Source of the DNA: Chara braunii
Taxonomy: Eukaryota; Plantae; Charophyceae
DNA: 64,000 nt
NCBI GenBank assembly: GCA_003427395.1
Contig: BFEA01000006.1
Coordinates: 7,919,382-7,983,381 of the forward strand
Reading direction: 5' to 3'
Under the pieces are notes generated by a model that worked only from the letters and a program-made list of their open reading frames with translations, did no database searches and was not told the origin of the DNA. This document shows positions 1-64,000 of this stretch, piece after piece; within the stretch, counting starts at the first letter, position 1, and each line of letters opens with the position of its first letter. The position numbers and the translations under genes are program-made.

Positions 1-36
<36 letters not shown>
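1..36. repeat. (TG)n microsatellite
   Basis: Perfect TG dinucleotide run at window start; followed by an (AATC)n/(AGTC)n run at ~63-105. Confidence 0.95.
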
Positions 37-37
<1 letters not shown>

Positions 38-794
38 TTGGGTGGGGGTTGGGGGGGCGACCCATCCCCCACCAATCAATCAATCAATCAATCAGTCAGT
101 CAGTCTATTGAAAAAAAAAATAATAAAAAATAAATCTGTGTGTTTTGAGTCTGGTTTTGTTTTTGATTTTTTTAAAATAATTTAAATGGTCAAAAAATAA
201 AAATAAAACTATGGGCATGTGGAGAGCAAAACAATCTACACCCCCATTTTTTTATTTTTATTTTTACTTATCTTTCGCTTGCAAAAAAAATATCCGCGGG
301 CCGAGTTGAACCACGTTGTAACGGGGTATAACGCGAAGTTGAAACGGAATTCAACGGGAGTTAAACCGTTGAACTCGAAACCCTCGTTGAACGTGATTTC
401 AGACACACAGCTCTTTTCTCTTTGCTTCTTGATCCCCCGCCCCTCTCTTTCCCATCCCCTCCTCTCCCCCAACTACAACCCCATCACTTCCCCCATCTCC
501 CCTTCACTCTTTTTTTCCCTGTCACCTATTTTCCCCCTTTCTCACTCACTTTTTCATTCCCCTTCCCCCCAACTTCGAAATTTTCTTTTTTCTTTTTTCT
601 TCTTATCTTTCTTTCGATTTATATCTCCTCCCTTTTCCAAAAATTTGAATTCTCTCATTCCCCACCTTCTTTTCTCATTTTCTGATTTCTTTCATTTTAT
701 TTTTATTTTATTCTAAAAATTTGAATTTATTTGCAGTACCCTTAAATCTGATAAGGAGTTAGTCATTGCTTTTGGCACACATTCCGACCCCGTG

Positions 795-1190
795 GGCGTA
801 GCGAAGTGCTGCCGAAATTTTCTGTTTTTCAAAGTGCTGCCGAAATTTTCTGTTTTTCTTTCACTTAGGCTTTTTCAACACATTTTGACCCTTGGGGGTA
901 GCGAAGTGCTGGCAAAATCTTATCATTTTACTTAGCCTTTCTTCTTGACATCACACTTTGACCCCATAGGGGTAACGAAATGTTGCCGAAATTTTTAAAA
1001 AATCCAACACAGTGACTTAAATTTTCTTCACCTCCTCGTCTATTTATTTATTTATTTATTATTTCTTTTTTTATTTTCTGAAATTTTTAGTTTGCGGCAT
1101 TTTGAAACCTAATGTGCTTATCTTGGTCTCTCCTTTCGCTTGGCACATTCTTAACCCCATGGGGGGTTGGGAAATGCTGCCGAAAATTAA
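795..1190 (+). repeat. Degenerate array of a GAAGTGCTGCCGAAATTTT motif
   Basis: Five copies at ~803, ~833, ~903, ~977 and ~1171, most preceded by GGGGGTAGC-like sequence. Confidence 0.8.
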
Positions 1191-1585
1191 ATACTATTTC
1201 TCTCTTTACAATTTGTTTTTTTTTTTTTTTTTAAATTTATATATATATTTTTTTCTTTCGAAATTTCACTGTTTATTTATTTTTCTTCCGCCTCCCCCCA
1301 TTCTTACTATTTTATTTTGTTAATTAGGTCACCGGTACCCTACCCTAACCACTCAAACTCCGATTAGGGTTTTCTGAGGGTTTTTCTAGGGTTTAGGGTT
1401 CTTTTAACCCCCCTTCTTTCCCTTCTCATTTAGGCATCCTGGATCCGAACCGCCCCTTCCCCTTTGACGGCGTCTGCGCTCGATTTACTAGCACCGAACG
1501 TCGCCTTCTACCGCACACCTCCCCCTACGCTCTCCGCTCACGCGGACCTCCTCCGACCCTCTCTAGTCCGGTCCGTTACCTCCCT

Positions 1586-2605
1586 ATGGCCAACGACGTG
1601 TCACAAGCCGCCGAGGCGGCGACGACCTCGACATCGGGCTCCATACCAGTGTCGACAGACCAGGGTCATCAGCCCCAGGGGGATCTGCACACCCTCATCA
1701 CCTCCCTCCTTGTGCCCTTACAGGCGCAGGTGGCGACTCTTGTCGTTGGCCGCGGGAACTCCAAGACGCTGGTCGTCCTTCCTCTCCCCACTCTCTCTCT
1801 CTTCTCTTGGCTCCGAGTCGGGGTGCCCCGTCCTCCAACATGGTGGCCACGATGGAGCTTCCTCCTCTGCCGCCCCCGACCCGGCCATCCTGGTGACCGT
1901 CCACGCTCCTAGCTCATCAGTGCCCCACTCGATACGTGGGTGACTCACCTCTCCACGCGCCTACGTGGCGGTTCTTTTGACGTCTGGGAGGATTTCTACG
2001 CGCACTCCCTTCGTGAGGGTCGGACCCCGACCTTCGTGGATTTTCAAGAGTTCCTCGAGGACCGCTTTGGAGCCCGACATGACGTCACTGACGCCTTCGA
2101 GCGTGTCATCAGCACACGCAGGTCTGACTCTGGTGGCGTTGCTGGCCTGGACCGCCACATCCAAGTCTTTGAGGACGCCCGCCTCATTTGTGATGTGGCA
2201 TTCCTCCCCGAGGCTGCCGTCATCGATCGTTTCTTGGCCAACCTTCCCCTTGAGTACTGCTCCGAGTTATGGCGGTACGAGTTCACATCGGCCCCACAGG
2301 CTTATGACGCCGCCAGGACCCATCAGCGGATGCGGGCCCGTCTTCACCCCGCTTCCTCCTCCCAGCCTCAACGTACTGGCTACCCCCCTCCTCCTCTCAC
2401 GACACTTCCCAACGTCATTCCCCTTTCCACGGCCGCCCCTGCCGTTCCGCGCAGCAAGACCGCCACTTCTCGTGCCGCTTCAGCACGCTCGAGTATGGCG
2501 AGCGGTCCGCTGTTGCCCCACTGTCGCCTGAGGGTGACCATAGTGACGACCTCGACCTCGGCGAGGCCGTCCACTACCACATGGAGGACTCTACTCTCTG
2601 TATGA
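1586..2605 (+). pseudogene. gag: Retrotransposon gag (frameshifted)
   Basis: ORFs 1586-1912 and 1940-2605 with gag capsid-like segment (W.THLSTRLRG...TFVDFQEFLEDRFG...IDRFLANLP). Confidence 0.65.
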
Positions 2606-4039
2606 CTGAGCGCCTCCAGCTCATCCTTTCCACCCTCTCCTGGGCACGCAGCTGCTGGTCACACTGGCGCGTCGCCCCTTGAGGTCCCTCAACAGGACCT
2701 CCCTCAAGGCCTTGTCCCTCCTCGCGGTGTCCTTTCCGCTCAGGAGCGCGCGGCCATTTTGGGCCGGCGTGGGTTATTGCGCTGCCGCCAATACAGTCAT
2801 ACCTCTTTGCGGTACCCTTACACCGCCGCCTTTGACTGCCATTACGTTGACGTTTCCCGCCAGCGTCGTGCTTAGTCCACCCCGGCGCCTCACATCCCCG
2901 CAGCGCCTCTTAGCCACGGTGCAGTATACACCTGCGCCATCCTCAGTAGTCGGCTTCCCGACATCCCCATCAGGGTTTACCCCTCTCGCTACTAGAGTTG
3001 AGGTATCGCAGGACTCGACAGAGTGCACTCAGCCCTCTGTCCCAGTACTGTATGCGCCTCCGCAGACCATTGTCTCCCCTCCTACCCTGCCGCAACTACC
3101 GACGTGTCGAGCCATTAGCTCAGCCCGTTGCAGCGAGCAGCTTGCGACTAGTGAGGAAGTTGTGTCCTCTCTTCTGGACTTGAGCATGCTCCAGGCTCGT
3201 CAGGAGCGACTCACCCTCCATGTCGCTGCACTGGGTCGCCTTCTCACCATCCTCTCTGACTCTGATCGCACCCTCCCGATCATTCCAGTGTCGGGTCTCC
3301 CTTTATCTCTACCTCCTGTAACTGCAGCCGAGCCGAGGCCCGCCCGGTTCGGGCGCCCCCTTCCCTCGAGGGAGTTCCCTTTTTGGAAAGAGCCTGCCCC
3401 CCTATCTAACAGGACCACTTCCGGGAGCGTTGCTGATAATCCCTACCCGCTCTCGCCGACTTACCCTCCCCAAGGCTCCTACCTCCCTCTACTTTCACAC
3501 GTGCGGGGTTAGAGCCCAGTGCTTGATCGGTCAATTTACAGCTTCCCCCCCCCTCCGCTTGGCAGCTCATGTTTAATGCCACCGGTCGCACCATCTGCGC
3601 AGCGGGAGTGATCTTTCCATTTGGCCAGAAGCTCAGCCCTCCAGGGGTCCCACAATGTCAGTCCACATCTCGGAAATGAAGTTCGTGGAGTTTTTCGCTC
3701 GGCACCAAGACCAGATTCCGGAACGCCCCCAGATAATGATCGAACCGGCCTCTCAACCCGAACTTCAGTCGCGAACTGAACCCATGCACGAGAAGACTTC
3801 AGCTCGACCCAGAGACCAGAGTTCAGAAAGCCCCGGCATGACGATAGCCCAGCGTACCGAACTTGACCCCAGACACGAAAGAAACCAAAAACACGAAGGG
3901 ATTTCACTTTCGTCGCAAGGACCAGAAGCACAGACAGACCAACATTACGAGTTGCAAATGCGCTCAGAACAATGGAAGACAGGTATAGACATTCAAAAAG
4001 AGAAAACCGGATTTCGCACACACTCTTGTCCCCGACATC

Positions 4040-4042
<3 letters not shown>

Positions 4043-4130
<88 letters not shown>

Positions 4131-4360
4131 NNNNNNNNNNNNNNNNNNNNNNNNNNNNNNNNNNNNNNNNNNNNNNNNNNNNNNNNNNNNNNNNNNNNNN
4201 NNNNNNNNNNNNNNNNNNNNNNNNNNNNNNNNNNNNNNNNNNNNNNNNNNNNNNNNNNNNNNNNNNNNNNNNNNNNNNNNNNNNNNNNNNNNNNNNNNNN
4301 NNNNNNNNNNNNNNNNNNNNNNNNNNNNNNNNNNNNNNNNNNNNNNNNNNNNNNNNNNNN

Positions 4361-4448
<88 letters not shown>
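4043..4448. repeat. (CT)n microsatellite spanning an assembly gap
   Basis: CT run on both sides of N block 4131-4360. Confidence 0.95.
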
Positions 4449-4450
<2 letters not shown>

Positions 4451-4760
4451 TATAGCTCGAGTCCAAGCACACGCTCGGAGTGATGAGAGCCGCAAAGAGT
4501 GAGACCGTTGTGCGCTTCCAGGTAGGAAACGCCTGCGACACTAGCAACAATCAGCCGAAAACGAGTAGCCACTGCCTGTGCCCGGAGAGCTTTGCACGAC
4601 CTAGCGCGGGGCCATGCAAGTTTGGAGCACAATTCCTCGGTCGTAGTGCGAACCGAAGCTCTCATGAACGCAATGGACAAGAACTGGTTCATAAAGAGCA
4701 GCAACATAAATCAAGATTCTATGAGCTCGACGAGAGGCCAAGTAGGCAGCGCGTCGCGAG

Positions 4761-5085
4761 TAGCTCGCAACTAGCTCCGATGAACCCGACGAGCGGCCGA
4801 TCACTCGGCCTGCAACCAGTAGCGCAGCTCGTGGTAGGCAAGCTCGCGGTCAGCATAGATGAACACGACACGCGACCGATCACATGGCCTGCAGCCCGTA
4901 GCAAAGCACGTGTCAAGTAAGCTCGCGGTCAGCATAGATGCACACAACTAGCGACCGATCACATGGCCTGCAGCCCGTAACGTAGCACGTGGCAAGTAAG
5001 CTCGCGGCGAGCACCGATGTACACAACGAGCGGCCGGTCACTTGGCCTGCAGCCGGTACGCGCAGCACGTGTCAAGTAAGCGCTC
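4761..5085. repeat. ~80 bp tandem repeat inside LTR
   Basis: Units starting AGCTCGC at ~4761, 4841, 4920 and 4999 (AGCTCGCGGTCAGCATAGATG...CACATGGCCTGCAGCC...GCACGTGTCAAGTA); also present at ~21650-21880. Confidence 0.85.
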
Positions 5086-8000
5086 GTCCTTCTTCCGTGC
5101 ACGCCCTCCCTGGAGAAGCAGAGGGACTCCAACGTCTCGCTCAAACGTGACCCTTGCCTCGCTAGACATGCAGATCTCAGCGCCTCCGCGTGCGCTCCCT
5201 CTCCGCATACGAGACGACCGCCCTCTGGTTTCCTCGCTCTCCTTCTCTCCCGGTCTCCCTCTCTCTCTTTCTTTCTCTCTCGTCTCTCTCTTCTCTAGTT
5301 GGCGCCTCTCAGACCGACTTGAAACTTGCCTTTACTACTGCAAAAAATGTAGAGACAGTACTCAGGCTTTCACCCATGCGTGACCCCCTTCGCGAGCGAG
5401 CTAGTCCTATCTCTGCCTCCCTCCCTCTCTCTAGACGAGCACACGCCTAGCGAGGGCTGAAAGCTCTCCTGGTTGTAGTCGCTACCGACCTGGCCGTCCC
5501 GGGCGGTTGACTTTATCGAGCGCCTTCCTCGTCGCGCGTGGGGCTTCCTGATCGCATCTTGCGCAGAGGTCAAAAAGGAGTCTGGCCGAGCATTTCTCTC
5601 CCATGTGCTTCCGCATTCTCCCTTCCCGACACCCTGCACCGGGAATCCCGTACTAGCCGGGTGCACCTCCCTACCCGCTATGGCTCTCTCTCTCTACGTC
5701 GAGCGCAGCTCTCCGCGGCAAGCTGCGTGCGCGGAATGCTGGTCCTAGCGTACGCTTAGTGCGAGCCCCTCCTCTCGCGCGCCGTCCCTTTTTCGTCGCT
5801 TCTCTCCTTTATATATACTTCCTCTCGTGATGTCTCCCATTCTCGGTTGGCATTTTGTCGCGCAGGGCGACAATTCTAAATTTCCCCAAAAAAATTTTCT
5901 TCCCGCTTCCTCTTCACCTCTACCCTGCTTCTTTCCCTTCGATCCTTTCTGACTCCGCCCCCCCTCCAATCAAGTTCCTTCCTTCTGTTGCCGCGCGGAT
6001 CGACTCATGCTGCGCGCAGCCTTGGTTGCTCAAAAAAAAAAAAGTCCTTCCCGCCCCCTCCTCGCTTTTCCCTCTTTTGTTTTCCATCGATCCAATCGAG
6101 TTCTCTCCTTTCATCGCCACGCGGATCGACTCCAGTCGTGCGCGACTTTCCCTCCAGGCCTAAACAGTTACAGCGAGCACGATCCCATTTCCCGCCGGAG
6201 TGTCTGTTCGTTTCCCGCGCTGTGCTACTTTGAGCTCGGAGGACCCATCTGACCAAGAAGCTCTTGCTATCTTCAGCCCCGTTGGCAGTTACCAAGATCC
6301 ACTGAGCGCGCCTCCCGCTCCTTCTTCGTTCTTCAACCGGTTCCCTCTAGCTGTCTTTCTTTTGGGCTTTCCTCAGGCGGTTAAGCCTACTTCCCCTGCC
6401 AGTCTCCATCCTCACATGATAGACCCCTCATCTTTTTAGGGGGCCCGCCTCTGTACTCACCACGTGGGTCCCCCCCCTTCTTCAACCGCTTTCCCCGCTT
6501 CCTCAGCCTCTTGCCAAGGAGCTGCACCCCGAGTGATGCCGCATCACCCCTCTCCTACCCGCATTTTGTCGCAAATACTCCGACATTCGTTTGACCGTTC
6601 TTAGGATTCGTACAGCTGCCGTGCGCGTCGAATCGCTTCCCCTCCCCGCTCCTTGGGATCGGATTTTCTCTAGCACCTGACACCTTGCTGATCCGTAGGC
6701 NTCCTTCCCAATGTTGTATACCACCTCCTCCTTTTGAACTAATCGCTCCCTTTCCTTTGCTGAAAGTGGAAGCGTTTATCGGAATTTCTTGATCAAGCAG
6801 TCGGTCATCGCAGCACCCCTCACCCCTTATCTGCCTTTAGCACCCGTAGGTTGAGCATAGCCGAGTCGCGTCGATCTGCTGCGTCCGTCGCGGCGGTTTA
6901 AACTTCATCCACCCAGCCCAGCTGGCCCGCGACTATGATTTCAACCGTTGCTCGGGTCCATCGAGACTGTAGCATGAACACCTGAAAGCTCGGGTTTTCC
7001 CACAAACCACTCATTCACGCGCGCACATTACATCAGATCCACTTAAAAGGGAAGGGCACAAAATTCATCCTTTCCAGCTGGTAGATAGCCGCACCATTCT
7101 CTTTCACACCGTGACACTCATACGAAGTCCTGATCCGTCATCCACACGTCATATCCCTTTTACCCACTAAAATAGGTCTTAGGCTGCCGACCCTGAAACC
7201 ACTATTTTTCTGGAATCCGGTCCACCCTCACCTTGTAAGTTAGACATCGTGCGCTTGCCACGTCGGGATGGTACCAGCCGTACCGCTCGACGAAGGCTGA
7301 GGCGTCTCACCCGACCTTCCGGTACCATAGCCCAAGCTGGGTGCAAGCAAAGCCCACCACGTCCCCCCGCGGTAGTTCGGTGGTCATTAGCAACCGAGGT
7401 CTAGGGCCTTCACCGGCCCTCCGCTTTAGGTCCGACCAAGGCCCACTCCGAAGTACATCCTTTGCCCCGTGTCTTCAGACTTTGATACCGAAAATATGAT
7501 CTTCAATGATCCTCCCGAGCCCGCTTGCGACCAAGTTTTGGATCCTCAGTTCAGCCAACCGAAGGATTAGTATGAAGAGCCAGACGCCCGAGGACATCCA
7601 CAAATGCCATATCCACCTGCACTCATTCGTCAAAACCAAGCAAAAACTGCAAAAAAAGATAAAAAAAATGTTTCTCATCTCAAAGCAAAAACCTTCGGCT
7701 GTTAGACAGCCGCCCGGCAACCAGCCCACACCCCGATTCTCGCTGTCCCTGGTGAGTCCTTTTCATGAGCCCTTTCTTTTAACCGTTTCCCCAACGTTTA
7801 TTCGTGAAATGTTTCTCTTGTTTCATCCCATTTTCCCGATTAGTTTTACTCGTTTTAATACCATCGTCTTGTCATGACGCCATTCACGACTCACGGCACA
7901 TTCTTACCCTAGGACACCGGTCTATGGTACGACTCATCACCCCTCACAACACCCGATTCTCTAACTATGGTACATTATGGAATGATTTTCCCTTCGACAG

Positions 8001-8376
8001 ATTCTCTCTAATGGAACACGTTTTCCTAACTATGGTACACAACTCTCCCCCCTTTTTTACGCCCGTCTCCGTCTCCTCACCTTTTTCTCGCGCCTCTCTC
8101 TCTTTCGTTTCCTCTCTTCTTTTTCCCGTAAGACTTTCCTAGAGGCGCTCCTTCTCTCTCTTAGCCTACGCTTCCCTAACCGTCATCTTCTCTAGGTCTT
8201 TTCTTTTTTCTAGGGGTCTGCGGAAGGGAAGGCTTCTGAATCTTGTACCCCTTCCTCGGCGGGCGAGACAAGGCCCCTTGCCGGGAGGTCTCCCCTTTTT
8301 CACAGGTGCTGGTCAATTCTGCGTCAAGCGCTTCCTTCCCTTTTCGTTTAGGCTCCTCCCCAAGGGTCCCTCTCGA

Positions 8377-9984
8377 TCAGAAGATTTTGAGACGAGCCCC
8401 TGCGATAGGGTCTCGCAGCCTACTCCCATCTAATTCCGCGAGCATATAAGCCCCCCCGTCCAATCTCTTTAGGACCTTATACGGCCCCATCCATCGGTTC
8501 GCCAATTTTCGGCTCCAGGTCTTTTCTAGTGACGAATGGTACATTAGTACTAGGTCGTTAACCCCTATCGGCGCCTTTCGAACCCGCAAGTTTTTGTCCC
8601 ACATATCCTTTCCTTTCACTCTTTCTCTCCCGACATTCTCTCCTGCCTCGGTTAGCCCGGCATCCAAGTTCTCGGCTATTTGCTGTATCCGTGCCTCCAA
8701 CAGTTCGTCCCTTGTCATGTTAGTTTTCCACGAGACACTTGTCCAAGTATCAACGTGGAATTCGATGGGTAGGGGACAATGCCTACCGAACCAAAGGGTG
8801 TAAGAAGGGTACCCCGTACTGGATTTGACCGTGATATTATCGGCCCAAACCGCATACCGCAAATACTTCGGCCACTGTTCCGGGCGACCTTTTCACCATT
8901 TCGCTAGAGCGTCCACAAGCGTCTGGTGACCCCTTTCTACCAGTGCATTGCTTTGGGGGTGATACGCGGTCGTATAGGCTGCCTCTATTCCCGCCTTTTT
9001 CAATAACCCCTTTACCTTTTGGCTCAAAAACTCAGCGCCCCTATCCATGACTATTCTCCCGATGCACCCATACCGCGCGATATACTCCATGAGAAAATCA
9101 CTCACCTCTTCCGCCGTCTTCTTCTTAATAGCCTTTGCTTCTACGAACCCAGTGAGGTCATCTCGGGTGTTGATTATATACCGAAGCCCGCCGACCCCTT
9201 TCGGCATGGTCACTAAATCCACATGGACCTTCTCGCCCGGAACCGTGGGAAGCGACAGAACTAAGGGTTCTTTGTATCGAACCGTCACCCTCTTCTGGCA
9301 AGCCTCATAGGTTGAACAGTACTTTTCCACTTCCGTGTATTGCCCGTCCCACCAATAAAGCCTACGGACCTTATCGAAAGTACCCTTCAACCCCCTGTGA
9401 CCTCCAACGACCCCATCGTGTAACTCCTCTACGACAGCCTTTCTCTCCTCGGGATCGCACAGCACCCTCATGGGTATTGCAAACTTGGTGGGCCTTTTGA
9501 AGAGATGGCCTCCCCGCAGGCAATACCCCAACGCCTCTTGCTGTATTCTTTCAGTCCCTGTTTCCCTACCGGCCAAGTACAGTCCTATGTCTCGGTACTT
9601 CCCGTCGTAGAGATTCGCGAGAAAAGTCCTTGGCCCCCCTTCTTCTCTCGTGTTGTTCTCCGCCACTCGTGCTCTATTAGCGGCGACTTTCATCACCTCC
9701 TCTCCGGCCATTGTCACCGCTTCCTCCTTGAGTCTAGGAAGGTCCTTCTCACGAATGGGAAGCCGGGACAATCCGTCCGCGACCTGGTTCTTGGCCCCCG
9801 ATATCCTCTCGACCCTATAGTCGTAAAGCCTACTATGAATCATCCACCGTGCGATGGTCGGATCTGTCAGGGAGAAATCTTTTTGGAGGACAGCGATCAC
9901 TACTGTCGAGTCCACCCTTAGAAGAAATCGTCGTCCGTATAGGTAGTGACGGAAGGTCTTTAGGCAGTGCAGTACCCTTAACAC
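8377..9984 (-). pseudogene. pol: RNase H C-terminus plus integrase (zinc finger, rve core, GPY/F), with internal stops
   Basis: ELHDGVVGGHRG...YC..YEACQ (degenerate HHCC), VHVDLV, IVMDRGAEF, YHPQSNALVERGH, WMGPYKV. No chromodomain. Confidence 0.9.
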
Positions 9985-9996
9985 CTCTTTTTTGAA

Positions 9997-11445
9997 TTAG
10001 CTATAATTTCTCTCGGCGGGGTTTAAGGTCCGGCTTTCGAATCGCAAAGGTCTCTCTTTCCCTTCCTCGTCCTTCTGAGACAGGAGGCCCCCCACCGAGT
10101 GAGGTCCCGCGTCCGTGGAAACTATAAAGGGGCGATGCCCCTCGTCTTCAAAGAAAGGAACTCCAAGGACCTCTCCACCTTCACGGAACTCTCCCTTTAA
10201 GGCTTCCATGGCCGCGGCTTGTTCTTCTCCCCAAGCCCATCCTTCCGATTTCGTGAGGAGTCTTCTCGGGGGTTCTGCTTTCTCTCCATAGGCTTTTATG
10301 AAGATTCTCCAGTAGCCTACAACCCTCAGAAACTCTCGGACCTCTGTTATGGATTTGAGCGGTGAAGGCCAAATCATAAACTTTACTAATTTCTCGGGAT
10401 CGACCCTCTGCCCCTCCTTATCGCAAATGAACCCTAGTATCTTGATGGAGGATACGCCCCAACGACTCTTAGTCCCGCTTACCGTGAGGTTGGCATTGTC
10501 TAGTTTCTCAAGGACGTCCCTGACATTTTTCATGTGGTCGGCCACAAATTTTCTAACCCCCGGGAAAACCTCAGTCTCATTCCGCTCGACCGGCCTTTTT
10601 ATCGGGAAGTCATCCAGGAAGACCTCCACCTTCTCCGGTATGAACTCTTTGAGGACCGCGATCATGGCCCTTTGGAACACTGCTACCCCATTCGTCCAAC
10701 CCATCGGCACTACTATCATTTGAACCAGCCCGAAAGGTGTATGCATGGCGGTCATGTGCCTGTCCCGGTAATCGAAGGGGATTTCGCCATACCCCGAGAA
10801 GAGGTTGCAGATAGAATATATTGAGCGACCCGCCGATCCTTCTGCTAGCATGTCGGCCTCAGGTATAGACCCCACGTCTGTAATGGTGACTGCATTGGTC
10901 CTCTGGAGGTTTTGGATCCATCTTAGTTTGTTGCTTCCCCCCTTCCTCAGAAAGAACCACTTATTGGAGTAGGCACTCTCGCAAGGTTCCGCGACGAATG
11001 TCCTGATCTTTTCCTTGATGAAGGCAACTATCTCCTCTGTCTCCTTTTGAGCGTACTTCCACTGGGCCCTATCCTTCCAAGGGACGTGCGGGACCGTGTG
11101 GATCCAGGCCGGCTTAGCATACCTTGGGTCGATTCTCTCTCTCTCCGAATCATCAAAGGCAATGGCTTTATCGCAGCCCCTTAAGGTCATGGCTATGAGC
11201 TCTTTCTCTCTCTCCGTGAGATTCCCATCTCCGATATCCATTTTGGCCAATCTATCGGTCATTATCCTTTGGCCTTTAGTCTCTTTCCTCTCCTTGATGA
11301 TATCGGCGATCTCCTCCTCCGATATCGTAGCTTCCCCCGTTCTATCCCGGCTAACCGCGGCGGGCTTTACTTTATCCGCCACGGTTTTGTGCTTCTTAAC
11401 TCCGCCGGCTAGGGGGATCCCTCCAAAAAAGACATACTCACGCAC
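9997..11445 (-). pseudogene. pol: Reverse transcriptase / RNase H
   Basis: YSNKWFFLRK..LRWIQNL, PMGWTNG, VFLDDFPI, STDAGPHSVGGLL, PLRFESRTL. Confidence 0.92.
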
Positions 11446-13650
11446 CCACCGAACTCCTCCTCCTTGTTCTTCTTCTCGTATCCCATACCATTAATTACAA
11501 TCATATCCCCCACGCCCTCGACCTCCAATTGGTCCCCCTTGGGTCCCCTATCCGTCAAGGGTACCTCCTCTAGACGGACTCGACACACCCTCGACTGGCT
11601 CCCCTTGCGTCTAGCAAGGCTGGTCCGGTTACGTTCATCTTGTGCGTCTATGGTCTTTAGGACCACTCGAATTCCATCAGGACTTTGGATCGAGAGGGTT
11701 CGACTCCCAACTGGCAAATCAACTGTGGTTGCGTGTACCACGCTCAACCAGGTCCTCCCGAGGATCAATTCGGCGGAGCATTCTTTTACCGAAAAGATCG
11801 GAACCGTGGCCTCTACATCAACTACCTCAATCACGGGGCTATGACACACCCGTTCCGCCGGTTGCATCTTGTTGTCGGCCACTACCATCGACATTGACAC
11901 CCCTCGATCTATCTCCAAGCCTAGCTCTCATGCGATGGAGTCTCTGCATACCGTAGACTCGGACCCATTGTCTACTAGAACCCTCATCTTCTTCCCACTT
12001 ACCACCGCCTGGAGCTGGCCGCTACCTAACACGTAGAATTTTTTGGCCTCTTCTCCTGAGAAGAAGTTGGCGGGTAGTTCCTCCAGGGTAATGTGGGAGG
12101 CCTGTACTTCTTTCTTGGCTGGGCCTTCCACTGGCACCGTGGGTCCCCCAACGATCGGGACTCTAACCTTCCTTGTGATGCTTAGGAGCTCCTCCCTGGC
12201 GCTTTTGCTTGCGGCTAGATATTCCAAGAGTGTGCACTGCATAGGCTGCATCTGGGTTCTCCTGACGGGTGCTACCGTGTCTATCTCATCCAGAGTGCAC
12301 TTCATTTTTAACTTTTTGGGCCCCCTTTTCTTAGGCGATTTGGGCAAGGTGGGATCCTCCTTCTTTTCCTCCACCGTTTTCGCATCAGTCATTGGCTGGT
12401 CATTGTCGCCGCTTTTTACTTCCGTGCTTTCCGTCACACTTGCTTGGTTCTCGGATGTCTCGGCCCCGACCTGCGTCCTCACCCCTAGGCAGGGCCTCTC
12501 TTCTTCGGGCTGGGTATCTAATAATTTGATGCTTGATACTTGGGGTTCCCTAATGGACAACCCTCCCGGTGACTCCACCATTTGGATGTGATTTGTGTTG
12601 GAGGAGCTTCCGACTTCTGGTTTCTTTCCCAGTCTAGCCTCCTCAAGGGTCACCCTCTTGTCCACGTTCACGTTCATTGATGGGTAAAAGGAGACCGCCT
12701 CTCCGCTGTTTCCCCATACAACCCACTTGTTCTCATTTAGCTTGACCATTCCCAATCTCAAAGCCTCCGTGAGATAAGGGCAGTTCCGCTTGATGTGATT
12801 TTCTTCATTGCAGTAGACACACCCGGCCCGAGCTTGGGGATTGTTGGGGCGCGGACCCCCTTGTGCTCTTGGCGCTACAGGCGTAGGCGAAGCCGGCGGC
12901 TGTGGTGCCCTAACCTCCTGTTGCGGTCCAGGGGCCCTTGCTGGAGGGGCGTCTCCCCACCTTCCATCTCTAGCATCCTTCCAATGGGAGCTCCCCCAAT
13001 CGGGACCACGATTCCCCCCTATCTCTCGGTCGTTCCTCCAACCTCCCTGGCCACTCGATTCGTTCGTCCATCTGGTCGGCCGTTCTCCCCACCGGGGAGC
13101 AGGCGGTCCTGGGGGCGGTCTATCGCTCCCTCTTGGACCATCGTTCCATGCGCCTTGCATGTAGCGGAGCGCCATGTCTAAGGTCTCTTTCATGTACTCC
13201 CTCACATCTACTACTCCCCCCCCGTGAAAACCACTTCGACGGCTCTTTCGAAATAGGCAGAATCCCTCGGGGCCTTTTCAAGGACTTCTTTCCTTTTCTC
13301 TTCCGGTAGGTGTAGCATAAACATCACGCACCTATCTACTTCAGACAGCATTCCCCTATCTACTAGGGTCTGGGACAGGCGTTTGAACCTTCGGGTGAAG
13401 GCCACCAAGCTCTCCCGATCCCCCCTCGTAATTTGTCGCAAACCTTCTACGGTAGGGATCAGATCATCACAGGCGAACGTCTGCAACGGGCTCGTTCTAA
13501 AGGTTCTCCATCGTCCATCCGCCGGGTGGATAGCCCGGATCGGGGAATCTAACTCGGGGTCCGAGTTCTGAATGAAATAGTCAATCCACTCTCTTTCGGA
13601 AAATCTCTTCCGGTAGCCATAACTTTCTCATTTTTCCACGAACCCCGTCA
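11409..13650 (-). pseudogene. gag: Gag (capsid, CCHC zinc knuckle) and aspartic protease, broken into several ORFs
   Basis: CVYCNEENHIKRNC zinc knuckle; LVDNGSE protease active site; ELILGRTWL; capsid-like LRQ...ESLVAFTRRFKRL. Confidence 0.88.
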
Positions 13651-14733
13651 CATCACGTCCGTCGAAGAAAAGTGCCTCCAGACCCAAGTTGACGTCGTAG
13701 TAGGGGACTCGTAGGTCATCGTAACGACGAAAATAGGGACCCTCCATCGGCCCATCGATCGCCGGATCGTACGGCTTGTAGCACGAGGGATCAGGCTCCT
13801 CCATCCGGCCTCGAGGTCTTGGCGGTTCCCAGGGGTCCTCCCCATAGCGCCCCCGCTCATCCGGCCAATCTGCCTCCCACCGAGCGAGGTCCTGCCCTCT
13901 AAAGCTTCTCTAGGCCTCCACCCCCTGACTCTTGCCCGTTATCTCGTCGGGAGCCCAGGAGGCGTCCGCTTCCCTTACGACCCATCTCCGCGGCCTACTA
14001 CCAGCCTCCGCTGGCCTCTCGTCTCTAAGGCCCCTTCTACTCGGTCCCTCTTCCTCTTCTCTCCGGGGTGGCCGGTACCCCCCCTATCTCGTGGGAATTC
14101 TAGAGCTTCTCCCACTCTTGCGTCCGGTAAATCCACCCACCGAGACTCTACAGGAAGGCCCCTTGACCCCTCGATCGCCCCTTCTCGCGCAGGCATCCGC
14201 ATCTCCACACCAGATCTAGACCCTTCTAAGGCCTGCCTCTCGCTGGCGACAGTCTCCGGGACCCTTTCGACCAATCTCCGTGGCCTGCCGCCGGCTTCAG
14301 CCGCCCTCCCTTCTCTTAAGTCCCTCCTGTCTTGACACTCCTCTTCCTCTCTCCTAAGTGGTCGATACCCTTGTCTATCTCTAGGGAACTCCCGCGCTTC
14401 CTCTAACCTTGCTTCCGCATCCATTAGGTCCACCCACCGGGATTCCACCGGAACGCCTCTCGCGGCCTCGGTGACCCCCTCGTTCACCGGCACCCGCGGC
14501 CCCACATCCCTGCGCACTCGCACTTCCGTGCCAGCCCTTTGCCCCTCCGAGGCTTGTCTTTCCCCCGAAGCCATTTCCGAACCCCCTTCGGTCCTAGCCA
14601 GCGCCGCCGCCCCCCCTGTCATTTCCTCCACTACCCTACTTAGAGTGGCCCCCAACTCGGGACTGTTCACTATCCCCCTTCTGTCAGTGGTTTCCGGCGG
14701 ACTAGAGAGACCAGCCTCCAGTTCACTCTCCAT
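13650..14733 (-). pseudogene. Arg/Glu/Gly-rich repetitive ORF immediately upstream of gag
   Basis: ORF 13975-14733 with internal repeat RG(V/L)PVESRWVDL...EFPRDR; same strand as gag. Confidence 0.5.
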
Positions 14734-14753
14734 GCACCCTTATTGGCAATATC

Positions 14754-15631
14754 TAGTCGCTTCCGTCACTATCGTCCGCGTTACCTTCTGGCTCGTCCCT
14801 CTCACTACTCTCTGCATTATCTTCTGAGCTCTCTTCCTCCTCCGATCTCCCCTTCTCTTCACTAGAGTCCTCGTTAGCACTTTCTCTTCCCGACTCCTTG
14901 CTGGTTACTGTTCACCAGGAATCTCTCAGTTTCTTCTCCTCGCTAGCAGCGAATGCAAGATTCGCAATTTCTAGGTCCGAGATGCCCCTAACCCCCTCTT
15001 GCGCACACCTCCTAATCAAGTCCCTATCCACATCACTTGGCTGCCCGGAGAATAGAGGTTTGATGAACTCCCCAACGCGTGCCCACCACTCGAAGTCGGT
15101 GTCCTCTCTCGACTCCCAGCACTGGGTGAATAACTCGTGGCCTCCTTCACCTAGAGGGAATTTTTCTATTACTTGACCCCTCAATCGGACTCTCTGCAAG
15201 GTCTCCTCGTCAGCATAGAGTAGTTGATAGGCCCAGGTGGGGAGGGTCCACGTTCTCCCGCGGGCTGCCCTTGGGATTTCCGTCCTTCCTCGGTACTCTA
15301 CTTTATCAATCACGAGGTCCCCGGAGCCAACTCTTCTCAATCTATGCACTCGCTCTAGGGCTCTTTCAACGATGCCCAGAGAATCTTTCCCTTCTACTAA
15401 TTCAGTTGTGAAAATTAGTCGGGCGTCAGGGGACAAAAATATTTCCGCCTTTCTCGTGCAACTCCTCCCCACCGAAAACCTGACCACTGTCTCCTGCTCG
15501 TAAATTTCGAAGAACTCGATAGTCACCTCTCCTTCCCCTCTAACTTTCGGGAGAGTCACTCCATATTTTCCTCCGCATGTCCAAACCCTTTCTATGGTGC
15601 CATAAGGGTCCCCCCTTTCGTATCTGATCAT
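14754..15631 (-). pseudogene. Accessory ORF, divergent family A member with acidic tail
   Basis: RFSVG...AEIFLS and HELFTQCW motifs; after TGA at 14912 the frame continues in an S/E/D-rich tail to TAG at ~14754. Confidence 0.6.
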
Positions 15632-15638
15632 AGGAGCT

Positions 15639-16115
15639 TCACCTCACATCTGCCAACCTCGTGGCGGCCTCGACCAACGAGTTCTCGCACTTCGCACGAC
15701 CAGTCCCTTCGTCCTCTCCCAGAGTTTGACGCAAAGCCTCTTCGTATTCTCCCGTTCTATCCCAAAATTGGGTCTCCACGAGGTGCGTCCTAGATGCCAG
15801 TGGCGTTCCTAGATACCTAGAGTCCTCCTCAAATTTTCTCTCTACTTCCAACAAAGGCTCCCTCCAAGTCCTCGAGAATCTTACGCCACTAGCGTCCCTA
15901 ATGTGGACTGAAAAGGTAGTTAGTGTGGTCCAGCCCCTTCTTTTCCACAAGGCCAGGCGGCAAACCTCTACTAGAAACTCCTTCTCGGCGCGGACTACCC
16001 GGTCCTCTCCCAATTCAGGGTTAAGCTTTGCACCCGCTTCGAACCTAACTTCGCTACCGTCCTCGTAGGTCTCTAATTCCCAACGGATCCTATTGGAAAC
16101 AAACGAAGCTCTCAT
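15639..16115 (-). CDS. Accessory ORF of unknown function (158 aa), possibly distant family A
   Basis: ATG start 4 nt after the upstream TGA; HLVETQFWDR resembles HELFTQCWES. Confidence 0.5.
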   Translation of the reverse strand: MRASFVSNRIRWELETYEDGSEVRFEAGAKLNPELGEDRVVRAEKEFLVEVCRLALWKRRGWTTLTTFSVHIRDASGVRFSRTWREPLLEVERKFEEDSRYLGTPLASRTHLVETQFWDRTGEYEEALRQTLGEDEGTGRAKCENSLVEAATRLADVR

Positions 16116-16119
16116 CCCC

Positions 16120-16308
16120 TCACTGCGCGAGAAGATCTATCGTTACCTCGTCTAGGATAGCGATCGCAGCTGTCTCAAGTAGCTTGATCCTGGCTAAGGA
16201 CCCGGGCCTTGCCCTCCTTTCTTCTTCCCAGCATAGAACAAGGATCCGCTGAACCTCTTCCCTTACTCTATCCAACTCCTCAAACTCCTTAAGGTCTGGC
16301 TCGGTCAT
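16120..16308 (-). CDS. Small helical accessory ORF (62 aa)
   Basis: ATG 3 nt after an upstream TAG; its TGA is 4 nt before the next ATG. Confidence 0.45.
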   Translation of the reverse strand: MTEPDLKEFEELDRVREEVQRILVLCWEEERRARPGSLARIKLLETAAIAILDEVTIDLLAQ

Positions 16309-16311
16309 CCC

Positions 16312-17033
16312 CTAACCTCCGTCGACGACACGCAATTGCTATCCGAATTAAGTCTGAGGGGTCTAACCCCGCTAGCTCTCCCTCGCAGATCTTACCTAAG
16401 TACCTCCACAATATCTTAGACTCCTCGCGTGTCGACCCCACCCTTCAAATGCGTAACACAGGTCCTCTAGGGTCGACCAATCGTCTCTATAGGGGTCCCG
16501 AAAACACCAAGTTAACAAGGTGTGAAGGTCCGATCCCGTGAACCTGAATTGACATAGGATGGAAACCCTTCTTTCTACCGCCTTCTTAACATCCTCAGAG
16601 GGGTAAACCCGCTCGAAAATAAAACGGGGGACTTCCACCGGCTCGCCGGTATTTCTTCCCAACCCCCGTAGGTCACTAGATATTTCTCGTCGCATCCTTC
16701 GTGAGGTCTCAACTCCTCTACTAACCCCCCTAACCGGCCTCTCACGGCTCGAGCGTCCCAGAGAGGGTCTTGTCCAATCCGTAAGCTACGTGCTATCTCA
16801 ACAAGCCCTTCCTTCTAGAGGAATATTCGGGCTTCTCCAACTACAACCTTCCACTGGCGACTCACCGCAAATCGTATGAACGCCTTACCGCGCCGGATCT
16901 CCCCTTCTTCTCGCAAGAGGGTCCTAGTTGGCTCAATCAATTGGGCCCTAGGCAGAGTGATACTGACGACCTCCCCGGTATCCTCTACGGGCTCTACGGA
17001 TGCCCAGAGAGTTCTCGGGATCCCTCTTATCAT
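16312..17033 (-). pseudogene. Accessory ORF family A, copy 4
   Basis: AFIRFAVS...EARIFL*KEG and LHTLLTWCFRDP; starts at an ATGA overlap; contains stops and a frameshift. Confidence 0.6.
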
Positions 17034-17730
17034 CGGCCCTCGAAACCCCGCCGGTTAGACACCTGCTTTTCCCCGAAGAGGCGGGCATACGGAACGTCCG
17101 CGACGAGGGATCGGAGACCCTCAAATTCTCTCAATCTCCCGAATATGGCGGGTAGCTCACTCCTTGGGGGAACTCCCGCGTCCACACACCGAGTATAAAG
17201 CCAGAACAAACCCCTAGCCCGCACCCCGGATTCTGGAGCTGCCCTAAGCAGTGCTACCACCCTCTCCTCCGGGTCTCTTAGGAACGAACTGGCCACGAAC
17301 AAGGGCAGGTTAGCGTGGAGGACCCCGGAAGCGCGAGGGACCTCTCCAGGCTCGGCGAAGAAAACTAGCGACCACGAATCGAAAGTCCCTTCCTCGTAGT
17401 CAGCTTACACCAGGTTGTTTGCCAACAGCCTTGCGGATTCTTGGTATTCAAAATGAGTAAGTTGTCCGGTCACTAAACCTCTCCATACTTCGGTCCACAC
17501 CTCTTCGTTGAGAAAAATTGTAGCCCGAACCTCCAAGAAACGACCCAGGTCGGGCGGACCTCCTCTTTCCACACCCTCCTTCCAAGTGAGCCTTCGAGCT
17601 CGAACCCACACATAGCCCCTTCTCTGATCAATCCCCCTTTCTCAACGCTCATCCAATAAAGAGTCACTTGAGGATCCCCCGGAACTAAAACCTTCTCGGC
17701 GTCACTGGCCTCTATCTACCCGACCACCCC
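17030..17730 (-). pseudogene. Accessory ORF family A, copy 3
   Basis: 17405-17611 and 17030-17302 are in the same frame across one TAA; LGRFLEVRATIFLNEEVW and LFWLYTRCVDAGVPPR. Confidence 0.7.
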
Positions 17731-17734
17731 GTTT

Positions 17735-18345
17735 TCACTGAGTATGAACTTCACCATCTGCTATCATCGTCCTAAAGACCCACCTGCGATATTTTTCAGG
17801 AGAGAGAGTGAAGGGTCTTTCTAGAGATCCTACTCTCTGGAAAATACCCCAGAGTTTCCTGCGCGGCGGAATACCCTGATCGATGCAGTGCGTATACAGT
17901 ATCCACAGGTCCCTGAAGGTAAGACCCAAACTCCTACCCCTCTCTAGAAGAAACACTATTTTTCCCTCGTTAGCTCTAGGAAAAAGGTAAGACGACACCC
18001 TCACAGTTAACGGATAACTTGACCTTGCAAGCTCTCTCGCCCCCGCGAACCTCTCCCTTTCCACAGGCACGAAGGCAAATCGCTCTTTAACCCTACTACA
18101 AGTTTCGCCCAAGCCTCCGGAGCTACAAAAATAACCGTGGTTATTTCAAGACTCCGCCCAAGACCTTGGTCTTCTACTTCTTTGGACTCCACCCACACGA
18201 ATCCCCCACTATTCGTGGACCTTCCCCCTTCTATCCTTTCCCAATCCGAGACTTCCCCGTTGCTAGGGACCAGCCTAAGCGTCGCACGGTCCTCTAAAGA
18301 AGACTCTAAGAAGCACCCCTACTTTCTATCATGGAACACCATTCA
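17735..18345 (-). pseudogene. Accessory ORF family A, copy 2
   Basis: LGRSLEITTVIFVAPEAW (18007-18198 frame) then, after a frameshift, LWILYTHCIDQGIPPR (17735-18112). Confidence 0.7.
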
Positions 18346-18346
18346 T

Positions 18347-19090
18347 TTAGAAGATTCTTTGTGGCACCCCAAAGACTCTTTGGTATCCATAGTCCCTACC
18401 TCCCTCGTGGTCCCGGGTAGACTCCCTAAAGATCCCTGCACGAATCATACATGCCTTGATCCCGTATGGTACCGGGTTATCCACGCAATAGGTGTAGTAC
18501 CAATGGAGAGACCTAACAGATAGCTGCCACCCCCTCTCTCTCACTAGGGACCGCACAACCCTATCGTATCGCTCCTCTTTCCCGCTCACCCTTCGAAAAA
18601 CGAATGATGGAAAAATGGCGCTGACGCACCTTGTGGCGCGGGGGTACTCTTCATCTCGCGCGCAAGTCACCCTTACCTCAATGGGCGGGCAGTGTCTACG
18701 GGGGTCTGTCTCAAAGATCTGCCTCAAAATCGGACCTGCTCGTGCCTCCCAATGATCCGCACGGTACCACCCCAGGACCAAATGTGTGACGTTATCAACC
18801 CAGACCTCCTTACTCAAATAAATAGTTCCTTCCGCATGGATCACTGTTCGTCTGGGTCTCTTCCCGTTCAGGGGTCTATTTCGGGACCACCTATCCCTCT
18901 CCCAAGTTCCTACTGCGAAACGAGCCCAAAGAAAAACTCCTCGTTCTAGCTCTAACCCTTTCTCGCGGCCGGTTAGATACCTCTCCGTGCGGTGGTCTAA
19001 GGGGACGCTGAAGCACTCTTTGTCTTTGCTTAAGTCCGCCTTCTCTATCCGAACCCCTTATTCCTTAGTACCCTCTATGATCCTAACCAT
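18347..19090 (-). pseudogene. Accessory ORF family A, copy 1
   Basis: ATG at 19090 is in frame with 18347-18844 across one TAA; LWARFAVG...AEGTIYLSKEVW and LHWYYTYCVDNPVP. Confidence 0.7.
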
Positions 19091-19447
19091 CCCCTTGGAC
19101 TATCTCCTCTATGATTTGAACCAGAGCTCTCCACTCGTCCGACCCGTCTAGGAAGGCGTCCGGAATAGTGGGGACCGGCTTACCGCCTCGTGGATACGTT
19201 CTACACCCCAACGAGTAGAAGTAGTTAATCTCATAAGCCCCCAGCAGTTGCCTCTCGAGCTGCGCGTGACCGATCGCTTCCTCCCAACTATCCAAATATC
19301 CCGCCTCCCTATCAACACTCTCTTCTACGTACAAGGCTATGTCGAAGTGTTCGGTCCACCAGTAAAGGTATAGCACCACACATCTACCCCGCCTATATCA
19401 CCCACACTAATTCCCGCGGGTTCAAACTCCAAAGGCCTCAAGTTCAT
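19083..19447 (-). pseudogene. Accessory ORF family B, copy 2 (one frameshift)
   Basis: ATG at 19447 gives ISVGDIGGVDVWCYTF; the shifted frame gives YVEE...YFYSLGCRTYPRGGKPVPTIPDAFLDGSDEW. Confidence 0.75.
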
Positions 19448-19803
19448 GGATTCGCCGCTCTCACTATACGCTCCACAATCCCCACTAGTACTTTCCATTC
19501 ATCTGATCCATCGAGATAAGCGTCCGGAATTACCGGTGCCGGACGACCACCTCTGGGGTAGGTTTGATATCCTAGAGAGTAGAAATACTTGTACCCATAA
19601 CCCCTTAACTCCTCACGAGAACCGCGGGAATGGCCTGTCGCCTCTTCCCACCCACAAAGGAAGTCCTCTCCTTGATCTTGTACCTCCTCTACATAGACAC
19701 CTACATCAAAGTCCCCCGTCCATAGTCGAAAGGAGTAACACCACACGTCTACACCTCCGTACGTACACACACTAATCCATTCTGGAACGGCTTCTAGGCT
19801 CAT
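19444..19803 (-). CDS. Accessory ORF family B, copy 1 (119 aa, intact)
   Basis: ISVCTYGGVDVWCYSF...YVEE...YFYSLGYQTYPRGGRPAPVIPDAYLDGSDEW; clear paralogue of the adjacent ORF. Confidence 0.75.
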   Translation of the reverse strand: MSLEAVPEWISVCTYGGVDVWCYSFRLWTGDFDVGVYVEEVQDQGEDFLCGWEEATGHSRGSREELRGYGYKYFYSLGYQTYPRGGRPAPVIPDAYLDGSDEWKVLVGIVERIVRAANP

Positions 19804-21384
19804 GCAGTATAATCAAAGGAAAATTCCCTAAGTTCCTATTTCCTTTTGGTCACTCAAAAGACCACCTCTATTCCGAAAGGAGAAGAAGCCTGTGAGCTCA
19901 TAAGGATCAAATGGACCAGAGAAGGAACACTGTCTCACTCGGCTACCTTCCTGTCCTCCCCCGCTGAGAGACCCTTCCCCACTCCCGGCCTAGAGACTAG
20001 TCGCAGACACAGGTTATCCCTAAGGAAGGGTGGCAACCCCCTCCCCGGAGTCGGACCGAAGTCACACACCCGGGTCCTATGTCCCCCACTGAACCGACCT
20101 TTAGTCCTAAGTTAGCCTATCCGGCACCACGCCTCTACTCGGCCAACCTCAAGCGTTGAATTACCCGGGTCCTAGGACAAGATCCACCTATGTATCAGAA
20201 ATCACTAGCCTATCTACTCCCTCCCCATTCTCCCCATTGTGAACTCTTCGCACTTCGTTCCCTTCTTTCTTTTCCGCCTCCTGCTGCCTCTTTTCTCTCT
20301 TGGAATCGCTGGAAAATCGGGAAGTTAAACAAAAATGGGGTGGGAAGAGCGGAGCTTTAGGAAGAGGCTATCAGGTTAGATTGAAAAGTATACGTACCTT
20401 GAGTCTTCAATATTCGTTATCATAGTCCCAATAGTCCCCCAGTTCCGAGTCCGAGAAATCGGCTAGACACCAGTCCACCCAGGACTCGGTCTCCGATCCC
20501 TCGTCCAAGGTCCCCCAAGTACCCCCTTCTTGTCTAATGCCCTCGCTAAGACGGGGAAGCGTGTCTCTCTCTCCCCCTCGCCCCGGTACCCGTAACACCA
20601 CTCTCCTCTCCCCCAAGTCCCGAACAGGTCCCGTTTGAGAGTCCTGCTCCCTTGTGGGAGTTGGAACCGTCGTCAGCCCTCGCGGGTCGAGAACAGAGGC
20701 CCCTAACCTCTCTCTAGACACCCTCTCTCGTGCGGGACTTTGCCCCCGGGCAGGTACCCTCCACAACCCGTGAGGATCAAGAATACTCAGTGACCCCCTC
20801 GGATCCCAAATAGACAGCGCCCCCGGACCCTCTCGGACCCCTCTCTCCTCTATCTCTCTCCCCCTCTCTCTTTCTTCCCCTCGAGCAGACCCCCCTACAC
20901 TATTTTCCCGGACTGTTCTTCTTCCTCCCCTTTCGTTGTTCTTCACCCTCATTCAGACCCTTCAAGCAAACTGTGCTCCCCCTAGTTTTGTAAATTCTTA
21001 GAAACAAACAAGCCCAAAAACCAAGCACACACAATGAAGAGGAACTGACCTGGTTTACCCCTCGACGGTCGGAAGTGGGAGTCGAGATCGCAAGCGGGCC
21101 GGAGTGGACCTGCAAGAAAAACAAGGAGACAAGTCCCAATACCCGAAGCCCCTCGCACGCGACAAGCCCAACAACAGCCCTTTACCCCAATGAAACCCTC
21201 GCCGATGCCGCTTGAGAAGAATTGCGTAGACCCTGACGAAGACCACCTTGAAGCCGCGTGTCGAAGGACTTGATGCCGGAAAAAATTGTAGAATATCCCC
21301 GACTCTCACTACCGCTGCCTGTCACGCCAGTCCTCCCCGTATACCGAGTCCTTTGAGCCGGCCGCGGCTGAGGGAGAAGTGCTC

Positions 21385-21403
21385 ATCCCCGGCAACGGCG
21401 CCA
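21385..21403 (-). promoter_or_regulatory. Primer binding site, tRNA-Asp(GTC)
   Basis: Minus strand TGGCGCCGTTGCCGGGGAT, 3 nt inside the 5' LTR; complementary to the plant tRNA-Asp 3' end and the PBS type known from Athila elements. Confidence 0.88.
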
Positions 21404-21406
21404 CTT

Positions 21407-24400
21407 TGTCGGGTCTCCCTTTATCTCTACCTCTTGTAACTGCAGCCGAGCCGAGGTCCGCCCGGTTCGGGCGCCCCCTTCCTCGAGGGAGTTCCCTTTT
21501 TGGAAAGAGCCTGCCCCCCTATCTAACAGGACCGCTTCCGGGAGCGTTGCTGATAACCCCTACCCGCTCTCGCCAACTTACCCTCCCCAAGGCTCCTACC
21601 TCCCTCTACTTTCACACGTGCGGGGTTAGAGCCCAGTGCTTGATCGGTCAGCATAGATGAACACGACAGGCGTCCGATCACATGGTCTGCAGCCCGTAGC
21701 GAAGCACATGTCAAGTAAGCTCGTGGTCAGCATAGATGCACACGACCAGCGGCCGATCACATGGCCTGCAGCCCATAACGTAGCACGTGGCAAGTAAGCT
21801 TGCGGCCGACACCGATGAACACAACGAGCGGCCGGTCACTTGGCCTGCAGCCAGTAGCGCAGCACGTGTCAAGTAAGCGCCCGTCCTTCTTTCGTGAACG
21901 CCCTCTCTGGGGAAGCCGAGGGACTCCAATGTCTCGCTCGAGCGCGACCCTCGCCTCTCTAGACACACAGATCTCAGCGCCTCCGCGCGCGCTTCCTCTC
22001 CGCATACGAAACGACCGCCCTCTGGTTTCCTTGCTCTCCTTCTCTCCCGCTCTCCCTCTCTCTCTTTCTTTCTCTCTCGTCTCTCTCTTCTCTAGTTGGC
22101 GCCTCTCAGATCGACTCGAAACTTGTGTTTACTACTGCACAAAATGCAGAGACAGTACTCGGGCTTTCACCCGTGCGTGGCCCCCTTCGCAAGCGAGCTA
22201 GTCCTATCTCTGCCTCCCTCCCTCTCTTTGGACGAGCACACGCCTAGCGAGAGTTGAAAGCTCTCCTGGTTGTAGTCGCTACCGACCTGCCCGGCCCGGG
22301 CGGTCGACTTTATCGTGCGCCTTCCTCGTCGCGCGTGGGGTTCCTTGATGGGCCGAAGGCATCTTGCGCAGAGGTCAAAAAGGAGTCTGGCCAAACGTTT
22401 CTCTTCCATGTGCTTCCGCATTCTCCCTTCTCGACACCCTGCACCGGGAATCCCGTAGTAGCCGCGGCGCACGCCCCCACCCGCTATGGCTCTCTCTCTC
22501 TCTACGTCGAGCGCAGCTCTTCGCGGCTAGCTGGGTGCTCGGAATGCTGGTCCTAGCGTACGCTTAGTGCGAGCCCCTCCTCTCGCACGCCGTCCCTTTT
22601 TCGTCACTTCTCTCCTTTATATATACTTCCTCTCGTGATGTCTCCCATTCTCGGTTTGCATTTCGTCGAGCAGGGCGACAATTCTAAATTTCCCTCAAAA
22701 ATCTTTCTTCCCGCTTCCTCTTCACCTCTACCCTGCTTCTTTCCCTTCGATCCTTTCTGACTCCGCCCCCCCTCCAATCAAGTTCCTTCCTTCTATTGCC
22801 ACGCGGATCGACTCATGCTGCGCGCGGCCTTAGTTGCTAAAAAAAAAAGAAGTCCTTCCCGCCCCCTCCGCGCTTTTCCTCCTTTTGTTTTCCATCGATC
22901 CAATCGAGTTCTCTCCTTTCATCGCCGCGCGGATCGACTCCAGTCGTGCGCGACTTTCCCTCCAGGCCTAAACAGTTACAGCGAACACGATCCCGTTTCC
23001 CGCCGGAGTGTCTGTTCGTTTCCCGCGCCGTGCTACTTTGAGCCCGGAGGACCCATCTGACCAAGAAGCTCTCGCTATCTTCAGCCCCGTTGGCAGTTAC
23101 CAAGATCCACTGAGCGCGCCTCCCCCTCCTTCTTTGTTCTTCAACCGGTTCCCTCTAGCTGTGTTTCTTTTGGTTTTCCTCAGGTGGTTAAGCCTACTTC
23201 CCCCGCCAGTCTCCATCCTCACACGATAGACCCCTCATCTTTTTAGGGGGCCCGCCCCTGTACTCACCACGTGGGTCCCCCCCCTTCTTCAACCGCTTTC
23301 CCCGCTTCCTCAACCTCTTGCCAAGGAGCAGCACCCCGAGTGATGCCGCATCACCCCCCTCCTACCCGCATTTTGTTGCAGATACTCCGGCATTCGCTTG
23401 ACCGTTCTTAGGATTCGTACAGCTGCCGTGCGCGTCGAATCGCTTCCCCTCCCCGCTCCTTGGGATCGGATTTTCTCTAGCACCTGACACCTTGCTGATC
23501 CGTAGGCCTCCTTCCCAATGTCGTATACTACCTCCTCCTTTTGAACTAATCGCTCCCTTTCCTTTGCTGAAAGTGGAAGCGTTTATCGGAATAGCTTGAT
23601 CAAGCAGTCGGTCATCGCAGCACCCCTCGCCCCTTATCTGCCTTTAGCACCCGTAGGTTTAGCACAACTGAGTCGCGTCGATCTGCTGCGCCCGTCACGG
23701 CGGTTTAAACTTCATCCACCCAGCCTAGCTGGCCCACGACTATGATTTTAACCGTTGCTCGGGTCCATCGAGACTCTAGCATGAACACCCGAAAGCTCGG
23801 GTTTTCCCACAAACCACTCATTCATGCGCGCACATTACATCAGATCCACTTAAAAGGGAAGGGCACAAAATTCATCCTTTCCAGCTGGTAGATAGCCGCA
23901 CCATTCTCTTTCACACTGTGACACTCATACGAAGTCCAGATCCGTCGTTTGCACGTCATATCCCTTTTACCCACCAAAAGAGGTCTCAGGCTGCCGACCT
24001 TGAAACCACTATTTTTTTAGGAATCCGGTCCACCCTCACCTTGTAAGTTAGACATCGTGCGCTTGCCACATCGGGATGGTACCGGCCGTACCGCTCGACG
24101 AAGGCTTAGGCATCTTACCCGACCTTCCGGTACCATAGCCCAAGCAGGGTGCAAGCAAAGCCCGCTACGTCCCCCCACGGTAGTTCGGTGGTCATTAGCA
24201 ACCGAGGTCTAGGGTCTTCACTGACCCTCCGCTTTAGGTCGGACCAAGGCCCACTCCGAAGTACATCCTTCGCCTCGTATCTCCAGACTTTGACACCGAA
24301 AATCCGATCTTCAATGATCCTCCCGAGCCCGCTTGCGACCAAGTTTTGGATCCTCAGTTCAGCCAACCGAAGGATTAGTATGAAGACCCGGACGCCCGAG

Positions 24401-24526
24401 GACATCCACAAATGCCATATCCACCTGCACTCATTCGTCAAAACCAAGCAAAAACTGCAAAAAAAGAAAAAAAAATGTTTCTCATCTCAAAGCAAAAACC
24501 TTTGGCTTTTAGACAGCCGCCCGACA
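21407..24526 (-). repeat. 5' LTR of nested element (3120 bp)
   Basis: TGTCGGG...CCCGACA termini; adjacent to PBS; colinear with 3289-7719. Confidence 0.93.
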
Positions 24527-27500
24527 CCATTACTACTGGGGACCCCACGAGGGTGTATTCAGCGCTGTGGGATTCCGGTTCTCGAGGCGACTTCATTCAC
24601 CCATGTGTGGTGAAAGAAGCCCGTTTACCCACGACATGGTCTCCGACTCCCATCTTCGTCACCCTAGGGGATGACAAGACCCAACGCTTCTTCGATCAGA
24701 TGGTCACCGACCTCCCTTTCTTCCTCACTCTCGAGCCGACTGATCGTCCCCCGACATCTCGTCGCCACCGCTCCTCTGCACATTTCGATGTGATGGAGAC
24801 GGGGTACAATTTCATTCTCGACACTCAATGGTCTCGTCGGTTCTACAACAACGAGACCGATTTGGGCGACTAACATTCTCGTTCTCAAAACGAAGTGCGG
24901 ACAGACGTATTGTGTGCCTTTCATCAGTACCACAGTGACACCACGTCCTGATCCTCCTCCCCCGGAACCTTCCGTGCCCACACCATCTCCTACGATCACT
25001 CTCACCTCGCCTCGGCAGTTCGCTCACTTCATTCGACTAGAGGACGTCAGCTTGTTTATGGTGAACGTTACGGATCTCTTACACTGTGATCCAGCCTGTC
25101 CCGACGCCGAGCTAATCCCTCTGGAGTCATATCCTCCTTCTATCTCCATGACTCCCATCTCTACTTCCCACCCTCCGCCGTCCGCCGAGTCCACCCCGTC
25201 GTCGCGCGCCAACGCTGACGCTGAAGAACTCGCACGCTATGCGGTCGACCTGGACAACAGAAAAATACCCATAAGAAATGAAAGTTGAAAAAACATTCTA
25301 TAAAAAAAAAATTATTCATATTTATAAATTATCATTCCAATGTTTGTCCAATTATCAAATTTTCAATTTAATTTGATAAGTTCTCGTTTAAATATGAGCT
25401 TCCCTTCCAACTACATCTATTTGTTCAAGATGGAATGAAAGTCTGGACAAGTTTATGAAATGTTTTAATTAAACTTTCATTCTACTACAACAAATATTGT
25501 CTAATTTAGATTGGATTAACCTATTTATGACTGGAAATCCTTACTTACAATGACAGTCCAATTAAAATATTTCATGAACTCATTCTGACTTTCATTCCAT
25601 CTCTAGTATGCAGTTCAAATAAGAAGGGATACCCCATTCTTGGAATGAAAGTTTTCAAAGTAGACGAAAAATTTTAAAATTGGAATGACATTTTTTAAGA
25701 TGAAATGAAAATTTAAAATTTAGAATGTAATTTTACTCTAGAATGATCATTTAATTTTGGAAAATTTTTCTGTTCGAGCCCGCAGTTCGTGACCTCATTC
25801 GAGAGTACCACCCATCGTCGTTCTCGTACGCCGGCATCCCACCGATGCGCAACGTCAAGCACTCCATCCAACTTGTGCCTGACTATCGTGTTCACCACCA
25901 GGCACCCTACAGACTCCCGATCCCCGAGGCCACCGAACTCAAGCGTCAGCTTGAGGAACTCCCGAGACTTGGTTTCATTAAGCCCAGCAACTCCCCTTGG
26001 GGTGCACCCGTCCTCTTTGTTCGCAAAGCGGATATAACTTTCCGTCTCTGCATTGACTATCATGGTCTCAACCGCTACACGGTTAAAAACAACTATCCCA
26101 TGCCCCGTTCCGACGAGCTGTTCGACCGCCTAACAGGCAACCGCTTCTTTACGAAGATTAATCTTCGTAGCGGTTACCATCAGATCCGCGTCGCTGCAGC
26201 GGACCAGTCGAAGACAACATCCTGATCGCGCTTCGGCCACTATGAGTTTACGGTGATGCCATTCGGCCTCACTAACACACCCGCTACCTTCCAAAGGGCG
26301 ATGAACGACATCTTCAGGAACATCCTGAAGCAGTATGTTCTCGTCTACCTCGACGATATCGTGGTCTACAGTCGTACCCTTGAGGAGCACCTCAGACACC
26401 TCTACGGCGTCCTTGACCACTTGCGAAGACATGGTTTCTACGCCAAGCTAAGCAAGTGTCGCTTTGCCCTGCGCAAAGTGAATTTCTTAGGACATTACGT
26501 GTCTGACCAAGGTCTCTACATGGACGACACGAAGATCACTGCTATTGCGGAGTGACCCGTCCCCACATCCGCCAAGCAGCTTCGCAGCTTCCTAGGCCTG
26601 ACCAGCTACTATAATAATTTCATCCAAGGTCCTTACCTCCACCCTCCTCCAGAAGAACCCGCCATGGGCTTGGACACCCCTCCACGAGGACACCTTCCGC
26701 GCCCTAAAAAAGGCGGTGACATGTGCACCGATTCTTCACCTATCCGATTTTGATCGCCCTTTCATCCTTACCACCGATGCGTCAGACTTTGCAGTAGGAG
26801 CAGTGCTTTCTCATATTTTTCCCTCCTCTCCTGATTCCTCAAATCCTCATTTCCCTCACTTCCCACTCCCTACCCCTACCACTGCCTCCCGCCTGACGCC
26901 TACTCATGCCGCTACTAACGAGCCTTCTATTGACCATTCTCCTACCATCGCCGAGGAGAGCACTGTCGAGTCTCGCTCAGGTGATTGTCTGATAGCCTTC
27001 TACTCCCATCAGCTCCTGCCCGCCAAGATAAACTACACCGCTGATAAACGTGAGGTTCTCGTTGTAGTTTATGCCGCTCGGCACTGGCGTCACTACCTGC
27101 ATGGGGCACCATTCACGGTGCGCACGGACAACTCTGTTGTCCAGGCTTTTCTAACAAAGTTGAAGCTCACTCCTTGATAGGCTTGCTGGAGGCGCGACCT
27201 ATCCGAGTTTAGTTTCACCACTGAGCACATCAAGGGTGAGACTAATCGAGTCGCAGATGCCTTATCGTGGCGCCCTGACCATGATCTGGAGCAGATCCAA
27301 CTCACTGCCATCTCGGTCACCACCGTCCACCACTCGGTGATCGACGAGTTTCACACTTAGTACCTCCACTGCCCCGACTATCGCGACATCCATGCAACCC
27401 TTCGGAGTGGCAAGACCATCCTGAACTACTCTCTTGGGGACAACGGTCTTGTATACTGGCATGGTTCACAGGGCACCAAAGAGCCCCGTATTTGCGATCC

Positions 27501-27600
27501 CTCCACTGGACAGCTACAAGTCCGGGCAGTAGCGAAGTTTTATGACCAGGCAGCCGCCGGTCATAAGGGCTTCCACAAGACGTTGACTCGTATGAGCCGC
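24527..27600 (+). pseudogene. pol: Chromovirus pol: protease, RT, RNase H (interrupted by MITE)
   Basis: ALWDSGSRGDFI; [20 protein letters not shown]; MPFGLTNTPATFQ; VYLDDIVVYS; TTDASDFAVGAVL; WRHYLHG. Confidence 0.9.
25256..25774. mobile_element. AT-rich MITE-like insertion in pol
   Basis: Abrupt AT-rich block with 11 bp TIR AACAGAAAAAT...ATTTTTCTGTT and internal TGGAATGA repeats; flanks rejoin as ...[14 protein letters not shown]. No clear TSD. Confidence 0.75.
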
Positions 27601-27619
27601 CTATACGAAGCGCAAGGAC

Positions 27620-28510
27620 CAGTGTCGTACCCCCGTTCACCGTTCACGGGGGATGTGAACGGGGACCGCTACCGTTTAGGAAAATCATGAACGCCGGTAG
27701 TCCACGGAGTTCACGCTGAGCGGGAACTCCGTTTTTTTTTTTTTTTTGCCTACTAGGGGTACTTTTTTTTTGTAGATGTGTGAGGACTGTGAAGGGGCTT
27801 CTGCCCATATATATATATATATTTTCGATCGGAATTTATTTTTTTTTTATTTTTGAAAAAAAAAAAAAAGCGGGGGGCCTTTTTTGCGTCAACGTTTCGT
27901 GTTCTTTCGGGCCTTTCGGCGGTGCAATAAAGCACCGACCATGACCGCNNNNNNNNNNNNNNNNNNNNNNNNNNNNNNNNNNNNNNNNNNNNNNNNNNNN
28001 NNNNNNNNNNNNNNNNNNNNNNNNNNNNNNNNNNNNNNNNNNNNNNNNNNNNNNNNNNNNNNNNNNNNNNNNNNNNNNNNNNNNNNNNNNNNNNNNNNNN
28101 NNNNNNNNNNNNNNNNNNNNNNNNNNNNNNNNNNNNNNNNNNNNNNNNNNNNNNNNNNNNNNNNNNNNNNNNNNNNNNNNNNNNNNNNNNNNNNNNNNNN
28201 NNNNNNNNNNNNNNNNNNNNNNNNNNNNNNNNNNNNNNNNNNNNNNNNNNNNNNNNNNNNNNNNNNNNNNNNNNNNNNNNNNNNNNNNNNNNNNNNNNNN
28301 NNNNNNNNNNNNNNNNGATTTGAAGGCACAAGGGTGTAGAAGGGCCCCACACCACTCCCCTCCCGCCCCCATCCCGACCACACCGCCGCCCCAGAGGGCA
28401 TAAACCCCGTGATTGACTCCCGTGAACGGCCGTTCACAGGATTTAGGTCTGGTGACCGGCCGGTCATGGGTGGGCGACCGGTGCCGGTCACGTTCACGGG
28501 GCAGGCACTG
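27620..28510. mobile_element. Non-autonomous hAT-like DNA transposon (contains gap)
   Basis: Perfect 8 bp TSD GCAAGGAC (27612-27619, 28511-28518); termini CAGTG...CACTG; subterminal CGTTCAC/GTGAAC repeats. Confidence 0.88.
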
Positions 28511-28518
28511 GCAAGGAC

Positions 28519-29917
28519 TTTGTGAAGGACTACGTCGCAGAGTGTCCCACCTGTGAGAAGGTGAACAATGCGAACCACTTGCCTTATGATTTGCGCCAAC
28601 CTTTTCCTATCCCTGAGGGTCGTTGGCAGTCCATCTCGATGGACTTTATCGGTCCTCTTCGTCCTCCGACCCCTTGCGGTCATGATGTTATCCTGGTCGT
28701 CGTCGATCACTTAACAAAGCGTGCACGCTTTGTTCCGTGCCACTATGCCATCAGTGCACGTGAGGTCGCCGACATTGTGTTTGACGGAGTGGTGCGTGAC
28801 CACGACTTACCTCTAAGCATCATATCTGACCGTGAGTGACCCGCGCTTTACCAACCGATTCTGGCGATGGCTCCACGAGGTTTACGGAACCGAGCTCCGC
28901 TTCTCCTTGTCTTACCATCCCCAGACTGATGGTCAGACAAAGGTCACGAACAAGACTGTCGGAGATATTCTTCGAAAGATTGTTCGTAACGACCAGCAGT
29001 GGGATCTCCATCTTGCCCATACGGAGATAGCCTACAACCACGCCGTCTCGCCTTCCACGGGGATGTCGCCATACTATTGCGACCTTGGTTATCACCCTCG
29101 TGTTCTCACGGACTTCCTTCGACTGTCACAGATGCACCCCAACATGAGTTGTCCTGTGCTGGATGATTGGGTTGCACACATGACGTCGATCATGAAGACC
29201 ACGCATCAGCACATAGCCGCTTCCCAAATTCGCATGGCAGCACGTGTGAACCGAGCGAGGATGGATCATTCATTCAAAGTCGGTGATGATGTGCTTATCG
29301 ACGCCCGCCACTTACAGCTCGAAGTGGACACGCTTCACAAGTTTCGGCGTCGCTGCTTTGGCCCATGCCACATTCTCCAGGCCTTTGGTTTTGATACGAC
29401 ATCTAGCCCAGTCAACTTACGTGTGAAGTTGTCCGACTACCTACGCCAGGCTCGTGTGCACGATGTCTGTCACGTCTCGTTACTGCGTCCCTACCGCAGA
29501 CCGTCTGAGCGTTTCGCTGGACGACCATACGAGCGCCCTCCACCCATCATGGTGGACGACCACGAGGAGTTGCTCGTTTCAGACATCATTGGTCACACTG
29601 CCAGAGTCATCGGCAACAACCCTTCCCATGTCGAGTATCTCGCACGTTGGAAGGGTTACCTTGATGAGGAAGCTAATTGGGAGTCCCTCGACCACTTGCA
29701 ACATGCTCGCATGTTGGTGTGTGCCTATGACCGTGCTCGTCACGCTGGGTTGACTGGTCCTCCTCAACCCACTGACCCTCCTCCTTCTCCCTCGGTTGAG
29801 GAGACCGCTGAAGTTGAGCCTGGTCCATCTGANGCAGACCTTCAGCAGCAGCCGGATGTTTCTAAGCCTCCACAGCGCACTCGTCGTTGTCCTGCTCGAT
29901 ACGACGATTGGCTCTGA
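28519..29917 (+). pseudogene. pol: Chromovirus integrase with C-terminal chromodomain
   Basis: CPTC, WQSISMDFI, IISDR, YHPQTDGQT, FGPC, and chromodomain EYLARWKGYLDEEANWESLDHL. Confidence 0.92.
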
Positions 29918-31392
29918 CTTATCTTCCCACGTCTTTGACTTCTCAGTACTCCATCCACTCCATTCCACTTCAGCTCGTCGACGTTGGGGCTCTTCCTCGA
30001 CGACATTCTGGACTTTTCATCATGAACGTCATCAACAGCTTCATGGACTTCATCACTTTCAGCTCTGCCTACTTCAGACGTCGTCACTCTCTTACCACCT
30101 TACCCTGTACAGTACCCTGGTTGTGTCGCATGATGGTCTCCCTTCGCCGGGTTCCTCTGAGTTGGGCTCTCCATTGGTATACACAGGCATCAGGACCGTT
30201 GCGTCGCCTTGGCTTCCTAGCCTACGGATCCAGCTCCGACTTCCCCACCTTAGGAGTTATTTGCATGATTCCCTTACCCATCACTTTTTCTACCCCCTGT
30301 CGGCCCTCATGCCCTAGTCAGGCAGCCTCGCATGCTTCATCTAGGTGCGCCCAGTATACCAGGCTCCCTTGTTCCCTTGCATGATCGACCCTCCATGGCG
30401 GTCACCCCTTTAGTCGAGCATTACCCGCCCTAATGGTCTATCTGTTAGGGTCATTGGTTCTGTTCGCTGCCAGTTCCCTACCCTCATTGAGCCTGATGAC
30501 ATGTGTCCTCCTGTCATTATGTGTGGATGCCCTTAAGAGCTATCGACCCCTAAGCTGCATTTCGCCACCCTCAGAGACCATCCCACCCTTTGGTTTGCGA
30601 CGCACTCCTCCTGTGACATATGGTTGTCTTGTTGTTGCTTTGTTGCTCTCAGACTGAGGCTACTTCCTCCGACATTTCTAGGATTTAGTTGTTCTACTTT
30701 TGCTGTTCTTAGGACTTATACACTAGTCAGTTGTTTCCAGACTGAGGCTACTGCCTCGAACATTCTAGGATCTAGCTGACATTACTTTCTGCTTTCCTAG
30801 GACATGTATGCTAGTTAGTTGGTTCTACTTTTACTTGGGCTGTTAGCTGTGACATTGCTGTTTTTGTGACATTTTCTATCCTAGGTTGCATCGCATGGAC
30901 TCAACATGGAGCTTGCTACGCATCCTAGACTGCTCACGCTTTCTTTTTCTCTGGTAGGGTTCCGCTTCTTGGCGGAAGCGTGCTTGTATGTAGGCGATTC
31001 ATCACAGGTTGAGGATCGTGTAGCGGACCTCTGGTTGGCCTGTGAGACCAGCCCCTTGGCCTGTTCTCACAATCCTGTGTTTTATTCGGGGTAGTCCAGT
31101 CCAGGCCGGTACCTCGGTCAGTACCAGTCAGTCTGCTGGGGTATGCCCCAACTGTTGTATGTTTGTGAGATTCATTCTACATTCGCACACTTTGGAGTAC
31201 GTAAGTTGGAGTCTACCGTGGGAGCTGCGCTGTGCCATCTCGCTCCCCTTTCTTCCTCCATCTCCATCTCTATCCCAGGCGGAGTATCACACCTGGTGGG
31301 TCCGCCACATAATTTGGATGTAACGTTGAAGCAAATGTTGTTAATTTTATTCTTCTGCATAACATACATTGTTTTCAGATTTTTTGGAATTC

Positions 31393-31457
<65 letters not shown>

Positions 31458-31469
31458 GGTTCCTGTTTG

Positions 31470-31559
31470 GCCGAACGGCCGAACGTGTCGAGAGGGGATG
31501 CTGAACGTTCGGGCATTCGGGTTCGGGTGTTCGACCCGTCCCGAACGCCGGCAACCCTG
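31470..31559 (-). mobile_element. Terminal fragment of a hAT-like MITE (CAGGGTTGC end) next to a poly(T) run
   Basis: Ends GGCAACCCTG, rich in CCGAAC/GTTCGG subterminal motifs; inverted homologue at 38581-38660. Confidence 0.55.
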
Positions 31560-32314
31560 ATGCAGAAAGCTTAACTGAACATTTTTTCCTCGGTATCATG
31601 TTGAAATCCTTTATTAGATTAAACTTAAAAACATAAAAAAAAAAGGATTCTTGATTTTCAATTTTGGTTCGGCTGGGCAAATGGTCACGGGCGTCTCTGG
31701 TAGCCTATACAAACATTGAATAATGGATGCAATTTACCTATGAGGCTATGACTGCCAAGAAAAACATTTATTATTACTTGGCAATTTGGCAAACGACTTT
31801 ATCCCGCTTTCTCTATTGCTTGCTCTAACCTTTAAATTTCTTCCAAATCTTCCCCACTTCTCTTTTCCTTTCATCAAGGGGGGTATGACCCTCCCTTGTT
31901 GGTAAATTAATCCATCAGTAAGTAACATACTCACAAACATTGACTTCGAATTTTGGATGCTGAAATTTCGACCACCATCTGCAGGGCACATTAATTTTGG
32001 AATCGGAGACCTCGAGATTGCAGAACTTTTTCACAAGACTTTGAGGGACTTTCATGTTTTCTTCTTGAACTGCAGCCTGATTTCCCAAAAGTGATATGAG
32101 AAGAACCGCAGCCCAGTGCCAGAACCCTTGTCAGTGGTAGAGGGGTACTACTCGAACTGTGCATTTCTCCGGCTCCGTTGACAAGTCGTGGACCGTCTGT
32201 TTGCCCGTAAGGTTAAGCAGAGTTAAAAGAGAGTTCCAAAATTGATTTCACAGGGTGACGGGTCCCTTCGCTTGGAAGCAGTAATCAGAGTTGGACTCCT
32301 AAGACTATCATTGC

Positions 32315-34555
32315 ATGATGGGGGATGGTAATGGAACAGGTGACCTTCAACTGCTGACAAAGTTTGAGAGGAAAGGAAATGACATATTGGATGGTGGTTG
32401 TGAATGGAAGTTGATTATCCACCTGCATCCTACTAAGCCATGGGCCATATTTACACCTGACCAAAAGTCAGTGCAAGTGTGGAGCTGTGAGGATGGAACA
32501 CAGGTTGACTCTTGGGTAATCCCTTATGTGACAGATGCTTGGGAAGTTGCATTTACTGGACAGAAAGACTGGATTCTGGTGAAGCGAGATAAGAGCCTTG
32601 AGGTGTATGAAAGGCAAGGGTCCAACGTGCGGTGTATAAAGGTGCTAACCACAGAAACTGGTGAAAAGCAAACCTATCGAATGGCAATCCATCCGACCTT
32701 GCCTTGTTTATTGGCGAGTTTTGGAGGTCAGAAAAATATTTATATGTGGCGGTGGCACCCTGAATGGGAGAAGGTAACATTTGGAGGATATTCCACTGAG
32801 GTATTTCGAGTGGTGTTTCATCCGACGGAGCCACAGATCCTTGCAGGCGCGGATGATAATGAAATCAAAGTATGGAACATGGAGAAAAGGTGTGTTATCC
32901 AAACCCTGAAGGATAGCGGCGAGGGGTGGGTGTTTCGTCTGGGATTTGGCACTGGGCTCCAAAAGTCTCTTCTGATCTCATCCCGCCTTTACGAAGGGAG
33001 TGTCCGGGTCTGGGACTACGAGAGAGGGGTCTGCATACTGAAATGGGAAGCGCACAAGCAACCAGTAGTATCAGCCTTTTTTCATCCACGCTTGCCATAC
33101 ATATTCACTGCAGCAAGCGATGGAGAAATAAAAGTCTGGAGCAACTCACACTTAGTCCACCGGCTAGTCCTATCCTACAATTGTCCATGGAATGGGGAGG
33201 TTCGGCGGATGCATCCATGCGAGAAGTCTAACTTGCTTGTTCTTAGCGGTAAGGGCGAGTTCCGTGTACTTCAAGTAACTTGTACTCTGATGGGGTTAAC
33301 GGAGAAGATTGAGCAAGTGTTTGAAGAATTGGAAGCAGAGCGTCAGGGAGTCCAGAAGCTGGAGAAAGAGTTAAGACAAAAGATTCAGGAGGTGGAAAAG
33401 AAAATGGCAGGAGAGGCTAAGTTGAAGGCACATCTTGCAGATAGGATCTCTCAACTGTGTCAGCTTGTGTCTGAAAGAGAAAGACAAGCACAGAAAGACG
33501 CGACGTCCAGAGCAGATTTGGAGCAAAGAATCTCTAAGCTGGAGTCTGAGAGAGAGAGACTGGCCAAGAAAGTTCAGGAAATTGAGAAAAGATTGCAAGA
33601 AGATGTTGGTGATGTGGAGACAATTTGCATTCCTTTGCTCCAAGAGTTTTCAAGCGAGGAAATCCAGGTTGCTACAGAAAATCTTGTTGTGAAGTGGAAG
33701 TTTGAACAGGGGGATCAGCATGAAGATGTATATCGGGGAAAACTGAGCGATGGCACTCTTGTTATGGTGAAGAAGATGAGAGATGCAAGTATGCAAGCGA
33801 TTTCTCACGACACGTTGAAGTCAAAGGTCGTCGATAGGTTGAGATTGCTTCGGCATCCCCATGTCTTGACCCTGCTAGGAGTCTGCTACGAAGAGAGTTG
33901 TCTGGTTTACGAGTATATGGCACGTGGAACTGTGAAAGATTGGATCTCATGTACAAGACAAAGCGCATGGTATGCCCGCTTCCGCGTAATGGCAGAGGTT
34001 GCTAGAGGACTGTGCTTCCTCCATTCCGATCCGCTGGGCACTGGTGGTCCCATCATCCACTCTGCCATCACATCAACAACCATCTTTCTGGATGACAACT
34101 TTGTTGCAAGGATTGGTTATGTTGATCGCGCGCTGCTCGATTCAGAACCTGCCCAAGGAGCGGAGAAGAGAGAGGCGGTCTCTCAACTGTTCAACAAACA
34201 TAACTCCCACTATGTTGCTCCAGAGTACTGGCATTCCCAAGCTTTCAATGAGAAGACAGATGTCTTTGCCTTCGGCATCACTCTTCTGGAGATGCTCACT
34301 GGAAATTTCTCAAATGCATTCGAAGTTATTGAGGAAGCTATTGAAGATGATAATGCCTTTCAGAATGCTCTGGATCGCAATGCAGGTGATTGGGATTTCG
34401 GTCTGGCTCAGAAAGTGGCGAGCTTGGGTTTGTGTTGTGCCAGCTACAACAGACGCAAGCGACCAAACATGACGGCACCCGACACAGGCATCCTAGCCAT
34501 ACTGGAGGGAGTTGCAAGCAAGGTAGAGCTCGCAGCATCCATGGAAAATGAATAG
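32315..34555 (+). CDS. WD40 (beta'-COP/Sec27-like propeller) - coiled coil - RLK/Pelle-type pseudokinase, 746 aa, single exon
   Basis: Uninterrupted ORF. LHPTKPW, IHPTLPCLL, FHPTEPQIL...IKVWN, VRVWDYERGVC...FHPRLPYIFTAASDGEIKVW match coatomer beta' repeats. E/K/Q-rich coil. Kinase motifs VYRG.LSDGT.V.VKK, RHPH, LVYEYM, VAPEY, TDVFAFG, but HRD is HSA and DFG is absent. Confidence 0.92.
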   Translation: MMGDGNGTGDLQLLTKFERKGNDILDGGCEWKLIIHLHPTKPWAIFTPDQKSVQVWSCEDGTQVDSWVIPYVTDAWEVAFTGQKDWILVKRDKSLEVYERQGSNVRCIKVLTTETGEKQTYRMAIHPTLPCLLASFGGQKNIYMWRWHPEWEKVTFGGYSTEVFRVVFHPTEPQILAGADDNEIKVWNMEKRCVIQTLKDSGEGWVFRLGFGTGLQKSLLISSRLYEGSVRVWDYERGVCILKWEAHKQPVVSAFFHPRLPYIFTAASDGEIKVWSNSHLVHRLVLSYNCPWNGEVRRMHPCEKSNLLVLSGKGEFRVLQVTCTLMGLTEKIEQVFEELEAERQGVQKLEKELRQKIQEVEKKMAGEAKLKAHLADRISQLCQLVSERERQAQKDATSRADLEQRISKLESERERLAKKVQEIEKRLQEDVGDVETICIPLLQEFSSEEIQVATENLVVKWKFEQGDQHEDVYRGKLSDGTLVMVKKMRDASMQAISHDTLKSKVVDRLRLLRHPHVLTLLGVCYEESCLVYEYMARGTVKDWISCTRQSAWYARFRVMAEVARGLCFLHSDPLGTGGPIIHSAITSTTIFLDDNFVARIGYVDRALLDSEPAQGAEKREAVSQLFNKHNSHYVAPEYWHSQAFNEKTDVFAFGITLLEMLTGNFSNAFEVIEEAIEDDNAFQNALDRNAGDWDFGLAQKVASLGLCCASYNRRKRPNMTAPDTGILAILEGVASKVELAASMENE

Positions 34556-35699
34556 AAAGTTGGGGGTGTGTCTGTCTGATGATACATAGCAGGCCAGGCG
34601 ACAATATTGCCAGTGGGGGTCAGGGCATAGTCCTGCAATGGATGCCTAAGTGCAGGTTTGGCTCCCTGTTGTCTTTTTTTTTTTTTGCAATCTCTTCTTG
34701 ACATCCTGTTTTCTTTTTCGCTTTTCCCCAAATTGAATCTTTTCCTCTGAGAGAGAGAGAGGCGTCGTAGGGGACATTCATATGATGTCAGCAAGTCAGT
34801 GACTTGAATTGTTGGGACTCCCGACAAGCAGGCCCATCAAGGGCTGATATAGATATTCTGAGGAGATTGGATTTGAGATGCCCTTGCTGGATGAACCTGA
34901 GCCATGGAAAGTCCTGAACCCCCTTTGGAGGCAATCCATTGGCAAGCGATGGGAAGCCTTGCACCTGAGTCCGAGTTACATGCAGTGCCGAAACCTGCAA
35001 CGTCCAGGGCTGACTTGAGGTTGGAGGTCCACTGAGCTTCTAAGACAGGGCTGCATCCTTTTCCAAGTTCTCTTTTTGGTTGTGCAGATCTAAATTGTTC
35101 TGGTCAGTCAGGATGGTGTCAGCTTGGATCAGGCAGGATCATCCGTTTTGCTCGATAGCATCATAATTGACGTTCTTTGGTGGACGAGAATGATAACTGT
35201 TAGTGTAAACTTACTAGACTCCTACTATTCAAGTGCGGCTGTTGATCAACGTTGTGCCGAGTTATGGTTGCGAAGGATTTCAATATGCATAACAGGACAT
35301 TGTCAAGATCTACGGGTTATAATTGTAGATTAAGTGTTGAGGGGCCCTTGCATGTTGCAGGCTGTGACTGCTGGGGAGGTCCTGGAGTATTTTGTACGAG
35401 GACAACGGACAACAGACTTGTAGAATAGACATTGACGTCTTTTTTTTTTCACTAGAAGACAGCTGAGGGTGGGTTTCACCATTAGAGATTGGGCCATTTC
35501 AGCAGCTAGTAAGGAAGTACAGGTGTCGTACTGCCAAGGGATAGGGATTCCAGTATGCAAAATGTAATGACCCACCAAAACACAGTCTAAGAACGCTGCT
35601 GATTTCTGGGATTTGCCGCTGGAATGTATGCCTCGCTGAGATTCCCACATTCTGCTGTGATTTCTAAGTCTGTGTGCGTGCGTGCCTGCTGGTCTGTGT

Positions 35700-36560
35700 G
35701 CCTGTCTGAGTGGTTGACGGCCTGAGTGTGTGTGTGACCCGCAAGGGTGCTTGTACTTACCTGTGGCCGTGGCGTTGAGGGTTGCAGCGGGGGAAAACAC
35801 TCAAGTGGCGGGGGTAAGCCCGCAAAACTTAAAGCAGCGAGAAAAACACTCAAGTAGCAGATAGGCCGATACCACCACTCAAGTAGTGGTAGAAGTGTCG
35901 GGTACTGGAGGCCGAGAAGAAGAAGAAAAAACGTTGGCATTTTTAGAGGCCCAGTAGCGGTAGGTTAAAGGTAGGCCGGAACCAGTCCAAGCAGAGTCTA
36001 GGGCCTGTACGGATGGTATCAGAGCCTGCAATGGTGTTTCCCTCTGAAAGGGAGGAGGTACCGGTCACTGGGAGGCCGTGCGGCCTAGGAAGTCACCGCC
36101 CAAGAGGCAAGTAGGCCGCTATATCTTCAGGAGGAGCAAGTAGCTCCTCCTCATTTCTGGTGTGCAAGGGTTGGCAACATACTGCTGGAGCCAAGCGCTA
36201 GACTTGGAGCGCTGCCTGGAGGAGGAGAGCAGCTGGGAGCTCAGCCTGGCTATGGCGAGCAGCCCAGCCTGCGGAGGAGGAAGAAGGGGGGCGAAGGAGG
36301 AAAGTGGCGAGGTACCTACCTTGCTATGGTGGACACCATCTTCGTCACCTTGTTAGGCGCTGCATCTGGAAGGCCCCAGTTGGGGTAGTGCCGCACCAAG
36401 GAAGGTCAAGGCAGAGTCGGGCATGGCGGCATGAGGAGCAGCGGCATAGCTGCTTTGTGTTGTCCTTTGGACAGGAGGGCAGAGCCCTTAGTAGTCCACC
36501 ATAGCCTAGGCATGTGAGAGGAGGAAGAAGGGGGGAAGCCATGGCTATAGTGGACCTGTT
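35700..36560 (+). mobile_element. Truncated LTR-retrotransposon remnant with tRNA-iMet PBS (boundaries approximate)
   Basis: TGGTATCAGAGCC at 36014-36026 followed by a GC/purine-rich broken gag-like stretch; no pol. Confidence 0.5.
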
Positions 36561-50202: not shown

Positions 50203-50254
50203 CCCCACTTCAGCCCTCTAAGTCCGCTTTTGAATATTTGCTACTACCACCAAG
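50203..50254 (-). other. LSU (25S/28S) rRNA-like fragment in LTR; second copy at 63343-63394
   Basis: Reverse complement CTTGGTGGTAGTAGCAAATATTCAAA equals a conserved eukaryotic LSU segment as I recall it (LR7 primer region), with looser similarity continuing to GAAGTGGGG. Confidence 0.75.
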
Positions 50255-53200
50255 GCTCAGCGCCAGGGCCTGCGGTACCTAAGACCATGCTACGGGCTTG
50301 CAGCCCGCTCCGGACTGTCGCCGCTGTCAGGGTGAGCCGCCCGTTGGGAACCCGAAAGAGGAAGGCGGCCCTGCTTGGGCAAGGCGCCTGGAGGCACCGC
50401 GAAGGCTGCTGTGCTGCTGCTGGGTGCGGGCCGCTCGTCGGACTTGGGTATAGCAGCGAAAGACTGATCCGACTGCCCTATAGCTGGCTCTCCGCGGAGT
50501 CTTTCCCAGTGTTGGCCGGAGAAGTAGAGAAGTTCGCTGCGCCAAGGTACCGGCGGACTGGCAGTGGAGGGCGGAGGGGATGATGCGAAGCGCTATCGGA
50601 AGATGCATGCGGGGAGGGACTGCGCCGGTAGTAAGGAGTGGCAAGGCACCGAGCAGCGACGGGCGCTAGGCGAACCAAACGAGCGCTGAGCCAAAGCAGC
50701 GGGACTGACCAGGCAAGAGCGCTAGGTAGCGCTAAGTCGGCGAAGCATTAAGCAGCAGTGGGCCGATCGCAAAGGCAGTGAGCCGAGCGACAAGTAGGCC
50801 GAGCGGCATATAGCGGAGCGGGGAGCATGAGTTTGTGGGGGATGAACCTGGGCGCCATACTGCGCCGGGTGCATATGGCAGCGGAGATGGTGAGGATCTA
50901 AGCCGGGCGCAGTCAGAAGTGAGTAGTGGGCTCGATTCCTGATGGAATCGAGCAAGGTAAGAACGAAGACCAGGGGTTTATAGTAGGGCGAGTTCGATCG
51001 CGGTGTCAGTTCGGACGATGGGTTGGTAAAATAGGCAGTAGAAGAGAAAAACGGTGCGGGATGGTGTAGCGATGGCGGAAACAACTATGGTGGAGGGAAA
51101 AAAGGCTATAGCACGCCCGTTCCTTCATAGAATCGGGCGGGGAAAGAGGCATTTTGGGGGTTTTGAACGTGGGCGACCTCAAATCCGAGGTCGTTTCTTG
51201 TGATAAGTTAGTAAGATAGAGGTCAGTAAGAAAGATTAGTGCGCGGACAGTGTTGAGGAAGGTGAAAAAGATGGAATGAACCTGGGCTGGGTTCTGCGCC
51301 AGGTGCATCTGGAAGGAGCGATGGGGGAAACGAGCCGGGTAGAGCCGGGAAAACTCGTAACTCGCTCGTTCCTTGATGAAAACGGGCGGGAAAAAGTAGT
51401 AAATAGGGGTTTTCTGGTAAGGCGAATCTAATGGAAACATTAAATTGGAGAAAGGATCAGCGTAGAGGGAGATTAGTGGAAGATATGGTGCGCGGAGGTA
51501 TGGAGGGAGGAGAATATGTCGAAGGGGAGAATCGTATAGCACGCCTGTTTCTTGACGGAAACAGGTGGGGGAAGATGCAAACTCGGGGTTTTTGGGCAGG
51601 GCGATTCTAATGGAGTAGTTAGTTTTGAGATTAGCTGCTTAGATCTAGAGTTAGTAGGAAGGGGTAGTGCGAGGAGATGGCGGGATGGCTGGCCAAGAGA
51701 GTGGGAGTCTCGCTCGACTTACCTTGAAAGCGAGAACGAGAAGAGACTGACCAGGGGTTCGAAATCGCTGCGAGTCCGGTGATTAAGTCAGATCTTGCGA
51801 TGAAGTTGCGGGTTTGAAGGTGCAGGGTGCCGGAGCTGCGCGCAGAATAAGGAAAGAAAACGACCCTGAAAATTATGGATGTATCTGTCCACTTAGTAGC
51901 GGAAGATTCATCTATAATTTACACCTACCAAAAAGGGAAAAGGGAAGGGGGGGCGCTAACGTGTACTGCCTTGCTGCATGGCCTGAGCTTCCCCTCTGGG
52001 AGATCGGGGCCATTTTCACGTCTGCAGGGTGGTCGTCCCCTTCGGATGGCCGCAGTCTGTTGCGGGCGGCTGTCCTGGACCGCTGTTGCTTGTATATAGC
52101 TGAGCATCTTTGGGCACTGTTGCATGTGCAGCACCTCACGGTGCCCTCATCAAGCGGCCAATAGAGGGGCATATCTCCACGGCGGGGGAGTATTCAATTT
52201 GAGCGCAGTCTCTCTAAGCTACTGAATGACAGATTAGTCATCAAAGCTAACACTATAACGTCAGAAGTATTACGGAGACTTGAGGGGTGGCCACGCCCTG
52301 CAAACAGGCTGGGTACCACCAAGATCGGTAGACGAGGGGGGGGGGGGGGGGGGGTGAGAGGGATTATTGCTGCGAGTGGGGGAATCATCAAGGAGTCTAC
52401 AGTTGGTAGTTGACTTCAGGTTGACTTCGGACTGGCTAGCGGTTGCGCGTCTTGGCCGCCATTGCGGGGACCCTCAGGCGATACAAGATAACGAGGCCCT
52501 CTCCTGTAAGTTTGAGAGCACCCTTCTTGGATCTGAGAGTCTCAAACTCCCTTCTACTGCCTTTCTTACTCTAAGTCTAGTCTATCTGGTTACGAGAGGA
52601 AGGCGGCAGGCGGGATTGCTACCCGTAGAACCGTGTCAAGACTTTGTGGGGAGTCCACCCACCGATTGCGGGAGCTCTGCCGGAGCCTAGGTGAGGCTCT
52701 GGAGGCAGGGAATTGAAAGGTAACTGTTGCTTTTCTTCTATAAGCCTAGATTATAACCCCTATCGGTATTTCCTGTTGCATCGCTGACTGAGTATATGGA
52801 GTGCAGCCCTACGTTATTCTCGGTGTGACTTTTAGGATTGTAAGGCACACTAAGTAAATGAATGTCTGCACATGTTCAGTTTTAATTTTGTTGCTTGTAT
52901 GAAATCAGATTGTTAAAAGAAACGGCATCTGGGAAAGGCTGGATGGAGGACTGTTTTGCATGATGGCTGACTGGGTCGTTAAGGCTGGGAAGTCCCCATA
53001 AGTTTGGGGAGACCCAGTGCTTTGTTTATGTAGGCTTGTATTGAGCGTCGGACCCTTCTATAAGTTTAGGAGGTCTGATTGTTTAAGAGGCTGGGATGTC
53101 CCCATAAGTTTGGGGAGACTCAGTGCTATGGTTTTTGCATGGAGGGTCGGGCTGTTCTGTAAGTTCAGGTGGCCTGACTGCTCTGACGTGCGAAGGTTTG

Positions 53201-54189
53201 ATTGTGTTTGACTTTTCAGGGGCTCAGGGCGCTTTATAAGTTTAGGTACCCTGAGTTGCCTTGTTTTCTTGGGTTTTCCTAAGTTTCTTTGTTTCTGAAC
53301 GAAGGGGCCGAGCCGTTCTGTAAGTTAAGGTGACTCAGTCTCTTCCTGTCTTTATTTCAAGAAAAGGAACCTGGCAAAGGGGCAAACTCTTTTGTAAGTT
53401 CAGGGGGGTTGACTCAATGCACATACATGATGGTTTAGAGAGAAATGAAATTGGTAGAGAGTTAGATCCTTTTGTAAGTTCAGGGGGTCTGGCTCAAAGC
53501 CTCGCACATGCTGGAACCTAAGGTTATAACTTGGCTATACTTTACTATTATTCTATTTAAGAACGAGCTAATCAGACCGTTTTATAAGTTTAGGTGGTCT
53601 GACTATAGCCTATCACAACTTGAAGAAAGTATAATTAAGAATAAAATTGATGGTTAGCAGGGGCAGAATGAATTTGAGTTAGTTCAGTCCTGTGCATCCT
53701 TAGAAGAAGGGAAGACAAGTATATATAACCCGGATATCTTAAACAGTTCGGGGTGACTAGAATGGCCTAGTCATATGCCCAAAGAAGAGAGAAGTAGTTG
53801 TGCCCTCTGTTTTGTGTATACTTCTCGGCTAAGTTAGGCACATTCCATAAGTTTGGATGGTCTGACCTTATGCCTTATGTAAGGTGGGTTTAAAAGGGTT
53901 AAGACATTGAGAGATCATGAATTATTGTTTGTTCAGGTATACCTTGGGATGGTGAGAGTACTTGACTTTGTGGTTTGGCGTGCATGTGACTGAGTGAGGG
54001 TACTACTTGGTCTGAGTTTTAGGTTGATAGGTAGTCGCCTTAGTCACTCGCCACGTGCTAGAGCTATATGAGTTAGTTTCAATTCCTGCATTTTCTGAGT
54101 TAAGTTTTTTTTTTTTTTTAGATCAATTCTCGCATTTTATGGGATCATTTTTTGTACTTGGCTTTGTATAAATCTTAGCAAGCTACTTT

Positions 54190-54715
54190 CTCTACAGGAA
54201 GCGCCGCCCAAATTTCTACAAATCCAAGGAGTTAATCAATTTTTGACTTGTCAAAGTTCAACTTGTCTTTTCTTGATATCTGACTTAGTAAAAATTTGGA
54301 AAGTCTCCTTTTCTAAAGGTAGTGCTGCCCAAATTTTTGCTAATTCAGAGAGTTGAACAAAATTGGACTTTGAAAAGTCAAAGTTACTTCAAATTATGAA
54401 CTTAGCCTTATATAAATTTAGGAGTAGCACTTTTTTAGAGGGAGTGCTGCCGAAATTTCTGCAAGACTGAAGAGTTAGCTAAATCTTGTCTGAGTTGAAC
54501 CCAAGTTGTCTTTTGAGTTCATATTTGGCTTAGTATAAATATGGAAAGTCTCCTTTTCTAAAGAGAGTGCTGCCCAAATTTCTAATAATTCAGGGAGTTA
54601 GACAGAATTTGACTTTCCAGAGTTAAAAATTATTTATGCTTTCATATTTGGACTTATATAAATTATGGAAATACACTTTTCCTGCGGGAAGCGCTGCCAA
54701 AATTTTCTTAGTTTG
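54190..54715 (+). repeat. ~122 bp degenerate tandem repeat carrying GTGCTGCC(G/C)AAATTT
   Basis: Motif at ~54200, 54322, 54444, 54567 and 54691. Confidence 0.8.
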
Positions 54716-56447
54716 AAAGAGATAGATTATATTTTGACAGGTAGCGATTCTGGTAGTCCACTCTGAATAGGGGAGATTTTGCCATGAGTCTATCTTTCTT
54801 TGAGCATTTGCTTAGAGGTAAGCTTAGATATAGCTAGGTAGAGTGATTCTTGAGTGAGATCGTGATAGGGGGATTATTCTCCATTGACTTTTAGAGATCT
54901 AGCTTGGGGATTGGCCTGTCATGTATTACAAATCCTCTTGATCGTTTGATTCAAGACTTGGACTAGATTCAGCTTGATCCCTTGAGTGATAACAGGTCGG
55001 TTGTCGATTCGTCGGTTTACTATTCAACTCCAATTCACTCCTGTCACTCAACCTACAGGCTCTAGCATTGTGATTTGAACTGTTTTGTTGTGTTTTTACC
55101 TGGACTTTATTGAATGGTTATCCAACAAAGGTACTGAGTATTTATTTGAGAGTTTCACGAGTGAGGCTTGTATGGCTAAGACAAGGGGTATGAGTGCAAG
55201 GAATGGTTGAAGTTGACCCTATGTAGCACATGAACTTTTTGGATGAATCTTTGATGTGATTGCAAGTGCGTTTGTGGTTCAGACTCTGGATGTCATTGCG
55301 TGCGATTACATACATTTATGGTTGAGAGGAGACCCACTGTGACTGTGAGATGTGATCATCCTATACAATCAACCCTCATATATTTATGAGTGTACTGAGT
55401 GTTTAAGAGACCAACTGTGATTGTGCATAAGGGTTATCTAGATTGTGTCTCGAGAAAGAAAGGAAATTTTTTTTTTATCCTTGCTTTTTAGAGTTGTATG
55501 GTTGGACGTTATAGTCAGTGGCAACCGTCAAAGACAAACCCCTTGACTTTCGCCCAGGCCTGGAGTGAAGCTCACCTCCAGGCAGTAAGAAACGACTGCC
55601 ACCATAGGTATGGACCTGTGTACCACCCACTCTGCACAGAGTGCAGAAGAGGGTGTGTGGTCTTCAACCGCGCTTGGCGGTTGTCAAGCGTCGAGAGATT
55701 AACCTTCAAGGCGCGTGTCAGCCGACACTTGAGTGTCGAATGCGACCCTCGAGATTAACGAGGACCGCATGAGTATGGGTACTACATGGTACGTCATCAT
55801 TGCGACTGCTTGCGTACGTTTGCATTGCTAGTCGATATGAGTAGGCCCTGCATCCGCGCGATTTTATCCTAAGTCTCGCGCGTGACGCCTTTCCGATTTC
55901 CGCATCGGAAAGTTATGGGATGACTACCGAGGGGCTAGGAGCGTTGTCACGTTGTTTGATGTGTGTGTGCGTGTGTTTTATTTTTGGGTTCGTAAAATGG
56001 TGTACGCGTGGTGTGTGGGGTACGTCCTAGTCGACCGACGACGAGCCACGTTTGGGATTTCAGCCCCCCAAGATGTCGGTTCGCGTGCGGGTCCGATAGG
56101 CGTATTACCGCGCGTACCCCCTATGCTACAGCGAACAAGAAACGCCCTCGACTGGTCCACCTCTGCGATTGCAACTGATTAGCTTTCGTACTGTGGACTG
56201 GTAACTCGACGGGGATACGCCCACCGAAGGGAGGTGACATCTCTCGTAAGAAGTAGGTAAGTTGTGCCTTACGTAGGCCCTATTCTGTCGTAGGGGCTCG
56301 CGAGAGGTATGGTTGGCGCACTCGGCCGGAGCGGCTTGTGGAATCTCAATGTATATTGCGACGAAGGATTTTATTCAACTCCTGCGTGACGCGGGCGGGA
56401 GGGTCCCGCTCTGCCCCATGCGGTGCCGGACCGATGCGCTTGACAAG

Positions 56448-56466
56448 TGGCGCTATTGCCAGGGAT
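56448..56466 (+). promoter_or_regulatory. Degenerate tRNA-Asp PBS
   Basis: TGGCGCTATTGCCAGGGAT, 16/19 to TGGCGCCGTTGCCGGGGAT; all three differences are CpG-type transitions; 2 nt after GACA. Confidence 0.75.
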
Positions 56467-59101
56467 AACGGTTGCCTACCGTTGTCCCTGGTGGAACGAC
56501 ATCCGGGTATCGGAAGTGAGAAAATAGGCAAATGAGAAGTTTTTGTTAGATTGTATGAGTGATTTTTTAATGTTATGATTATCGTTGGAGATGTTGCGAG
56601 ACTAAGAAGTCCTTAAAGATCAAGCCTAGATTTGAGGCTGGATGATGACTTAGACGAGGCATGAAGTGAGGGTTGATTGTGTGACTTGGTTTTGATCGAG
56701 ATGACTGGATTTTGATTAACGCGGTATGAGTGACTCGAGGGTGATAACTGTTTTGATTCTGTGTTCACCGGCTTTGACCAGCGTAATGGTATTTGGGATT
56801 GGTAACCCTTCTGATTCAATAGTTGGCAGGCTTGGATGGTGCTTTCCGTACTTGACGCGGTTAAGGTTAAGTGTGACTATTGTGAGAGTTAGCCCTATGA
56901 TGTACCCTTTTTGACTACTATAAGGGTGGAGGGTAAGGATGAGTGAGATAGTATTCCTCTCTCAAGAGCTGGAAATATAGATCCTCTCCTAAGTGTCAGG
57001 TTGAAAGTAGTCACGGCACTTCGAGGAGAGGTGGGTTGGGGAAAGTTGAAAGATATTATGAGTATGGACTGAGATGTTTGAGTCTGGGTCCTAAGTGGTG
57101 GATCAATCTATATGATCATGGAAGGTAGTAGATCTGCATAATGTCCTCTCTACAAAAGTGGTATCTGACCCTAGAGGCAGCAAGAGTGACAGAAAAGAGG
57201 CTAACAATTAGGTCATCCCGTTTACTTTCGCTAGGACGATGGGATGTAGGTAATGTTAGACCCTCACTTGTACCTTCTCCGGTTTGGACCATCCACTTGA
57301 ACCTATATGGAATTTGAAATAAGGACTTGGGGCTATTTTTCTCATGGGCTATGTTAAATTTTTCTCATAGGCTTTCTTTTCATATATGCCATATGGAATT
57401 TGAAATAAGGACTTGAACCTATATGGAATTTGAAATAAGGACTTGGGGCTATTATAAGTCTGTTTTGTGTCTATCTATGTGAGGCTATATGCTTGATGTC
57501 GTTTTGTCTGATGAGTATTCCCTTTTTATATCCACATAGGTTATTTATTCGAAGTACAGGTTTCAACCTATCAATCTGCAGGGATTTATATGAGTATCTC
57601 AAGTCCAAATATCGATTTATGACTGACTGATGAGGTTATATGTTGGGTTGCTCTTCAAAGAGGGGTAGAGGCATTGCACAAAATCCACATCTGATGCGGA
57701 TTCAGGGGTGAATGGAGCGACCGCTTCCTTGGGATTTATATTGTCTCATGGAGTGGTCGATGTGCAAGACCTTCCATAAGGAAGGTTGCAATCCTATATT
57801 ATTGTTTCCATGAAAAATGGCTTTGAAAAAGTTATAGATTGTCTTGTAAGTAGTAGTGAGGCCCATGCCGGAACTATGTTCCTGGTCCATAGTGGGGTGT
57901 TGTTGTTGTATCTCTTGTGATAAAATGACTACACTACTACTGAAAAGCAGGAAATTGCTTGAGCCTTGTAAGACTTTGGTCAATGAGGGAAGCAGCTACT
58001 ACGTGCCGCAGGAAAGTAGGGGGTGAATCCCTAACTTTTTTTTTGTGACAAGTTGGTGCAACAACAAAGGACGGGATGGTACATCCCGGAGCGTTTATGG
58101 TGAGGTTGTTACTTTGTCGACAAAGGTCTGCAAGGAACGAGTGTTAGAATCGGAGGGAGTAGCATTCTAAAAATGGATTGCATTGCCCCTCGCCACATTA
58201 TACTTCTGTCAAAGCTGGGGAGTAAAGTGTGATACATTGGTTGTTGTTATGTCTAAGGATGTTGTTGGTTGGCAATTCCATCTTTAGTTATGGCCTATTC
58301 AATATATGGTATACTTGTTGATATAAGTTTATCCTTACGAGGTGGTTGTATATGTTTTTGGTAACAAATTAGTCTGAGTGCGATATATTTAATTTTTATG
58401 AGTATTGTTGTTGTCAACTACTAAGATGATATATCATTTTTCCATGAGATATTATTATTATAAAATATTTCCGATATCTGTGACTGAACGATTATTATAA
58501 AATATTACCATAAGTTTCTCCAAGTGGGATGGTCGCAGACGCTGGAAGGGACAAATTTTAGTGAAAGGTGATTTAAGGTTAAAGCTTAGCAGTTGAGGTC
58601 GTAGAATGCGATTGTCAGCATGATAATGGAAGGTGTATGCTGGACGTTTGTCTGTGATGGGCAGAACCCAGACAAAGCTAAGGCAACTCAGGATGCCTTG
58701 CGTTAGGGAAGATCCCAATATGGCCTTGTCAGCTGAAACGGAAGGCGGACTCGATATGTCCTTGCCAAGACGGGTTAAAGAGGGGGAATATATTTCTTCT
58801 TGGTGGGGCGTACAAATGGATATGGGTATCTTCGACTGGATCGAGTCTGGTTTCGATGACAATCAGGATTGCGCGATTGTGAGGGTAACCCTATACGCTC
58901 CGTCATCATTCTGGGTCCTGCATGAGATTGAGTTGGCATTGGGGCATGAAAGTTTGCTAACGAGACCCTTGAGGGTAGCTGAAGCAGCTGCAACAAAATG
59001 GGCAAAGAAAGAGTCCATGAAGGAGTGAGTGTAGGTGTAAGCTTGTCGTGATAGACTATGTTTTAGATGCGTAGTTCTTCTCGGGTCTCGATCCTAATCA
59101 A

Positions 59102-60048
59102 TTGTTATTTGTCCAACAGGAGATGGAATCGGAGGGATCTGTGATGGAAGGCCTGCGAAAGAGGGATAGGGTCAAGGAGCCCACTCATCCGCCTAGTACG
59201 CGGGGTTGGGAGCGAACGAACGCACCCAAAGTGGAGATTGGCCTCTTCAATGGTCATCATGTCTCTAACTTCCTCGATAAAGTCGAACAGTTGGCGTCCC
59301 AACACGAATGGAATGAGGAACAGATGTTAAAAGATTTATCCATGTAGACCTGAAGGAGGAAGTCGGTGAATTGATCGGGAAGGCAGAGTCATCGTGGAGA
59401 AGGTTCCATGATGACATGAGGAATAAGTACCGACCGGGTGAGGAGCAGTTGACCAGGGATGATCTTGAGAAGATGAAACGATATGACTACGCGTCGGCAG
59501 GACAATTTCTGGCAAAATATGAGCATGCTTCATATAAGGTTTTGACATTGTCGGAGCATGACAAGTGTTTTTTCTCCCTCATGCATTTTTCAGGTGCAGA
59601 GCAGCGAGACCTGATTCGCGGGACAGAAGGAAGACTTATATGGGACACGATACGAGAAAACTTTATAAGAGGAGAGTTTGATCAGCACTTTTGCTATATC
59701 CTGCGCCAAGCGAGGAAGGGAAAGGAACTGAGGGATTGCGAGAAGAGAGGTGAAGGCAAGAGGGTAGTTGAGGAAGAAAAAGGGCATGAATCCCCCTAGT
59801 CATCAGAGGCTTAGTCGGCAGGGCCATCTTCTTCCCCTGTGCGACAAGAGTCACAAAGAAGTGTAGTGAAAAAAGGGAGTTGGATGGGGTGCAGGAAGAA
59901 GAGAATGAGAGATCAGTGGTCGAAGGTAGTATGTGATTTTTGTAGGGAGGTCGGCCATACACCTCGTAGATGTAAGAGGGCGAGGCAAGTGCGAAGGGAA
60001 GAAAAGGAAAGGAGTGATAGGGGAAAGGGCGCGATCGACCCAGTATAA
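59102..60048 (+). pseudogene. gag: Decayed gag with CCHC zinc knuckle
   Basis: LFNGHHVSNFLDKVEQLA, SWRRFHDDMRNKY, CDFCREVGHTPRRC. Confidence 0.7.
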
Positions 60049-60909
60049 TCTAAGCTCAGTGGAAGGTAGAGAAGGTAAGTTCAAGCGGATCAAACCATGC
60101 GAGTTGATTGCGAGGCAGAGAAAATAGATTGGAGAGGGGTTTCACAATAATGGTCTGGTAAAGTGACTTAGGCTGTAGATAGCTCAGCCATATAGGTGAG
60201 GCCAGGAGGTGATGAGTAAGTAGGAACTGGTTCGCCTATACGTCAATAGGATCAAAGTTTCTTATATATGAGGACTGAGCTAGATATGTGCATAGTTAGG
60301 TATAGCCACGACTAGCTTGTCCGTCTGTACATATGCAGGTCGTTGTACTGGACGAATCATTCGTTTCCTCTTTTGGTGTGATTTAGATGGTTATGTTCAA
60401 ACGTGTGATATGTTAGCGCGTTGGGATAGACTTGCGGGCGTTGAACTTTTGTTTATGTTTGGACATATCCCGAGGTACTCGTGTGATAGAGACATGGGTT
60501 ACTCAGCAGAGTGGGACGCGAGGGCTGAGTACCTATGCTATTTTTGAGAGAGACATTTTATCCTGGTGTACATATTGAGTTGAGACCCTATGAGGTTTGG
60601 TTTTTGTGACGATCACTATCACTCTCACGCGTGTGGCCTATCCTGATGAATTTTGGTTTGTGTGAAGGATGTGTGAATGTGTAATATGTAAAGCTGCCTA
60701 CTCCCCGGTATACTCGTGCAACCTGCCTACGGGCAGCTGATAGGGCAGAGTATAAGGGAAGGAAGTGCAGTCCGTTTGTGAAAAGTTGTGAGGATTTCTA
60801 GAAGATTTATGAGTCTGTGAGACTCGAATGTTTCACCGTGCCGGTTGTTGATTACCTAAGTTGTGATGAGGACCCATAAGATGGTCTCTCTGTGATGTTT
60901 TGTCGTATG

Positions 60910-61170
60910 AAGAGACCCCTCGCGATTTTGAGGGAGGCGATGTTGTGTGCTGTGACGAGATCCCTCGTGATTTTGAGAGAGGGGGTGTTTTGTTCTGTAG
61001 TGAGACCCCTCGTGATTTTGAAAAAGGAAGTGTTTTGTTCTGTGGTGAGACCCCTCGTGATTTTTGGAAGAGGGGGTGTTTTGTTTTGTGGCGAGACCCC
61101 TCGTGATTTTTTAAAGAGGTGGTGTTTTGTTTTATGATGAGAACCCTTTGGATTTTGGAAAAGGGGGATG
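60910..61170. repeat. ~45 bp tandem repeat, about 6 copies
   Basis: GAGACCCCTCGTGATTTT at ~60912, 60957, 61002, 61047, 61093 and 61139. Confidence 0.88.
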
Positions 61171-62236
61171 ATTTTCGTTGTTGGAAGACTCACCTTCAAA
61201 GGTGAGTAAATTGATTTATGGCATGGTGAGTTGTCTGATGAGTGATAAAGTCTGACGAAAAGGGTCACTTTTGCTTGGAATGTTTAAGAAGGTCGCAATG
61301 AGAGCAGGGCGAGATGATGTCTCAGGATGGGTGGCTGCTCGCTCTGATCAAGTCAGGGGTCCCGGCCTTGTGGACGTAGCGGTGATTTTGTTTGTGAGCG
61401 TGTGAAGGATGCCATGCCGTTTTGTGGGAGGGCTGGTAAATGCCTTCAGACCCCTATGTAATCGCGCAGTGGGCCCGTGATTTTGTTTTGCGACGCTCAG
61501 TCTAACCACTTGTGCTAGTTCCGGGACATATTGAGAAATACCAAGCTAAACGGTAAAGGTTAGTACCTCTAGGGCGTAACCCTAGTGGATGGCTGCTAGC
61601 CGGCGCAACCTGGCTGCGAGACCGCGGAGTAAGAGTTTAAGGGGAGTTGCCCGCCCCAGAGAAATTACTCCGTGGGATAGTGATGATTTAGTTTTTTTGG
61701 GGAATCCTGATTGAATGCTTATTAGGAGAAGACCTATCGTTGCGTAACCAACGAGGGTACTGCCGCTAAATAACAATGTGGTGGGCTGTAGTCCTGGTCC
61801 GATCAGCCAAGCTATGGTGGGCCAAGATGGAGACCTAGCCTTTCCGTACTAGACTGCAGAAAGAGCTGAGTGGATATTAAGTATACATATATACCTATGT
61901 ATATTTGATTGCGAGAGATTTTTTGAGAAGGAAGGCGAGAGTGCATTCAAAGGTTTCGGTCAGGGTCGGCGTTCCTAGTTTTGGCTAGGACTAGGGACAC
62001 CCAACGGGAAACCGAAGGTTGCCTTGTCGACGTCCTAATTTCTGGGCGGTGAGATGCCCGGGTTAGAAACCTGACAGCGTATAGTTGTGGAGGCATGGTT
62101 TGGCTGAGGCCTCTACCCTGCGTTTGTCGACTAATCGGATTGCCTCCTTTCTCGTCATCATTTGGAGTTTGGATAGATTTATAACTTTATGATTTGGCGA
62201 TGCGACGGGGATGTCGCTTAGTATGATCCGGTAAGC

Positions 62237-64000
62237 TGTCGGTGCGAATACCCTTACAAGGGTATCCGCCCTGTTTTTTTTGCAAACGACAGAAAATAAG
62301 TTTGGCTTAAAGCTTAAGTATACCGCGCGAGCCGCGGCGGCATCTGTGATTTACGTTGACCGGATGGTTGACTAGAATAAAGAGTGTGTGGGCGGGCGGA
62401 TATGAGGCGCGCGTGACCCTTTTATTTTGTTGATTATTGAAAAGTCAGTGTGATCGCCGACCGGATTTATTCCTGATTAAACTAGGATTAAAGAGGTTTT
62501 GCTCTCTGATTGGTACGTTTACCTGTGACCTGCGCATGCATATGGAGGACGACGTCGACGACGGCATGATCCGGTATAGTCGCGCGGTGGGCGTAGAGGT
62601 TGGCGGTTGACAGTTCGGTCTATAGGCCGATGTGTGGGGTTAGAACGTTTCGGTAGATTGGCGCGTCGCGCAGTGTCTATTTATTTAGGCTTCCATCAAA
62701 GCTAGACCCAGCTTTGGGCCTAGCGCTATTGGCTACAGCGTCGGACTTCCACCAGGGAGGTCTAGGGATCGAGACCAGCCAGCGACGACATATGAGTATC
62801 GGACAGGCGAGGAGGAGCCTAGGGGTTGAGTGCCCGACGGGGCTATTCCCATTGGGTTGTCATCGACGGCGTCAGAATGGTGTTAGTGTTTTTTTTTTTT
62901 TTATTTGTCATATTCTGACGACTAATAGCTCCTAAACAATTTTCATTTTTATTTTTATTATCATTTTATTGTAACGCTGGATTTAGAGGCCGCCATGGCA
63001 GTCGAGGACCTTAAGCGCGCGCCTCCTATGATTGACCTACAGGATTCCGTGTGTTCGAAACACCGGCGAAGTTTCTCTACTAGGGTTGTTTTGAAAACGT
63101 GGACCGAGGAGTTCAACGTGCATGCGGGCCATGGCTGATCGGCCCGCTAGGCGGAAGAAAAAACTTGAGTGGCGAGGGTTGCCGCGGATGCACTATCTGC
63201 CGGCCAAGGTCTGTCGTGAGAGGGTTGAGAGTGAGCATGGCTTGTGGGACCCGGTAGGTGGTGGGTCGTACCTAGGCGCAGTAAATACAGCGTATCGGGG
63301 CGAGGACCGCAAACTGTCGCGGCCACTCGCGGGAAAAGCCCCCCCCACTTTGGCCCTCTAAGTCCGCTTTTGAATATTTGCTACTACCACCAAGGCTCAG
63401 CGCCAGGGCCTGCAGTACCTAAGACCATGCTACGGGCTTGCAGCCCGCGCCTCCGGACTGTAGCCGCTGTCAGGGTGAGCCGCCCGTTGGGAACCCGAAA
63501 GAGGAAGGCGGCCCTGCTTGGGCAGGGCGCCTGGAGGCACCGCGAAGGCTGGTGTGCTGCTGCTGGGTGCGGGCCGCCCGTCGGACTTGGGTATAGCAGC
63601 GAAAGACTGATCCGACTGCCCTATAGCTGGCTCTCCCCGGAGTCTTTCCCAGTGCTGGCCGGAGAAGTAGAAAAGTTCGTTGCGCCAAGGTACTGGCGGG
63701 CTGGCAGTGGAGGCCAGAGGGGACGATGCGAAGCGCTATCGGAAGATGCATGCGGGGAGGGACTGCGCTGGTAGTAAGGAGTGGCAAGGCACCGAGCAGC
63801 GACGGGCGCTAGGCGAACCAAACGAGCGCTGAGCCAAAGCAGTGGGACTGGCCAGGCAAGAGCGCTAGGTAGCACTAAGTCGGCGAAGCATTAAGCAGCA
63901 GTGGGCCGATCGCAAAGGCAGTGAGCCGAGCGACAAAGTAGGCCGAGCGGCATATAGCGGAGCGGGGAGCATGAGTTTGTGGGGGATGAACCTGGGCGCC
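62237..64000 (+). repeat. 3' LTR (partial, truncated by window)
   Basis: Colinear, highly similar copy of 49101-~50856. Confidence 0.92.

Follow-up and report, generated by a model that had tools for sequence, protein, structure and literature searches.

A conserved cassette of nine, probably ten, accessory genes ahead of gag in a Ty3/gypsy retrotransposon of Chara braunii, likely translated by scanning ribosomes

LTR retrotransposons are regarded as carriers of gag and pol to which no more than one or two extra ORFs are added. The element described here carries nine (probably ten) conserved accessory genes upstream of gag, most of them apparently tandem duplicates, and we consider it likely (probability roughly 0.65) that scanning ribosomes translate them and gag from the same RNA. 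It lies in a stretch of 64,000 nucleotides of the Chara braunii contig BFEA01000006.1, referred to as the window. The framework of the element is as follows.

21407..24526, minus strand: 5' LTR, ~3.1 kb, with TG...CA ends
21387..21404, minus strand: PBS-like 18-mer, beginning with TGG 2 bases past the 5' LTR end
11409..14733, minus strand: gag and protease, ATG at 14733, 19 nt past the stop of the preceding ORF (D); broken in this copy, Met content normal
8377..11490, minus strand: pol with RT, RNase H, integrase and SH3-like end; stops interrupt the reading frame
3289..7719, minus strand: 3' LTR, with other DNA inserted at 3534-4846

It is a 21-kb Ty3/gypsy LTR retrotransposon on the minus strand, whose best relatives are Chara braunii gene models. 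The LTR pair is 93.8% identical (K2P 0.06), and from the single TATA-like box of the 5' LTR at 22625 we infer the start site. The PBS-like 18-mer presumably matches plant tRNA-Asp; no tRNA gene lies within the window. Pfam matches follow the order gag-PR-RT-RH-INT (Retrotrans_gag, zf-CCHC, protease, RVT_1, RT_RNaseH, Integrase_H2C2, rve), whereby Retrotrans_gag (E 0.004) and zf-CCHC are weak and the protease was matched in the sister gene model P0005. Among 38 PDB matches of the RT the best is Ty3-G Gag-Pol (E 6e-51), above every retroviral RT in what is a ranking of matches and not a tree, and 24 of 27 RT relatives at E 1e-40 are Chara gene models. The RTs of other Chara subfamilies are 47-71% identical. 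A target-site duplication of 4-5 bp was sought: the flanks read CCAG and CCAT, alike in 3 of 4 bases, and the host frame continues in frame without the duplication. In the frames scanned, ending at 8380, only SH3_Tf2-1 follows rve and no chromodomain was matched, which does not support placement among chromoviruses. The OTA marker domains were not found either, as the second RNase H of Tat, PF10536, PF04195 and PF03078 gave no match at E up to 0.5-1. The RT motifs presumably resemble those of the Ylt1-like fungal gypsy lineage. In the available text of PMC2864245, the Ylt1 gypsy lineage is described in fungi.

Nine minus-strand ORFs occupy 19803-14753, between the PBS-like site and the gag ATG, and a further ORF precedes them.

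20407..20952, minus strand: ORF0, 181 aa, acidic C-terminus, without internal Met
19444..19803, minus strand: B1, 119 aa, intact
19083..19447, minus strand: B2, ~120 aa; its start shares bases with the B1 stop (ATGA); frameshifted once, near 19364
18347..19090, minus strand: A1, 247 codons, its start lying across the B2 stop (ATGnnTAG); a single, early nonsense codon
17735..18342, minus strand: A2, ~200 aa; begins 4 nt past the A1 stop; one nonsense codon, one frameshift with a short deletion
17030..17757, minus strand: A3, ~240 codons, putative start; two nonsense codons, one frameshift near 17614
16289..17033, minus strand: A4, ~245 codons; its start shares bases with the A3 stop (ATGA); one nonsense codon, two frameshifts
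16120..16308, minus strand: C1, 62 aa, intact; has 20 nt in common with the end of A4
15639..16115, minus strand: C2, 158 aa, intact; 4 nt past the C1 stop
14753..15631, minus strand: D, 292 codons, acidic tail; one nonsense codon at 14912-14914

The arrangement bears out the original prediction of about nine same-strand ORFs lying nearly without gaps between PBS and gag. Stop-free stretches of at least 100 codons cover 78% of 14734-19803, whereas 100 dinucleotide shuffles give 7% on average and 29% at most. The chosen frames hold 6 stops in 1678 codons versus 126 and 104 for the two remaining sense frames, a count that is no independent test since the frames were picked by eye along the ORFs. 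The antisense strand of the same region is 58% stop-free, as is common opposite coding DNA. From B1 to gag, neighbouring ORFs overlap by 4, 8, 23, 4 and 20 nt or are separated by 4, 4, 7 and 19 nt. The spacings of A4/C1 and C1/C2 are identical in the sister locus L003 and the 19-nt gap between D and gag is identical in L001, while the C2/D spacing in sister loci differs from this copy by one base. The starts of A1, A3, A4, B1 and B2 are assigned from this copy. ORF0 is probably a tenth accessory gene upstream of the nine, as judged from this copy.

With 6 nonsense codons and 5 frameshifts the cassette is partly decayed in this copy, as had been proposed. The breaks were compared with sister copies, namely three short loci, three gene models and read tables; L001 and L003 have 395 identical bases in common and are one copy, leaving two independent loci. 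Eight of the 11 breaks are absent from sister copies, i.e. all eight that were compared, with the A1 nonsense codon and the two of A3 outside the comparison. The B2 frameshift near 19364 is missing from many sister contigs and from 6 of 9 RNA reads, and the A3 frameshift near 17614 is missing in part of the sister depth. A2 runs uninterrupted from the same Met in P0005, none of the three breaks of A4 occurs in sister sequence, and the D nonsense codon at 14912-14914 is missing in P0001, P0005, L001 and L002. Moreover, the DNA-run depth of the cassette equals that of gag, and the gene order is the same in the sister loci and in one sister gene model.

Where measurable, dN/dS against the sister loci is 0.09-0.22 (D 0.17-0.19, C2 0.10-0.17, C1 0.09, A4 0.12-0.22), compared to 0.17 for the gag N-terminus. 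Polymorphic differences in B1/B2 are synonymous in 17 of 23 cases versus 33% expected (p 7e-5). An excess of pS over pN among aligned paralogs is biased by the protein-guided alignment, the unrelated pair C2/D showing the same, and was applied to B1/B2 only. The cassette thus consists of real, family-wide genes under purifying selection that matches the gag N-terminus in strength; it is neither decay noise nor a separate inserted element. The accessory gene cluster that had been postulated is conserved across this Ty3/gypsy family, and the outcomes named beforehand as speaking against it did not occur: dN/dS is nowhere near 1 and the block is present in sister copies.

These values also bear on the idea that the block is captured foreign DNA, be it viral, from a bacterial operon or from host genes, passively carried and with its low Met content inherited or compositional. 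Operon-like packing would fit such an origin, as would a 6-base Shine-Dalgarno-like word at 2 of 11 starts, but such matches do not exceed chance expectation, as 386 of 2000 random sets score as high. Purifying selection persists between element copies, and real relatives are found, among 1.84 billion representatives, only in Chara gene models, with none confirmed among 34 pattern matches in viral contigs. We regard capture as very improbable, being largely refuted by dN/dS.

The nine ORFs are real genes but not nine unrelated ones, and ORF0 adds to their number. B1 and B2 are paralogs with 57% identity across 88 aa. A1-A4 and D form one family, the acidic-tail ORF D being a fifth A-like paralog. 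Support for joining A4 and D to A1-A3 is weak with hhalign (1-23%) and better in pairwise comparison (A1/A4 z 6.1; A4/D z 10.8 and 4.2). No homology with the A family was found for B, C1, C2 or ORF0 (best B1/A2 with z 3.6; profile probabilities ~1% or less). Tandem duplication is the best explanation for how most of the block would have arisen.

No recognisable domain had been seen in the ORFs, and the searches agree. Pfam yielded no family at cut-off for the cassette proteins (best E 0.069), NCBIfam matched 0 of 10 at E 0.1, and a PDB profile search gave a best E of 0.4. A word-based search with A1 among proteins of 129-413 aa confirmed 0 of 428 candidates, and 0 of 34 pattern matches in viral contigs were confirmed. 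Among 1.84 billion representatives, two of three matches are real relatives, both Chara gene models; the third, P0004, is a tandem-repeat artefact. In the ESM Atlas, D found clusters at 0.83-0.84 only, below the lead level of 0.9. An integrase-core identity for A1 came up there at 0.82-0.85, likewise below that level, and is unsupported by Pfam, PDB sequence and fold searches. The AlphaFold2 models of A1 and D are poor (pLDDT 46.6 and 48.5); with these models below pLDDT 50, Foldseek gave 0 matches at E 0.001 in the viral and PDB sets, and VIA reached best Z values of 5.9 and 5.5 at a model quality that allows neither a new-fold nor a no-known-fold claim.

The cassette proteins contain no transmembrane stretch (maximum 19-residue hydropathy 1.5) and hence are not env-like. 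Being seemingly soluble, lineage-restricted, duplicated and diverged, they may be host-interaction or counter-defence factors, which is a tentative guess. Movement or particle factors are an unlikely one, and a translation transactivator is slightly less likely still. The suggested analogy to VANC anti-silencing proteins gained support from no test, and the cassette proteins show no Pfam match to the plant mobile domain of VANC and MAIN-like proteins. The VANC proteins of VANDAL DNA transposons are likewise lineage-specific accessory transposon proteins, but according to the available part of PMC13547354 they are MAIN-like, dicot-specific and belong to a different transposon class, and the Chara proteins lack a sequence match to them.

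The operon-like character that had been proposed for the block holds, and the clearing of internal ATGs, which was missed then, adds a mechanism. Only 3 of 1678 cassette codons are internal in-frame ATGs; for gag-pol of this element the count is 49 of 2035 (Fisher p 3e-10). One of the three, at 17767, occurs in this copy only. The Ile codons ATA/ATC/ATT are equally common in cassette and gag-pol (77 vs 76), hence the avoidance is specific to ATG. Across the 1045 codons of the sister loci there is no internal in-frame ATG, and this holds for L002 too, which is saturated at synonymous sites relative to the window. In P0005, Met accounts for 1 of 409 cassette residues versus 20 of 795 gag-protease residues. 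Off-frame ATGs are depleted as well, with 32 in this cassette versus 47.3 expected by synonymous reshuffling (1 of 1000 reshufflings that low) and 12 in the sister loci versus 22.9 expected (0 of 1000), whereas gag-pol has 55 versus 55.7 expected. Both depletions stop at the gag start.

The start codons themselves are in poor context: A at -3 occurs at none, and a purine at -3 plus G at +4 at 1 of 11. From PBS to gag, this copy retains 38 non-start ATGs, of which 8 have a strong context. All 8 open frames of at most 15 codons, shorter than those of the other 30 (one-sided p 0.026). At least 2 of the 10 extra ATGs in B1/B2 are private, among 40 of 51 rows.

Such clearing is the leaky-scanning signature of tungro- and badnaviruses, here across 5-6 kb and not 0.9 kb. 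Ribosomes would scan past weak start codons and along coding regions cleared of AUG, each start codon capturing some scanning subunits while the remainder move on. Ribosomes initiating at an in-frame AUG would enter a long frame and be permanently lost to scanning, whereas an off-frame AUG would open a short one after which scanning could resume. This difference in cost may explain why in-frame AUGs are cut ~12-fold and off-frame ones ~1.5- to 2-fold. Since the clearing extends to D, the final gene of the block, translation of gag likely uses an RNA still containing D. Counterpoints to scanning are that ten starts in series would let few ribosomes reach gag, whose product is normally required in large amounts, and further the remaining non-start ATGs, the scarce RNA and the lack of a shunt hairpin signal in the windows scanned.

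The junctions bring termination-reinitiation into play, either coupled or driven by an element-encoded transactivator like CaMV TAV, with AUG clearing merely guarding against false restarts. Every junction lies within 23 nt, and ATGA (twice) and ATGnnTAG match coupled-reinitiation forms of victoriviruses and caliciviruses (PMC3542737, available part). However, fused stop-start codons are found across the Caulimoviridae, so these forms do not discriminate reinitiation from scanning. Pure coupling offers no clear reason for clearing whole ORFs, in frame more than off frame; AUG-free ORFs are tied to leaky scanning and not to TAV in what is available of PMC5902531, and Pfam finds no TAV-like match among the cassette proteins. 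Reinitiation as the main mode is therefore improbable to us, although stop-start overlaps may contribute some of it alongside scanning.

RNA is scarce, with a mean cassette depth of 3.75 in X6, almost nothing in X5 and 0 B1/B2 reads in X7, and at this depth no read or contig displays a single cassette-wide transcript. The genes could instead be expressed from nested spliced or internally started RNAs with 2-3 cistrons each, as in complex retroviruses, whereby gag has its own RNA and scanning is short. That would solve the gag dosage problem, AUG clearing would still be predicted for any ORF ahead of another, and Ogre elements regulate their polyprotein by splicing (PMC6317226, in the text available). 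On the other hand, no pyrimidine-rich acceptor lies within 60 nt before any of the 11 starts (T+C 0.33-0.52), no splice joint is listed in the RNA runs, at a depth too low to judge, and the clearing affects every ORF from first to last. We thus consider nested RNAs unlikely. The scanning reading can be extended to one LTR-driven RNA from which ten accessory proteins and finally Gag are made while ribosomes scan along 6-8 kb of coding sequence cleared of AUG, and to a new, tandemly expanded protein family that may license read-through or disarm host silencing; this extension is possible but less likely than not.

The closest likeness is to RTBV and badnaviruses, whose ORFs I-II lack internal AUG and are scanned; a short uORF inserted in ORF II left ORF III translation undiminished (PMC5902531, available sections). 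Going by the accessible text of PMC5902531 and PMC3542737, they share with the Chara element accessory ORFs placed ahead of the capsid/RT region, stop-start codons that abut or are fused, clearing of internal AUG, non-optimal start contexts and tolerated short uORFs. Upstream ORFs free of AUG, as in Caulimoviridae, are present in the Chara element nearly completely in frame and partially off frame. In the best-known case scanning spans ~0.9 kb and yields three or four products (PMC3542737, same part), and the two ORFs over ~0.9 kb of RTBV and badnaviruses compare with nine or ten over 5-6 kb here. Unlike Caulimoviridae, the Chara element has LTRs and integrase and no movement-protein Pfam match. 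A shunt-type hairpin, whose absence would be another difference from RTBV and badnaviruses, was not detected when the leader of this decayed copy was scanned in 20 windows, each of 300 nt (lowest z -1.3; 25 shuffles each). Leaky scanning is experimentally shown in RTBV, as far as the source goes, and in the Chara element we infer it.

Ogre, Athila and Retand resemble the element by long LTRs, a size above 20 kb, no chromodomain, extra ORFs without known function and a non-Met PBS-like site, and the available parts of their accounts (PMC6317226; PMC7264820; PMC6431247) hold no counterpart of its paralogous array and AUG clearing. Ogre carries 1-2 extra ORFs (PMC6431247) versus nine or ten here, and most described extra ORFs of plant gypsy elements sit between pol and the 3' LTR (PMC7264820), again going by the text available. 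The REXdb survey, in its available part, counted ORFs of at least 250 codons only, by which most Chara cassette ORFs would be missed. Burro of planarians is likewise an oversized gypsy-like element with large accessory coding capacity, but has recognisable host-like domains in one huge polyprotein where the Chara element has many small separate ORFs without known domains (PMC6431247, in part).

A literature search gave no account of this element or of any LTR retrotransposon whose leader holds several ORFs cleared of AUG; these long elements may be described in the 2018 Chara genome paper, which lay outside the search. Nine or ten conserved 5' genes represent virus-like genome growth by gene duplication within a retrotransposon, and the cassette accounts for some of the chimeric, 'hypothetical' gene models of Chara. 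Other genomes can be screened for a simple signature, namely Met-free ORFs that precede gag. If true, translation from one RNA would make the cassette a eukaryotic operon in a retrotransposon, several times longer than the leaky-scanning units found in the accessible literature, and would offer a natural system for gauging the scanning range of eukaryotic ribosomes and the number of cistrons that a single RNA can serve. AUG clearing points to a plant pararetrovirus translation strategy in an integrase-bearing charophyte element, and the shared strategy may be convergence or a trace of the element type from which pararetroviruses drew.

The studied element lies on the minus strand and is bounded by a pair of long terminal repeats (LTRs). 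The features that frame its leader are:
24526-21407 and 7719-3289, minus strand: LTR pair, 3.1-kb repeats found by self-comparison of the window
20952-20407, minus strand: ORF0, 181 aa, acidic at its end and lacking internal Met, lying between PBS (primer-binding site) and B1

The two LTRs are 93.8% identical over 2885 nt in the self-comparison, start with TG and end with CA in the minus-strand reading, and the first is followed by a PBS-like 18-mer starting with TGG. Their K2P distance is 0.060, with differences at 13.6% of CpG sites versus 4.1% of other sites. Gag, protease, RT, RNase H and integrase follow in gypsy order between them. Ty3-G is the best solved relative of pol. At E 1e-40, 27 relatives of the RT were found, 24 of them Chara braunii gene models with identities of up to 87%, which makes this alga the most likely host. 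The element is a member of Ty3/gypsy and no caulimovirid.

No clean target-site duplication was found at the element flanks. The insertion site (flanks of 3289 and 24526) lies inside another gypsy element (24412-29917, plus strand), just before its protease motif, and the host frame stays in frame across it. The 3’ LTR is broken at 3534-4846 by 1.3 kb containing a (CT)n stretch as well as an N gap, beside the LTR’s 79-bp tandem repeat. The window moreover holds a second LTR element (49099-64000), with repeats 95% identical and 13.1 kb apart, gag-like fragments at 58627-59799 and a long leader lacking a comparable ORF tiling. Among ORFs of at least 110 aa in this region none is of pol size, and the second element is perhaps non-autonomous.

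As originally noted, nine same-strand ORFs (B1, B2, A1-A4, C1, C2 and D, the latter with an acidic tail) precede gag and tile 19803-14753 on the sense strand. Long stop-free frames occupy 78% of this cassette versus 7% in shuffles. Neighbouring ORFs overlap by 4 (ATGA), 8 (ATGnnTAG), 23, 4 (ATGA) and 20 nt or are separated by 4, 4 and 7 nt; the start of gag lies 19 nt downstream of the last cassette stop. ORF0 is probably a tenth cassette gene. The gag N-terminal region carries an internal repeat at 13972-14506 (67% identical, 290 nt apart), also present in the sister gene model P0005. The copy is partly decayed, likewise as noted, its cassette containing six nonsense codons and five frameshifts.

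The cassette belongs to the element family. Median values of summed contig depth in DNA run X1 are 800 for the cassette, 802 for gag and 1596 for pol, while pieces identical to the window reach 4-7; these depths suggest copies numbering on the order of a hundred, summed contig depth itself being no copy number. P0005 shows the order A2, C2, D tail, gag and protease as in the window and shares its first Met with A2; P0003 contains A2 and P0001 contains D. Three short sister contigs cover A4-C1-C2-D (L003), C2-D-gag start (L002) and D-gag (L001), whereby L001 and L003 were counted as one copy because their 395 overlapping bases are identical. The comparison with the sisters covered eight of the 11 breaks (in D the stop, in A4 the stop and two frameshifts, in A2 one stop and one frameshift, in A3 and B2 one frameshift each), and each of these is missing from one or more sister sequences; the remaining three breaks are stops in A1 (one) and A3 (two). 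In L002, D carries two private stops.

The Chara ‘hypothetical protein’ models CBR_g40479, g39819 and g27985 (P0003, P0005 and P0001) are stitched wholly or partly from sister-copy cassette ORFs and are therefore likely annotation chimeras. Non-coding 19602-20515 shows two to three times the summed DNA contig depth of the cassette; the stretch possibly occurs in other families or in deletion derivatives too, e.g. as a packaging signal. Contigs from X1, X2 and X4 (depth 9-15) connect 19116 with 19505 via 24 other letters. The net skip comes near the B1-B2 offset, and these contigs may represent a variant that has one B gene only.

In the comparison with L001/L003, the dN/dS values are as follows: D 0.17-0.19, C2 0.10, C1 0.09, A4 0.12 and 0.22 (two pieces), gag N-terminus 0.17. 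In that with L002, C2 has a dN/dS of 0.17; for D, dS is saturated with dN at 0.31. Among 40 of the 51 listed B1/B2 differences, 17 of 23 at a share below 90% are synonymous (33% expected, p 7e-5), as are 9 of 17 near-fixed ones, mostly private to the window copy (p 0.07). B1 and B2 are 57% identical (0.69, 0.67 and 0.34 by codon position). These sequence comparisons indicate that the cassette ORFs are under selection, for A1 and A3 at the paralog level only.

A1, A2 and A3 align mutually with profile probabilities of 87-98%. With weaker profile support, A4 is linked via A1 (z 6.1) and D via A4 (z 10.8 and 4.2 for its two halves, a level reached in 0 of 300 shuffles). The cassette is an expanded family: five of the nine genes (A1-A4, D) have a common ancestor, and B1 and B2 have another. 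C1, C2 and ORF0 are each without relatives among the cassette genes.

Protein and viral-contig searches returned real relatives of the cassette proteins in Chara only. The absence of a recognisable TE or host domain was confirmed, family searches giving no match; searches for a known fold and for membrane stretches likewise identified none, the former with models of A1 and D below pLDDT 50. The proposed analogy to VANC, MAIN-like and dicot-specific according to the accessible part of PMC13547354, was not supported, no sequence match to it being found among the cassette proteins. According to the accessible parts of PMC6431247, PMC7264820 and PMC6317226, Ogre carries one or two extra ORFs and those of other elements are mostly 3’. 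A literature search, with the Chara genome paper outside its scope, turned up no description of the element or of a comparable leader.

Unexpectedly, the cassette is depleted of ATG. Internal in-frame ATGs occur at 3 of 1678 cassette codons versus 49 of 2035 gag-pol codons (p 3e-10), one of the three being private to the window copy, while Ile codons are equally frequent in both. The sister loci have none in 1045 codons, ORF0 has 0 internal Met in 181, and P0005 has one Met in 409 cassette residues versus 20 in the following 795. Off-frame ATGs are partly reduced (observed versus expected 32 vs 47.3 in the cassette, 12 vs 22.9 in the sisters, 55 vs 55.7 in gag-pol). ATG density is 8.3 per kb in the cassette and 3.7 in the leader, compared with 15-20 for gag-pol and 13.8 for the LTR; on the antisense strand it is at the expected level. 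The depletion ends at the gag start. Most cassette start codons have weak or moderate contexts, and extra ATGs in strong context all open short frames.

In rice tungro bacilliform virus (RTBV), ribosomes scan ~900 nt through two ORFs without internal AUG up to the capsid/RT polyprotein; a stronger upstream start lowers downstream product, whereas an added short uORF does not (accessible part of PMC5902531). Near-full in-frame clearing, partial off-frame clearing and short strong-context extras are what RTBV-type scanning would predict, and ribosomes likely scan the AUG-cleared cassette ORFs toward gag. The clearing of D extends to the diverged L002, so gag, the sole candidate downstream of D, likely depends on ribosomes crossing D.

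Against scanning, 38 extra ATGs are left in the window copy, no shunt hairpin was seen in the leader, and ten successive starts should starve gag. For these reasons nested spliced RNAs in place of one scanned RNA, or reinitiation at the fused stop-start junctions added to scanning (accessible part of PMC3542737), are live rivals. The RNA evidence is thin. Run X6 gave 587 reads over 13.7 kb, of which 35 reach ≥99%; its first mates in the cassette bins (plus 29.5, minus 11.8) are sense if the usual library convention holds, with DNA carry-over possible. X5 gave 33 reads, 31 of them partial, and X7 gave 0 reads on B1/B2. Scanning remains our preferred reading: the element is likely translated in the manner of tungro- and badnaviruses, on a far larger scale.
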